64,000 bases of DNA from NCBI GenBank assembly GCA_002269645.1, contig NIVC01000382.1, positions 248,001 to 312,000 on the forward strand. The letters run 5' to 3'. The stretch is from Macrostomum lignano (lineage: Eukaryota). Positions 1 to 64,000 of this stretch are shown here, piece by piece. The notes below the pieces were generated by a model. The model had not been told where the DNA came from. It searched no databases and worked only from the letters and a program-made list of their open reading frames with translations. Within the stretch, counting starts at the first letter, position 1. Each line of letters begins with the position of its first letter. Both the position numbers and the translations under genes were made by a program.

Positions 1-32
1 AAGCAGATTTGGTGAAGTAGTTGACGATCGAA

Positions 33-605
33 ATGAGCCCACCAGCTACAGCCCTAAGAGTGACCAATCTGGTTGGCGGAGTAGATCTGAGACTGGATGG
101 TGGCAGGGGCGCTCAGCTGCCTCTACGGGAACTGGCTCTCAGCATGGCTCATGTGATCTACCGGCCCGTCTGGCCCCGGGTGCTCATCAAGCGGATGCGG
201 ATTCCCAGAGTGACTCTCCTACTCTACCCTACTGGGCAACTGAGCATCTGCGGTGCCAAGACCCACACAGACGCCAAAAGGGCTGCCCGTCGCTTCGTGG
301 CTATGCTGCATCGGAGAGTGCCGGCTCAACTGCTGCCTCATCAAACAATTTGTGTTCGAATTAAAACTATTACTGCTCATGGACAGCTCCCAGTTCATTC
401 CGCACTTTCCTTATTAATGTTAAAATCAATTATCCCAAACGCCGAATATGAACCAGAATCCTTTTCTGCTTTAATTTTCAATTTAAACTTTTGTAAATGT
501 CTGCTTTTTCACAGCGGCTCTTTTGTTCTCAGTGGAGCTCGGTCCTTGAATCAGTTGCATACCGATAGCATGCGTCTACTCAATGTAGTTCTTTCCATTG
601 AATAA
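33..605 (+). CDS. Divergent intronless TATA-binding-protein (TBP)-like protein, probably Maverick-borne
   Basis: Both TBP core repeats are visible. [12 protein letters not shown] resembles [31 protein letters not shown] resembles [34 protein letters not shown] resembles [26 protein letters not shown] resembles [14 protein letters not shown]. First ATG at 33, AATAAA overlaps the stop, and the gene converges on the pPolB 3' end. Confidence 0.85.
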   Translation: [190 protein letters not shown]

Positions 606-1187
606 AAATAAAAGTCAAGTCAAGCAATTTGCCGGAAATATTTCAATGATTAGTGAAAAGTGAATAAAAGGATAAACTTGATATTCTTTACATTCATTTT
701 CCCAGGCAGACAGCTATGGAACACTTCAAAAACGTATTTAGCCCATCACCAAAAGTATCGCAAAACGCATATCAAATCCGAAAGTAAACAATACTACCAT
801 CGTTATAACAAACGATGTGCACCGAGAGAAGAGAAATAGAAAAGTGATAGAGAAAATATGATTAAAACGCTGATTGAATTTACAGGAACAATTTATGTCA
901 GATAAAAACCAAAAACACATTTTAAACAAGTAGTACACAAAGCAAACAAAAATGAATTAATATTGTATGAGCGCACTTGCGACAGCTTTATAAAAAGTAA
1001 AACTTAAATTGATATCAATATTTCACGCCGCAAAAACAAATTGACAGCTAAATCTAGCGCAATTAGCCAAGCATACAAATTTGTAAAAGTTACTACATGC
1101 AAGTCACTACATTTTAAAACAGAATTTGGCAATTTAAACAACTCTAAAAGCAAGAAAAAGTACTAAACAGTCTGTTAAACACCCGCA

Positions 1188-4100
1188 CTAGACCAGTCGG
1201 ATGCGCTTCAGCTGATCGTGGGATGCGGGCGTCAGCGCATAGTGTCCGTAGGGCAGGCTTCGATTACTGCTAAGCCACACTCGCTTATCCTCCCACACCG
1301 ATAGGCTTCTTTTCTCCATTACCGACGTGAAGATTTCGTGTTTCTTGGAAACAATCGCTGTCATGGCAACCATCTGCTCTTGCTTGGACTCGAACGCGTC
1401 GACATAGTTCGCATGCGAAATTTGCTGTCTTACTACTGACTGCTTCACGCCTTTGGCAGTTTTCTTGATCTTTGCACTCGAATTCTCGGCAGGGAGAAAC
1501 GAATAAAGTTTTGGACGCAAAAGAATCCACTCCTGGTAAATTCCACCAGCAGATTCATCTTTAACGCAGCCCAGCTTTCCTTTTAACTCTTCAGAGAAAT
1601 GCGGATGGTCTCGAGAATAGTTGGATGTGTCAAGTATTTTTTCCTCTCTAAGCTTCGGGATTACCTCCGATGTTAAATCATGATTCTTGAAAGCTAGAAA
1701 AAATGAGTCAGTATCACCTCCGTAAAGCATCATGTCTCTGGAACCGTCTGAATGACAGAACAGCGGTCGGAGCCTGTCATACAGTAGGCTGTACATGGCC
1801 ATCTTAGAGAGATCGAGAACTGCCTGGCCAACGAAAATGGCCTTGTCAAGCGTGAATTTATCTTTTTGAGCTGAAAAATGCTCAACGACTCATTGATAAT
1901 CGAGAATGCGGCACAGTTTGGTCGAGAGGCGCAAGTTTCTGCTTGAGTCTGGTTAGTGCAAATTCGAACATCGCATCTTTTTCGAACGTTCTCCATAGTT
2001 TTTCAAAAGAGAGAATTGTTTTTCAATTTGTAAAAATCCTTAGCAAACTCGGAAGTTGCCAAAGCTCTTTTTTCATTGTTGCTGGCAATGTACGGCGCGA
2101 AACTATTTTCCTGCTTGAACGAAATCATTTTTTGACGCACTTGATCCGCATTCCGTGTTGCAGGTAAAATCTTAAAACTGTGCTGTGAACTACGTAAGAA
2201 TCCTTGTCGGTACAGGTGAGTAGAAGCTTCTCCGTTGCTTGAAACTTAGCTTCAGCATTGCCAGTTCGCTGTTCAGCAATCACTTTCCATAGTTCGGCCA
2301 TGCACGGCGAGAATTGATCTGGCTGTGGTTTTGATTTTTCAGGTGCAAACGGTAACCCTGAGTCGAATCGTGAATCTCAGCTGGGTATTCTAGATCGAGT
2401 TGAACAAGGTAGGCGATCTCGGCTTCTGGATGAGTGACAGAAACCGATTGGCGTCCCAGAACTGGATTTCCTGTTCCGGTACCCACCTGAATTCCCTGCA
2501 TGGAAGCGGAAGCGACAGGGCAAAGCCATACAAGTTGTTCATATCGATCGGCATGAGACTTACACTCTCTTGCTGATCATCATAACCTGGCAAGCTAGGA
2601 TTATTACCTTTGACGCAATGCACATTAATGAAGGACATGCCTCCTCGTATTCCCTTCTCAAACAGATGATACATGTCAGCATCAGTCAGCTGCTCTAAAA
2701 CCACTCCAGTCGACTTTAGAGCTGAGTAGTAACCAGGAGTAGTAAAGTAGTGTACTGGATCCAATCCATCCTCTTTCAGACTGGCCTGTCGGAATGTCTC
2801 GAAAATGTCAGCCAGCTGCCTTACATCCATTTCAAGATAGGCGAGCATATAATCCTTCAAACTTTTGCATTGAAATGCCGCCCATGCCGCTCTTGCTCTA
2901 TTGTAGTCGTCGTCGGAAATTCCCATATCGGAAAGTCGATTAAAAAAAGCATCTTTAGGCGGCAAAACCGACTGCTCGAGAATCTCAAATCCTGTGAGGT
3001 AATCATATGGGAAAATCCCTTTTTTCGAAGTAGCTCTCTTGAAAGATGTGGTCTTGACTCAAGCATTTGCATTGTCAGCTTGCATTCAGCTTCGGGAAGA
3101 TTAGCAAACAAATTGGACAAACTTCCCTTCAAAAAGCAGAGCGAGTCGATGAACTGAATTGTAAACATGATTGGCACAACTTTTCCGTTCTTTACGTAAC
3201 TTGCAACAGGGAATTCCGCCCTTAGTGACAAGTATCGCTCGGATGATTGCGGAACAACACTAAGTTTCCAATTTTTCATGCTCCCAAGCGCAGTGGAAAG
3301 TAGAAGATGAAGGTCGTAGCCGCCTAAGTTGTGAAAAACCAGGGGCAGAAACCGGCGTCGGAGCTGTGCTCGCAGGTTGCATTCTTGACATGCTGCACCT
3401 TTGTACTGTCCATTTAAATGATCGTGGTCAAAATGTTTATCTGTAGAACTTTTAAAGCTGTTCTTGCAGTAGTGACATACCTCAGCAGAATTGAAATCAT
3501 CCATGACGGTCGCGGATGATCGGTCAGCCGGCTGGTGGCTATGCTTCTGGTTCCAGTGAAATATATCCTGAGCCAGGCTTTCAAGAGATTTGAGAAAACC
3601 AAGGATACACTCATCAGGGTCCGCATTGCAAAAGACCTTGTACATGTCTCCTTCTGGCCTAAGCGGAGGTCCTGTCATGCCTTCACGAGGCACTGCAAGA
3701 AAAGCTGCTGCACATGGTTCATGCTTCGAGATCAGGTTAGCAGGGTCTGTGTTCGCTCGCAAAATGGCTTCCAGGTCGGCATAGGCAACGAATGGTGGAC
3801 TGACAGTGTTTTGACAGTTTCGGAACTTTATTTCATTCTTTCCTGGAACTGGAAGCGTTTCTTTGACAGGATTTTCTGCAGTAATGCTGCATTCGTTCCT
3901 GTGCTCTTGAAGCCTCTCGTTGCTATAAAATGATGTTAAACATTTCGTGCACCACTTCCTCATGGCGGGACCATTACGACTGTTCATTAACCTGTCAAAA
4001 TTAGTAATTGCACACCAGTGCTCCGATCCGTAGCTGTCTTTAACTAGCAAAAGCATGAGGTGTCTTCGGTCATCTGACTCATGCTTGCGGCGACGGAGAA

Positions 4101-4848
4101 GAGTCACACTGCCCTGCTGCCAAGAGAACGCAGAAATGCAAATTCCTGGATTGTTAGACTCGACGCGATCGATATCAGCGACACTCACTGGCATGGAGAT
4201 TTCTGCAAAGTCCAGCTCACGCAACCATTCATCGTAAGAGGATATTCTGTTGGGCGATTTCTGAACTTTCGGATCGGCGCTGTGCAGTGCAGCGAGACAG
4301 GCGTACAGGAAACAGTCTTTGCCTGTGCTCGGTGGATTGATAACAGCCTTTTTGTTCTTCAAACTGGCAGGAAGATTGAATCTAACGGCTCTGCCCTGGC
4401 GAAATCGAATTGGATTGTACCTGGCAAGGTTGATGTCTAGAAAATTAATTTGTTTAATTGTCCAGCCACTGCCGTTCGTATTAATTATACTACAGATCCT
4501 CTCCAACTCCTGCTCCTGCTCAATCAACCAGTTGTTTAAACGGCCTGCTTCACCACCTAGGTCAAGGGCCTGCATTTTCTGCATTTTACAGCTTATCCAT
4601 CTGTCCTCTTCGGCAAGCATCTCCCCATCTCTTATTCGGACCATTCGAATATTCGCCTTTAGCTGAACTTTGTAATGATGTCTTGAAATTCTTTGCTGAA
4701 CTGTCTCAATAATTTTGTCTCCAGCTTGGACAAAAAATTCTGACGGAAGCGTGTCTGGGTGACTCGATCTGAGCCTCAGTATTTCCAGTGATTGATCATA
4801 GGCTTGGGCAACTCTGCTGAAGCTGACTGTTGAACCTGGTTTGTGGTT
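1188..4848 (-). pseudogene. Maverick/Polinton protein-primed DNA polymerase B (pPolB), split by frameshifts and a stop as assembled
   Basis: Pieces 2857-4644 (frame open from 4848), 2390-2965, ~1800-2390 and 1188-1802. Motifs: YADLE, endonuclease-VII-like CHYC..DHDHLNG..ACQEC, FHNLGGYD, FIDSLCF, KG(I)FPYDY, YLEMDV, IRGG, DMNNLYG, KNNSLF*KTMENVRKR, GDTDS, LRPKLYS, KGV, WEDKR..SLPYGHY. Confidence 0.93.
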
Positions 4849-5408
4849 TTAGGATAATATTTTTGTTTTTTGCTGCCTATAGTTTCAAATATCAAAGATA
4901 CTAAACTAAACTAAATGAATTACAAATACAGACGAGGGAGAGTTTAGAAGCAGAAATATAGCTGAAAAGTTCAATAATTAAAGAATGAGGAAACACCGCG
5001 TCAAAGCAGTAGAAAGAAAATTATACCTAATCAATCGCACCAAGCATACGAAACCATCACCAATTTATTGAAAGTATGTTATGTTGATTTTAATTTGTTA
5101 AATTCAACTGTATAATGTTTCACCTACTTTTCAAATAATTTTTTTACCTCGGATACCAAAAAATATTGGTTGCCACTACGAGCTATATAGAGAAATGTTT
5201 TTTAAAATTAATTTGGAAATGGAAACTGAAAACTTACAAGCAAGATTCCTAGAAGCGAATACAGAGTTATGAGATGATCAAATCATTAATTAATGCACCT
5301 ACTTTCAACTTTAAAAAGCTAGTTGAAATAAAGTTTTAGCAATAATTGCAATAAATGGGTAGATTTCTCACTCCACACAGAAAGCAAAAAAGTACAAAAA
5401 TTGCTTAG

Positions 5409-6212
5409 TCACAGCGGCACAATTCTAATACGATTTTCGAAAATCGTTACCTCGTACCCAGCCCCGCCGACAGGAGGCAGAAAGAAGGCAACTCCAGCTG
5501 GCACAAGTGGAGTTTCGGATTGAGAAACTGGAATTGTAGAGGCTGCAGCTGGGGCGGCTGGAGCAGCTGGGGCAGCCAGAGCAGCTGGGGCGGCTGGAGC
5601 AGCTGGGGCAGCCAGAGCAGCTGGGGCGGCTGGAGCAGCTGGGGCGGCCAGAGCAGCTGGGGCGGCCAGAGCAGCTGGGGTGGCCAGAGCAGCTGGGGCG
5701 GCTGGAGCAGCTGGGGCGGCCAGAGCATCTGGGGCGGCCAGAGCAGCTGGGGCGGCCAGAGCAGCTGGGGCGGCCAGAGCAGCTGGGGCGGCCAGAGCAG
5801 CTGGGGCGGCTGGAGCTGCAGGTGGCACAATTGCATTATGCGACTCATTGTCGCTGCCCTCCTCTTCTAGGATTTCCATTTCGTGGTCGTCTTCAATTAG
5901 ATGAAGTTGTTTTCCAGCAATCACCGGAACCGAAGAGACAGGTTGCTGCTGCTGCTGACCAGCGTTGAATTCCCTGAGGAACTGATCCAGGACATCTTCC
6001 TCTATGAAGTTTATGACAGCAGCAGCCTCGACTCCAGCAGCCTCGACTCCAGCAGCCTCGACTCCAGCAGCCTCGACTCCAGCAGCCTCGACTCCAGCAG
6101 CCTCAACTCCAGCAGCCTCGACTCCAGCAGACAGCTCAACTTCAAATTCTGCAGCTGCTGAAGACCCGCTTGGCCTCATCCTCTTCAATGTAGAGTCAAT
6201 TACTTGACTCAA
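5409..6212 (-). CDS. Possible low-complexity ORF (VEAAG and APAA(L/P)A repeats, acidic middle), unknown function
   Basis: ORF of 267 aa built largely from 15-bp (~6022-6130) and 18-bp (~5545-5815) tandem repeats. No recognisable domain. Confidence 0.3.
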   Translation of the reverse strand: MSQVIDSTLKRMRPSGSSAAAEFEVELSAGVEAAGVEAAGVEAAGVEAAGVEAAGVEAAGVEAAAVINFIEEDVLDQFLREFNAGQQQQQPVSSVPVIAGKQLHLIEDDHEMEILEEEGSDNESHNAIVPPAAPAAPAALAAPAALAAPAALAAPAALAAPDALAAPAAPAAPAALATPAALAAPAALAAPAAPAAPAALAAPAAPAAPAALAAPAAPAAPAAASTIPVSQSETPLVPAGVAFFLPPVGGAGYEVTIFENRIRIVPL

Positions 6213-6829
6213 GTGAGCTGATAGCAGACTCCTGCTGGCTCCCTTTTTCTGCTGGCTCTTCTTTTCTCTCTCTGCTCTTCTTGATGGCGCGGATTACTTT
6301 CCAGCGGTTACTTTCTTGCTTTTTCTTGTCATCGCTGACGATCCTGTGTCCTCGATGATATGCTGGAATTTTTTCCTCCTGCAGAGCTTCGACGGTGCCG
6401 CACTGGTCGCATGCCAACCAGCATGAGACCAGACAGTTCTCATTCTCGTGGTGTCTTGGGGACACGCCTCCAAGCAGGCACACTTCGCAGCTTATACAGA
6501 CCTCATTTCATTTTGAAAGAGAAAGAGTTGTTTTTTAGAAGTAGTAAGGTTTTTAAAAATCCTTTTATACAATTTGTTTTTGTCTATTTGTTTATTTGTA
6601 CTTGCGTGGCTGCTTATATAGTAATTTGTACATGCATGCCCTCTCCTTATCATATCGTATATGAACATCCAGCCATGCTCAGGTAATAATTACTGTACCG
6701 TTATAGAGGCCACCGGCTGTAATTAGTGTATTCCCCCCGTCCCTTATCCAGGTAAGCAACACCAGCCGTCCTCTGTGCAGTTGTAAAACTTTATAACCTT
6801 ACCCTAACACAGAGCACAGAGATTGGCCA

Positions 6830-7166
6830 CCCCTCTTATCTCTGCAATGTTTAGCCGTTCCCAATGCACAGAGATAGGATCCTCTCCGCAGTGTATTTTT
6901 CCTATATCCTTTTTGCCGCCTATCTCGCCAGTGCAAATGCGGCAGTATCATGAATCGCCTCTATCTCCGCAGTGCTTAGCCGTCCCCAATGCACAGAGAT
7001 AGAGCTCATATCTCTGCAGTGCTTAGCCGTCCCCAATGCACAGAGATAGGGCTCATATCTCCGCAGTGTATTTTTCCCTATACATTTGCATTGCCGCCTA
7101 TCTCGCCAGTGCTAGTGCGGCAGTATCATAATTCGCCCTACTACAAAAAATAATTTGTAGTAGGGC
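6830..7166. repeat. Local duplications (gcagtgcttagccgtccccaatgcacagagatag units) ending in a perfect 13-bp hairpin
   Basis: Repeated 40-45 bp units and a ~120-bp duplicated block. GCCCTACTACAAA(7135-7147)/TTTGTAGTAGGGC(7154-7166) form a stem with a 6-nt loop. Confidence 0.8.
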
Positions 7167-8021
7167 TGCGCACAGTCACGGTCCGGCCACCCTCCACCCG
7201 CTGCCGCCGCCTCTCAATGAATGTAAAATAGGAGTGTTAGTTCATGTATTAATGCTCCTTGACCTGCAAAAATTATACGGTTGCTAGGCAGTGTCGTAAC
7301 ACAGGACATGCGTTTTTCTGTAAAGTAATAATAACCCCACCATTAATATACACAGTTGGTCGTGTAAACGAATGATTTGAAAGTTTAGTCTATGTTTTAC
7401 AAAATGTCTCTATGAAAACTCATCTTCCTACTGACAGTAGAGTTTGCAAAAATCAGTTCTTTGAATAATGCGACATTTTCGTGAAAATATTTAAACTGCT
7501 ATATTGGGCCTATGGCAGATTTTTATTGAGTAACTATCGTCATTTCCACAGAGAAAGATAAACATGTGAAGCTTTCGTGAAGATTTCATCTTCATCCTAA
7601 GGGTGTCAAATTTTCCTGTATTTGACTGAACGTACGTGCATTTAAGTCATAGTCGGGGGAGTGCTTCAACCATTTCTCAGGTTTAAATCGGCTGCCGCTT
7701 GCATATGTACATCACATGTAAATGAACATGTGGTAAATCTGATGAGGAACTATGCACACATGCGCGAGTTGCCCCGGAAAGAGCTGAGATTGATAGATAA
7801 TGAAAAATCAGTAGGAAAGAGAGAATGAGGCTGCGTGACCACGCACCCCATTATCCTGTCTTTCCGTTGCATGGCAGCACGAAATTAAATGTGTCAAGTG
7901 TACAATTGATTCAATCGATTACTCGTTTATTCGCAAAGCATCGAGAGAGTTTTTAATTGCATCCAAACTTTCTGACTAATGCCTTCGTGTGTTCCAAAGA
8001 AGGAGACACTGATTCATAGGG

Positions 8022-11000
8022 TGTGTACATTGACAAATGCAATTACAGCACGCAGGGTAGGGTTGGCTTTGGTAGACGCGCGGATTTGCTTGGTTCGCAT
8101 TGTTCATATATGTGCATCGAAATTTTTTTCTTGCTAACTGCTTCTATGGGGATGTATAGATGACGTAATCAGAGATAGGGCTTTGGTTGGGGGAGGCTGG
8201 GTCCGTGCTGTGAAAAGATCTACTTGCTTCGTCAAAATGTACATTGGGATTGAGAGAGAGGCCGGTCAAATTTCGTTGACAACTAGAAATGGAAAGGTTT
8301 GGTCAGAGAATAGGGGTGTATGTGTGTTTTGGCTTTATTCAAAATGGTCTGTGCTGCGAAGACGAGTCCATTGACCATTGGGTGTTTGCTGTTTTGCCAA
8401 TTCAGTATACTGAACCTGTTAAACTGATTGCCTCATTAGTCACTTTTCTGGGGTATGTGTAGGAGAGAGAGGCCTGAGAGAGACAAGGGCTCGATTTGGG
8501 TGGGTCCTCTGGCCCCATTCGTATTGGCTAATTTGGCGAATTGGAAAATCTACTTGCATGGGTTAAATTATTGAATATGGTCAGAGTTGAAGAATTTAGA
8601 GGATGAATCAAGATGTAAAGTTGGCAAAAACAACACTGATTCACCACATCTAAAAGATGACTGCTAGGAGCTTCGGAAATAAGACTACTGTACACAGCAG
8701 CATCGACAAAAGGTATTAAATTGTCAATCAAAATCGACCCGTAGATGTGCGATTTTGCATGGTTCACAGTGTTCGAAATTTAATACCTTTTAAATCGAAT
8801 CGAAAAATCGAAAAAAAAATCGTGCATCGAAAAATTTTGTTTCTTGCTAACTGCTCCTATGGGGAGGTGGATGACGTAATCAAGATAGGGTTTTGGTTGG
8901 AGGAGGCTCAATATATGAGTCTGTGCTGTGAAAATATCTGTTTGTACACTGAAATTGGAGAGGGAGGGTCGGAATTCCTTGACAGTTAGAAATGGTAAGG
9001 TCAGAGAGACAGGGACGAGTGGTTCTGTTCTACATGGGTCTGTGCTGTGAAGACGAGTCTAATATGACCATTGGGTGTTGGCTGTTTTGCCAATTCAGTA
9101 ATACACTAAACCTGTCCAGCTGATTGCCGCGTGAGTCACTTTTCTCGGTGGGTGCAGAAGGAGAGAGAGAGAGGTCTGGGAGGGACAGTTTAAATGTCAA
9201 TCGAAATCAATGGGCCGCTTCGCCGACTGTATATGTTAAAATTATTATACCTAGGTTTATAGCAAACTGTACGTTTTAACCCAATATTCAAGAATAATCC
9301 CTTCCCTGACTTCTTGAGGGGTATTACACGTACCAAATACATACATTTGAATGATGAAACAGCATTTTTGACGATTAAGTTGTAAAAATTATGGTTTCTG
9401 CTGATGAAGTGATTAATTTTGTTCAATAAAGTCAGCATTTTAACGTTAAAAAGAGTAAAAACTGTGAAAATTGACCTTTTTAAAACGAAAATGTGCAATT
9501 TCTAGTAATTTAGCTTTCAATGAAAATGTCTTGGGTGGAATTCCAACTTGGGCCCGGGGTGTGCATATGGAGATCAGTGTGTGACTCATTCCTGCTCGAA
9601 AGCTGTCTCTTGCCAACTTTGAAATCAGCATTTGGACAAATTAGCGGTTGAAATTATGGCTTTTGGGATGAAACTACTAAGTTTGATCAATTCGCATTTC
9701 GCATTTTAACGTTAGAAAATAATAAAACTGTGAAAATTGGCCTTTATTAAACGAAAGAATGAGAAATTCTAAGAATTAGCTTTAAAAAAACCATGGCTTT
9801 AGTGGAAATTGGACTGGCTCGGGTAATCCGTGTGCGATTATAATTCCTGCTCAAAGCTGTCTCAGAGTTCCAGAAGTAGCATTTGTGATAATTTTGTGTT
9901 AAAATTGCGGTTTTTAGTGATGAATTACTGATTTTGATCAATAAAGTCTGCATTTTAACGTAAAAAATGCGTAAAGACTGTGAAAATTTGTCACAGTTTT
10001 GTGAAAAAATGCTCATTTCTAGCAATTTAGGCTTCAATAGCCATGTCTTTGGCTGATTTTGGGCTAGCTTGTGTATGTTCGTGGGGGGTTCATTCCTGCT
10101 TAAACGCTGTCTAAGGTCAAGTTGAAAGCGATATTTGGACAAATTAGTTGTTGAAAGTATGGTTTCTAGTGATGAAACTACTGATTTTGATCAATAAAGT
10201 CTGCATTTTAACGTAAAAGATGCATAAAAACTGTGAAAAATTTTATTTTCTTATGAAAAAACTGCGCATTTCTAGCAATTTAGGCTTCAATAGCCATGTC
10301 TTTGGCTGATTTTGGGCTGGCTTGTGGATGTTTGTGTGGGGTTCATTCCTGCTTAAAAGCTGTCTAAGGTCAAGTTGAAAGCGACATTTGGACAAATTAG
10401 CTGTTGAAAGTATGGTTTCTAGTGATGAAACCACTGATTTTGATCAACAAAGTCTGCATTTTAAGGTTAAAATCGTAAAAAAAACTGTGAAAAGCTGCAT
10501 TTTAATGAAAAAAATGTGCATTTCTAGTCATTTAGCTTTCAAAATAACCAAATTTCTTGTTTGAAATTTCAACTTTACTTTATATGGAGAGGTCAGTGCA
10601 TGATTCATTCCTGCTTCTAACAGATTAAACCGTCTCAAAGACCAAGTCTGAAAGCTTGAAGTGAGAAGGCTGGGGAGGTGGAGAGGCAGAATTGAATAGC
10701 CTCACGTATTTAAATTTGTGGACTTCACTACTTCTAGTAAACGCAAGGGTGACTTATACTATTTACAAAGTTTAGAATCAAGTAAATCAGAATTGCATGC
10801 GGTGGAGACACTGATTCATAGGCTGTGTACATTTACAAATGCAGCTGGGGTTTGTCAATGCAGGTAGAGGTTGGCGGACTCGGATTTGTTCGCGGGGGTT
10901 GATGTGTGCATTAAAAGTTGGTTTCTTGCTATCTGGGGCGGCATGGATGACGTAATCGGAGAAGAGAGGGGTTTTGAAGTTTAATATAGGGTCTGTGCTG

Positions 11001-11170
11001 TGGAAAGATCTGTCTGTACACTGAAAATGGAGAGAGGGTCGAAATTCCTTGGCATTTAGAAGGGGAGAGAGAGAACAGGGGCGAGTGTTAAAATTTAGCT
11101 CGATTTTGCTATGGGGTCTGTGCTGTGTCTGGTGAACATCGGAGGGGTGGCTGTTTTCGAACAGGGTTGA
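8022..11170. repeat. Three diverged copies of a ~400-500 bp module (~8022-8520, ~8745-9185, ~10800-11170)
   Basis: Shared blocks gatgacgtaatc (TGACGTAA at 8161, 8872, 10948), ctgtgctgtg(g)aaa, ttcttgcta and gaaatgg/tagaa. ggagacactgattcatagg is shared by copies 1 and 3. Confidence 0.75.
9390..10620. repeat. AT-rich ~250-bp tandem repeat, about 5 diverged units
   Basis: Anchor cattttaa(c/g)g..aaactgtgaaaa at 9436, 9702, 9951, 10204 and 10457 (spacing 249-266). Confidence 0.85.
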
Positions 11171-11939
11171 ATTTGACTATGGCCCGAGTTAAAGGGTGAT
11201 TCAGCATTCAGTATAGGAGCTTCGAGGGAATGGTTTACTGTAATTAAAGCGCAACGAAGCTTCTTGTATCATACCCACTGTCAATAGAAATATAAAGCAC
11301 TGCTTCAACACAGTCCTGCATTTGGGGTCTGACTTGGGGAGAGGCTTGGATGACGCAACCTCCGCCCCATCGCTTGGTGAGAATTTGTACAGACCCGCCT
11401 CTATATGAAAGTATGTGTATTTTATAAGTAAATTATCAGTATATTCATTCAAACCTACATTCTCCGAGGGTGAAAATGTACATTATACCTAATTTTTTGG
11501 GTATGTAGCAGATATGAGTATAGGCTATCGATGTACATATAGACTCCGACCAGTATTATTCAAATCTGTCTCTGAGAATGTACATTGGAAATATACATTA
11601 CGATGCGAGCTATACAATTAGTTGACTCATTTGGATGAGATTGTACATGTAGTAGGGTTTCGAGTTGTAATTTTGGTGCGCGCGGGCCGTCTGGGGAAGA
11701 CACTGTAGATTAATGCAAGTGTACATATAGAACTGGGGATAGACATGGACAATTTGGGATAGGGATTAATGTACATGGGATTAATGTACATATCCATTTT
11801 GAGATAGATAGGGATTATTGAACATGGAATTAATGTACATATATGAGCACATGGATTATTACGACTACATATTTCCATATGACGCTTAGAATAGCGTTTT
11901 TGTATACTACTTACTTCATTTTCAGATAGTAGTATAATT

Positions 11940-12230
11940 TGCGTTTTTTGCGTCAAAACATCTGAAAACCCTGCTCTATCTGCACGATACGTAGTTTCGT
12001 GAATAAGTTGAAAAAGAGTAACGGCTCATTTGCTGGTGCTTGAACACCAGGATTCATACCTTGGACTCCGAGAAACTCGGGAAGCTGCCCAGCTCTGTCA
12101 TCTTCTCCGTCGTTGACAATTGTCCATTCGTTTTCCTCATCCTCCATCTCCAAGGTTGGCTCCTCAATTACTTCAATAACTAAGTCCTGATCTGACTCAG
12201 TCGATGAGCTGTTGGACTCGTCGCTTGTAA
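11940..12230 (-). pseudogene. piggyBac-like transposase N-terminal relic
   Basis: Acidic tract followed by W..V.DGEDD..GQLPEFLGVQGMNPG....EPLLFFNLFT, then a shifted ETTY. This resembles the FxGxxG...PLxFFxLF...ETNRY start of piggyBac DDE transposases. No catalytic region or TTAA-CCC end found. Confidence 0.5.
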
Positions 12231-12880
12231 GAAGTTAATGAAGACTCATTATTACTTATCCGTCGAAATAGCAAATTATATGACAATCCTTAAAATGAAG
12301 AGGTAAACAATCTAGATTGAATGCAAAGGAGAAAAATATTACTAGGGATAGTGATACAGTACGAGGAAGGAAGGGCAGAAGCAGTTCACAGTGATAGGTT
12401 CTATGGCTAAAACCCCAAAGCAGGTGACAGAGTGTTCCAAACACCTCTCTCAAGTAACGGGTTTTGGCGATGTCAAAGCAGCACTATAATTTTACATAGC
12501 AGTAGTCTATGGTCAGCCCTGCTGACCATACGGGTTTTCGCTTAATGTAAAGAAAATGCGCGGCATGGAACTGGTTAAGGGTGGTAGAATATGCATACAT
12601 AAAAAATTGTGCAGTTGTGACCTTTGAGTCAGCCGTATCTCAAAACTTTCAGTATCGCATTTCATTTGTACTTAGCAGTCAGTACAACCATATGTGCGCT
12701 TGATGAGATTTTAAACAGAAGAACTGCGTGGAGACCAGGGCATCCCACTATCCCACTGTTCCATTATCAATCGGGGGGAAGGAAAACTGAGGGTGCCATT
12801 TCCTCTATGACAAACAAGACACGCACCCCTTAGTGTGGGGAACACCCGCATGCGCCGTCTAGTTATAGTACTTGATCTGT

Positions 12881-13039
12881 GGCATCGCCAGTGAGCGGGA
12901 TGAGCTGTACACAGTCGCCACTCTCAAGCGCGCTCTCTCATTCTGGGAGGACAAACGCGCCTGGATCTCCGCCAACGAGAGTCTACCCTACGGCCACTAC
13001 CGTCTGCAGTCCCGAAAGCGCCCCTGCCCGTCTGATTGA
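12881..13039 (+). pseudogene. C-terminal fragment of a second Maverick pPolB (not in the ORF track)
   Basis: Reads GIASERDELYTVATLKRALSFWEDKRAWISANESLPYGHYRLQSRKRPCPSD*. Aligns with the 1188-1802 end AIVSKKHEIFTSVMEKRSLSVWEDKRVWLSSNRSLPYGHY. Confidence 0.85.
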
Positions 13040-13544
13040 TTTTAATTGGACAATTTTCACAACATTAAAATTTTGCAACACTTTTCCTCAATTTTTTGTA
13101 AATCTGTAAATAATGTAAATTTTAACGTTTTATGTGATTTAAACAGTGTATGCATGTTTAATACAACATTAGTATATTTTGAATAATATACATATGCTTT
13201 ACTCTATGACATTCAATACGCTGCAGTAGAGAAAATGCTCTTTCACATTAATATTTTTGTCATAATGTCCAGGTTAAAAGTTAAAAGTTAGTCGAGTCCA
13301 GGTTAAAATCCCCATTGAAATACATGTTTTGTGAACAAGTATGTAAGTTTTCGTCCACAGTGATTTAAAGCACGCAATATGGCGTAAATTTTTCGACAAC
13401 ATGCGTCAATTTTCATGCACAAGTTCGAGTGAAAATCCCTATTGAAATACATGTATTTTGTTTTCAAGCCAGGTCTTTGGCATAAGAAAATGATAGGTAC
13501 TATAAATTTGGAAAAATGATAAAAAGGCGATTTCCAACCTGCCA

Positions 13545-14130
13545 AGTATTTATCTTGACTGCAGGAGGCCGGGCAGCTATGGAGACTATCAGGCGTTAAA
13601 ACAAGAGTTGCACAAACAGCAAGGGCGCAAGTTTAGTGTAGCGCAGGTATGGATTTTTAATTCTACGATATACTTCTGGACCAAAGATTTTCTAAAAAAT
13701 TCCATCCTAGATTTGCCTCAGATTTATCCACTAGCTAGCTATTTCCAGTTTTCATATTACTTACAATTAAAGGTAATGACTTGGCTCAAAGACCAAGATG
13801 TCTACACACTGCATAGAGATAAACGCAAAAAACTTTCGTTTAGCACCAATTGTGGTGCGGGGCATGGATGACCCGTGGGAACTGGACCTGGTTGAAATGC
13901 TTCCATTCCGTTGAAATGCAATGGCGGCATGCGATACTTTCTTTGCTGTATTGATATGCTCAGCAAAATGGCCTAGGCTCAGCCAGTGCGCCGCAAAACA
14001 GCCGGAGAGGTTGCGGCAGGATTCAATGCAATTCTGAAAAATCTTTTTTTCAAAGGCAGAGAGTGGCGCACAATGAGCATAAATTGCACCTACATTGTGC
14101 TGTTCAACAACCCCAGAGACACCTTGGGCA
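13545..14130 (+). pseudogene. Maverick integrase N-terminal relic joined by deletion to a packaging-ATPase fragment
   Basis: YLDCRRPGSYG..QV/MTWLKDQDVYTLH..WELDLVEM..YFLCCIDMLSK..KTAGEVAAGFNAILKNL continues directly as FFKGREWRTMSINCTYIVLFNNPRD. The latter matches ATPase NLFAKGKEHRTQSLNANYLVLFRNVRD at 20905-21558. Confidence 0.8.
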
Positions 14131-14354
14131 GCCTTAAGTCAGCTGTAAATAGCATCAGTTTCGCTATCGCGTGCGCGTGAACTTATGTGTTTTATGTTCA
14201 GTGTACAATTGCCAGTGTACATTGCAAAATCAAATATAAAATATCTCGCTTGGCTTTAGCCACTTCGTGTTTTCTCGGACTAACTCAAACCTGCCCTTTG
14301 CTTAGTTTACATTGGTGGCAGCGGTCTCTAAATCAAGCCGGCTTACCCATGGCG

Positions 14355-14481
14355 CACACACACACACAAAAACACACACACACACACACACACAGGCGTA
14401 TTCACAGCAAGAGCTTCCTGCCGATGACGCCATCGCCTGCGGCGATCGGTGCTGCAGGATGCGCTGCAGGATACGCCTGTG

Positions 14482-14514
<33 letters not shown>
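14355..14514. repeat. Fold-back element with (CA)n-GGCGTAT / ATACGCC-(TG)n arms
   Basis: Arms are reverse complements, including a mirrored A-run/T-run interruption. GC-rich core contains the hairpin atcgcc-tgc-ggcgat. Confidence 0.75.
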
Positions 14515-15789
14515 ACTTTGTGTACATGTGGTCCTATATACCGGAAATTGCGTACATTTATACGTACAATTATGTCTATGCGCTACATTGTGTGTAGTTC
14601 GTTGACCTGCGTTTGTAAATACAGTTTAGCCCGTGCACTGCATTGATGCCTACTTTTGTGCTAAGGTACCTGCTTTTTATTAAATACACTGCACCAAAAG
14701 CAACTTTTAACGGTACATACTGTGTTTTTGTAGAGGTGTCGGTATGTTTTTTAATACATATTTCTTTAGTGTAAATTGGTGTGCTTCAACTTGGCTCGCG
14801 AATCTTGCACTATGGCTCTCTAGTGGAAAGTACTCTTACTTGTGCTGGTTTCGGGTGATTGTAAGGCTTTCTGCTTGACTTCTTTAGTTTACCTGATGGT
14901 TGAATGAGGAGTGGGAGCTGACGCGCCTACCTCGGGGGAGGAATGCAGCCCCGTGGTCTGGTGCAGCGCTTCTGTTACCCCTCTCCGTCCGCACTGTACT
15001 TGGTTTCCGCTAGGATCCCTCCTTGGGGTTAAGAGTGGGCGGGCCCTTTGTACTCGACCCTGGGTTAAAAACTCGCATTTGGAGGCTCTGGGGAGAGTTG
15101 CAGTGGAGTTCAACAAATTTCTGATAAGATCTCTTGCGGGGGCATGACACTCGTCTCGAAATAATAAGAACCCGAACAAGTGCTGGATGCCCTTACTAGT
15201 TGGCGGGTTGTTACCTCTACAATTGTGCACTATTTCTGTCAATATTTTCCCCCTGCATTATGTCAATATGTGCTACAGCGTGTCATAATATGATACTTTC
15301 ACGCACTAATATATATCATAATTTTCCTGCATTATGCCTGCTTCTGCCTCTACGATGTGTGTATTTTATAGCCTATGCACCTACATAATTTGAATCTACA
15401 GTGTGTGCATATGCACCTGCATTATACTTGTATCTACTGTGCGTATGTGTATTTCAACCTATGTTTTACAATATACTAGCATCTACAAGCGCCTACTACA
15501 CTAATGAGTAGGTGCTGTGTATTATACCTACTATTTTGTATATTTCACCTACTTTTCAGCCAAAATATCGATAAAATGCACCTACATTGTGTGTTTTTTT
15601 GCTGCCCATATACTTAATTCTATATGTCCGTACACCTATATGTTTCGTAATATGTATTATGCACCGATATTTACACCTACTGATGGGATTAATATGTGTT
15701 TTGCTTACTTTTTATGTAAATATACGCAATTTCACCTACTATAAGTAGTTTTCACTAGCCTAATTTTGTGTTAATAGGTATTGTTGACT

Positions 15790-16110
15790 CCAAATCGGTG
15801 TACACACATATCGGGAGAGTGTACACTCATATCGGGAGAGTGTACGCTCATATTGGGAGAGTGTACACTTGTATTGGGAGAGTGTACACTCAGATTGGAA
15901 GAGTGTACCTTCGGCTCGGGAGGGGGGCGTCCGCGGCGTACATTTCGAAGGGCCCGGACGGCGCTTGGCACCTGTGGCTCTAGTGCCATATGGTAGGGTG
16001 TACATGTCGGGGTACGTGTCGGTAGGGTCGCCTGCGACATACATGTTGGGGTACATGTCGGGAGGGTCGCCTGCGGCATACATGTCGGGAGGGTTGCCTG
16101 CATCATACAT
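15790..16110. repeat. ~21-bp atatcgggagagtgtacac repeats and gtacatgtcgg repeats, related to Maverick subterminal repeats
   Basis: The same unit recurs in direct orientation at 18465-18590. Confidence 0.75.
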
Positions 16111-17299
16111 ATCGGGGCGCATGGACGGGGCTCGAGTGGTGTACTCTTTGTGTGAATGTATTCTTGTTGTGTAACTCTTGACCGTCCCTTCCCTCCAGGA
16201 GCACTGCAAGTAGACTAGTATGGCTTGGTATTCGGAGTTGGCGTGTGTACGTAATATACTCTTTGTAATATTTACCTGACCTGGGTTTGTAAGTTCTAAT
16301 AACATATAAATGACTACTGCTGACTAGTTGACGCATTTGGGTGGTGTGATAAAAACTAGTAACGTACCGCGATTTCGAGAGAAATCCTAGCACAATACTG
16401 TTCTGTCCGGCATGTGGAAAAGTATTTGCCCCGCCTTCGCTTACTCATACTGCACACAGACAAAGCTTATCTCTATTAGCAATCTGTTCGTGGTGGTTTA
16501 GAAGGATACTGTCTTCCTGTATATAGCTCTCTATCCCTTCATCACTCGTAATAACTTCATAAATGCTCGCTTGACCAATGGTTGGTACTGAACTAATAAT
16601 TCATACGATACATATTGGTTAATACTTTCTAACTCCGTACAGCTCACAAGTTTCTACTCTCTACCTTATCAGTAACATTAAAATAAAAAAAGGTAAAATT
16701 TGCTGGTTTTGTGCCTTGTTTGCTTACTTTTCTATTAAAATACTTGCGGTTTATAATTGAAAATGTCTGCTTTTTATTCAATTTTATGTGGTTTGAAGGT
16801 TTATTCTTGCTAAAATGCCTGGTTTCTTATAAAACTTTCTACTCTCTACAATGATTGTGTCAGCTATTTCATTAAAATGACCTACTTTTTGAATAAAACG
16901 TTGTATTTAAGCCCCTAGTTTTTTTCAAAACATAATGGATACCCTCCCAACGCCCTTGGAACCTCCTCAAGCAGCTTACATAGAGCATGCAGACCCCGAA
17001 ACCCCCTCTAGTGTGCCCTGATTTCAGCGGTCTGACGGTTAAGATCTGTATTTTTACACTATATTTTCCTTCATGCAGCAATACAGGAAGGAGGGTTTGG
17101 AAGAGTGAGTCTGGCGGGAGAGGGGGCTTGTGGGGTGATGAGGATGCGTACACACAGTTTAGCCTGTTTTAGCCTACCTTTTGGGTTAATATACTTACTA
17201 TTATTACTACCATTATACCTACTATGTACATACTATTATACTACCCACTATTAAATATGCTGCACTAAAACCAACTTTTGATAATACATAGCGTGTTTT

Positions 17300-18850
17300 G
17301 GTCGATTCTCCCTCACGTCTCTGCGCCTACACATGTGCTCTGCTCGCTTTGTTCTCTGTTTGTGTACCTCTCTGTAACGTCTCTGTACGCTCAGACTGGT
17401 TTCTCCGTCCCCGCACGCACCTCTACTAAAGTTTGCTGTTACCTACCCCTACACACTGCTCTCTGTCTCCCTCCGCGCACACCTCTCTGGCCTTGCATGC
17501 AACTTGCATGTCTGCTCCCCTGTCCTGCCCTCGCGTGGGTCCCTGTCTATACATGGCTACCGGACCCTACCTCTCTGTGCCTTGCACGGAACTCTGTCCC
17601 AGGCCCCTTCACACTTCTCTGTCCCGGGCTGCAACTGGCTACACGCGCCTCTGTTCCCCTGCCAGCGTGGCTGCCTACCCCTGCACACTGCTCTCTGTCC
17701 CTCCTATCCGCGCCTCTCTATCATCCTATTCCTGCAGCTGACCATGCCGTTCAGCTCTGTCCACGCACGGCTCCACCCCTGCCCGTGTCTCACTGTACCG
17801 CCCTGTGTGGCTCCCTTACCCTGCGCGTTTGCTTCCTATCTCCCTCCTGCTCCATATGTTTCTGTTCCCTCACACTACGCACGCGTGGCCTGCTCTCTGT
17901 CCATACACATCTCTGCTCCTCCACTCTATCCTCGCGTGGCCCCTTGACTGTTCGCATGCCCCTGCATACCCTGCCTGCCTCTCTGTCCCCTGCAACTGGG
18001 GAGGGAGCTCTCTATCCTCTGTACGGCTATCTCTGTGGGGGTGTGTGTGACTCACACTGTCTCTCTGTCCTAGCATGCGCCTCTCTATCCGGCTCCTGCA
18101 GCAGGCTGTGTTATTCACATCTCTTTCCACCCACCCTCTGCCCGTACACGCTCACTGTACAGGGCTGCGTCAGCATCGGGGTTAAAACTTCTCGCTCCCT
18201 ATGCTTCAACAGTATAACAACCTAGTGGCTGGTTCTCTGTCCGCCCCACCCCTCTCTGCCCGTACCCGCTCACTGTACAGGGCTGCGTCAGCATCAGGGT
18301 TAAAACTTCTCGCTCCCTATACCCCCAAACCGTGTAGTGGCCTAGTATGGGCGCGACCTGGGTTTGATTTCGCTAGTTGAGATGTGGGTGAGAGAGGGGA
18401 AGAGGCTAGGTGGGGGCAGGGCGTGAGGTATAGGGTGCCTGCGGGGTACGTATCGTTGACTAAATATCGGGAGAGTGTACACCTGTATTGGGCGAGTGTA
18501 CACCCATATCGGGAGAGTGGGAGAGTGTACTGGGGAGAGTGTACTGGGGAGAGTGTACCTTTGGCTCGGGAGAGTGTACACTCGGGGCGCCTGCGGCATG
18601 GGCGTCTGCGGCTCAGGAGGGTGCGCTTGGGATCTGATTGATTTGGGATCTGATTGATTTATTGGGATCTAATATCGGGAGGGTGCGCCTGCGGCGCTTG
18701 GCGCCACGCGCCTGCGGCGCGCGCGCGCCGAGCGCCGATATCGATACGGGTATCGATCACCTAGTGATCGGGGCGCCAGCCAATGAGAGGCGAGGAGGGT
18801 TGACACCCACCCCACCTCCAAAATCAACTGATCTACCGTTGCTTAGTAGT
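17300..18850. mobile_element. Right terminal region (TIR-like) of a Maverick (element A) whose left end lies outside the window
   Basis: Ends caaaatcaactgatctaccgttgcttagtagt (18850), 31/32 identical to the element B end at 30560. Shares gctcactgtacagggctgcgtcagcatc and gtgtacac motifs with the B TIR. Directly abuts Gypsy gag. Left boundary approximate. Confidence 0.8.
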
Positions 18851-19205
18851 CCGAGCCACGATTCTGGAGAGCATAAGCAGCAAAGGAGCCTCTGCAAGCG
18901 TTGCAGTGACATCGGTTAGTAATCAAGTGTCTGATCGGCTGGAGCAGATGCAGGAGCAGCTGGTAGACCTGGCCGCGACAGTCGCCACGATCAGCAGCCG
19001 GGGAAGTCAATGTGGAAGAGGAAGAGGAGCCGGACGCAAAGGCGGCAGCCGAGGAAGATGTTTCAATTGCGCTCAGCCCGGCCATTTTGCTGCTCAGTGC
19101 CCCAGCAGGAAGGCCGCACCAACCACGCCGTCCGTGTGCAGCCGCTGCTCAGGCAAAGGACACCGAGCCGAGGTCTGCCCGACACCAGCTTCGGGAAACT
19201 TCTGA
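18851..19205 (+). CDS. gag: Gypsy element 1 gag, C-terminal part (two CCHC knuckles), 5' part cut off by Maverick A
   Basis: CFNCAQPGHFAAQC and CSRCSGKGHRAEVC. In-frame -1 slippery heptamer G GGA AAC at 19193-19199, just before the stop. Confidence 0.9.
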
Positions 19206-20190
19206 GGACTGGTGACCGCGGGCCATCACCAGCCCTGCCTAGCAAGGCCCAAACCGCTTCCATCTTCCTTCTTCCTCCCTGTCCAGCTGGGGTCAACCAG
19301 GATCCCCATCTTCCCTGACAGGAGCCCCACGCCAGCCTGCCGAGTGATGCCCATCGCGGTGATTGCCAGAGTTGCCAGCACCGTGACCGTCCCTGCCCGC
19401 AGCCGTGTCATAATCCCGGTCAAGGTCCCATCGTCCGTCGAGCAGGGTCTGTTCGAGCCCAGCTCTGATTTCGTCGACAAGACGGGCCTGCTGCCGAACA
19501 GGGCGCTAGTGGTGTCCAGCGCTGATGGAAACCTGCCGGTGGGCGTCTGCAACCTGAGCGCCGACCCGGTAGTGCTCTACCAAAACCAGACAATCGGGAA
19601 CTTCGACTCTGCCGAACCTCATGGATCTGGCGAAGAACCTGATGAAGAGGTTGGCTTCAAAATCAACCCTGAGCTAAGTATGTCGCAACGCAAGCTAATC
19701 GAAGTCCTTCTCAGCAAGCACTAGAAAGCATTCGCCAGTAACGAGTTCGATCTGGGAACAACACACCTGCTGCAGCACGAGATCAACCTGGAGCCCGGCA
19801 GTCGCCCTATCACGCGCAGGCAGCGAACAATCCCGCTGAACTTCCGCCAGCAAGTGGATAACAAGATCAGTGAGATGCTGCGTCACGGAATCATCGAGCC
19901 ATCGTGCAGTCCATGGGCGAGCAACCTGCTCGTTGTTCGCAAGAAAAACAACGAGATCCGAATCTGCACCGACTGGAGAAGCCTCAACTCGTGCACCGTG
20001 AAGGACGCCTACCCGCTGCCTCCCCTGTCGGTTGCTCTAGACGTACTTACGGAATGCAGTTGGTTCAGCACACTCGATCTCCGCCAAGGGTTCCTGCAGG
20101 TCGAGCTACGTGAACAGGATCGAGAGAAGACCGCATTTTACTCAACGCAGGGCCTGATGCAGTACAGGAAGCTTGGATTCGGCCTCTGTA
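19206..20190 (+). pseudogene. pol: Gypsy element 1 pol, 5' part (protease core apparently deleted; RT N-half)
   Basis: SPWASNLLVVRKK..RICTDWRSLN..DAYPLP..FSTLDLRQGFLQV..KTAF..FGLCN. No DTG/DSG motif after LPVQLGSTRIPIF. One in-frame TAG at 19722-19724. Confidence 0.9.
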
Positions 20191-20823
20191 ACTACTAAGC
20201 AACGGTAGATCCGTTGATTTTGCGAAGGTCCGTCGGGCTGATGTCGGCCTCTAGCACCGCGGCAAGGTGCTCCCTCGGGGTGTACACCCGGGGTGTACCT
20301 CCAGCGGGGTGGGCGTCCAGCGAGTGTACCTCCAGCGGGGTGGGCCTCCTGCGAGTGTACATCCGGCAGGGTGGGCGTCCAGCGAGTGTACCTCCAGCGG
20401 GGTGGGCCTCCCTCGGGGTGTACATCCGGCGGGGGGGGGGATTCCCACTCGTGTGCACGCGGTTAGTGTTGGGGGAACCCTGATGCTGACGCAGCCCTGT
20501 ACAGTGAGCATGCAGCCCTGTAGCTGGGGACAGAGAGCAGCCCCTGTAGCAGGAGGGGTAGTGCGTGGAGAGCCGCCATCCCCCTGTAGCAGGGACAGAT
20601 AACAGGCGGCCCCCTGTAGCAGTATGAGGCGGGGTACAGAGAGACACGGGGTGCTGGGACAGAGAGTGCGTGGAGGCACCCTGCGCCGCCCCGGCATGTC
20701 GCAGCACGCGGCGTGGACAGAGAGGGAGTGTGAGTCACACGGAGGGACAGAGAGCTTCCCCAGGCCGGGGTGGTAGAGGGACAGACCGGCGGTGAGTGAT
20801 AGAGAGCCCCCAGGCTGCAGAGG
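20191..20823 (+). repeat. Left TIR of element B (633 bp)
   Basis: Reverse complement of 29988-30560 apart from a ~60-bp internal repeat-unit difference, a few 1-nt indels and rare substitutions. Confidence 0.95.
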
Positions 20824-20904
20824 AATTGAAAAGAAAAAACACGTAATTCAGTTGTTTCAGGTTCAGGCCATCCGGCAAACAGAGCAAAGCTCTCCAACAG
20901 TGTT

Positions 20905-21558
20905 TTATTTTGCATAAACTACGGGGTAGCGCCCCAACACATTAGCATAGTAGCGAACAGATGCGTTCTGCAAGCAATTAACAATCAAGTAGGAGTAGGG
21001 CTCCCTAGTGGCGTCTTCGTACATTTGAACAAAACTTTTTGGGTTAGCGGGGACAAGCTGCTTTGCAATATGGGCGACTGTACTAACGTCCCGTACATTG
21101 CGGAACAATACAAGGTAGTTTGCGTTAAGGGATTGAGTGCGGTGCTCCTTGCCCTTGGCAAACAGGTTTTGTACAAGGTACCAAAGCCGGAATCCCACAT
21201 GGCTGACTTTGCGAGTGAAAAATGCGGTAAAAGCAGCGTTTTTTTCCATGGCTTGCATTTGATCATCGACAACGAGTAGAATATTCGGAGCGGGAACATA
21301 GGTTTCAGGGTTAAATGTAGAGGAGCGAAAATTGACAGGGTACGGTAATTCAAACAGTTCCGGGTCTGGATAGTGCCCAAACCAATCAACGCGAACAGGC
21401 TTAGGGTCCTGAAAAAACTTGTTTCGCAGCAATTCTTCAACAAGAGTTGTTTTTCCGCTCTGGTTAACACCAGCAAAAATCGCCGAAGTATTTGGAGCAA
21501 ACTTTAGAGCGTCAGGATCAATTGTTTGGTACATTTTCAGGGCGAGTTGACACTCCAA
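20905..21558 (-). CDS. A32-like/FtsK-HerA DNA packaging ATPase
   Basis: Walker A GVNQSGKT, Walker B LLVVDD, RKVSH, QNLF, SLNANYLVLF, DAT.EPYSYL. Likely ATG at 21534. Confidence 0.93.
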   Translation of the reverse strand: MECQLALKMYQTIDPDALKFAPNTSAIFAGVNQSGKTTLVEELLRNKFFQDPKPVRVDWFGHYPDPELFELPYPVNFRSSTFNPETYVPAPNILLVVDDQMQAMEKNAAFTAFFTRKVSHVGFRLWYLVQNLFAKGKEHRTQSLNANYLVLFRNVRDVSTVAHIAKQLVPANPKSFVQMYEDATREPYSYLIVNCLQNASVRYYANVLGRYPVVYAK

Positions 21559-21568
21559 ATATTAAAAA

Positions 21569-22006
21569 CTATTTTATTTGTAGAACATGTTTTCGAACCA
21601 TCAAATCATTTTCAAGCAGATTGGTAGAGTAACATTCCCTTAAAATCTTTTCAATCGACAACCCCTCTAAAAAGTGCTTTTCGGCCACAAAAATCACATG
21701 CGGCCCACACGCTACACTTAGAGGGTGTTGAACAGGGTGGCGATTCATAGCAACAGGTGAATGTACATGCTTCGAGATCCAAGCCGAGAGCAATTCCGGC
21801 ACGGGTTCAATACACAGGGGGTCAAAAAATGTTACACTCTTATCATCGTGTAGGCAAATCAGTCCCCAGTGGGTGCCTGGCAGATTGCCCGTGTCAAAAT
21901 TAATTACATATGCAGCAGGGTAAACAGGTGCAGGAATTCTGTCGAGAGGGCAAACGCGCACTTCCACAGGTAGTTTTAAACGCTCCAAAATTTCCAACGT
22001 GTTCAT
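21569..22006 (-). CDS. Adenain-like cysteine maturation protease
   Basis: NFDTGNLPGTHW..FFDP..VQHPLSVACG, giving the His/Asp/Gln/Cys set of the adenoviral protease family. Confidence 0.92.
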   Translation of the reverse strand: MNTLEILERLKLPVEVRVCPLDRIPAPVYPAAYVINFDTGNLPGTHWGLICLHDDKSVTFFDPLCIEPVPELLSAWISKHVHSPVAMNRHPVQHPLSVACGPHVIFVAEKHFLEGLSIEKILRECYSTNLLENDLMVRKHVLQIK

Positions 22007-23283
22007 ACGTAGTCCAGAATGGGTTGGCGGCCTCTAGTGATTTGCACCGCGTTGTCAAAGTAACCAAACACCAAAACGTTAATCCCTGCAGGTAGGGCTG
22101 CAGAAAGCTTTATCTGTAGGGTCAGATTCCCTCTCTCGCGAGGCATGCTATGTCCACCCAGTTCCATATCGGGCATTAGATTCCACGCAAATAAGCAGTA
22201 ACCGGCGCGATAATCCGAATATGACAGGTCAATGTCCAAATCGCGATTCATTTTCCCTAGGCTCTTAAACAGCATGGCGTATTCGCGAGCATAGTTTTGG
22301 GCAGCGAACCTTGGAGTGAATGGTTGACCGCACAGACTGACACCGTCCTTGTACAGGGCCACACTGTCCGCCCCAAATGGCTCGAAATTGAACGGATTAT
22401 GGGTAGCCACCCCGTTATATGCGGCACTATTTACCATCCCCATAATGACAAGTTTAGGCTTCTGCTCCGGGAAAATATTATTGATTGATACGTCGCGAAC
22501 TCCTACAGCGACAGAGGTGTTGTGTACAACGAGGCGCTCGATGGGGTAGACTGCATTCTGTGTTGACAGCTGTTCTTCAATCTCCAAGGCCAGTTGGGGG
22601 TTAGCCTTTACCCGACGAACGTGTAATTTTGCACTTTGAAGAACCAACTTTGCATCAACCCCTTCGGCGTGATTCTCCACAACGAATCCAGAATTTTGCA
22701 GAGTGAGCGTAACCACCATATCAGTGTAGGGTAGCAGCATACGATCGTTGGTGACAAAAAAGTCGAGACTAAGAGGGCCATACAGATGAAATGTTCGAGA
22801 ACCGGCAGCCATCGCCTTGCGAGTTACAAAGCCAGGATTTCCAACCGCAGCCATTTGACCCCAGCGTCTTTAGCGTAGCCCATCATCCGCAGTTGGTTAG
22901 ACTTTGAATCAGACCCATAACTCAAGCATGTACGAATGTACGCCTTGTAGGCATGGTTGTTGTTGCTAGACTCGATATGTGTACCATTTATGGAAAGAGA
23001 CACGTTTTTGAACATGGTCTCCAAGAGGTAATTGATTGGCGCCACGTTTGAATCCGCCGCCAAATCGGCTCCATTAGCTCTTTTAATACAACCTTTAATC
23101 TCGAGATCAATGTCATTAAGATCGACAAACGTCTCGCCGCCCACAATTCTAAACTCGACCACACTCGCATTTTCGACGCTGGCAACCGGGTGTATTTCTT
23201 CAGTAGTTGAACCTACAGCGGCAATCTGGTGGCTCGAGGGGCAAAGAGCTCAAACTCGACTTTGTACACAGACACTCGGACAT
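22003..23283 (-). CDS. Double jelly-roll major capsid protein (Maverick PY type), three 1-nt frameshifts as assembled
   Basis: ATG at 23283, then CTKSSL/ELF..(Q)IA..EF.I.G..DL..LE.K..NNN.AYKAY; NPFNF; GY.LFAWNL.PD; GNL.L.I; terminal I...RQPILDY. Shifts near 23250, 23228 and 22860. Confidence 0.9.
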
Positions 23284-23312
23284 GTTTAGTAGACAGACTC
23301 GATTCGGCGAAT

Positions 23313-23657
23313 CTAATTGAAGCGGGGCTTTTTATTTATAGTGCTGAAAATGTCTGAATTGAGACGCTTCGGAGCCTTTTTTCTTCTTCGTCCGCTACCC
23401 CTTTGGGTAACCGTGTCTTTAAAGGCGTCCTTGGCAGCCTGAACAGAATTGCGCAGGACAGACTCTTTCAAATTGCCTCCTTGCTCGAGGCTATCGTTAA
23501 CAGTAGTTGCTAGGGCTCTAGTACCATGACGGAGAACGTTTTTACCAAAACTCTTTAGAATTGGCAGCGCGAAGCGGGCAATGCTTCCAAACAAACCGTT
23601 GCCCCTCTGGGCGCCCGCGAAAACAGGCAAAGCTCCTCCAATCAGAATAGAAGGCAT
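23313..23657 (-). CDS. Small Maverick virion/core protein with QRGxG motifs and an amphipathic helix
   Basis: FAGAQRGNGLFGSIARFALPILK...QRGSGRRRKK; sits between the minor and major capsid genes, as in Mavericks/adintoviruses. Confidence 0.75.
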   Translation of the reverse strand: MPSILIGGALPVFAGAQRGNGLFGSIARFALPILKSFGKNVLRHGTRALATTVNDSLEQGGNLKESVLRNSVQAAKDAFKDTVTQRGSGRRRKKAPKRLNSDIFSTINKKPRFN

Positions 23658-23700
23658 GATTAAGCACTAGGATTTAGTTTACTGAGGCTGTGCTGTTTAT

Positions 23701-24840
23701 TTATAGCTTCTTTTCGCGGATGTTAACGCTCAAGACGGTCTTGCCCCTCATTACTTTTGTCATATCCCTGCCCATATCATCGTTAATTTGTACTTCAATA
23801 GTTTTGAATGGGTGCTTAACCAACGGTAGATATGCTGGATTGACAAACTCGTAGTACTCGCGACCGCCCTGAACTTTGGGATCCATCGGTATAGCACCCA
23901 ACAGAGGAACTTTAACGTCTCCTACAATAACAGAATCGACTATGCTCGAATAGATGTACATTGTTTGTATTCCACCGGTTAATTCCATTGATGCGTTTGC
24001 GTAGAAATCCGATATACCGAAAAATGGGGTTGTATAATCATGCTCTGGGAAACCAAGCACGCTGGTCAAGCGCCCCAGCCCAAACATGTAATCCGTCGAG
24101 CCAATGTAATAACACCTATTCGTAACTTCGCTGTATCTGAAAAAGTCCGTTCTAGGTGCTGGAGCCGCTATGAGATCTTTGATATGTCTCCAAATTATAT
24201 CGTTGAGTTCCTCCACCAATCTTTTAGGTGTACTATAGTATCCTCCCTGCATAAAATAGATTTGATCAGACGCTGCACTAGTAACTTGTCTTATTATTGG
24301 AGCGTGGTCCATTGACTGTACAGTCGGTTCCTCAACAACTGCGGTGATGGAGGCTGCACACCCCGCGTGTAATACGAGTTCAGTAGGTAGATCCTCATTA
24401 GACTCGAAGCCGGCGACTAGTTTAAACACCTTGGGTAGGGCATCCGGGAATTTGATGCCGACGGTGGATTTTGAAGTATTCACAATCATAAAGGCGGTTG
24501 GGGATGTTCTTAAAAAGACAATTTTCTTATTATCCCCTTCAACGTATCGGATACCGTTTAGAAAGCCGGAAATACATTCTTCAGGGGTTTTCAGACCCGC
24601 TGCGAGACAAAGGCTTGCAAACGACGAAGCCGTCAAGAGGCCCTCCTGTTCGCGAATGGTGATCGGTATAGATTTTTTGAAAGATTCAAATTCTTTGGTA
24701 AAGTAGATCCGTTCGAGGCAAACCTCATGATTCGGAAAGTGGAGAGTGTCCGGTAAATTAATAAAATAATGAGCCGGATTATTTTCGGGATAGTGCTCGG
24801 GGCACGCATTGCTAGGCAGAAAGAGATGCATGGTAGCCAT
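23701..24840 (-). CDS. Minor capsid (penton, Maverick PX type) protein
   Basis: LFLPSN..YPENN..Y.INLP.TL..HEVCL.RI at the N-terminus. MYIYSSIV..VIVGD.KVPLL..F..P.Y.P..F.TIEVQI.DD.G..G.TV..V..R at the C-terminus. Confidence 0.88.
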   Translation of the reverse strand: MATMHLFLPSNACPEHYPENNPAHYFINLPDTLHFPNHEVCLERIYFTKEFESFKKSIPITIREQEGLLTASSFASLCLAAGLKTPEECISGFLNGIRYVEGDNKKIVFLRTSPTAFMIVNTSKSTVGIKFPDALPKVFKLVAGFESNEDLPTELVLHAGCAASITAVVEEPTVQSMDHAPIIRQVTSAASDQIYFMQGGYYSTPKRLVEELNDIIWRHIKDLIAAPAPRTDFFRYSEVTNRCYYIGSTDYMFGLGRLTSVLGFPEHDYTTPFFGISDFYANASMELTGGIQTMYIYSSIVDSVIVGDVKVPLLGAIPMDPKVQGGREYYEFVNPAYLPLVKHPFKTIEVQINDDMGRDMTKVMRGKTVLSVNIREKKL

Positions 24841-24843
24841 GCA

Positions 24844-25943
24844 TTAGTTATTATTACGTTGACGTATATTTATAACTTCATTTACAGGTACAAATGAATT
24901 AAAAGTGTCGGGATAACCGCGCCAGCTAACGTAATGGTGCGCAACACCATTTATTAACACGTTTCTACGCAAAACTTTATTGATTACAAAACGCTCGGGT
25001 CGGGTAGATTTGGACAGTTCATTGTAGTAAAACCGTCCCTCAATCACTTCACCAGACAAATCAGAAATACGATAAAAATGTGGGGGTCCAGGACAAACTT
25101 TGGATATAATGTACACCTCCTCACTATACATGTCGTACGCCTCCTTGTCGAATGCCCTGCGAGATTTCGAAATTCTCACAAAATCCCCCTTTTTATATAC
25201 GGGGTCGTCTTTTTGCTGATCCGGGTAGAGCTTTTCCCACACACGCTTCTGATTGTGGAACCCTACACTTGACGGTTTCATCTCAATAGTAGAATGCGTC
25301 GTGTTGTTGTAATTGCCTACCAAATTAGGTAAGTAGTCAACCCAACGCCACGTGTTGTTGTGCTCAAAGTAGCGAGCCAGACGCTTTCGAAGAGTTCTAA
25401 TCAGCCTCTCGGCCATGTTTGCCTTGTACACAGAGTTGGTGCTGTACATTTTAACATTATTGTCTTTTAGTATGCGGCGCATTCGCTGATTATAAAACTC
25501 GGTACCCCGATCCACGTGAAGGTAAAGGGGGGGGCAGGGAAATCATTCGCCAACATTGACTCAAACGCTGCGGGGGTATCACTCTTTAGTTTAATTGCCC
25601 TACAAAAAGCCTGCTTACTAAGCACATCAATAATAACTAGTATATATTTATGTCCGTCATTCCAACGTTTGTATCGCGACATGTCCATCAAATCGGCTTG
25701 TAGAGTTTCCATGAATCCTCCCGACATTACTTTTCCCGTTTTAAATGTCCTGTTGACTCTCCGGTGACGGGTGTAACTCGGTTGGGTTTCTAGCCATTCC
25801 CTGGTTTGGCGTCTTGTCAGGTTTGGCGCCAGACGTTTGGCCTCCTGATAGACACGGGCAGCATTTGAAAAAGCGGCGGCTCCTTGTTCGTAAACTCGAC
25901 GAAGAGCGGTTAGAGCCCTCATTGACAACAAGTGTGGATGCAC
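24844..25943 (-). CDS. Maverick retroviral-like DDE integrase with C-terminal chromodomain, one frameshift in a G8 run (25527-25534)
   Basis: WLETQPSYT.H, QADLMD, IIDVLSK, (YLHV)DRGTEF, AERLIRT, YN.T.HSTI.MKP, GDFVRIS, YSEEVY; chromo-like VSWRGYPDTFNSFVP. Confidence 0.93.
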
Positions 25944-26053
25944 AGCATGAATAGTTGCACGTAATGTCGGCTGGGGAGTTGTCTACACAAAGCTTTGACG
26001 CGGCGGCTGCTGCGCCCATGACCGCCGGGCGCGGTTATGTATGGATTAGGGTT

Positions 26054-26683
26054 CTATTTATAAAGAGTATCGTATTTTCGGTTCCGGGGTGGTCTTAGTT
26101 GGTAATCGTGATATTTACCCACCCCGGTACCTTGATCCACAAGTTTGGGCATAGCATTTACACCTTTGTTGCGCGTGGTCGTTAAATCGCGGGTGTCTGT
26201 CGCAATTGTGTGCTCATATTCATCGCGGTAATCGTCGGTACCAACCAAATGGTCAACCTTCTTTTCCTCCACAGGGAGCTGTTTCCGACCGAGCATAGAC
26301 ATTGGTATACGGGCCTTGTCTAGTAGAGCCCAGAAAGCGGTCGAATATTTCGGGTGATTATTAGTGTTGGTGGTGACGGCTTGTAGAAGATCAAAAACGT
26401 TGCTACCACCCCAAGTTTCACCATCAAAAACGACTTCCCACGATTGGTTGTAATTTAGGCTGGGGTGCTTTTCTGTTAGTATATTCCATATACGTTGTTG
26501 CCTATCAGAAAATAGCTGCTTTGTCGTCTTTTGGGGTTTTACTTTAGCCAATTGGGTCTGTAGCTTTGCATTGTACTCTACAAGTTTTTCGTACTCCGAT
26601 TTTGGGGCAATTTCTCGCGGAGTACCCTGTCTAAGCTGATTGAATTCCTCCTCGGGGACCACAACGTACTTGTCCATTTTCAA
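26054..26683 (-). CDS. Conserved Maverick structural-cluster protein (possibly PZ-like)
   Basis: KYVVVP..WEVVFDG..GSNVFDLL..F..L...IP pattern recalled from Maverick ORFs; located between integrase and the small GGFL protein. Confidence 0.6.
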   Translation of the reverse strand: MKMDKYVVVPEEEFNQLRQGTPREIAPKSEYEKLVEYNAKLQTQLAKVKPQKTTKQLFSDRQQRIWNILTEKHPSLNYNQSWEVVFDGETWGGSNVFDLLQAVTTNTNNHPKYSTAFWALLDKARIPMSMLGRKQLPVEEKKVDHLVGTDDYRDEYEHTIATDTRDLTTTRNKGVNAMPKLVDQGTGVGKYHDYQLRPPRNRKYDTLYK

Positions 26684-27069
26684 CGTCGTTGTCCTAGCAG
26701 ACCGCCAAACAGTCCAGTGATTAACGGAGCAGCAATCTTGGCGAGAATTGGTAGGAATCCTCCAACTTGAGGGTCCGATAGTATCATATTCTTCTTCCTA
26801 TTTATAGACAGTTTTTTGTCGGCCATGTCATGCAGGGCTTCTCTATAACGTTTCAACCTTGCAAACTGTCTAGGGGATAGATCGATATTGCCCTTGAGTA
26901 CATTGTGGCTTAACTCGCACAGACACTGCATCAACTCATTATCGGCTCCCCTAATAATGGCCCTCCTTCGATGTGGTCGCGCGTCACCGAGCTCCTCTAG
27001 CTCGCGACGGCAAGAACAAAGACGAGAAATTCCGTTTGTCATTATTAAGGTGGTAAGCATTGCGTGCAT
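26680..27069 (-). CDS. Small Maverick protein ending in QxGGFLP (reminiscent of adenovirus pX)
   Basis: R.AII..A..ELMQCLCE...NVLKGNI.L...L..YR..L..A.KK.S..RKK..I....QVGGFLPIL followed by an amphipathic tail. Confidence 0.75.
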   Translation of the reverse strand: MHAMLTTLIMTNGISRLCSCRRELEELGDARPHRRRAIIRGADNELMQCLCELSHNVLKGNIDLSPRQFARLKRYREALHDMADKKLSINRKKNMILSDPQVGGFLPILAKIAAPLITGLFGGLLGQRR

Positions 27070-27107
27070 ACATGTGCATATTTTGTTTATTTATAAGCAA
27101 AGCATAA

Positions 27108-27587
27108 TTAGAGTTGCAGAATAGCAGTCACGTGGTCGTACATTTTACACAGTTCGTCATAGTTTCGTATTCCTAGGAACACTAACCGACCATTCTTTCC
27201 GCACAGCAGGCACTTGGCCTTGCGGAATGGGGACTTTATTACAAGCCCATTGAATACCTCACTCTCCCACTCAACCCAGCGCGAGCTCGAGTTGGCAAGG
27301 CGGAAAAAGTTTGGCTTAACATTAACTTCTGCACGATAAGTACCGGTAGTGATAACAACAGAGTTTGGTTTACATTGAGCAAAAAGACGCAGCACATCGT
27401 TGGTTGATTGGCAACCAAAAACAATGGCAGATAATGAACGTTTGAAAAAGTTTATTGTACACTTTCCGATCCTCAGGTTGTACAATGCCCGGGGTCTATG
27501 AAACGTTCTAGCGCAAAACACCCTGTTTACGCACACGACGTTCTGCAAGCGGTTTTTTCGGTTGCTTTTGTTTCCGCTCAGCTCCAC
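27108..27587 (-). CDS. Highly divergent TBP-like protein inside element B
   Basis: RLQNVVC resembles TBP QLQNIVS. WESEVFNGLVIKSPFRKAKCLLCGKNGRLVFLGIRNYDEL resembles [31 protein letters not shown]..EEI. No ATG before the domain; overlaps the upstream ORF by 80 bp. Confidence 0.7.
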   Translation of the reverse strand: MELSGNKSNRKNRLQNVVCVNRVFCARTFHRPRALYNLRIGKCTINFFKRSLSAIVFGCQSTNDVLRLFAQCKPNSVVITTGTYRAEVNVKPNFFRLANSSSRWVEWESEVFNGLVIKSPFRKAKCLLCGKNGRLVFLGIRNYDELCKMYDHVTAILQL

Positions 27588-28149
27588 CAGCTCCGCGCTT
27601 GCGTCCTACCTTGATTTTTAACGGTGGAATCCAGTAGCAGCGGTCAAACGCCTGCTTGGGAGCTTCTATGAATTGCAGTTGTTGAATTTTTGGTACCGCG
27701 GTTAGAACCGAGTCGTGAATCACCGCCGTGTCTAGGGCGAACAGTACTCTATAGTAGCCCGTCTTGTTCTTGTAGTCGGTGCACAACTTGCCGCTCTTGT
27801 CGTACATTTTAAAGTCGTGAGCCAATCCGAATGCAGCGCTGTCGCAGCCAAAAGTGGGGTTGTACCCCAATAGCGCCATTCCTTGGATAGAGAGCTGGTG
27901 ACACACGGAATTAAACGCTTCTGGTATGCAGCTCTCCAAGTGCTTTTGGGAAAGAATGATGAATTCGCGGCCTTCATTGTCGGTTCTCACACCCTTGACA
28001 ATCAGTACGGGCGTCGCATTGGCAAGATAGAGAGGGCCCTGTTCGTCGTACTCAATGTCGTACGTCTCGGTTCCGTTGTAGCTTGGACCTCTCGACTTGA
28101 GAGAGAATAGGTCGATCCTAACACTATTGTAGTCTTGAACGGTATCCAT
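27508..28149 (-). CDS. Hypothetical protein (beta-rich, basic NLS-like tail; possibly OB-fold SSB)
   Basis: Intact ORF from ATG 28149, about 50 nt downstream of TATATAA (28198-28204). The fold is a guess only. Confidence 0.65.
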   Translation of the reverse strand: MDTVQDYNSVRIDLFSLKSRGPSYNGTETYDIEYDEQGPLYLANATPVLIVKGVRTDNEGREFIILSQKHLESCIPEAFNSVCHQLSIQGMALLGYNPTFGCDSAAFGLAHDFKMYDKSGKLCTDYKNKTGYYRVLFALDTAVIHDSVLTAVPKIQQLQFIEAPKQAFDRCYWIPPLKIKVGRKRGAGGAERKQKQPKKPLAERRVRKQGVLR

Positions 28150-28241
28150 GTTGCTGCTGCTGTTGCTGAGAGTGGGTCTCACACCCTGAGCGCCTCCTTA
28201 TATACCCTTGGGGCGGAGGGTGGGGTGGCTGGGCGTTTTTG

Positions 28242-28757
28242 TTATAGTGCTTCTTTAACGACACTTTCCGGTGTTGGAAATCCGGAAAAAATAAACCTTT
28301 TGTTTCGATCTTCTGGTCGAGTGGTTTGAGGCGTGTCGTTAATGCAGCTGCAGTGAGGGTTGATAGTCAACTTCGCTAGCACTGGTCTACTGTGTTTAGG
28401 TCGCCAAATCCTTTGGTGTTCCGTCCACGAGGGAGCAATCGGCTGGTGATTCCGGTACCGTATTTTCTCACGATGATCCTCTTGTAATATTGGGGCAATT
28501 ATCTGCTCCATTCTTTGAAGATTGGCTTTTAAATGCATCTTGTCTCTAAAGTAGTAGTCAATTCGGGCATCTGTATATTCTTGGGTGCTGTAAGGTCCTT
28601 GCCCAATTTCGTCTACCTCGACATTAAAGGTGACTAATCGTTCGGGAATTGGTTTGCCGTGACAAATGCATAACCAGTCTGTGGACTTTTTCAGGGTCTC
28701 GTACTCTGCCCTTTCTTTGCTCGATAAAAGCGGGTAGTCTCGAGAAATCCAGCTCAT
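28242..28757 (-). CDS. Hypothetical protein, 171 aa
   Basis: Intact ORF, ATGA overlap with the upstream ORF, co-oriented in the element B cluster. Confidence 0.65.
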   Translation of the reverse strand: MSWISRDYPLLSSKERAEYETLKKSTDWLCICHGKPIPERLVTFNVEVDEIGQGPYSTQEYTDARIDYYFRDKMHLKANLQRMEQIIAPILQEDHREKIRYRNHQPIAPSWTEHQRIWRPKHSRPVLAKLTINPHCSCINDTPQTTRPEDRNKRFIFSGFPTPESVVKEAL

Positions 28758-29131
28758 TCCTCTGACTCGTCAGATTCGTCGAGAAAGAAATAGTGGAAGA
28801 AATTGTCGACTCTATTCTTTTCAACTGCACAAAGTATTTTGTCTGACAGGTGAAATTCGCAGTCTCCTTTTACGTACAGGCGCTTCCCGTCGATAACTTT
28901 GATAGATGCGCCGCCTCCGAGATCGTAATCTGTGCAGCTAGTGCCCAGAAACTTCATTCGATGCCATTGTGCTCGACTAAACACGGCTCCTGGACAGCTA
29001 CAGTTTTGACAGTGGATGCGGAAACGCGGCTTGTTTGGGTCCCAATATCCCACTTCCAGCACTGCGTTGTCAACGTGGGTGTACACTATTTCCGATTGCC
29101 AGTACATTTCGATATTGTTGAGAAATACCAA
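28754..29131 (-). CDS. Probable PC4/Sub1-like ssDNA-binding protein
   Basis: PGAVFSRAQWHRMK..YDLGGGASIKV resembles PC4 PGxKGISLxxEQW and the relic at 41982-42521 (PGLTGMELTIYQF..LLGGNRQVVV). First ATG at 29107. Confidence 0.5.
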   Translation of the reverse strand: MVFLNNIEMYWQSEIVYTHVDNAVLEVGYWDPNKPRFRIHCQNCSCPGAVFSRAQWHRMKFLGTSCTDYDLGGGASIKVIDGKRLYVKGDCEFHLSDKILCAVEKNRVDNFFHYFFLDESDESEE

Positions 29132-29141
29132 TTTTATTTAT

Positions 29142-29939
29142 TTATAGGCTGCCGTCTGAACAGATTTCCAACCATTCCCTCCACTGTAGAACGGTTCTCT
29201 CAATTGATAAAAGTAAATACGCCGCTAGGAGCCCCCGGTTGCTGCTGCGCGCTTCGTAAAGACAGTTGAGATATGTGTCTCTATTTGCATACGCAAATGA
29301 TACGGGTTCTGGCAGAATCCGGTTGAGCAACTTTGATAATAACAACCTAGCAGTTCTACCATTGCCGTCGCTAAAGGGGTGTATGGTGAGAAACTTTTCT
29401 AGGAAATATGCTCCTGTCACTACTGCATTACGCAAGATTTGTGGCTCTTTTATGTCTCTAGTTAATTTTACCAGCTGCCGTTCGATATTTTCTGGGGCAC
29501 TGTAATACATACTCGCGCCTGCTGGCTTAGCGTGCTTAATTCTATACGATCCCGCATTCGGGAGCAGTCCTCTGCACACGCGTGTGTGAACTTGTCTAAC
29601 AAACTCTGTGTCAATTAACCCCCTCGTGTCATTGAGGTGTATTGCCGCACTCCATAGATTGGCTGTGACCATACAGGACCGGGTTTTTATCGCTTCTTCT
29701 GCTTCCTCCCAAGTCAACGCCACCTCTCTCTCCTCAATGTTTACTTCTGTTACGAATGCCAGCCGTGCTAGATGTGTGAATTCTAAGCGCTCCTTTGCGG
29801 TCAATCCCGCGATTCTTTTCCTAGTGTCTGATAACAATCTTTCAATGAGGGGTAATCTGGCGCGCACGCTCTCGTTGCTGAAATAGGGGTTATCAGTTAT
29901 ACCCTCTTCCATGTTCTCCATACAGAGGGTTTTGTACAC
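29142..29939 (-). CDS. Fic (Fido) domain protein
   Basis: Full motif HPFSDGNGRTAR (~29347-29382), plus VH..V..GL..AG.YR and N-terminal YKTLCMEN. First ATG at 29921. Confidence 0.92.
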   Translation of the reverse strand: MYKTLCMENMEEGITDNPYFSNESVRARLPLIERLLSDTRKRIAGLTAKERLEFTHLARLAFVTEVNIEEREVALTWEEAEEAIKTRSCMVTANLWSAAIHLNDTRGLIDTEFVRQVHTRVCRGLLPNAGSYRIKHAKPAGASMYYSAPENIERQLVKLTRDIKEPQILRNAVVTGAYFLEKFLTIHPFSDGNGRTARLLLSKLLNRILPEPVSFAYANRDTYLNCLYEARSSNRGLLAAYLLLSIERTVLQWREWLEICSDGSL

Positions 29940-29987
29940 TGCTTCTATTTATGGTTGAATTAACACGTTGCTCGCGGCCTGTCTGTC

Positions 29988-30560
29988 CCTCTGCAGCCTG
30001 GGGGACTCTCTATCACTCACCGCCGGTCTGTCCCTCTACCACCCCGGCCTGGGGAAGCTCTCTGTCCCTCCGTGTGACTCACACTCCCTCTCTGTCCACG
30101 CCGCGTGCTGCGACATGCCGGGGCGGCGCAGGGTGCCTCCACGCACTCTCTGTCCCAGCACCCCGTGTCTCTCTGTACCCCGCCTCATACTGCTACAGGG
30201 GGCCGCCTGTTATCTGTCCCCTGCTACAGGGGGATGGCGGCTCTCCACGCACTACCCCTCCTGCTACAGGGGCTGCTCTCTGTCCCCAGCTACAGGGCTG
30301 CATGCTCACTGTACAGGGCTGCGTCAGCATCGGGGTTCCCCCAACACTAACCGCGTGCACACGAGTGGGAATCCCCCCCCCCGCCGGATGTACACCCCGA
30401 GGGAGGCCCACCCCGCTGGAGGTACACTCGCTGGACGCCCACCCCGCTGGAGGTACACCCCGGGTGTACACCCCGAGGGAGCACCTTGCCGCGGTGCTAG
30501 AGGCCGACATCAGCCCGACGGACCTTCGCAAAATCAACGGATCTACCGTTGCTTAGTAGT
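29988..30560 (-). repeat. Right TIR of element B (573 bp)
   Basis: Inverted copy of 20191-20823. Confidence 0.95.
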
Positions 30561-30566
30561 TCTGTA

Positions 30567-32295
30567 ACGCTCCATCAACCTTTCAGCGGCTGATGGATCT
30601 AACAATGGCTGGTCTGAACTGGACCGAAGTTCTCACGTACATAGACGATCTGATTTTGTTCAGTCCGACGTTTGAAAAACACACCCAAACCTTGGAGCAG
30701 GTCCTCGAAAGACTGCAGTCAGCGGGCCTTAAGCTTAACAAGCGCAAGAGCTGCTTCTGCTTCCAAGAAGTAGAGTACCTGAGCCAAAAATCTCTGCCGA
30801 GGGTATTCAGCCAACTCAGGAGAAGATCAGCGCCATCCAATCCATCCCAACGCCTGATTGTGCCGAAGACGTTCGCCGGCTCGTCGTTATGCTGGGCTTC
30901 TATCGGCGATTCGTCCCTGATATGACGTGACTATAATATTGATATTATTTTAATTGCATATGCAGTTTGACGCGTTTTGTTTTACCTATGGACTAAATGA
31001 AGCTGCAAAACAGGCTTGGGTGAAAAGCCCGCTGTGAGAATGTGAAATAAAGAGAAATAAGAGCAAGACTAAGAACCTTGGAGCCGCGGAAACGTCTGCT
31101 AGGATATCAGCACTAATAATTAATGCCTTAAGTATATTGAAGACTTTAAGTAACCTGAAAACATAACAGTCCCAAACTTTGCCAGCATCGCTAATCCGCT
31201 TCATCAGGTGACTCAGAAGGGACGGCAGTTTCGGTGGACATCAGAGTGCGAAGTGGCGCTACAGAAGCTGAAGTCAGCGCTCTCGGCGCCTCCACTGCTG
31301 AAGCTGCCGGACTTCTCCAAAGAATTCCGTCTGTGCTGTGACAGTAGCGGCGTGGCCATCGCGGGTGTCCTCAGCCAGCTGCACGAAGGCGTTGAATGTC
31401 CCGTAGCATACGCGTCGCGAGTCCTGAACAAGTCAGAGCGGAATTACTCGACAACGCACCGAGAGCTTCTGGCAATGGTGTGGGCAATGAAGCACTTCCG
31501 AAACTACTTGGCGTCAGCTGGTGAAATTCTGGTCTTCAGCGACCACAAGCCGTTGCTAGGGGTTACTGATCACCTACCTGCAAGAGATCAACTTCACGCT
31601 GCCCTTCAGACCCGGTCACGAGAAGGTGGTGGCAGATGCACTAAGCCGAGCGGCGGCGACTCGGCTGCCACCTGTCTGGTCGGACGACGCTATCAGTGCA
31701 GCGCAGACTGACGACCCGGTGCTGGCGGCGGCACAACGGCTGCTCATCGGACAGCAGCCCCACCGAGGCAAGGCTGCAGAGGATGCAGAGAACCTGCTGA
31801 GGACAGAGAAGCTGGACCTAGGTGAGGATGGCGTCATCAGAAGAAGCGGCAAGCCTGTCATTCCGCTTCAACTCCGCCAGGAGCTTCTGAGGTTTCTGCA
31901 CGATGATCCGGCGAGTGGACACCTCGGACCCGACAGGACACTGGCCAGAGTCGTCAACAGAGCCTGGTGGCCCGGCCTCAAGGATGACGTTCAGCACTGG
32001 GTAAACAGCTGCGAAGTTTTTCATCGTCGTAAGGTGCCACATCAGCACCAGAGGGCACCACTGCAGGACAACGCCGTGCCATCGGCCCCGTGGGAGATTG
32101 TGCAGGTGGACATTAAGGGACCCCTGCCTACGACCGAGGCTGGCCTCAAGCACATCATCTGCTTCACGGATGTGTTTTCAAAGTGGTTCGAGGCGACGGC
32201 AGTGACAAACATCGAAGCCCGCACGGTGGCTGAGGCAATGCTGCGCAGTGTGGTTCTTCGCCTGGAATCATCCATTCCGATCAAGGTCCGATCAA
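30567..32295 (+). pseudogene. pol: Gypsy element 1 pol, 3' part (RT C-half, RNase H, truncated integrase)
   Basis: TYIDD; GFYRRFVP/NFASIA.PL; CDSS..AGVLSQ..VAYASR.L..SERNY..RELLA..DHKPL; HD..SGHLG..WWP..C; VDIKGPLP; DVFSKW; truncated just after IHSDQG. Confidence 0.9.
30918..31168. mobile_element. Solo LTR (251 bp) inserted in Gypsy 1 pol
   Basis: TGATATG...CATAACA ends with 5-bp TSD GTCCC (30913-30917, 31169-31173). Removal restores RRFVPNFASIA. Confidence 0.85.
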
Positions 32296-32839
32296 TTTTT
32301 ATGTTTTTATCGAATATTCACGCATGTCAGTTCTACTGCAAGACTGTTTTTCTTATAATTTTTTTAATAATATTTATTCCTTAATAATTTTCTGATAATA
32401 ATAATTCCGAATATACCGGCCGACGGAACCGCAGACGACTTCAATCTGGGCCCCCTTTCGATTTCAATTTCTACTAGCAACTTCAATTGTTTATATCTTC
32501 TATGGTCGTCTATGGTATTTCTCTTTCATTAGCGTCCTGGAATCTACCAGGTGTGGCAGCTCGAGCAGTTCGTCTTTAACTCCTGCAACTGCAGTGTCAA
32601 CATCAGCACTTCCAAGTCTCTTTGTACTTCCTAGTTTAATTTCTATTGTCAATTTTTTTGGTTCCATTTTCGTTCAACAAGTTTCTCGCGTATGTCTCGA
32701 CAAGTTACTATTAGTAATACAATTGAATTTTTTCGTCTCGACAGTACTTTTCGTTTCTATAGACTCCATTCAATGATAACCATACCGCTCCGGGGGTCTA
32801 ATCGCCGCGCGGTTCCGCAGCCGCGGTATCCAGCTAACG

Positions 32840-35800
32840 TTATTCGTGCCTGCCCGCTGCGGGGGCGTACTGTGCACTGAGCTCAGATGCATTAAATTCG
32901 GTGGAGTGCGCACAGGACTCTGCCTGGCCTAAGACCGCAGGACTCGCCTGCGCCTGCTGGTTGGCATTGGCCGCTGTCTGGGTATTTTCCACTGTTCTAT
33001 CTATATTACTTCCAGTAGCTTCGTGAGCTCTCTCACGTTGCAAAAATCGAATTCTCTCTGGTCTCTGAATCTCCACTTGGACTCTTTCTGACTCCTCCGA
33101 GCCGTCATCACTAGCACTTCCAGCTTCCTCTTCTCGATATTGACGCAACTTTTCTTCTGACAAGTAGCAGGGCTTTGTTCTGTCTACTGTCACTACGTCA
33201 TGAATTCTGACGGGCTGCTCTATTCGGTCAACCTTCGGACCGGGTTCAATTTTTAAATTTTTTCCATTATTTCTTACTTCAAGCACTCGGTACGGACCTA
33301 CCCACTTCCTATTCGTATCATAACAGTTCTGCGTATTCGCTATCCAGACCAGGTCACCTGGCTGATAATACTGCTGGAATACTTTCGTGTCATAATTAGA
33401 TTTCTGTCGCCTGACTGATACTTGCTGCTTTTCTCTGGCGATTCTATACGATTCCATGCACTTCTTATACAGATCATGTAAATGTTTATCACGGGTCTTG
33501 CGCTCCGGCGAAGGCAATCCGAGCTCAGCATCAACCGGTAGCCGCATCTTTCGACCATAGACTAATTCGAACGGGCTAAATTTATTGCTTTCACTGACCG
33601 TGCTTCGCTGAACCATCAAAGCATGCGGAAGCACCTCATCCCATGCCAAACTGAGTTCACTCTGGGCTAATCTGATTCCATCTTTCACTACTCTGACCAT
33701 GCGCTCGCAGCGACCGTTAGCCTGCGGATGGTAGCTAGTAGTATGGCGCAGATCTATTCGGAAATTTTCAGTTAACGATTTCACTATTTCTGCAGTAAAC
33801 GACGTTCCTCTATCTGATATGAACGCTTCAGGGGCACCATGCCGAGTGATCCACTCTGTGTACAGGGCCCAAGCTGTACTCTCAGCTGTACAATCTCTAA
33901 GCGCTTTGACCTCTAGCCAACCCGTAAAGTGATCAACCATCAGCAGTAGGTACTTGTTCCCCCGTGCTGTGGCGCTAAACGGACCGGCGAAATCTATATG
34001 TACTTTCTCACCCATATAACTGCTTACTTCTGGTTCTAAGGGCGCTCGTGGCTTCGGCCCGTATTTCTTTCTTGTCTGGCACTCAGTACAAGTTTTAATA
34101 TATCTATCTAAGTTCGTTGAATAATTTGGCCACCAAAATCTCTGTCGAATCAAATCTTTTGTCTTCGAAATACCGCCGTGGGCCATCTGGTCATGATAAG
34201 CTCTAAACAACTGCTGCTCCAGGGCTTGGTTTTCCGGCAGTACAGTCTGCTCAAATTTTCGGCCTTCGGAATCTATCCAATTCCTGTAAATTATGTCATT
34301 TTTCACTAATAGCTGCTCATAATCGCTAAATAAATACTTATAACTGCGGCTCATTCCAACCCATTCATTCTTGGGCGGACAGGGCTCTCCCTGTCTGAGC
34401 TTTTGCTTGAGCAGCAGCAACTCTGGCTGGCTCTCCTGCAGTTCTACAATTCCCGCTGGCGTATCGATATTAATTGCACCGCAGTGGACTGTTGCTGTCT
34501 TCGTCGCACTGCAAGTGGGGCATTCCTCATGGTAGCGTTTCGGGGGACCATCCCGCTGAGGTCTGCGACTCAGGGCGTCTGCGTTACCATGGGCAATCCC
34601 TTGGCGGTACTGAATTGCAAGGTCATATTCTTCCATTCTCGAGATTACTTCAAACTGATCAAACTGCTCAAGGATCATGTTCCATCTTCCTAACATGCCT
34701 TTTGCACCGTGGCACTTGCGTAGCCATTGGAGAGCCGCGTGGTCTGTCCTGACCTTGAAACGACGGCCGACCAGATAAGGCCGGTAATGTTCTAAGAAAT
34801 ATATCAGCGCAAACATTTCCTTCATCGTAGTGCAGTAATTCAGTTGATGCTCATTTAACGGATGCGAAGCATGGGCTATTACTTTTTCTTCCCCATCTTG
34901 CTCTTGTAATAAATTTCCACCTATAGCTACGTCACAGGCGTCGACATCGAGGATGAATGGTCCTGCGTCGCTATCGAACCTGGGGTAGCTCAGCACAGGT
35001 GCGCTCACTAGCTTCTGCTTTAATAGATCAAATGCCCTCTGGCAACTGTCATCCCACTTATACTTGACATCTTTTCTGGTTAAATTATTTAAAGGCTCAC
35101 TTATACGCGCAAAGTCTTTAATAAATCTGCGATAGTAGCCGGCTAAGCCTAAGAATCCGCGCAGCTCAGAGATATTCTCTGGCCGGGGCCATGTCTGGAC
35201 TTTTTCTATCTTATCTTTGCTAGTATAAATACCGTGCTGGCAAACGGTGTGCCCTAGGAAGATGACTTCTTTTCGAAACAGAAAAGTCTTCTCCGGCTTG
35301 ATTTTCATACCAGCATCTGCTAATCGGGAGAAAATTAATTCTAAATTACTGAGCATTTCATCGAAGTTTTTTGCCTGTGCAGATGACATCATCTAGATAG
35401 AGTAAGGCGAACTTGTAAGCATAATCACCTAAGATCTTCTGCATTATTCGCTGAAAGCACGCGGGTCCATTCGTGACTCCGAAAGGCAAAACTTTCCACT
35501 GGAACAGGCCATTATGGGTTCGGAACGCTAATTTCTCGCGGTGAGTCTCTCTGACCTTCACTGACTAATAAGCGCCGACCATGTCTAGGGTGCTAAAGTA
35601 CATGTTGCCTGCCAGGGATTCCAGGGATTCTTGAATTAGCGGTAACGGAAAACTGTCCTTAGTCTTATTATTTAACTGTCTGAAGTCACAGCAAAATCTG
35701 AATTCTCCGGACTTCTTCCGGGCGAGAACAATAGGGCAACTCCACTCAGATTCTGAGGGCTCAATCAAATCGTGCTCTAATAGCTGCTGCACATGCCCGC

Positions 35801-37539
35801 TAACAAATTCTTGTTGCTCAGGGCTTTGCTTGCGCAGGGGAATTCTGACTGGAATTTCGTCGGTGGTTTCAATCTTGAATTCTCCCATCTTGGTCTTTCC
35901 GATATCCCACTGGTCCTTCGACACAATATTCTGATAACGATGTAAGAATTCAATTACTTTTGCCTTCTGAGCCTCACTTAAATCGGTCTCGTTTAAGCGG
36001 AATTGCTTTCTAATTCTTTCTGCTTCTTGTATCGTGACTGCTGCCTTCGGTTGCTTTTGCGCACCTACTTCTAAATCAGTTTCTGACATTGCGAAGAGTT
36101 CTACATCCTCCTTCAGCGGTTGATACTGCGCCACTACCTCATCCTTATGAATTGTCTGAGCCTCTTCTGTCAGGTTCATTAACCTAACGTATGTTTCACC
36201 GAATTCGTCTAATCTAGTAATAGCTTTAGCTACTAATGGCTCATCTTTCTCGCTAATTTGACTGCGGCCTGAAATGAAGCCGAGTTCTGCTGTCTCTGGA
36301 GTATCTTTACATTTAGCCTTGACATAAATTTCACTCATCGGTGCTATAGATACTTTCTTGACTACTTGCAGTAGGACGCAACGCGTTTCATCACTCGTTG
36401 TTACAAGCGGAATTCTGCGATCAATAAATTCTAAGGATTTTCCTGCTATATCTAATTTAATTTTATGCCGAGTTAACAGATCGATGCCTATAATTGATTA
36501 TGTTAGTAAGCCTTCAGCAACATAGAATGGGTGCGTGATCTCGCAGTCCCCAAATCTAACACGCAATGCTACTTGGCCTAATAAATTTGAAGTCTGGCCA
36601 TTTGCGGATCGCATATTTACAGAGCATGGTTTCAGACTATGATTGTCTGGATAGAGGCGCTGATATAATTTATTATCAATTAGGCAATTCGAGGCGCCGG
36701 TGTCAACTAATATTTTTTCGCTTAATCCGTTAATCTGGTTATCGAGGAATAATCCTGAATTCACTAATTGGCTAGATATGTCTGCTTCTACGCTCTTCTC
36801 TTGCTTCTCTGTTGCTTTCTTTTCAGTTGTCACATCTCGCTGGATGGCTGTCTCCAACTTTCTTAACTCCTGCTTCATTTCCCTAAGTTCAGCTCTAAGT
36901 TCTGCTGTCGTTGCACTCTTGTCAGGTTCTTCTTTCGTTGATTCTTCTTGGACTTTCCCTACCAAGCATTGGTGCAAGTCCTTCAATTCGTTTCTTAGAT
37001 CTGATAATTCTTTTACTACTTTAGATTCGTCCACTGAAGCTTTCTTTCCTTCTACTTCACTAAGTCGCAAGTCTATGCTGTTTAATGCACTTCTCTGAGC
37101 TGCCGCAGCTTCGCTTCGTTTCTCTAATTCTTCTGTCAATTGCTCTGACTGTCTAGCTAAGCTCGCTGACTTTTGTGTGTTAATTTCTGCTAATCTGTGT
37201 TCCTTGCTTGAGCAAATTCTAACATTGACTGCTCTCTGTTTCCTACTATGAGTAGTATCGCTAGTGCGAATAAATTTTACTGTCACCCTCTGGCGCAGAA
37301 AATGCATAATTTCGTAATCAGTTGCTATATTAGTATTAGTCACATGAAAGAAAATATCTCTATTATTGCTATCTCGCAGAAATCCGTAGCCTCTGTAATA
37401 ATTATACCAAACTAAATTGCCATATTCTACATTGCCTGATCGAACTCGCTGGTCTTCTACTGCTGCAGCTCTTCTACTGGGAGCAAATCGGTTTAGTGGC
37501 TGGGGGCGGTTGGCCCTCCCTTGGTGCGCCCCGTCGGTA
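32840..37539 (-). pseudogene. pol: Gypsy element 2 pol: cold-shock domain, coiled coil, protease, RT, RNase H, integrase (frameshifts and a stop as assembled)
   Basis: LVDTGAS; WSCPIVL.RKK..RFCCDFR; FSTLD; FG.TNGPACFQR; YLDD; DVDAC; TDHAAL; H..HGG..C..C; IDFAGP; SDRGTSF; NGRCER; GPY. Confidence 0.93.
37215..37427 (-). other. Cold-shock domain (CSD) in the pol frame of Gypsy 2
   Basis: EYGNLVWYNYYRGYGFLRDSNNRDIFFHVTN...QRVTVKF...QRAVNVRI, in frame with ORF 36498-37343. Shows RNP1-like RGYGFL and RNP2-like DIFFH. Confidence 0.85.
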
Positions 37540-38727
37540 GTTTAAAGAATTTCGTCTAACTGGGCAGTCTCTGGCCAGGTGAGTTTCTTCGCCGCACTCA
37601 TAACAGGCCTTTCTCGCATTTGGCGCGTTCGCCCCCGAAGGTTTGAACCTGTCATTGGCCCCTCCGGCCTCGTGACCAAAGCGTGGCGGGCGTGTCATGG
37701 CGAGCCTGACAAATGGCGAAGACTGCCTATTATAGGGTCTTGAATAGCTGCTCAAATGATGCTGTGGCCGGACGCTATTCTGAGGCTGCACTGGTGCCTG
37801 TGGCCTATAGCTTGGGTTCATTTGTCTATGGGCAAACCTGGGTTGCCATTGCCTGTAGTCGAACTGAGGCTGATAATTCTGGTACGATTGGTACTGCGAA
37901 GGATAGTTGCTCGGGGAAGCAAACTGAGGTCCAAATGACTGGTGGCCTTGCCCCGTGCTGGGTGCTGCTACAGGCGTCTGTTCCTTCCCTACTTGAGCCG
38001 TTAACGTATTTGAGCCCTCTTGCTTCCTTCTATTCTTTTGGTTACCTGGGTTTGCGAGTTCTTCGAGGATCTCCTCGTTCTTAGCTGCAGTCAATAAATC
38101 TTGAGTCTGATACTTCGATTCATGGGTTCTACGATAGGCAATAACTGCGCGCCTGACTTTATAATTCGCTATGCCGGCTTCAAATCGTTCGGAGACTCGC
38201 TCTCGAGCCTGATTCTCTAATCCTGCCTTCCTAACTAATTCAACTAATGCGTCGTAAAATTCTTCTAACGATTCGTCTTCCTTCTGCCTGCGGTTCATCA
38301 GCTCTAGCTTCGCTTCTTCTTTCTGTCCAACGGGCTTAAATTTGTCTTTTAAAGTCTTTTCGATACTTTCGAAAGATTCGGTGCTCGCTAGGCCTAAGTT
38401 AATATAAACCTTGTAGGCGTCTTCGTCTAGGAGCGACAATAGCTGATACACTTTGGCCGATTCATCTATACCGTTGCCTCGACAGTAGTTGTTGAAGATT
38501 CTTAGAAACAATTCAAAATCTGAGCCAAGTCGGTATGGCTTTGGCCTTGCTACGCTGTTATGCGACTTCAAAATCACTCTAGGTTCAGGATTTTCGGTTT
38601 CCATTCTTCTTATGCGATCCTGCAGTTCTCTCACTACCGTTCTCAAGTGTTCGGCCTCGTCTACTTCGCCTTCGTTCCTAATCTCAGCTGACTTCGATTC
38701 TTGACTATTTTCTCCGTCTTGCGCCAT
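37474..38727 (-). CDS. gag: Gypsy element 2 gag
   Basis: RRQKEDESLEEF..L; CYECGEETHLARDC knuckle; in-frame slippery T TTA AAC at 37540-37546. Confidence 0.92.
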   Translation of the reverse strand: MAQDGENSQESKSAEIRNEGEVDEAEHLRTVVRELQDRIRRMETENPEPRVILKSHNSVARPKPYRLGSDFELFLRIFNNYCRGNGIDESAKVYQLLSLLDEDAYKVYINLGLASTESFESIEKTLKDKFKPVGQKEEAKLELMNRRQKEDESLEEFYDALVELVRKAGLENQARERVSERFEAGIANYKVRRAVIAYRRTHESKYQTQDLLTAAKNEEILEELANPGNQKNRRKQEGSNTLTAQVGKEQTPVAAPSTGQGHQSFGPQFASPSNYPSQYQSYQNYQPQFDYRQWQPRFAHRQMNPSYRPQAPVQPQNSVRPQHHLSSYSRPYNRQSSPFVRLAMTRPPRFGHEAGGANDRFKPSGANAPNARKACYECGEETHLARDCPVRRNSLNYRRGAPREGQPPPATKPICSQ

Positions 38728-39253
38728 TGCTAAGTTTCAACCAATTGGAATTTCTATTACTGCAACTTCAGAAAGTACAACTTTAAAGCTATAACAATTT
38801 CAATAATCTAGCTTTCTATTTTATCTACTGAGCGGAATCGGTCGCCTCGCTCGCACTGGCAATAACTGATAAGAAAAACTGAATGTACACTGAGACAAAT
38901 TCAACCAATGTACTCTCTAGTGCGCGCACTCGCAGACTATGCTGATAAACACTAATGAAATTTTCAACCGTAAACAAAATCTACTGGCACACACAAGTTT
39001 CTATTAAAGTGCTAATTTTAGTTTTAGAAAGTCAAGTTTATTTTTCCCACTCCTAAATCATATTCAGTATTTTGGGGTAACTGGCCAACCGCAAAACCAC
39101 ACCTAATGCGGAATTGCTGCACACTGCGTGGTTGACGAAATAGCCTCTACGAGCCTGGAACAGACTCGTTGAGTTTTAGTCTAAGCTTGCTCACTTAGAG
39201 CGCCTACCAATAAACTGCCGCCTGCTAACTATTGGATTCCCAGGGGCTCCACT

Positions 39254-40277
39254 TGTGATAAAAAGGCAATTAGATAAATATATTGCATGCACGATAAGCA
39301 ATTATTTAGGCCCTAGACAAACCTATTTTTGGAGCGTTCAGAGATTTTAAAGCTATTGGCCCTAATTGCCTATCGCCGGTCGACGAGTCCTACCAATCTT
39401 TCTCCAATAGTCACAGTACGGTACAAGAAAAGAAGGAACACAGGTGAACACGAACCGAATAGATTTGGAGAGTGATAATCCTATATGAATAAAGCTGATA
39501 ATGGCTAGACGATTTAATTTGATTATTTAAGCTACAGGATTCAAGCAATTCGCGGCGCAGATAATTAGACTGATGATAACGAATAATAACGATTAATAAT
39601 AATGATTATATTACGCACTGACAAGCGGATCTCAGCTTGAAGAAGAAGAAGGAGGCACCGAACACAGGACCACGGAGAAAGACTCCTAACCCCTGACCTA
39701 AGCCAGAACCTACACTCAAACGAGAGCCCTGCCGAATCGACCGTTCAACGGAGTACCGACTAAATTCTATCGGCACTGCCCTTCAGTGTGACACTGAGGC
39801 CCTCGGCCGTCGAGGCCGCGTACTTGATCAGATCCGACAGTCTCTATCTAAACCGCGCTTGATAGCGACGACGTCAGACAAGGATGCCGAATCGTTACGC
39901 TACAAGACTGAAGCGGTCGGGCGGGGAACAAAACTATGGACCGGGGTGACGAATTCAGAACGCCTCAAAGCGCGAATCAAAGGGAAACAGGCCACCGGCC
40001 GGGAAGCTGGACAAAACCAAGAACCGGGGAAAGAAGGGGGTGAGATCCGATTGCCAAACACACTTTCATTTATAGTCAGAGTCACAACTCCTCAAAACCC
40101 CCCTCAAGCCGGGTGGTGGTCGTCTGGCCGGCCGCTTGCTTAAGCCAAATTGCACTGTGCCCGCGGCGCCGGGTAGAATTGGAACTTGCCGCGTGCCAGG
40201 GTCCAGGCCGGTTCTGATTGGCTGGCCGCGCAAAGCTGGGGTTCGCAGACAAAAACTCAACCCTCCGCTGAGTCACA
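39254..40277 (-). repeat. Probable 5' LTR of Gypsy 2, followed by a short PBS-like TGGAGCCCC
   Basis: Minus strand TGTGAC...ATCACA ends with CCAAT and TATAAAT inside; TGG begins 2 nt after the end (39241-39251). No matching 3' LTR found, so unconfirmed. Confidence 0.45.
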
Positions 40278-40543
40278 AACGGCGTCTGACTTCTAGCCTG
40301 TTTACGCAAAATTGATTCTAACTAACAAGGAAAAAGTACACCAAAAACGTATGACTAAACTAAAGCAAAATAATAATTCAATAACAATAATGCAAAACCT
40401 AACTAATAGAATACAAGGCTATCGCAAAAGATGCTCACACTACATGCTGGAAAAGCCTCGGGAAGAAAATTGTAGTCCGAAAAAGCCTTGGCTGCAAGAC
40501 TATAAGAAGACGCAGTCTCAGGAAAGTGGATCAAGTGGCCAAG

Positions 40544-41100
40544 ATGATTGTCATTGATTTTGAATGATTTTCGCACCTCTACAAAACAGAGGACTTTGGG
40601 GTCGTACTATAAAGCTGTCGTAGCGTAAGTTCGATCGTACGTCGGAACTTTTACACTGCGAAGATAAGAGCTAAGAACGATCTTATCTTACGATGGCTTT
40701 ATAGAACGGGCCCTTTGTGATTAAGGAAATTGCATGGGTTGACTTTGCATGTGTTCAAACGACGGTTCATTACTATTGCTACCGGCCGCCGCGCACCTTT
40801 GAGCTCTTTGATAGAGGACAACGACGAACGAACCTGCTACTGGCTTACCAATGAGCCTCCGGTCTAGACTGGGACTGAAGTGGGTTCCGAAACTACTCTT
40901 GTCTCTGGAGCGATATCTCTCACTTGCACAAGGCCTGATACTCAGTAAAGGGGATGTCAAGTGCCAGTTCCTATCGCGCCTGCTGTTCCAGCCTGTCCAC
41001 GACCTAGCATAGATGGCCTTTCCGAGTGCCTCAAAGTACGTGCTACCCTGCGCCCTGGCCAAGGTGGCGCTGTACGCTGATTGGCTACAAAAAGGGTCTA
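40544..41100 (+). pseudogene. Small Maverick-associated DEDD/DnaQ-like ORF relic, interrupted by a MITE
   Basis: After removing the MITE: MIVIDFE*F..EDFVIKEIA..HY.Y.PP..(C)YWL..LGLKW..SKG..K..FL..VHDL..CALAKV.LY.DWL. Matches from memory a recurrent Maverick ORF (DxxGF..FIxKELA..HGLxW..KG..CAL). Confidence 0.6.
40598..40713. mobile_element. 116-bp MITE (PIF/Harbinger-like)
   Basis: Imperfect ~26-bp TIRs ggggtcgtactataaagctgtcgt / acgatggctttatagaacgggccc with 3-bp TSD TTT. Excision restores the reading frame D-F-V-I-K-E. Confidence 0.75.
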
Positions 41101-41106
41101 TAAAAG
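41079..41106 (+). promoter_or_regulatory. Inverted CCAAT plus TATA box upstream of the TBP-like ORF
   Basis: gATTGG at ~41079 and TATAAAAG at 41099-41106, about 50 nt before ATG 41152. Confidence 0.5.
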
Positions 41107-41151
41107 TAGCGATCTGCAGCAGGCACTGACATTACTCTCGATTGTCTAAAG

Positions 41152-41721
41152 ATGGTCGCAACAACAGGAGCCGATCTGGCGACCCGGGTGGCTCTGCCAC
41201 AACTAGCGAATTTCCTGACTCTTCATCTGCCTCAGTATCACTCAATCCGCCATCGCTTGGTTCATCCTCGAACACTGGCAGTGGTGATGAAGAGCGAGCA
41301 GCATCGAGTAACCGCGCTGGTGTATCCGACTGGACAAGTGTATGTCTGTGGAGCCAAAAGCATGGAGGAGGCTCTCGCAGAGACGGAGAAGATTGTGAAG
41401 CTGTGTGCGGACTTCTGGAAATTGACCTGTCTTCCCCAGATTCGCATCAAGACTATTACCTCTGTGACGACCTTTTTCGCGGGTCGCTATCCACTCCGGT
41501 TGAGGGAAGTCAAGTCTAAGTGGGGTACCTACGAGCCGAAAATGTTAAATGGGCTTGTGCTCGAGTTTACTGTCTCTGTAAAGTTGATTTTTGTTTCATT
41601 CATATCGCTGTATATAGCTGGTGCTCGCAGCGTGGTTGAGGCTCAGACTGCAGCTGATAACCTCTTCCGCATTTTGTATGCAGACCAAGCATCCGAGCCT
41701 ACTTTGCTGGACTCTGACTGA
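41152..41721 (+). CDS. Third TBP-like protein (Maverick relic C)
   Basis: RVTALVYPTGQVYVCGAKSMEEA; IRIKTITS; GTYEPKMLNGLV; LYIAGARS. Shares YPTGQ and RIKTIT with 33-605. Confidence 0.85.
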   Translation: MVATTGADLATRVALPQLANFLTLHLPQYHSIRHRLVHPRTLAVVMKSEQHRVTALVYPTGQVYVCGAKSMEEALAETEKIVKLCADFWKLTCLPQIRIKTITSVTTFFAGRYPLRLREVKSKWGTYEPKMLNGLVLEFTVSVKLIFVSFISLYIAGARSVVEAQTAADNLFRILYADQASEPTLLDSD

Positions 41722-41981
41722 GCTCGTTAACGGCATAACAGCAGTAGTGAGTCCTGTATCATTTAATATTACTATAAAATGCTTTACTGTAAAATACACT
41801 TTTTGAGTTTTTAAAATAATACAATACAATGTTTTCGCGTGGTAAGATGAATGAAGAACAAAAGGGGCAGCATTAAGGCTCGTCGCATGTATTTACAAAA
41901 CAGTATTATCGCCCCGAATCAAAGCATAAAAACACATGGGCAGTATTATGGCCCGAAACAACTATTTACAGTGAGAGAAAG

Positions 41982-42521
41982 TCAATTCTTGCGCGCGCGC
42001 TTCATTGATGGTGTGGGAGTTTCAGCTTGCTGGCTGAGCTCCGCTGATGGCTTATAGCGTTTTTGGAACTCGGTCTGGACTGCATGCCATGCCTCTCAAT
42101 GGTCATCCCACTCTGCTGGCTGCGTCTCTGGCCACATCACTAGCTGGTCCATCGAGAGTTTTGAGGCCCACTCCGCGCACTCTTCGGGCTCCGATGGGTA
42201 GTTTCCGAGCCACCACGGGTTGGCTGGTCTTTCGAGTTCTTCCAATATTCATTACCTGTGTTGCCACAGCTGTCGCCATTGCTCAGTTGGTAGCGGCAGG
42301 GCATACCTCAAGTGCAGCACGGGCCCGAGCACTGTTGGAAGGCGCCAGAGTGAGATTGCACCATCTTTGACCACCACTTGCCTGTTGCCACCCAGAAGGC
42401 ATTGCACATCGAGTTTCCTGTCAGCGAACTCCTCCAAGCGCTCTTTCAAGCTGGCCAGGCGTCAGAATTGATAGATGGTGAGCTCCATGCCGGTCAGACC
42501 TGGCCGATGATCCTCGCCAGA
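41982..42521 (-). pseudogene. PC4-like (tandem) protein relic, interrupted by a LINE
   Basis: SGEDHRPGLTGMELTIYQF*RL..LLGGNRQVVVKDG.ISLWR..LPLPTEQWRQL with internal stops. The frame continues on the far side of the LINE (~43627 onward). Confidence 0.6.
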
Positions 42522-43626
42522 CTTGAACCACTTTCTAATACTGATGGTTTGTGTGGCTACTCCGTAGCTATCGACTCGCGCGATAACATCAATGACCATT
42601 GGAACCCTGGTGAGCTTCATTGCTACACCGACGGTTCTAAGCAGTCAGCCAACACCGGCTTTGGTGTTGGAATCTTTCTGAACGGGAGGGTCATCGCTAC
42701 CCACGCTCAATACACTGGGGTCAACTCCAGTGTTTTCCAAAATGAAGTTCTGGCCATCAGCTCCTGCACTGCAGAGCTTCTCGCCACTGGCGTTACTGGT
42801 AAGAACATCATTTTCCATTCGGACAGCCAAGCTGCCTTGCACGCCATCAGTGGCTGCAGCACCAACTCTGCTACAGTCCTTGACTGTATCAAACTCCTCA
42901 ATGTGTTGGGTTCCGCCAACAAAATTACCCTTAAGTGGGTTCCGGGGCATGTGGGGATCCGAGGAAATGAGTTGGCTGACACCCTTGCAAAAGTTGGTGC
43001 CTCCGGCTCCTCTCTCGGCCCCGAACCTCTTGTCCCGATTCCTGGCTGTGTCATCGACTCGCGCATCAAAGCGTGGATCAGGACTCAGCACCGCTCGACT
43101 TGGGCGAACCGCACGAACTGCAGGCAATCCAGAGGCGCTGTCCCTCAGCCCTCTCACCAGCTCCGGAAGCTCCTCTTGCGCCTCTCGCGCAGAGACATCC
43201 GGGCTGCCACCATGACCCTCTCTGGTCACGGCTGCTTCTCCAGGCACCAGTACCTGCAGGGCAACGCCACCAACGCCACCTGTAGTTTCTGCAACTCAGG
43301 TGACGAAACCGCTGAGCATTTCGTCAGCATCTGTCCCGCCTTCACGCGGGCCAGACTCACTTACCTCGGGCCACACACATCTATTACTGAAGCGTGCAAA
43401 CCCGAAAACTTTAATCAGCTCATGCGCTACCTTCGGGCCACCCGCAGGGCTGAACTCTCCTTTCCAGAGAGCACCATAGCTGCTGGCGACACTGGGGGAC
43501 CTCCCTGGGCGGCGCCAACCCTCCGTCCATAGCGACGCGTCGGCCGTTCAGGGACTAGCGGAATGGGCGCCCGCGCCTTCCCGCTGTGTCCCCTCCGGGA
43601 CAGCCCTGCAGTTAAGTCAAGTAAGT
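42522..43626 (+). mobile_element. 5'-truncated non-LTR retrotransposon (LOA/R1/I-group type): RNase H, CCHC and 3' UTR
   Basis: YTDGSK, SVFQNEVLAI, HSDSQAAL, KWVPGHVGIRGNELADTLAK, LSGHG..CSFC...ETAEHFVSICPAF. Ends in (aagtc)-type repeats; CAGA at both junctions. Confidence 0.9.
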
Positions 43627-44099
43627 CAGATGGTTTGTGTGTCCGGCACTGCTATGACTTCTTCTCTAGCGGAAGACAGTGACCAGACCTCTTAATAATT
43701 GCTCTCTTAACCGAGCGTCTTATTTCATGTTATCGTAACGTTCTTTTCTATTTTCAAGCTTGAAGCATCGCTTCTTTAGCTTATGGCTGGGTGTGTGTCG
43801 TCTATGGCCACACCCAACAGGCACCAGGCTGATGCGATAACCATGTAGTAATTCTTTGAACGCCATCAGAAAAAAATCGTTTTAAAAAATTGCATGAAGC
43901 TTAGCGAGCGCAAGGTGCTTTGCTTATAAAGGGTACTGGACCCCTTCTCCCGCGGAGTGTTTTGACCAACCAAATCGTGCTCGGACCGACAGGACCTCTC
44001 GACCAATACAATCCCTTCCCCACATTATATTCGGAAATTCCGAGGAAATCACTTTAAATGCTTTCTGGACCAATAGAATCTCCTCCCTCACAATACCCC

Positions 44100-44486
44100 T
44101 CTACTCGGAAATTCCAAGCAATCGGATCCTTTACAGACACGAACCCGTTGACCGATAACATTGAAACTGTCTTCCGTGTCACCACACGTGGTAGAGGACA
44201 CTTACCAATGGACACTTACCAGACACTCAGCTGCCCGACCCCTCATCTGAGCCTGCTCCCCACCTCTGGGTCACCCCTAGGCTGGCTCGACCCCTCATCC
44301 GACCTGCCCGACCCCACCTTTGGCCTGCTCGACCCCACCTCTGGCCTGCCCCACCTCCGGCCTGCCCCACCTCCGGCCTGCCCCACCCCGCCTTCGGAGC
44401 CTCCTCATCACTGATTGGCTCCCCTCGCTGATTGGCCAGTCAGCCAATCAGCGACGTGCGCCAGACTGTAACATTTTCCTACTACT
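44100..44486 (-). mobile_element. Probable Maverick terminus with canonical 5'-AGTAGT end (relic C)
   Basis: Minus strand begins AGTAGTAGGAAAATG at 44486, followed by CCAAT boxes and GC-rich short repeats; abrupt switch to a Copia fragment. Inner boundary approximate, partner TIR not found. Confidence 0.55.
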
Positions 44487-44620
44487 CGTACGCATTGCTG
44501 AGCTTAGCATGAGCGATCATGGTTCTGGCTGATTCTTCTAGTGTGCGGTTCATTCGCTCTGCAACTCCATTCTGCTTGGGAGTATGGCCCACAGAAATCT
44601 CATGCTTGAAACATTGAGAT
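44487..44620 (-). pseudogene. Copia-like integrase fragment
   Basis: HEISVGHTPKQNGVAERMNRTLEESARTMIAHAKL. Confidence 0.8.
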
Positions 44621-45619
44621 TGTTGAGATTGCTCAAATACTTTGATGATGTGTTTGCTAAAAACATTGATAAGCATTTCGGCGACAGACCACGTATGATA
44701 GTTATTATCAGTTATAATTTCATTTCCTTTAATGCCTTGGCTAAGGCAAAGCGATTGTGAGTAAAGAGAGCATTTGGCACTGCAAGACAAACATTGCAAC
44801 AAAGAGATTCTACACCGTCACATACGCTCGTAACAAAATATGGTCAAACAGTAAGCTTGCAAAACGGGAGGCAAAAAACATGAAACACAGCGATTTGTTT
44901 AAAATTTTACTTCTTGCCATATGTTGCCGGAAAGGTTGTTGCCAAAATGAACTGATACCTTCATTTTGAACGTTACAAAGCAGTTTCACCTTAATTTCGC
45001 TGGTTTTTATGACGAAGTAACATAAGTATCCAGTTATTAGTAAAATACGACGTAATTGATCTCTTAATCCCTTACGGCGGAAAGGAATATGACGATTGGA
45101 CCAGAAATCCATGAAACTGATAATATGGATATGCCAGTCAACAGTTGGCAGTTTTGTTTAACTCAAATCATAACAATTTATTTCAGATGGTATATTGTAT
45201 TATCAAGAACGTACAATGAATTATATTGAAGAAATACTCATGTTTAAAAAAGCAGTTAAAAACTATTAAGCAACAGATTTTAAAGCTTAATTCAGTTTTT
45301 GTTAACCTATTGCTACATTAAAATTTTTTTACAGATTTTTTCTTTCAATATAATAGAGTTTCTATCTCGCTAATGCATGCAAATATTTGGCAGCTTTTGA
45401 AAGCTAATTGATCAGCTCTTGTGTATGAACATTAAAAATTAAGGTATTAATAGAACAAGTAAAATTCAGGAGGAAATTATGACTAATAGAAAGCAATAAA
45501 AATTTTTAACTAAAAATTAAATAGGTGCTTATAAAAAAATACAGTCAATAATCTTGAAAATGATTTCTTTTATTCTACATCTGCATCATCAATATACGGA
45601 ATTTTGTCAGTCTCTTGAA

Positions 45620-47780
45620 TTAAATGAAAAGAGGAAGTGCCCCCGTTGTTCTCTGACTGGGCAACATCATCACCGACTGTGCAGCAACTGCCTGATGATG
45701 AGTTTCTGAAATTAAAAGTTTCTGAGAATTTTCAGTCTTGTTCCTACAAGTCTGAGTATCGGGAAAGGGACAGAAAAGCATACCCTAGAGAAGGGTAAGG
45801 GGAAGGGACATTAGAGAGAGAAGAGTAGGGGCCGGAGGAAGGGACATTAGAGAGAGAAGAGTAGGGGCCGGAGGAAGGGACATTACAGAGAGAAGAGTAG
45901 GGGCCGGAGGAAGGGACATTAGAAAGAGAAGACTCGAAGAGTAGGGGCCGGAGGAAGGGACATTACAGAGAGAAGAGTAGGGGCCGGAGGAAGGGACATT
46001 AGAGAGAGAAGAAAGATAAGGATGCATGGGAAAGTATGAAGAATAATCAGAATGGAGCATCCCATAACCCATGCCTGCATTTAGAACAGACGGAAAAGTG
46101 AGTTAAAAGCATAAAAAGGACTTACATTATGTGAACGCAAAAGCAGAGAGTCAGCATCAGAAGGGCGAACGCAAGAAGCAGTATAGCTATCAGCATTATA
46201 GCCATGTAGAATTTTATATCATAAAATGATCCCGTAAAGTTAGGAGTTACAAAAGTTGTGGACAAATGTGATTCCAAAATCTTCTTCAGCTTGTTCGGGA
46301 TTTGACATGATACTGATGAAAAGCTGCATTCCTGGTGGGCTGACTTCACTGAAATTGAGAGATTGAGATGGGTTGATGCAATTGACAGTGGAATGTAAAT
46401 AGACGTGGAGGAGGAGATGTCAAGAAGAGGGAAGGCGAGTGGGGAAAAGGGCAAGAAGCAAAGATGCAGGATAGAGGGCAAAGGAAAAATATGCCTGGGA
46501 TCTCGAACTCGTCCGCGAGACGTTTAAAAATTAACAACTCAACACTGCATCTGAATGGTAAATGACGCTCACCAACGATGGGGCAAGTATCGCTTGTGCT
46601 CATATTCGGGCAGTCCTCAGGACTGCAGGTTGACCCGTTTTGAAAATGCCTGCCGCGAATCTGACGATTGAATCAAGTAGGACTTGGTTAATTAGTTTCT
46701 TAAGTTGGCGTTTGTTTGCTTAATTGTTTACAGTATCTTACTGTCTTGGTGTCTTAATGGATTTTCAAGTGTCTTAGTGAACGTCTTACAGGATTAGTAT
46801 CCTAGAGAATTAATGTCTCACAGTTTAGTGTCGTACAAGATTAGTGTCTTACGGGATTAGGCCTACAGGATTAGTGTCTTACAGGATTAGTGTCTGATGG
46901 TATTAGTCTTGTGGCTTTGCGTCTATCTTTGACGCCTCTACGTCTGAGCGCCGTAATGTCCAAATATCTTATCAATTTGCCATTTAGTAATAAAACGATT
47001 GCGAATAATCAGTTTATTTCCAAATAATTAGTGGCAAATTTGCTAATGGAATTATCTATATTAAAAATTTAGTGAAATATAGACGGATCAACCACTCACA
47101 GTAGCTGATATTAAAGTGCATTTTTTCCAATTCGGCGGTAGAGTCTCAATGATGTAACAGTACTCGGTACCGACTATGCAGTTTAGCTTCTAAAAAACAC
47201 GATGATAAGCGCTCTCGATTTTACAATCTTAACAAGTGTTCCAGGTTTGGGCGCCAAGGATTTTGGGCTGGGTTGCAGGAATTTGACTCACGCTGTTCTT
47301 CAGAATGTAGAAGCTGTTCTGAGGCCTGTGAGCAATGTAGTGTGGCGTTAGAAACACGACGCCCTCAACGACGCCCAGCCGCTTGTAGTGGCTCCTGCCG
47401 GTGAAGAAAAGCGCCACTTCTTGTTGATTTTCTCTAAACTGAAATCCGTAGATCCTCGTGTCGGTTGTGGACCTGTCAGAGACTTCTGGCAGCTGCCAGC
47501 CACACACTGAAATGATTGACAGCGCCAGACAGATTCTGACTAATTCTGACTCCACGATACTACTGCGGACACTGATGGATACTCAAAAACACTAATGCAG
47601 ACACTCATGCGCGGACACTAAGACACTAATGCGGACACGTAAAGTACTAATACTCTAAAAAACTATCACACAAAGCCACTAAGGTACAGACGGTGAATAA
47701 AACGCACCAAGGTCCTCGAACATAGTCAGCATAGCAATGATGCCCAGAATCAGTCGATTGCTTGCTTGAAAAGTTCTCAT
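45620..47780 (-). pseudogene. Host type-I membrane protein gene, copy 1 (probably degenerate)
   Basis: Exons 47708-47780, 47292-47506, 47100-47189 and 46573-46660 have the same lengths and GT-AG phases as copy 2. Exon 5 lacks the AG acceptor and has a ~4-nt deletion; exon 6 is frameshifted. Confidence 0.75.
45805..46012. repeat. 36-bp purine-rich minisatellite (intronic)
   Basis: gggacattagagagagaagagtaggggccggaggaa units at 45841, 45877, etc. Confidence 0.9.
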
Positions 47781-48479
47781 TCCTGTACTGTGTATATTGT
47801 ATTGAGCTGAAGCTTTTAAAGCAGGTGGGTCTGTAGCTTGCAGTTGTACGAAACCATATTTATACACAAGTTCTCGCTCTCTAGCGAGGTTCTGCTTTTC
47901 AGAACTACGGACGCGAAAAAGCGTGCCTTTCTGTCAACCAGTTAGCCGGTGTTATAGAGAACCACATCAACGTCGTAAAAATATACGGATTGAATATGCG
48001 GCTTTAAAATGCATGCTAGATGCCAATTTTACACATTTTCTCAACTTGTTTCCCTCTGATATCACACTTTTAGCTTTTGCCTTCGGATTTCTGTTATTAA
48101 CTATAGATATAATAACATTAGAAGCCTATCTTCTACTTCTAGCCATGTTCTATGCATCTGAAGTCAAAACTCGTTTTGGAAAGGCAGGATTTGTTGCTTA
48201 ATTAGTTGCTACCCAAAAAGAAACATTTTTATTTCAATCATTCCTCTCTCTCTCTCTCTTCGTGGCTAGCTCTCTGTCTCTTATCCCTCAAGAAAGTAAT
48301 TTTTGCTTGGCCGTTTCCTTGTTTTAAGAGAAGCCAGTTTTAAAATCCCAAAATATAGAATATATATCTACTCTCCCTCGTACAAGAGAAAATTCTCTAG
48401 CGATTCAATTTTACGCTCGTCTATAATGTTTTTCTCATTTTAAAACAATGCTTTTTCATTAAAATCATGGTTCACCACT

Positions 48480-49282
48480 CGGATTAGCCTGTGGGGTGGC
48501 TGACTTCAAAGCGCAGGGAAAGGTGGGTTACCGCCCCCCTCCAACTACGTCCCTTTTCCCGCCCTCTGAAGGTATCTGCTTGAACTTAAACGTAGGGAAA
48601 TCAGGGCGGTAACCATGGCCCTCTCAGGCCATATGTGTTTTGCCAGGAATCGTTACCTCTAGGGAAAATTCGGCAGTCAGGAATGCCCATTATGTTTCTT
48701 GGGTGTTGAGAATGCGGAGCACATCATCTGTGAATGCCCTGCCTTTACTCAGGACAGGCTCGCCTAACTTAACCCAAACCCGGACCTCTCCGAAGTTTTC
48801 AGGGGTCGTAGCCTAGTGGTTAGAGCTTCGGACTCACGACTTGGAAGGTCGACTTGGAACAATTTGTGTCCTTGAGCAAGACACCTAACTCTACATTGCT
48901 TCAGTTCATCCAGCTATAAAATGGGTGCCAGCATTAGCTCAGGTAATTGAGAGTGGCGACCCCCAGTTCTCGGACTGAGCAGCCGTACGCAGCCTTCAGA
49001 TTTGCCATGCAATAGCTGCGGCTGAGCTGTCGGTTGCATATCTGCCCGTTGAGCCAGGTGTAATTAATTAATTATTAATTGGGCCCGAGAATTTCTGCCA
49101 GCTCGTCCGCTACATAAGGGCTACCGGAGTGGGACCGCGCTGCGGACACCTGCACCACCGGATCTCTCTGCGCGACACCGCAGCACCAGCTCCCCGTGGT
49201 CACCAGGGGTTAGCGGAATTTGAGTCAACGCCCCTGTATCCGGATGTCCGGAGCGCCCCTACAGCTGAGTCAAGTAAGTCAA
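48480..49282 (+). mobile_element. 3' fragment of a LINE related to 42522-43626
   Basis: LLELKRREIRAVTMALSGHMCF..CPLC..ENAEHIICECPAF..R; resumes after the SINE as PENFCQLVRYIRAT; ends gtcaagtaagtc. Confidence 0.85.
48802..49080 (+). mobile_element. tRNA-headed SINE with a conserved-looking central domain
   Basis: A box TAGCCTAGTGG, degenerate B box, then ttgtgtccttgagcaagacac...ccagctataaaatgggtgccagc (resembles Deu/Nin/Meta-type SINE cores); (taat)n tail. Confidence 0.75.
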
Positions 49283-49705
49283 TTAAAATCATTGTGATAG
49301 TTTCTACAGAACTTTTGAAAGCCTTCATATAATTTCCTTTTTTCTTACGCACTTTTGAACTAATTAACGGATGCATGTAACGTCAAATCACCAATCTGAC
49401 AATCATGTTCAGCTTTATAGCAGAATAGGATGTTTTCTTCAATTTTTAGTTCATTAAAAATTTAGTCCTATTTCGCTTATCCAGATTAAGACGTTACTCG
49501 TGCCTTTAAAAAGTATAAGTAAATGCATTGTTAGCTTTAAGGTAACTATGAGCATTATCAATTGATGATGGAAATTATGGAAAGTAGAAATTCAAACTGT
49601 ATTTAATTTAAAATTGAATGAATAAGCATAACAGTATTAGTATAAAGAGTTATGGATTATATATTATTACAGCATCAGTGGTCTCAGAAAATAGACTTTT
49701 TCTTC

Positions 49706-52700
49706 TCAATCTTGCACAGTCGGCTCGTCTTCGATATACGGAATTTCATCAGTCTCTGAAGACGAGTCTCTGATAACCTGTGCAGACGAAGTGCTCGCGT
49801 TGTTCTCTGACTCGGCACTAGTTTCACGGACTGTGCAGCAAATGTCTGATGACGAGTTTCTGAAATTGAAAGTTTCTGAGCATTCGCTGTCTTGTTCTTA
49901 CCAGTTTGAGCATCGGAGAGAGGTTGGTGGAAAGGTAAAGAAATAGGAGAAAAAAGAAACATTAGGGAGAGAAGGGTAGGGGGAGGACATTAGGGAGAGA
50001 AGGGTAGGGGGGAGGACATTAGGGAGAGAAGGGTAGGGGGAGGACATTAGGGAGAGAAGGGTAGGGGGAGGATATTAGGGAGAGAAGGGTAGGGGGGAGG
50101 ACATTAGGGAGAGAAGGGTAGGGGGGAGGACATTAGGGAGAGAAGGGTAGGGGGGAGGATATTAGAGAGTGAAGAGTAGGGGGAAGGAAATTAGAGAGTG
50201 AAGAGTAGAGGGAAGGACATTAGAGAGTGAAGAGTAGGGGGAAGGACATTAGGGAGAGAAGGGTAGGGGGAAGGGACATTAGGGAGTGAAGAGTAGGGGG
50301 AAGGGACATTAGGGAGAGAAGGGTAGGGGGAGGAAATTAGAGAGTGAAGAGTAGGGGGAAGGACATTAGGGAGTGAAGAGTAGGGGGAAGGACATTAGAG
50401 AGTGAAGAGTAGGGGGAAGGACATTAGGGAGAGAAGGGTAGGGGGAAGGGACATTAGGGAGTGAAGAGTAGGGGGAAGGACATTAGAGAGTGAAGGATAC
50501 GGGGAAAGACATTAGGGAGAGAAGGGTAGGGGGAAGGGACATTAGGGAGTGAAGGATAGGGGGAAAGACATTAGGGAGAGAAGGGTAGGGGGAAGGGACA
50601 TTAGGGAGTGAAGGATAGGGGGAAGGACATTAGAGAGTGAAGGATAGGGGGAAAGACATTAGGGAGAGAAGGGTAGGGGGAAGGGACATTAGGGAGTGAA
50701 GGATAGGGGGAAGGACATTAGAGAGTGAAGGGTAGGGGAAAGGACATTAGGGAGAGAAGGGTAGGGGGGAGGACATTAGGGAGAGGGGATAGTCTAGCTA
50801 ATTGAGCCTTACTTTATGAGGCTTGTTTGACCGCTTTCATTTTCGTCTTCGCAGCAACTTGAAGCCCCCGCCTTCACACGGGTGGTTCTCGGCGATTTTC
50901 TAAAATTGAATTCTCGCGCATATTTGCTTGGGTGGCTTGCTTAACGTTAAAATACATTGATAGATGGAGTTGATATGCATGTGTTCTTTGTGTTACACGC
51001 CGCTTGCGGCCCGCTATCAGATTTTCCCAGTGGGTGGGTGCGAAGTAAAAGGGTTAGATAGGAGTAAGAGGGAGAAAGAAGTGAGAAGGAGATATGGGTG
51101 AAAGAAAGATACGGATGAGATTTGAAAGGATAAAGAATCTAAGAAATGAGCCTCCCGCAATCCATCCCTGCTTTTAGAACAGATTTAGAGGAAAAAGCAT
51201 TAAAAGCATGAAAAGAGACTTACTTTACTTGGACGTACAAGCAGATAATCAGCATTAGAATGGCGAAAGCAGAAAGCAATGTAGCTGTCAGAATCGAAAT
51301 AAACGACGAGGTTCGCAAGTTTCCAGTTAAGTTCGGGGTTACAAAAGTTTTTGGCAAATGAAATTCCAAAATCTGCTTCAGCCGGTTTGGCATTTGGCAG
51401 GATATTGACGGAAATCTGCATTCTTGGTCGGCTGACGTCGCTGAAATGTAGAGATTGAGAGGATGGGTTGATGCAGTTAGCTGACAATCTAATTTAAATA
51501 CACATGACGGAAGGAGAGACTATGGACCGAATTGATGCTTGTTAGACCAAATTAAATGCTGCTGTGCCATCCTCGCTACCATATACAAAAGCTTCATTAC
51601 TTTGACAAACAAATATTGGATTAAATTCAATGCGTGGCTGCAAAAAGCTATAGTAAAAAAAGTCAAAAAGGCTCACCAATGATGGGGCAATTTTCGCTTG
51701 TGCTCATATTCGGACAGTCTTCAGGACTGCAAGTTGACCCGTTTCGGAAATGCCTGCCGCGAATCTGTCAATGATTTTGAAATTAATAATTCGTTTTTTG
51801 GTTGTTTGTGATACACGCTAGTAAATACAACCGCCAGCTGCTGCCGTTTATGTGACGAATTCTTGAGATCCAGCCTGCCGAGTCAAGTCGACAAAATCAT
51901 AAGCCGCTGACCTTCATGTTTAAGCCTGGCTCGCGTCTACCCCCTCGCATCGAACGCATGGCACTCAGTATCCGGGATTTGCAGCTCGGCGAGATGCTGG
52001 ACACCAACTACATCGGCAGCATCTACACCAGACAAGCAGCGACACCAAGAGTACTGTTTCAGCTGCAAGTCAAGGAAGGGACGGCGTGAGATGCCATCCT
52101 TTCATTGGCAATGTCCTCATTGCGCACCGGTAGTTGGTATCTGCGAACGGAAACATTCGGCGAATGCATGCGGTTCGATAGGAGCTGACGGAGGCATCAG
52201 GAGTTTTTCTATGAGACCAGCAACTTGTGATCCATGAAGCTCTGCAGTCGACTGTTCTTCAGTTAGCGTACCAAAGGTCATCAAGGCGAGACAATAACTT
52301 TGCTGCAATTCAAATTCAACTCAAAATTCTGGTGGCCAGGAATGTCGGCTGAGACTAAAAGAATCGTGCCGAAGTGCCTAGAGTGCGCCGCCGCAAATCA
52401 TCATCTGAAAGTCCCAGCAGCACCCTACAACCAACCGACCTGCCTGAGTCACTGTGGTCCATCATAGGAATCGACTTTCTTGACCCCATCAACAGATGAC
52501 GACTTTTGATGATTGTCGACCAATCATTTGCGCTATCCGATCGTCATTGCAATAAAGTCAACCACCGAAAAGTGACGGACAGCGGCCCACCACTCTCTTC
52601 GGAAGTGTTCGCCAGTTTTCACCCAGAATCACGGGACTAGCCACCGTCAAATCACGCCATACCATCCTGGGGCAAACGACATCACGGAGCGTATCAACAG

Positions 52701-54529
52701 GTCCTTGAACAAGTTGCTACGAGTCGCTAAAAGTTGCCACCAGCAGCTCCGCGGCTCCAAGATTGCTCAAATCAATTTTAACATAATTTTAACCGACCGC
52801 AGGCAGATTTTTACATGGATAGAGTGACTAATTTTTTTTAATTGAGATCACTCATTAATACCGGTAGTTCAGTTGAAAGAAAAACATTATGGTAAGATAA
52901 CATGCAACAAGATTCAACTACTCACAGTAGCTGATACTAAAGTGCATTTTTTCCAGTTCCGTGGCAAAGTCTCAATGATGTAGCAGTACTCAGTGCCGCC
53001 AATGCAGTTTAGCTTCTAAAAGAGACACAAAGACATGCGCTCTGCATTTTACAGTCTTAAAAAGTTTTCCAGGTTCGTGCGACAAGAGCTTTAGGTTGGG
53101 GTTGCACGGATTCTAGGTTGGGGTTGCACGGATTTTAGGCTGGGGTTGCACGGATTCTAGGTTGGGGTTGCACGGATTTTAGGTTGGGGTTGCACAGACT
53201 TTAGGTTGGGGTTGCACGGATTCTAGGTTGGGGTTGCACGGATTCTAGGTTGGGGTTGCACGGATTCTAGGTTGGGGTTGCACGGATTTTAGGCTGGGGT
53301 TGCACGGATTCTAGGTTGGGGTTGCACGGATTCTAGGTTGGGGTTGCACGGATTTTAGGTTGGAGTTAAACGGATTTTAGGTTGGGGTTGCACGGATTCT
53401 AGGTTGGGGTTGCACGGATTCTAGGTTGGGGTTGCACGGATTTTAGGCTGGGGTTGCACGGATTCTAGGTTGGGGTTGCACGGATTCTAGGTTGGGGTTG
53501 CACGGATTTTAGGTTGGAGTTAAACGGATTTTAGGTTTGAGTTAAACGGATTTTAGGTTGGAGTTAAACGGATTTTAGGTTGGAGTCGCATGGATTTTAG
53601 GTTGAGGTTAAAGAGACTAGGGCTCCGAACTACTCTACGAGTATTAGGAATTTGACTCACGCTGTTCTTCAGCATGTAGAAGCTGTTCTGAGGCCTGTGA
53701 GCAATGTAGTGTGGCGTTAGAAACACGACGCCCTCAACGACGCCCAGCCGCTTGTAGTGGCTCCTGCCGGTGAAGAAAAGCGCCACTTCTTGTTGATTGT
53801 CTCTAAACTGAAATCCGTAGATCCTCGTGTCGGTTGTGGACCTGTCAGAGACTTTTGGCAGCTGCCAGCCACACACTGAAATGATTGACAGTGAGGACAC
53901 TAATACACTAATGAGGACACTAATGAGGACACATACGCTAATGAGGACACTAATACGCTAATGAGGACACTAGTACGCTAATGAGGACACTAATACGCTA
54001 ATGAGGACATTATTGCACTGATTCGGACACTAAGACACCAATGCGGACATTAAGGCACTAATACAGGCACTGATGCGGACACTAAGACACCAGTACGGAC
54101 ACTAAAACACTAATGCGAACAAAAATTCACTAATGCACTAATTCGTACAATAATGCAGAAACTAAGACACTAATGCTCTAAATCGGATGCTAGTGCACTA
54201 ATTTGGACACTAATGCACTAATGCTGGCATAAAAAAACTAAAAGAGTGATACGGACTCTAATGCGGACGCTATTTCGGACACAAATGCACTATTGAGGAC
54301 ACTAAGACACTAACGCGGATACTCAAACAATAAATGCAAATACTAAAACGAGCACTAATGCGCGAACGCTAAGACACTAATGCGGACACTTAAAATACTA
54401 ATCCTCTAAGACACTATCACACTAAGCCACTAAGACAGGCGGTGAATGAAACGCACCAAGGTCCTCGAACATAGTCAGCATAACAATGAGGCCCAGAAGT
54501 AGTCTTTTGCTTGCTTGAGCAGTTCTCAT
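49706..54529 (-). CDS. Host type-I membrane protein gene, copy 2 (6 exons, 294 aa, no recognised family)
   Basis: Exons 54457-54529, 53661-53875, 52926-53015, 51677-51764, 51224-51488 and 49706-49859 are all GT-AG with matching phases (1,0,0,1,2). Signal peptide MRTAQASKRLLLGLIVMLTMF, Cys-containing ectodomain, TM FISILTATLLSAFAILMLIICLYV, tail ending IPYIEDEPTVQD*. Confidence 0.88.
49960..50790. repeat. ~29-30-bp purine-rich minisatellite (intron 5 of copy 2; homologous to 45805-46012)
   Basis: ggacattagggagagaagggtagggggga units. Confidence 0.92.
51880..52740 (+). pseudogene. Decayed Gypsy integrase fragment in intron 3 of copy 2
   Basis: LVI.E.LQ.TVL.LA..GHQG..KFWWPGM..KCLEC; IGIDF; ERINRSLNKLL. 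Confidence 0.75.
53090..53600. repeat. 22-bp minisatellite
   Basis: ggattctaggttggggttgcac repeated about 20 times. Confidence 0.95.
53895..54420. repeat. gacactaat-rich degenerate tandem repeat (intron 1 of copy 2)
   Basis: Recurrent (g)acactaat(g) units. Confidence 0.85.
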
Positions 54530-55129
54530 TCCCGTAGTGTGTATGTATTGAGCCGAAGCTTATAAAGCAGGTTGGTTAAAAGCTGGTAGTTTTAGCTCAT
54601 GCGCAAGTTATATTTATACACAAGTTGTCCACGTCAAACGAGGTTCTTCTCCATAGTGTATTTTTCAGTATCGGGGATGTTGACGAAAAACACTTATCGG
54701 CTCGCACGCTTCATCCTGGTCCTTGTAGATGAAAAAAAGAAAAACAGACCTGTACTGTATGCATAGCCCTGTACAGCTTCTGTGTGAGAGTGCAGACTTG
54801 TTTACACAATAGGCACACAAGAAAATTGCTTATCATTTTTTCTTCTATTGCTAAATTTGTTAGGCGCATAAATGCCTTGCTCTCTCCCTGAGAAGCGAGG
54901 GAGGGGGGGCGTCAGCGTTGGATTCAACTGCTTTACGTTTAGCACCTAATTCCTGCTTTGCTCAAAGTATAAAATGCGGATGCAACTTGAATGCGACTTG
55001 CTTTAGTCCCTGTAGCTATAGCACTATCAAAACTGACACTCAAAATTGTATCTTTTGTTCTCTAACATCGCATCCTGTCAATCTGGCTAACCGAATTTTA
55101 CTCCATCAACCCATTAACCAAATCCCCAA

Positions 55130-56285
55130 ATTTCATTCCCAGAATCCCATTCACAGAATCCCATTCCCTAAATCCTATTCCCAAAATCTCATTCACAGAA
55201 TCCCATTCCCTAAATCCCATTCCCTAAATCCTATTCACAGAATCCTATTCCCTAAATCCTATTCCCTAAATCCTATTCACAGAATCCTATTCCCTAAATC
55301 CTATTCCCTAAATCCTATTCACAGAATCCTATTCCCTAAATCCTATTCCCTAAATCCCATTCACAGAATACCATTCACAGAATATCATTCACAGAATCCC
55401 ATTCCCTAAATCCTATTCCCTAAATCCTATTCCCGAAATCCTATTCCCTAAATCCTATTCACAGAATCCTATTCCCTAAATCCTATTCCCTAAATACCAT
55501 TCACAGAATACCATTCACAGAATATCATTCACAGAATCCCATTCCCTAAATCCTATTCCCTAAATCCCATTCACAGAATACCATTCACAGAATCCCATTC
55601 ACTAAATCCTATTCACAGAATCCTATTCCCTAAATCCTATTCCCTAAATCCCATTCACAGAATACCATTCACAGAATCCCATTCCCTAAATCCTATTCCC
55701 TAAATCCCATTCACAGAATACCATTCACATAATCCCATTTCCTGAATCCCATTCCCCAATTCCAATACCCCAAATTCTATTGCCAGAATCCCATTCCAAA
55801 AATCCCATTCCCAGAATCCCATTCCCAGAATCCCATTCCTCAATCCCATACCCCAAATTATATTGCCAGAATCCCATTCCCAGATTCCCATTCCCCAAAT
55901 CCCTTTACCCAAATCCCATGCCCCAAATTCCATACCCCAAATTATATTGCCAGAATCCCATTCCCAGAATCCCATTCCCCAATTCCCTTTTCCATATCAC
56001 GTGACCCACTCCAACTTCAATATCACGTGACCCGCTCCAACTTCCTAAATCCCATTCCCCAATTCCCATGCCCAAATCCTATTCCCCAAGTCCCATTCCC
56101 CAAATTCTATTCCCAGAATCCCATTCCCCAAATTCCCATGGCCAAATCCCATTCCCCAAATCCCATTCCCCAAATCTAATCCCGCAAATCCCATTCCGCA
56201 AATCCCGTTCCCCAAATCCCATTCCCATAATCCTATTCCCAAATTCCCATTCCCAGAATCCCATTCTCTGAATCCCATTCCCACA
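55130..56285. repeat. cccattcc/cctattcc simple satellite
   Basis: 11-12-nt units aatcccattcc(c/a). Confidence 0.95.
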
Positions 56286-56773
56286 TGCGTCTTTGAAAAA
56301 ATCTTTTCAAAGAAGTACACTAGCAAAACTATGTTGATTTACACTTGAAGCTTCAACAGCAAAAAAAATTGATTTCCATAAAGTGATTTAGTGAGTAAAA
56401 ATTTTGTTAATATTTCAAACTATATTTGAAATCGATATTAAAAATTGCAAATGAGTGTCATTTATAGTTGTGCATTCCTAAGTCCATGAGGCGTTGTGCA
56501 GTTCAGTAATGTGTTTAGCGGCATACATATAGCTATTTATTTAATTGCAACACAATATCATGTACACTAACAGTACACATTAGAGAAGTGTGCAATAATT
56601 GCATCAATAGTGCCGCGGACACGTAAAACAGGGGTCTTGTTGCGAGATTCGCGCCCACAAAAGCTGGCGCATAGAGAGTGTACATGCTTCTGTACGCCCT
56701 ACATGGGATTGCCTTCTAATTTTAGAATCTACTGGGGTGACAGTTGGTGCAGTAAACTTAATGGATTTTCTAT

Positions 56774-58776
56774 TCAAAGCTGAACAGGGTAAACAATTTT
56801 CTCCCGGCCAGCAATGCTCGGCGATTGCTGCTCCTGCTGCGGCGGCAAAGTCATCTGAGTGGCCTGCAAACTTGTTGAATAGAATCGCATCGGACTGGAC
56901 TGTTGATGCTGCTGATGCTGTAGCAGCTGCTGATAATAGTTCTGATGATGCTGGTAGACTTGATGATGCAGCTGAGTAGCGATTGGATGCTGACAGCTGC
57001 GCGCACTTTTGGCGCTCCTTGAGCTGCTCGGCGTCAGGCAGGCGACTCCGTGAGGCGAGTTGAAACCGCCAGTGTGGCTGGCTGGGTGCGGATGCTGCTG
57101 CATCAGCAGCTGATGCTGGTAGTAAGCCAACGGCTGTTGCTGTTGCTGCTTCGGCGATTGCTGCTGCTGCTGCTGCTGTTGAAAGCAGACACTCGAAGAC
57201 AGTGAGGAACCATTGCCAGTGCTCTGCTGATACGGTCGACGAATGGTTGCTGGACTGTGCAAAAGCAGAAGATTTGTAACTAGTTCCTGATGCTCCTGTT
57301 GCTGCTGCTGCTGATGCTGCTGATGTCGGTAGATCGACGTCGGAGTCGATGACGAGGTGCTGGACGAGCGACATCGGCAGGCCGCCGCGAACTGGCCGGT
57401 GAGGCAGCGGTAGCAGCAGCAGGCGAGCCCAAGCAGGCAGGCCATCCCCAGTGCTACCGCCGCCACGCCGATGGCAACGGAGGCCGCCAGGCCGAAGCTG
57501 GCGAGCAGGCGGGACACCAGGCCGCTGCCCTGCCCGACGCCCGCGGAGTCCCCGATGCTGGGATCGTATTGGCCTGGCATGCTGGTGCCTGCAGGACAGG
57601 CAAGGAAGTTGGTTTGGAAGCAATTTTATCCTTATTTTATGCGATATGCGTCAATGTGTCATATTCTGAGATTGTATTTCCTCATATCATCCCAAGTTTC
57701 TCAAATTCCGAATCTTCAAATCCTTAAATCCTTAAATCCCGAATCCTTAAGTTCCAAAACCTCAAATCTCAACAATCCGAAATCCTTAAATCCCCTATTC
57801 TAAAAGTCTAAATTCTCATATTCGAAAGCCTCAAATTCCGAATCCTCAAATCCCCAAATCCGAATCCTCAAATCCCCAAATCTGAATCCTCAAATCCCCA
57901 ATTCCGAATCTTCAAATCCCCAATTCCTAATCCTCAAATCCCCAATTCCGAATCTTCAAATCCCCAATTCCAAATCCTCAAATCCCCAATTCCGAATCCT
58001 CAAATCCCCAAATCCGAATCCTCAAATCCCCAATTTCCGAATCCTCAAATCCCCAATTTCCGAATCCTCAAATCCCCTATTTCCGAATCCTCAAATCCCC
58101 AATTTACGAATCCTCAAATCCCCAACTTCCAAATCCTCAAATCCCCAGTTTCCGAATCCTCAAATCCCCAATTCCAAATCCTCAAATCCCCAATTCCGAA
58201 TCTTCAAATCCCCAATTCCGAATCCTCAAATCCCCAATTTCCGAATCCTTAAATCTCAAATTTCGATTCCTCAAATCCTCATATTCCAAATCCTCAAATT
58301 CCAAATCCTCAAATTCAAATCCCTAATACAGATAATCTCCATCCTTAATCCCCATCCTGACCGTCTCTCTGCCCCAGTAGCAGGCAGAGCTCTGATCTCT
58401 CGTCGGCCCCGTTAGGGCAGTGCACCACGCCGTCGCACAGAGCCTCCTTTGGCAGGCACCAGCTGACCATCAAAGATGGAGTCGCCGCGTCGATTTGTCG
58501 ACGCTGACGGTGACTCTTCGACGAGGACGCCTCGTCGCCGCCGTTGCCACTTCCGATGTTCATCGGTTTTGCTGGTAGAAATCGGCACAGTCTGAGTATC
58601 GATTCCTGATCACTAGCAGACGACTTCGAGTTTCGAACTGAGCCTGACTGCTCCAGCTTGGCGGCCGGGGGCAGACCGGACCGCGGCGCTGAGGCTCCGT
58701 GACCGCCGCGACTGTCAGACGGAAACCGGCGCTGGGATCCTCCAGCATGGCTGGGGTCAGCTTGTCCGGCTTCGAC
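56774..58776 (-). CDS. Host CUB/LDLa-transmembrane protein, 3' exons (58362-58776 and 56774-57588)
   Basis: CUB-end-like DPSAGFRLTVAAV; LDLa-like CLPKEALCDGVVHCPNGADERSELC; TM SFGLAASVAIGVAAVALGMACLLGLACCC; Gln-rich tail. One 1-nt frameshift in a T4 run (58567-58570). A possible upstream exon near 59940-60068 reads GPEAGFKLRL. Confidence 0.75.
57715..58325. repeat. 22-23-bp minisatellite (intronic)
   Basis: ccgaatcctcaaatccccaatt units. Confidence 0.95.
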
Positions 58777-58911
58777 CTGTGTTTTGAGGTGTTTGGGATA
58801 TGGGATATTTTGGGATTGCTATGCATGGGATTTTAGACTGTAGGGATCTGGGATTTTATTGTAGATAGTAGGGATCTAGGATCTGGGATTTTAGATAGTA
58901 GGGATATGGGA

Positions 58912-59271
58912 GGGGGCCGTAGCCCAGCGGTAGCGCAGCTGCTCTGGTGTGCCAGCGACCCAGGCTCGATTCCAAGTGCAGTCACATTAATTTGGGGCTG
59001 AATTGGAATCTCGGCTTGGCTCTGCTCGTGCAATTAGCGGCCTTGAGAGCCAACCCCCCAAGGCGCAGTGAAGTGTACATGCCTAACGATAATATAAAGT
59101 TAGGGCCGCTGTACACTCCTGTGTGAGTGTGTGCCTGTGTACGTATCCGCGCGCTTGTATGCCTGCTCAGGGGAGTCGGCGGAATGGGCAGCAATGCCTC
59201 TCGCCGGTTGTGTGCCTATGTCGCTTAAAGTGCGCCAGGGTGCACACAACCCCCCTGCCTCTAATAAAAAA
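58912..59271 (+). mobile_element. tRNA-headed SINE inserted in a gggatctgggatttt satellite
   Basis: A box TAGCCCAGCGGTAG, B box GGCTCGATTCC, A-rich tail, ~11-bp TSD gggatatggga. Confidence 0.75.
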
Positions 59272-60189
59272 GGGATATGGGATCTGGGATTTTAGATAGT
59301 AGGGATCTGGGATTTTAGATGGTGGGGATATGGGATCTGGGATCTTTTAGATAGTGGGGATCTGGGATTTTAGATGGTTAAGATGGTTAGGGATATGGGA
59401 TCTGGGATCTTTTAGATAGAAGGGATCTGGGATTTTAGATAGTAGGAATATAGGATCTGGGATCTTTTAGATAGTAGGGACATGGGATTTTAGATGGTTG
59501 GGGATATGGGATCTGGGATCTTTTAAATAGAAGGGATCTGGGTTTTAGGCTCCGAAATTCGAAGATCTCGGTGTTTAGGGAATTTGTTTTTTAGGCATCG
59601 ATTATATTGGTAGAGACTTTGAGAAATTAGCTTTAATCGTAAATATTTTTAGCATCTGGTGATATCTACTATACTTTAATGTTTGTTCAAAAATGCATGC
59701 GATGCTACTTATAGTAGAAAATCATTACGTATTGCAAAAACTGAACAGAAACTTATTATAGCAGAAATTGAGAAAAATAATAACAAATTTATTTATATTC
59801 CAGTAATAATTGCCAACATTCGACTAAATGTTGACACCAATGAGAAGTTCGGGGACTATATTCTAGACTATAAAGTAATATTTAATGCCGACACATCCCA
59901 TCTCATAAGTGTGTGAATGCATTAGAACTGCGTGTGAGCCGAATTAAGTAAGGGCCCAACAACTTGTGCAGATGCTTGCGGTGGCACAGATATGACAGCA
60001 TTGATGCGGCTGATGCGATCTGCCAAAGTCTCAATTTGAAGCCGGCTTCGGGGCCTTGACGAGTTGTCTGAATTGCTTATAAGCCTGGCTTTTCTCCTCT
60101 CCCATTGGATTGCGGATGGGGCTGGCTCAGAGTCTGCTTCCTAGCCTGCTTCTGTCGCTCCGATTCGCCCTCTCACTCTCCAGCAGCTT

Positions 60190-61160
60190 CTATCGACCCT
60201 TCTGTCCCTCTCCACCTCTCCCTCTGCGTCTCCGTCCACCTCTCCCTCTCCGTCTTCCTCTTCCTCTCCCTCTGCGTCTCTATCTCCGTCTCCATCTCCC
60301 TCTCCCTCTGCGTCTCCGTCTTCCTCTCCCTCTGCGTCTCCGTCTTCCTCTCCCTCTGCGTCTCCGTCTTCCTCTCCCTCTGCGTCTCCGTCTTCCTCTC
60401 CCTCTGCGTCTCCGTCTTCCTCTCCCTCTGCGTCTCCGTCTTCCTCTCCCTCTGCGTCTCCGTCTTCCTCTCCCTCTGCGTCTCCGTCTTCCTCTCCCTC
60501 TGCGTCTCCGTCTTCCTCTCCCTCTGCGTCTCCGTCTTCCTCTGCGTCTTCGTCTCCCTCTCCCTCTCCCTCTCCCTCTCCATCTCCCTCTCCCTCTGCG
60601 TCTCCGTCTTCCTCTCCCTCTGCGTCTCCCTCTCTCCGCGTCTCCCTCTCCCTCTGCGTCTCCGTCTTCCTCTGCGTCTTCGTCTCCCTCTCCCTCTCCC
60701 TCTCCCTCTCCATCTCCCTCTCCCTCTGCGTCTCCGTCTTCCTCTCCCTCTGCGTCTCCGTCTTCCTCTCCCTCTGCGTCTCCGTCTTCCTCTCCCTCTG
60801 CGTCTCCGTCTTCCTCTCCCTCTGCGTCTCCGTCTTCCTCTCCCTCTGCGTCTCCGTCTTCCTCTCCCTCTGCGTCTCCGTCTTCCTCTCCCTCTGCGTC
60901 TCCGTCTTCCTCTCCCTCTGCGTCTCCCTCTCCCTCTGCGTCTCCCTCTCTCCGCGTCTCCCTCTCCCTCTGCGTCTCCCTCTCTCCGCGTCTCCCTCTC
61001 CCTCTGCGTCTCCCTCTCTCCGCGTCTCCCTCTCCCTCTGCGTCTCCCTCTCTCCGCGTCTCCCTCTCCCTCTGCGTCTCCGTCTTCCTCTGCGTCTTCG
61101 TCTCCCTCTCCCTCTCCCTCTCCCTCTGGGTCTACGTCTCCGTCTCCCTCTCTATTTCCG
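60190..61160. repeat. 24-bp CT-rich minisatellite
   Basis: ctctccctctgcgtctccgtcttc units. Confidence 0.97.
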
Positions 61161-61729
61161 TCTCCACCGGCCTAGGAGACCCACCCAAGAGACGGGCGCC
61201 CAACCAAGAGGACCCCCTTTAAGACTGTGGCCTTGTCTAATTTAAATTCGCAGAATTGTCTAAAATTTCCCAAAAATTATCTGGATTTAGGGCGATTACG
61301 GTAAGACTTGCTACTCCAGCTCCTGGTTCTAGCTAGGAGTCGTTGGTCCATACCTTGGCCGCCCACAGCTGGTTCCAACTTGTGACAAGGAAGGCTCTAT
61401 GCCACACCGTCTCCCTGCCGCTGGCTTGCTTGGCCTCTCTTTCAGTTGCCTTGTTGTTCTTTCGCCAATACTGACCCTCAGATTCTGACTGTGCAAATTC
61501 TTCGAAAGTGGGAAGAGTTTATGGGAAGATTAATAACATCTTGCGGAACCGTTTTCACTGCGGAACCTTTTGCACGAGGCGAATTGACTTTAAACTGTTT
61601 ATAAAGTATTACTTATACTATTCGCGGGAAATGCGTTTCAAATAAAATAAACGCACTAATTCTTTAAGAAAATACTAGAATTTTTGCTGTACTAGATTTT
61701 TTCAACAAACTTTTTTTCAAATCTAACTT

Positions 61730-63100
61730 AGATGATCTCACACCAAGCTAGATGGTCCCACACCAAGCTAGATGGTCCCACACCAAGCTAGATGGTCCCA
61801 TACCCATGTTGATGATCCCACACCAAGCTAGATGATCCCAAACCAAGCTAGATGATCCGGAACCAAGCTAGATGATCCCACACCAAGCTAGATGATCCCA
61901 AACCAAGCTAGATGATCCCACACCAAGCTAGATGATCCCAAACCAAGCTAGATGATCCCACACCAAGCTAAATGATCCGGAACCAAGCTAGATGATCCCA
62001 CACCAAGCTAAATGATCCGGAACCAAGCTAGATGATCCCACACCAAGCTAAATGATCCGGAACCAAGCTAGATGATCCCACACCAAGCTAGCTCGTAGAT
62101 GATCCCACACCAAGCTAGATGATCCGGAACCAAGCTAAATGATCCGGAACCAAGATAGATGATCCTAAACCAAGCTAGATGATCCCAAACCAAGCTAGAT
62201 GATCCCACACCCATGTAGATGATCCCACACCAAGCTAGATGATCCCAAACCAAGCTAAATGATCCGGAACCAAGCTAGATGATCCCACACCAAGCTAAAT
62301 GATCCGGAACCAAGCTAGATGATCCCACACCAAGCTAGCTCGTAGATGATCCCACACCAAGCTAGATGATCCCAAACCAAGCTAGATGATCCCAAACCAA
62401 GCTAGATGATCCCACACCAAGCTAGCTCGTAGATGATCCCACACCAAGCTAGATGATCCCAAACCAAGCTAGATGATCCCAAACCAAGCTAGATGATCCC
62501 ACACCCATGTAGATGATCCCACACCAAGCTAGATGATCCCAAACCAAGCTAGATGATCCCGCACCAAGCTAGATGATCCCAAACCAAGCTAGATGATCCC
62601 AAACCAAGCTAGATGATATCAGACACCAAGCTAGATGATCCCGCATCAAGCTAGATGATCCCACACCAAGCTTGATGATCCCAAACCAAGCTAGATGATC
62701 CCACACCAAGCTAGATGATCCCACACCAATGTAGATGATCCCACACCCATGTAGATGGTCCCGCACCAAGCTAGATGATCCCACACCCATGTAGATGATC
62801 CCACACCAAACTAGATCATCCCACACCAAGCTAGATGATCCCACACCAAGCTAGATGATCCCACACCCATGTAGATGATCCCACACCAAACTAGATCATC
62901 CCACACCAAGCTAGATGATCCCACACCCATGTAGATGATCCCACACCAAGCTAGCTCGTAAATGATCCCACAACAAGCTAGATGGTCCCACACCAAGCTA
63001 GACGATCCCACACCCATGCAGATGATCCACACCAAGCTATATGATCCCACACCCATTTAGATGATCCCAAACCCATCCAGATGATCCCACACCCAGCTAG
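61730..63100. repeat. 20-bp minisatellite
   Basis: gatgatcccacaccaagcta units with variants. Confidence 0.97.
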
Positions 63101-64000
63101 ATAATCGCACAGTTGAGAAAACTACCGCGAAAAATTCCAGATCAGTTCTTACTGATCTTATTCTCATAATCTGACTGATTCAAAGCATCCCCATTAAATC
63201 TTACAGAGTATTCCCATGTAAAATCTATTTTTTTTTTACACTATACAGCAAGAGAACTCCATAAAAGTAGCTGACATAAAAATCGATAACCATACAGATT
63301 AGCAAGGTAACTGCTGTTGTCTGTACATGCCAGGCACAACAATTAATGACAGACTGACTGCTATTGTGCGCATAGATCTCGTAGCTTCTTGTTGAGTGCT
63401 TTTAGAAGAGACAGAGAATGTTGGGGATTTTTTAAAAAGCGAGAGAAAAGAGAGGGAACTAGGAGAGCGGGAAACGAAGGAGGCGCTGGACGTCATCTGG
63501 CATGTCGCCACGCCCTAACACGGGGCTATGCTGTACACACGGCTTCTCTGGTTATTACGTAACAGCACCAGTAGTAACTCTCATGTTTACTTCGCTACAT
63601 GTAGCCTATCCCTGTATCCATCTCTACCCCCCAATGCCAATTTTGCGCCTTCAATGTTTAGTTTGTAGTATAGGCATTAGGGTATAGATTTATTGCATGT
63701 GTGACGGCATGAAGTATTAAGGATTTTAATAACTAGGGATTATGGATAATGTTAGCCTAGTCTATCACCCCTGAAGGCTTTTTGTCGTCGTTGTTTTTTA
63801 TTATTATGCATTTTAGAAATCCGCCCGCAGATTAGGGTAGTGGGACTTAGCCTCAGTAGATTACTAACGCAGATCTCTGTACGTTCGTATGCATGAGAAA
63901 CAGGATACTCCCCGAGTGTCTTCTCGGGCTGGTGAGTGCGACATCGACTGGTGGCTTTGAGGGATTAGACTGATCGCCTTGATGTGCAGGGCTGAGGGAC

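Follow-up and report, generated by a model that had tools for sequence, protein, structure and literature searches.

How can an element that carries the capsid genes and the integrase of a Maverick, and no polymerase, be amplified in a host genome? Mavericks/Polintons are defined by a polymerase and an integrase on one molecule, and genome segmentation has been described in RNA and ssDNA viruses. The question is raised by a TIR-bounded element of 10,370 bp in a Macrostomum lignano contig (positions 20191..30560 of the 64,000-nt stretch analysed, hereafter the window), which contains 13 co-oriented genes, none of them for a polymerase. The initial annotation proposed that this element is a helper-dependent satellite.

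The capsid segment and its genes

The left TIR (20191..20823, plus strand) and the right TIR (29988..30560, minus strand) are 98-100% complementary across three ungapped blocks, and differ in length (~630 vs ~570 nt) by copies of a 31-nt repeat. The hexamer TCTGTA flanks them at 20185..20190 and 30561..30566; arm complementarity and this target-site duplication (TSD) confirm the near-identical TIRs and clean 6-bp TSD described initially. The insertion splits the RT frame of a retrotransposon, with RVT_1 on both flanks. TIRs and a 6-bp TSD are shared with Mavericks/Polintons; the (AGT)2 or (AG)3 end motif is absent, the ends reading ACTACTA (A) or ACTACRTA (B). The 5′ terminus at 20191 is ACTACT, and the first 32 nt of the left TIR constitute the A-type end word (ACTACTA, 11 and then 9 variable positions, and TTTTG), which is common to the capsid segments and the polymerase segments described below.

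The assembly searched (764 Mb, 5269 contigs) contains at least 25 near-identical copies of this capsid segment (family CAP-A), which together with the TIRs and TSD bears out the proposal that the element is complete and multi-copy. The 24 other loci examined have the same gene order and 0.8-3.8% substitutions. Their flanks comprise ~18 distinct 6-bp sequences; several loci share a flank, and probably represent the same site assembled twice. Of the 14 copies in which both ends could be matched, a TSD flanks 12; two of the 14 measure 13.9 kb because of nested inserts, and the remaining 12 are 10.3-10.6 kb long. A census found 66 CAP-A-type ends in the genome. Many capsid copies carry indels, which may be real mutations or assembly errors. 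A second family, CAP-B, has a capsid protein 86-90% identical to that of CAP-A; among the 137 candidates scored out of 380, the next matches have an identity of at most 35%. Its 10 loci have the CAP-A gene order minus the Fic and 117-aa genes, a TSD in 8/10, and no pPolB.

The 13 tightly packed, co-oriented ORFs noted initially correspond to 13 minus-strand genes, in the order Fic, two ORFs with no assigned function, predicted single-stranded DNA-binding protein (SSB), TBP-like, two conserved Maverick ORFs, integrase, minor capsid, small basic protein, major capsid, protease and ATPase; the outer genes lie 65-95 nt away from the TIRs. The packaging ATPase (20905..21534) has a visible Walker A motif, a weak AAA match, and 30-42% identity to full-Maverick ATPases, while the maturation cysteine protease (21569..22006) matches Peptidase_C48 weakly (E 0.06) and one full-Maverick protease at 38%. 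The major capsid protein (22003..23283; 427 aa where the frame is open) is frameshifted near 22855 in this copy. An AF2 model of the major capsid of a sister copy (pLDDT 85) retrieved double jelly-roll capsids in Foldseek at E-values down to 1e-19, a result that confirms the capsid fold. The 114-aa small basic protein (23313..23657), which we take to be a virion core protein, has 30-42% matches in metagenomic Mavericks, where they lie between the genes for integrase and capsid. The adjacent gene (23701..24840), presumably for the minor capsid protein given its position and the motifs that we associate with this protein, has a 27% match in a metagenomic Maverick and is the most variable core gene between families A and B (50%).

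The retroviral-like integrase with a chromodomain (24844..25922) is frameshifted near 25520 in this copy; it is 35-41% identical to full-Maverick integrases, and a family-B frame matches rve at E 2.5e-8. The capsid module and integrase of the initial annotation are thus present, but the frames of the major capsid and integrase genes are both broken in the window copy; sister copies carry indels at other positions. Upstream are a 207-aa conserved Maverick ORF (26054..26677; two full Mavericks have ORFs 27-28% identical to it), a 129-aa ORF (26680..27069; 31-37% in metagenomic Mavericks) that we assume to be PZ-like, and a TBP-like ORF (27111..27605, start approximate) that is kept in A and B, its Pfam TBP match (E 1.5e-4) being just under the cut-off. 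For the 213-aa protein (27508..28149; AF2 pLDDT 70), which has four real homologues in the database search, Foldseek retrieved a giant-virus family (E 4e-6, TM 0.50) that includes ranavirus P31K, a protein identified as an SSB (PMC8734342). From this modelled similarity, the capsid half is likely to contribute to replication too, via a predicted SSB. The remaining genes encode a 171-aa protein with no assigned function (28242..28757), conserved in A and B; a 117-aa protein (28754..29107) without a reliable match in domain, homologue or PDB sequence searches; and a Fic-domain protein (29142..29921; Pfam Fic E 4e-14), the latter two being confined to family A. PDB sequence searches gave no informative match. 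The element therefore has the retroviral-like integrase, double jelly-roll capsid, ATPase and protease expected of a Maverick/Polinton, the ATPase and protease being recognized by similarity, with weak Pfam matches.

Polymerase elements with matching ends

No pPolB, primase or helicase remnant had been visible in 20191..30560, and systematic searches agree. There was no tblastn match inside the element with either pPolB class of the genome, and an HMM of 26 pPolB homologues found no domain in its six frames, which is the search for polymerase remnants that the initial annotation had called for; on polymerase-segment loci the same HMM gave E<=1e-139. The element ORFs had no Pfam or PHROG match to an SF1/SF3 helicase, primase or PolA, that is, to the alternative replicase expected of a Polinton-like virus or Tlr1. 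A pPolB domain was likewise absent from the family-A copies at the 24 other loci, and the pPolB HMM detected no polymerase in 14 further A-type end regions. Longer, pPolB-bearing copies with these TIRs, which the initial annotation held would contradict its proposal, were not found. The longer copies are explained by nested inserts and were rejected as polymerase carriers: one (C4) has a 3.5-kb insert, another (C2210) an AT-rich insert, and a third (C56) lacks capsid genes. The 943-aa ORF of the C4 insert is presumably transposase-like.

A helper lineage had been proposed within the window, on the basis of a related end at 18850 with a pPolB to its left. The terminal match is real (31/32 at 18819-18850; 3 matches vs 0.01 expected), but the end belongs to one arm of a non-coding palindromic element (14478..18850, minus strand; A-type end; 93% to C261:123483-132051) and not to a pPolB carrier. 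Its sisters are 99% palindromes without capsid or polymerase matches, which marks it as a putative parasite of the same system rather than a helper. The pPolB in question (1188-4848) lies in part of an unrelated full-length Maverick (1..7144, minus strand; TBP at 21-605) that ends at 7144 with AGTAGT, and was rejected as the helper. A non-coding remnant (8107..11995, minus strand) has a B-type polymerase-segment end at 11995.

A polymerase with matching ends is found elsewhere in the genome. The A-type end word pattern occurs at 216 genome sites, vs 1 for the control; among the 100 of these listed, many form pairs spaced 8.6-9.8 kb apart. Matches to PF03175 fall inside end-word pairs of 9-10 kb, which delimit a polymerase element of ~9.5 kb (9-10 kb) with pPolB and neither integrase nor capsid gene. 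All 20 A-end elements with both ends fetched have a 6-bp TSD (a false pairing of two elements is left out of this set); 10 carry pPolB (POL-A) and 10 are non-coding. POL-B shares 71% identity with POL-A over the exon used as query; its ends bear the CAP-B word, and a 6-bp TSD is present in 10/10. The exon search, with all 134 candidates scored, yielded 56 POL-A and 40 POL-B loci after grouping, none of them <30 kb from any listed capsid match, the lists of capsid and other-class polymerase matches being lower bounds. Capsid-segment proteins gave no match at E<=1e-3 in the polymerase and non-coding loci, nor did POL-B frames match capsid loci. Complementary essential genes are thus carried by separate molecules with shared termini, as in a bipartite genome, and the pPolB that a Maverick/Polinton has on the same molecule is here on a separate, independently integrated element.

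The POL pPolB belongs to the pfam03175 (‘Alpha’) class and is 30-36% identical to mollusc, amphioxus and frog homologues. Its motifs A and B are split by GT-AG introns at the same positions in 9/9 POL-A and 9/9 POL-B loci, and four introns are joined across in contigs from all four probable RNA runs, from four studies (the RNA status of the runs being a guess, and the evidence contigs). Decay was rejected as the cause of the broken pPolB frames: the interruptions are introns, spliced out in the probable-RNA contigs, and the pPolB is a spliced, maintained gene. For ten genes of the capsid segment and five exons of the polymerase, each compared between A and B in a single copy pair, dN was 0.07-0.50 vs dS of 1.4-3.1 or saturated, values that indicate purifying selection on both halves, dN being far below saturated dS.

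End words link the two segment types within each pair. In pair A, two whole end words, six first modules and two second modules are common to capsid and polymerase segments, and in pair B three and three are common; no end module is common across pairs A and B (41, 22, 20 and 12 ends compared). The TIRs of capsid and polymerase segments are different beyond the first 32 nt. One element with a TSD (C150) combines a capsid-segment left end with a polymerase-segment right tip, and this chimera is a direct trace of end exchange, showing that the two types met before integration. Since CAP-B and POL-A have 19 nt in common just inside the end word, the pairing of A with A and B with B may not be strictly exclusive. 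The full-length Maverick families of the genome are distinct: all four with ends checked, of more than 10, end in AGTAGT and have TIRs unrelated to those of the ACTAC elements.

A probable bipartite Maverick and the alternatives

The polymerase was expected to be borrowed in trans, and a polymerase-less, multi-copy element with a matching polymerase on a separate element fits that expectation. The satellite status assigned to the element does not: because the matching polymerase element itself lacks integrase and capsid genes, dependence looks mutual, as between two segments, and no self-sufficient helper with the same origin was found, the four full-length families checked all having other ends. 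We consider it likely that the two constitute a bipartite Maverick, in which the polymerase segment copies both halves and the capsid-integrase segment packages and integrates both. With somewhat less assurance, we see in them a stably bipartite lineage of dsDNA viruses that integrate and have a double jelly-roll capsid. All that would hold the capsid-integrase segment and the spliced polymerase segment together is a modular origin of 31-32 bp, which would co-diverge from one virus species to another and be exchanged among segments.

The POL polymerase with its fused terminal protein would prime DNA synthesis on both segments from their ACTAC-type origins, with help from the SSB predicted on the capsid segment; a terminal-protein domain of Maverick pPolB is described as priming at genome ends (PMC11161782). 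The capsid-segment integrase would insert both segments, and Maverick integration is reported to leave 6-bp duplications (PMC8097293). As POL elements have 6-bp TSDs and no integrase, their integrase must come in trans; more generally, the ACTAC-ended polymerases found are all on POL and the ACTAC-ended integrases found all on CAP, and both are amplified and integrated, which argues that each uses the other's enzyme. The capsid module would package either segment, as suggested by their similar size and by selection on the capsid genes, and co-replicating molecules would exchange terminal words. Pairs A and B would be two such viruses, and the non-coding palindromes defective riders. On this model the two segments would complement each other, form particles and exist as free linear DNA. 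Among 30 loci >=6 kb of the nearest metagenomic relatives of the capsid (33-36%), 16 have the other pPolB class and none has the partner's class, and GC differs between the segments (0.45 vs 0.56); fission of one ancestor is therefore not supported, and the pair may have formed by association instead.

These same observations, together with introns in the polymerase element only and a roughly twofold excess of polymerase over capsid loci in pair A, are also compatible with two independently derived elements that cross-mobilise in the nucleus without being a single infectious unit; packaging would then be limited to the capsid element or would not occur at all. We regard this as unlikely, given purifying selection on capsid, ATPase and protease in both pairs and segment sizes as similar as 9-10.6 kb; moreover, a capsid gene without a polymerase partner could not reach new cells. 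Still less probable is a satellite of full-length Mavericks, with a polymerase borrowed from autonomous AGTAGT-ended families. Many such families with open pPolB frames are present in the genome, and mobile polB-less Polintons with full-length siblings are reported in one butterfly (bioRxiv 10.1101/2025.02.07.637071), but the AGTAGT-family ends differ from the second base onward, the capsid and integrase of full-length families are only 28-41% identical to those studied here, and there would be no explanation for polymerase elements that have the matching ends and lack an integrase.

We give an equally slim chance to the idea that both types arose by deletion from a full-length parent with ACTAC ends, now extinct, missing from the assembly or exogenous. 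The assembly is fragmented and some ends are unpaired, yet the same seam would have to have been split twice in parallel, once in A and once in B, two pairs between which synonymous sites are saturated; the segment TIRs differ beyond the first 32 nt, and the 14 further A-type end regions have no polymerase. That the assembly dropped the polymerase is hardly credible: scattered indels do indicate imperfect assembly, but the distinct CAP-A flanks and the matching TSDs in all four classes rule out the misassembly that the initial annotation had envisaged.

Relation to known viruses and implications

The element behaves as a Maverick would, but a definition that requires a single molecule leaves it out. 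As in published accounts of Mavericks/Polintons (adintoviruses; PMC8097293, PMC8502044), there are TIRs, a 6-bp TSD, an rve integrase, a double jelly-roll capsid, an ATPase and a protease, but pPolB is apart from the integrase and capsid genes, the ends are 5′-ACTAC rather than the common (AGT)2, and pPolB has spliceosomal introns, whereas intact vertebrate Mavericks are described there as intronless. A survey of animal Mavericks required integrase and pPolB within 4-40 kb (PMC8097293), so that a split element was not findable there. Bidnaviruses, as described for BmBDV (PMC4061559, PMC8502044), also have two segments with matching termini and a Polinton-derived pPolB, their segments being packed separately; they differ in being ssDNA viruses with a parvovirus-type capsid, no integrase, and capsid and polymerase on one segment, and no match to the SF3 helicase expected of Bidnaviridae was found in the Macrostomum element. 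The Acheta domesticus segmented densovirus has replication and structural cassettes on separate segments, but is reported as a non-integrating ssDNA parvovirus without pPolB (PMC10267136), and Vesanto virus has segments with matching ends, but is ssDNA and is not described as integrating in the cited account (PMC8363768). The polB-less mobile Polintons of Pieris mannii are TIR-bounded and amplified, but full-length siblings of high similarity exist beside them, they carry TE cargo, and no polymerase-only partner is described in the portion of the preprint available to us (bioRxiv 10.1101/2025.02.07.637071).

No bipartite Maverick was found in searches of an open-access library; an earlier description may exist in subscription journals, Repbase or supplements. 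Relatives of the two halves, in the genome and in databases, all lie at 28-41% identity, which is too distant to place either half, and scans of viral contigs with the capsid and a polymerase exon gave no matches. Three more capsid lineages at 78-85% identity occur in other assemblies, which suggests that the bipartite lineage extends beyond the M. lignano genome.

If the bipartite reading is correct, a split integrating form would change the definition of Mavericks/Polintons, and screens that require both genes nearby would throw out such viruses as debris; Mavericks seen elsewhere that lack a polymerase, or have little besides one, may then be unpaired halves. With the paired end words, the origin specificity of Maverick polymerases and integrases can be tested directly. 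Integration could store each half in the germ line, which would remove the cost of co-infection, and M. lignano would provide a tractable animal model for the persistence of multipartite genomes.

Gene content and genomic setting of polymerase segments

The polymerase segments, which are separate 9-10 kb elements encoding pPolB, carry a PC4-like gene (E 1e-5 in family B), and many family-A copies also encode an acidic ORF of 336 aa (regions L102:7183-8001 and L088:6785-7318). At L082:335-9341 the whole polymerase element is skipped by contigs in three of the four probable RNA runs; thus, there exists either an empty site or a repeat of the target of this element. Elsewhere in the assembly, G000:C234:57207-58975 contains an old polymerase whose gene is broken; it belongs to the same class as the partner's enzyme (32-44%), and a 20-kb stretch there gave no capsid-segment matches.

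Accessory genes and rearranged capsid segments

A TBP-like gene is encoded both in the full-length Maverick neighbor (window 21-605; E 1e-24) and in the capsid segment (window 27111-27605; E 1.5e-4). A piece of another full-length Maverick family, approximately 79% to contig C114, occupies window 12875-14143. At four loci (C12, C100:652645, C1382, and C5131; L228, L229, L231, and L232), a capsid-A-type end is followed only by a 3-kb accessory block (~89% identity) encoding Fic, two ORFs of unknown function, a predicted SSB, and a TBP-like protein; these loci may represent a subfamily that has been truncated or, alternatively, a third kind of segment. In the family-B capsid copy G000:C1313:243594-257956, the capsid-protease-ATPase block is present as an inverted duplication. 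The element at G000:C150:69198-81089, which has a TSD, contains a duplicated ATPase end, and its right tip consists of ~45 nt of polymerase-segment type followed by the capsid-segment TIR.

Palindromic elements and shared end words

Non-coding elements with A-type ends (ACTACTA...TTTTG), 8.6-9.3 kb in length and 99% palindromic end to end, were identified on C181, C212, C436, and C977 (L083, L085, L087, and L093). The palindromic element in the window (14478-18850), also non-coding and A-type-ended, lies 1.3 kb from the capsid copy inside the same retrotransposon, and the first end module is identical in the two. In all end words compared, including window 20191-20222, the terminal 31-32 nt comprise two variable modules. 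These occur in many combinations among copies and segments, whereas the end words at both ends of a single copy usually match; this sequence pattern suggests that ends are exchanged during replication.

Follow-up and report, generated by a model that had tools for sequence, protein, structure and literature searches.

A nearly uniform TATA box precedes most genes of element B, a Polinton-type element without DNA polymerase in Macrostomum lignano

The window analysed here, 64,000 nt of Macrostomum lignano DNA (contig NIVC01000382.1, positions 248,001 to 312,000), contains a virus-like element, termed B, at 20191-30560. It is flanked by terminal inverted repeats (TIRs) and a 6-bp target duplication, and its insertion site lies within a Gypsy reverse-transcriptase ORF. 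The borders and genes of the element are the following:

20185..20190, plus strand: target-site duplication TCTGTA, left copy
20191..20811, unstranded: left TIR, terminus ACTACT...
20905..21534, minus strand: packaging ATPase (profile from related Mavericks, E 4e-39)
21569..22006, minus strand: adenain-like protease, overlapping the MCP stop, no box of its own
22003..23283, minus strand: major capsid protein (MCP, hexon), frame breaks in the window's copy
23313..23657, minus strand: core / cupiennin-like protein (E 5.5e-13; name from the available text of PMC8502044)
23701..24840, minus strand: minor capsid protein (penton), E 6.7e-32
24844..25922, minus strand: rve integrase, frame break in the window's copy
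25741..26019, minus strand: 92-codon ORF beginning MGAAAAAS, overlapping the integrase 5′ end in another frame
26054..26677, minus strand: 207-aa ORF, no assigned function, in the slot of a conserved gene between GasderminX and integrase
26680..27069, minus strand: GasderminX-like protein (E 3.4e-22), in-frame ATGs at 27069, 27060 and 27042
27108..27542, minus strand: TBP-like domain, no ATG upstream in frame (Pfam PF00352, E 1.5e-4; very high Atlas score)
27508..28149, minus strand: 213-aa ORF, low-confidence candidate gp2.5-type ssDNA-binding protein (SSB) with a basic tail (model pLDDT 40)
27543..27609, minus strand: predicted 67-nt phase 0 intron, AAG|GTAGGA ... TTGCAG|
28242..28757, minus strand: 171-aa ORF, no assigned function, overlapping the upstream stop, no box
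28754..29107, minus strand: 117-aa ORF, no assigned function
29142..29921, minus strand: Fic/DOC protein (Pfam PF02661, E 4e-14)
30001..30560, unstranded: right TIR, terminus ...AGTAGT
30561..30566, plus strand: target-site duplication TCTGTA, right copy

Element B has the TIRs and target-site duplication of adintoviruses, Mavericks and Polintons as well as their rve integrase, hexon, penton, protease and ATPase genes, and 11,433 relatives of its MCP were found at E up to 0.001. A profile search gave no match to protein-primed DNA polymerase B (pPolB) between the TIRs, and no large insertion across the interior was seen in the contigs of four runs. The element is of Beta-adintovirus/Polinton type without DNA polymerase, i.e., a polymerase-less, Polinton-like variant short of complete Adintovirus/Maverick/Polinton membership. 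A pPolB-bearing Maverick lies at 1188-4848 of the same window. The 92-codon ORF (26019-25741) had no match in a Pfam search.

Nearly the same TATA box precedes most genes of element B. The boxes, together with the last poly(A) hexamer, are located as follows (distances are from the first T):

20904..20909, minus strand: AATAAA across the ATPase stop; final poly(A) hexamer, lacking TATA
21575..21582, minus strand: variant TACAAATA, overlapping AATAAA at the protease end, 48 nt to the ATPase ATG
23333..23340, minus strand: TATAAATA inside the core ORF end, with AATAAA, 57 nt to the MCP ATG
23698..23705, minus strand: TATAAATA forming the penton stop codon and AATAAA, 48 nt to the core ATG
24867..24874, minus strand: TATAAATA inside the integrase ORF end, no AATAAA, 34 or 43 nt to the penton ATG
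26055..26062, minus strand: TATAAATA continuing into the TAG that ends the 207-aa ORF, 43 nt to ATG 26019
26799..26806, minus strand: TATAAATA, seventh copy, in the GasderminX-like ORF, 129 nt to the 207-aa ORF
27088..27095, minus strand: TATAAATA with AATAAA, 12 nt past the TBP-like stop, 35 or 53 nt to the GasderminX ATG
28197..28204, minus strand: box of a different form, TATATAAG, preceded by a GC box and CACCC, putative SSB/TBP unit promoter, 55 nt to the ATG
29139..29146, minus strand: TATAAATA forming the Fic stop codon and two AATAAA, 39 nt to ATG 29107
29946..29953, minus strand: variant CATAAATA just inside the TIR, 32 or 41 nt to the Fic ATG

The six copies of TATAAATA and three variants listed by the initial annotation were all recovered in place on the minus (coding) strand. 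Its list did not hold the seventh exact copy; a second CATAAATA occurs at 25645-52, inside the integrase ORF. Within the 9,070-bp interior of the element TATAAATA is the top-ranked 8-mer, with 7 copies on the coding strand vs. 0 on the opposite one and a Markov order-2 expectation of 0.17 (P ~8e-10; ~5e-5 corrected for all 8-mers). Elsewhere in the window, over 53.6 kb, 4 copies occur vs. ~2 expected. TATAWAWR, the sense-strand consensus of Pol II TATA core promoters, was found ten times on the coding strand (the seven exact TATAAATA copies and TATATAAG among them) and never on the opposite one. The same counts were obtained for YAYAAATA, and only two of its nine gene-preceding or listed sites are non-canonical. 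Nine sites have in common an invariant AAATA, and the box of the TBP gene differs.

Six of the seven TATAAATA copies lie 25-65 nt upstream of an annotated start (P ~2e-7). Boxes are present at 8/8 spaced junctions, that between TIR and Fic included, and every junction with a gap of at least 29 nt carries one. The first T is separated from the likely start codon by 32-57 nt, and a nearer ATG exists at boxes 27095 and 24874 (16 and 30 nt from the first T). Counted from the motif end, the spacing is 24-49 nt. The gene served by the 26055-62 copy had to be revised: the first ORF after this box is the 92-codon ORF, and the integrase start at 25922 is 140 nt away. A-rich junctions might also yield the motif by chance or through coding constraint (Leu/Ile-stop, Ile-Asn codons), and the 26799 copy and the 25645 variant, which are inside ORFs and away from starts, are in line with this, but next to no credence can be given to it in view of the number of copies, their absence from the opposite strand and their position.

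For comparison we used 50 distant Maverick loci whose MCP is 29-36% identical to that of element B's family; they do not count as independent, since 68 of the clustered loci merge at 70% MCP identity, and many are incomplete. TATA boxes were found in them at the same distance before genes as in element B. At 30-75 nt they precede core (24/34), ATPase (8/20) and GasderminX (6/28) genes, and for all genes together the count was 43/245, vs. 5/245 on the other strand and 9/245 and 14/245 in two control windows. A YCAKT initiator accompanies 25 of the 43 sites, always 29-34 nt downstream of the first T; the TATA 8-mer seen most often is TATAAATA (11/34). No TBP gene was detected in the 50 loci (best E 0.099), many of which are incomplete, so that such a gene could lie outside the contigs. 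Since relatives without a detectable TBP gene share the TATA distance, show a fixed initiator spacing and have TATAAATA as their commonest form, the motif is, judged by its sequence, a canonical Pol II TATA box. The earlier promoter reading thus gains support from position, strand bias and the TATA-plus-initiator spacing in the related loci.

Penton and MCP are preceded by boxes in element B but hardly ever in relatives (1/33 and 2/44, respectively), and none of the ten boxes of B is followed by YCAKT, vs. 25/43 in the related Mavericks (Fisher p 0.0008; the hosts differ). The difference in box uniformity (7/10 vs. 11/34) was not significant with variants counted (p 0.06).

The proposal that the box often doubles as the upstream stop codon holds for three of the six listed copies (29146, 23705 and, in part, 26062) and fails for the other half; that it overlaps AATAAA holds for four of the six and not for the remaining two. 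With the extra copy the overlap is 4/7 (P ~0.004), leaving three exact copies without AATAAA, and for all box sites it is 5/10. AATAAA lies within 30 nt of the stop at 6/13 gene ends (P ~1.5e-4), as poly(A) signals should. The U/GU content downstream of the gene-end hexamers was at background for four of six (8-10 vs. 9.6); an increase was seen only past the core and ATPase ends (13 and 16 vs. 9.6). Contigs of four runs contained no poly(A) tails or poly(A) loose ends and their cover across the element is flat, while those of three runs end at 20850-20870, just beyond the last AATAAA, which is a weak hint. The suggested stop/poly(A) cassette is partly supported, by overlap at about half the sites and by enrichment of AATAAA at gene ends, but not by an evident U/GU element at 4/6 ends.

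One could read the motif as mainly a 3′-end signal made up of a stop codon and a hexamer (AATAAA or TATAAA), its resemblance to TATA being a by-product and transcription starting elsewhere or giving long read-through RNAs. The five overlaps, the six hexamers near stops, the flat cover and the contig ends past the last AATAAA are consistent with this. However, no gene lies upstream of the Fic box, AATAAA is missing from three exact copies, and at the ATPase end it occurs without TATA. The two are separate elements in relatives (overlap 1/43; gene-end hexamers at the protease gene in 26/35) and the TATA has an initiator at a fixed distance. We judge such a reading very unlikely.

The initial annotation suggested that the motif is possibly read by the element's own TBP-like factor. 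Such a factor is indeed encoded. The PF00352 score of the window's ORF (22.0 bits) is just under the cut-off of 22.9, P0160 scores 24.6, and repeat 1 is ~13 codons shorter in the window copy than in other copies and relatives. The model of relative P0158 (pLDDT 66) has the two-repeat saddle fold of the TBP family (Foldseek vs. TBP, E 2e-6; Z 9.9, rmsd 8.3, 151 aligned). TBP-family proteins have four intercalating phenylalanines and two asparagines; according to HMMER alignments, uncertain by a residue or two in repeat 1, the protein of element B keeps two of the four DNA-bending phenylalanines and is also missing one asparagine and both threonines. Both TFIIB-contact glutamates are kept, both acidic residues of the E-x-E stirrup are invariant in the family, and an invariant Asn occupies the position of the TBP proline that, in the available text of PMC12529657, favours T at box position 1. 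The same text states that the herpesvirus TBP mimic requires all four phenylalanines. As reader of the motif the factor is thus questionable: the box is canonical, the DNA-binding face is partly lost, and TATAAATA is the commonest form in relatives in which no TBP gene was detected.

The TBP-like domain overlaps the 213-aa ORF, which probably encodes an ssDNA-binding protein, with low confidence one of gp2.5 type. Four of eight structural matches to its low-confidence model are gp2.5-type SSBs or relatives (Z 2.5-3.3), T7 gp2.5 giving Z 3.3, rmsd 3.5 and 107 aligned (model pLDDT 40); ASFV CP312R, Enc34 SSB and DUF2815 are also among the eight. A predicted, conserved 67-nt intron probably joins SSB-like residues 1-180 to the TBP-like domain, and the gene overlap and acceptor TTGCAG are kept in a relative of ~55-60% identity; the splice joint was not seen in the contigs of four runs. 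The promoter of this unit is the only one of ten sites with a different core (TATATAAG) and a GC box.

The YAYAAATA boxes might be late promoters read by the element's TBP-like protein, by analogy with herpesvirus TBP mimics acting at TATT boxes. Host factors would first drive the SSB/TBP unit from TATATAAG and its GC box, splicing would yield an SSB-TBP fusion, and the fusion would bind replicating element DNA and recruit TFIIB/Pol II to switch on capsid, integrase and packaging genes. Consistent with this are the encoded TBP fold, the singular promoter of its gene, the ten coding-strand YAYAAATA sites with none opposite, variation at box positions 1 and 3 alongside the proline-to-Asn change, the invariant stirrup residues, the boxes at penton and MCP, and the kept overlap and acceptor. 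But the box is a perfect TATAWAWR, and not the non-canonical TATT, poorly bound by host TBP, that necessitates a viral TBP in herpesviruses (PMC4893493, available text); the uniformity difference is not significant, two phenylalanines are missing, the splice was not seen, and no partner activators were recognised in element B. We regard a late switch of this kind as possible but doubtful. Its fullest form is rather unlikely: a 10-kb polymerase-less Polinton family running an early-to-late switch from a host-driven, alternatively spliced early unit, in which the retained intron would give SSB with a basic tail and the spliced form an SSB-TBP fusion coupling replicating DNA to TFIIB/Pol II recruitment at boxes that are also poly(A) signals of upstream genes.

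Element B, lacking pPolB between its TIRs and any large insertion in the run contigs, would need help in trans, and its box could be the promoter of a helper virus, in the way that virophages and PLVs take over the early or late motif of a giant virus (mavirus/EMALE TCTA, PMC8547959; PgVV AAAATTGA, 10.1101/2022.07.28.501842; available texts). Motif and spacing, however, are of host Pol II type and common to polymerase-bearing Mavericks, the pPolB-bearing Maverick in the window could supply replication, and the spliceosomal intron, if real, would imply nuclear Pol II transcription. We attach scarcely any weight to a helper.

The best reading, which we hold to be somewhat better than even, is that of host-read minimal promoters with the element TBP as a modulator. 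TATAAATA would serve as the TATA of minimal core promoters for RNA polymerase II, each transcription unit of this densely packed Polinton having one, with initiation ~30 nt after the first T and leaders of ~2-27 nt, as the spacing suggests. Where a gene overlaps or directly adjoins the stop before it (171-aa ORF, protease, perhaps 207-aa ORF), it would ride the upstream mRNA. The upstream gene's poly(A) hexamer appears to be built into the box at five junctions (TATAAATAAA), which would bring the 3′ end of one gene almost onto the start of the next. Host TBP/TFIID would be the default reader. The TBP-like domain, made from a separate host-type promoter and probably as a spliced SSB-TBP fusion, most likely modulates the promoters rather than defining them, acting as a co-factor or as a decoy for TBP partners, because its TFIIB-contact surface is kept and only half of the DNA-bending residues are.

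Several observations run against host reading: the ten sites without YCAKT, the penton and MCP boxes, the invariant AAATA and the different TBP-gene box (neither required by a host reader), background U/GU at four of six hexamers, non-independent and often incomplete relatives, and run contigs flat in cover and without poly(A) loose ends.

Our literature searches found no account of how animal Polintons or adintoviruses are transcribed, and the word 'promoter' is absent from the main text of PMC8502044 in its available form. The present analysis supplies a concrete promoter map for one Polinton family, whose members carry a divergent TBP domain, probably spliced to SSB. It also shows that in many distant Mavericks TATA-plus-initiator promoters precede the core, ATPase and GasderminX genes, which supports host Pol II transcription without a helper virus. 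Should the TBP-like protein read the boxes, there would be a herpes-like late switch in an integrating element of 10 kb; if not, the TATA is ordinary, and what is of interest is the compact overlap of TATA and poly(A) signals together with the odd TBP.

Compared with the vTBP system of beta/gamma-herpesviruses (BcRF1, ORF24, UL87; available texts of PMC4893493 and PMC12529657), element B likewise has an encoded TBP fold, minimal late-type promoters and a separate host-type promoter for the factor's gene. The herpes late boxes are non-canonical, whereas that of B is canonical; the herpes mimic keeps four phenylalanines and lacks the TFIIB glutamates, the reverse of B's protein; and no multi-protein activator complex was recognised in B. 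As in the virophages and PLVs of the sources above, one short AT-rich motif serves many same-strand genes of a small integrating DNA virus, but theirs copies a giant-virus promoter and that of B the host consensus, with no known helper virus. Canonical Pol II promoters of TATAWAWR with a TCAGTY-type initiator are described in the available text of PMC8302612; TATAAATA fits this consensus exactly, the start spacing fits initiation ~30 nt on, and the related Mavericks agree, with YCAKT at 29-34 nt. Unlike these promoters, the box of B is nearly invariant, lacks a YCAKT initiator, often lies in the upstream ORF or stop, and shares sequence with AATAAA at five of its sites. With the Beta-type virion module of adintoviruses, Mavericks and Polintons (Starrett et al. 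2021, PMC8502044, available text) element B shares TIRs, target duplication, rve integrase, hexon, penton, adenain, packaging ATPase, GasderminX and cupiennin-like genes. TBP-like genes are listed there for some MELD viruses (Fig. 5 legend); unlike the adintoviruses described, element B combines the lack of pPolB with an overlapping SSB-like/TBP-like gene pair.

Element B (20191-30560, genes on the minus strand) has inverted repeats of ~600 bp and a 6-bp duplication (TCTGTA), and it interrupts a Gypsy reverse-transcriptase ORF. Profiles from related Mavericks identified GasderminX-like, integrase, penton, core, hexon, protease and ATPase genes on a single strand but gave no pPolB match within the element; a Fic protein was recognized by Pfam. 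This gene set is the Beta-type virion module of adintoviruses, as described in the sections of PMC8502044 used here. Taken with the surrounding Gypsy and tandem-repeat sequence, it suggests that the host is an animal. Contigs of four runs, among 19 runs of one organism containing the stretch, jointly cover the interior of element B and reveal no large insertion, which makes the missing polymerase look like a family trait. Frame breaks in the integrase and MCP genes of the window copy are absent from contigs of 4 other runs, whose lengths differ nearby; the breaks may stem from misassembly or be specific to this copy. Scans of viral contigs revealed no close relatives of the element, and its MCP had no match in the phage collection.

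Maverick termini start with AGT; those of element B are the reverse, 5′-ACTACT...AGTAGT-3′ (20191-20196, 30555-30560), which is possibly linked to the missing protein-primed polymerase. A second terminus at 18819-18850, in the same Gypsy region 1.3 kb from element B, matches the end of its terminal inverted repeat (TIR) at 31 of 32 nt and may reflect a target preference of the family. Additional TIR pieces lie at 18045-18301 in the same region, and integrase and ATPase remnants at 13500-14180.

The octamer TATAAATA is a real feature of element B. All nine sites of the motif and its variants listed in the initial annotation are present on the minus strand at their coordinates. Equal frequency on the opposite strand, named there as grounds for rejection, was not observed: the interior (9,070 bp) holds seven copies on the coding strand vs. 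none on the other, against an expectation of 0.17 (P ~8e-10, Markov order 2) or 0.78 (P ~2e-5, order 4). TATAAATA is the top-ranked 8-mer of the element, and the remaining window contains 4 copies vs. ~2 expected. The six copies originally listed are all there, but a seventh, at 26799-26806 within an ORF, had been overlooked. For six of the seven, a gene start follows 25-65 nt downstream (P ~2e-7), in agreement with the proposed position. The suggested doubling as stop codon and AATAAA signal is true for part of the set, with the upstream stop touched by three of six copies and AATAAA overlapped by four of six, and not for the remaining copies. Likewise, the statement that six genes follow the octamer requires adjustment at 26062, where the integrase start is 140 nt off and the copy precedes this ORF instead:

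26019-25741, minus strand: 92-codon ORF, the first ORF past a box, overlapping the 5′ end of the integrase gene in a different frame

The 92-codon product begins MGAAAAAS, a myristoylation-like start as judged by eye. The second-ranked non-overlapping 8-mer of the element, AAATGTAC (6 copies), did not reach significance after correction, and no more than 2 of its copies are at gene starts.

With the box taken as TATAAATA, a YAYAAATA variant or the distinct TATATAAG (CATAAATA and TACAAATA are further forms named beside the octamer), all eight roomy junctions (gaps of 29-92 nt, plus TIR-to-Fic) carry one 32-57 nt upstream of the likely start. The poxvirus-type late promoter, TAAAT immediately before ATG, does not fit this spacing. 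Among the five tight junctions the box is absent from three; at integrase-to-penton it sits within the integrase ORF, and GasderminX-to-207-aa ORF has solely the seventh TATAAATA, 129 nt upstream. YAYAAATA occurs at ten sites on the coding strand of element B, one of them (25645) within the integrase ORF, and at none on the opposite strand. The SSB/TBP unit, a 213-aa SSB-like ORF (27508-28149) overlapping a TBP-like domain, has a distinct box, TATATAAG (28197-28204), that differs from YAYAAATA, and only there (1/10 sites) was a GC box found in the 80 nt upstream. In element A, a pPolB-bearing Maverick elsewhere in the window, TATATAAG and then TACAAATA occur upstream of the first genes (6593-6620, minus strand).

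Of 13 stops in element B, 6 have an AATAAA no more than 30 nt away (P ~1.5e-4, simple binomial); the hexamer occurs 11 times on the coding strand and twice on the opposite one. Downstream U/GU content is elevated past two of the six AATAAA-bearing gene ends, and contigs of the 4 runs contained no poly(A) tails. These hexamers may plausibly act as poly(A) signals. The boxes are best read as canonical core promoters of the TATA type, packed together with stops and poly(A) hexamers, in a Polinton variant without a polymerase.

For comparison with related Mavericks we used the best 80 of 494 confirmed loci from a metagenome MCP scan (594 matches), plus L005, the sole Maverick among 5 loci of a separate viral-contig scan, the other 4 being dropped; all counts for relatives in this and the next paragraph refer to this set. 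Its 50 representatives at 90% MCP identity are mutually related and 29-36% identical to the family of element B. In the representatives, 43 of 245 scored genes had a TATA 30-75 nt ahead of them, vs. 5/245 on the opposite strand and 9/245 and 14/245 in flanking windows. Core (24/34), ATPase (8/20) and GasderminX (6/28) genes carried it, with few or no cases at integrase (1/23), protease (1/39) and the post-GasderminX gene (0/24); penton (1/33) and MCP (2/44) also rarely had a box, whereas in element B one stands before both. The MCP ATG of the relatives comes after the core stop without TATA, and AATAAA, seen at 35 of 262 gene ends, clusters at the protease gene (26 of the 35), which suggests a core-MCP-protease unit under one promoter. 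AATAAA is folded into the box at 1/43 sites in relatives, in contrast to 5/10 in element B.

YCAKT near the relatives' TATA sites lies in 25 of 25 cases 29-34 nt past the first T, with unconstrained sequence between. This is the same arrangement as the TATAWAWR-plus-initiator design of Pol II promoters, as given in the portion of PMC8302612 consulted. YCAKT accompanies 25/43 sites in relatives but 0/10 in element B. The commonest TATA form in relatives is TATAAATA itself (11/34). A TBP profile sensitive enough to detect cellular TBPs at E ≤1e-8 yielded no TBP gene when the 81 loci, many of them incomplete, were read in six frames (best E 0.099); therefore, the motif needs no special reader.

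The TBP-like factor ascribed to element B in the initial annotation is indeed encoded there: ORF 27542-27108 matches TBP in PDB (19 of 21 matches are TBPs), Atlas (0.95) and Pfam (E 1.5e-4, slightly below the cut-off). Four relatives share 56-63% identity with the domain, and the predicted model of one matches TBP over its full length. The ORF has no upstream ATG; relative to the 213-aa ORF, whose tail it overlaps, it is in the +1 frame. Across the window protein and its four relatives, conservation of 58% extends up to an invariant I-K|V, falls to 14% over 18 residues and returns to 65% at the start of the TBP frame. The breakpoints in the window read AAG|GTAGGA (27609) and TTGCAG| (27543), so placed that a predicted 67-nt phase-0 intron would fuse residue 180 of the SSB-like ORF to the first TBP strand. 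In one relative, two database proteins share a 45-residue overlap, likewise in the +1 frame (at most 5 when shuffled), so that TTGCAG has to stand at the same place. Instead of splicing, the TBP-like ORF could be reached through a near-cognate TTG start or by +1 frameshifting, and contigs of the 4 runs contained no spliced joint at the predicted intron. The TBP domain is probably spliced; since the frame stays open through the predicted intron in all five proteins, spliced and unspliced forms may both be used.

The 213-aa ORF has no likeness to TBP, no sequence match in Atlas, Pfam, PHROG or PDB, and no viral-structure match at E up to 0.001. Its model is poor (pLDDT 40), and four of eight structural matches are T7 gp2.5, ASFV CP312R, Enc34 SSB and DUF2815 (Z 2.5-3.3), making an SSB identity a model-based lead. 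An AATAAA at 27451-27456 (minus strand), ~50 nt beyond the SSB-like stop and within the TBP-like frame, is followed by a U/GU-rich stretch (18 vs. 9.6) and could terminate a short SSB mRNA that is not spliced. The 64-kb window holds three divergent TBP-like genes, the other two on the plus strand at 33-605 (Pfam E 1e-24), adjoining a broken pPolB (1188-4848), and at 41152-41721 (Pfam E 2e-14), preceded by the AT-rich box TATAAAAG at 41099; they are 32% identical to each other and ~25% to that of element B.

Our searches, mostly judged from listings and with subscription journals largely outside reach, returned no work that treats the promoters of Mavericks or adintoviruses in animals and none with the TCAKTY initiator wording. 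Promoter motifs are known for protist virophages and PLVs, according to the parts consulted of PMC8547959, 10.1101/2022.07.28.501842 and 10.64898/2026.07.28.741278; the main text of a 2026 PLV survey (10.64898/2026.06.19.733378) mentions neither TBP nor promoter. In the consulted part of PMC8502044, TBP-like genes of MELD viruses are named in a single figure legend; one of its text supplements is without TBP, TATA, SSB and spliced, and its genome-map figures may show adintovirus TBP genes.

As to what reads the boxes, we lean towards the host, with the element's TBP as a modulator. That the element's TBP itself reads them as a late switch appears less likely. In favour of this reading, its own gene is under a separate promoter, AAATA is invariant in the boxes, position 1 varies, and additional boxes stand at capsid genes; box uniformity relative to relatives (best 80 of 494 loci plus L005) is not significant when variants are included (p 0.06-0.12). 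All other readings taken together seem improbable. Threonines have a functional role in TBP, and by alignment the domain of element B has lost both, together with one asparagine. Of the four intercalating phenylalanines two remain, as do both acidic stirrup residues, and Asn replaces the proline after the third Phe; the roles of the Phe, Asn, Pro and Glu residues follow the portion of PMC12529657 consulted. According to that portion, the KSHV mimic depends on all four phenylalanines and does not have the glutamates; the late boxes of herpesviruses deviate from the canonical form, as stated in the consulted part of PMC4893493. Element B is reversed relative to the herpesvirus TBP mimic system on both counts, residues kept and box type, a pattern that fits a modulator engaging TFIIB better than a reader acting alone.
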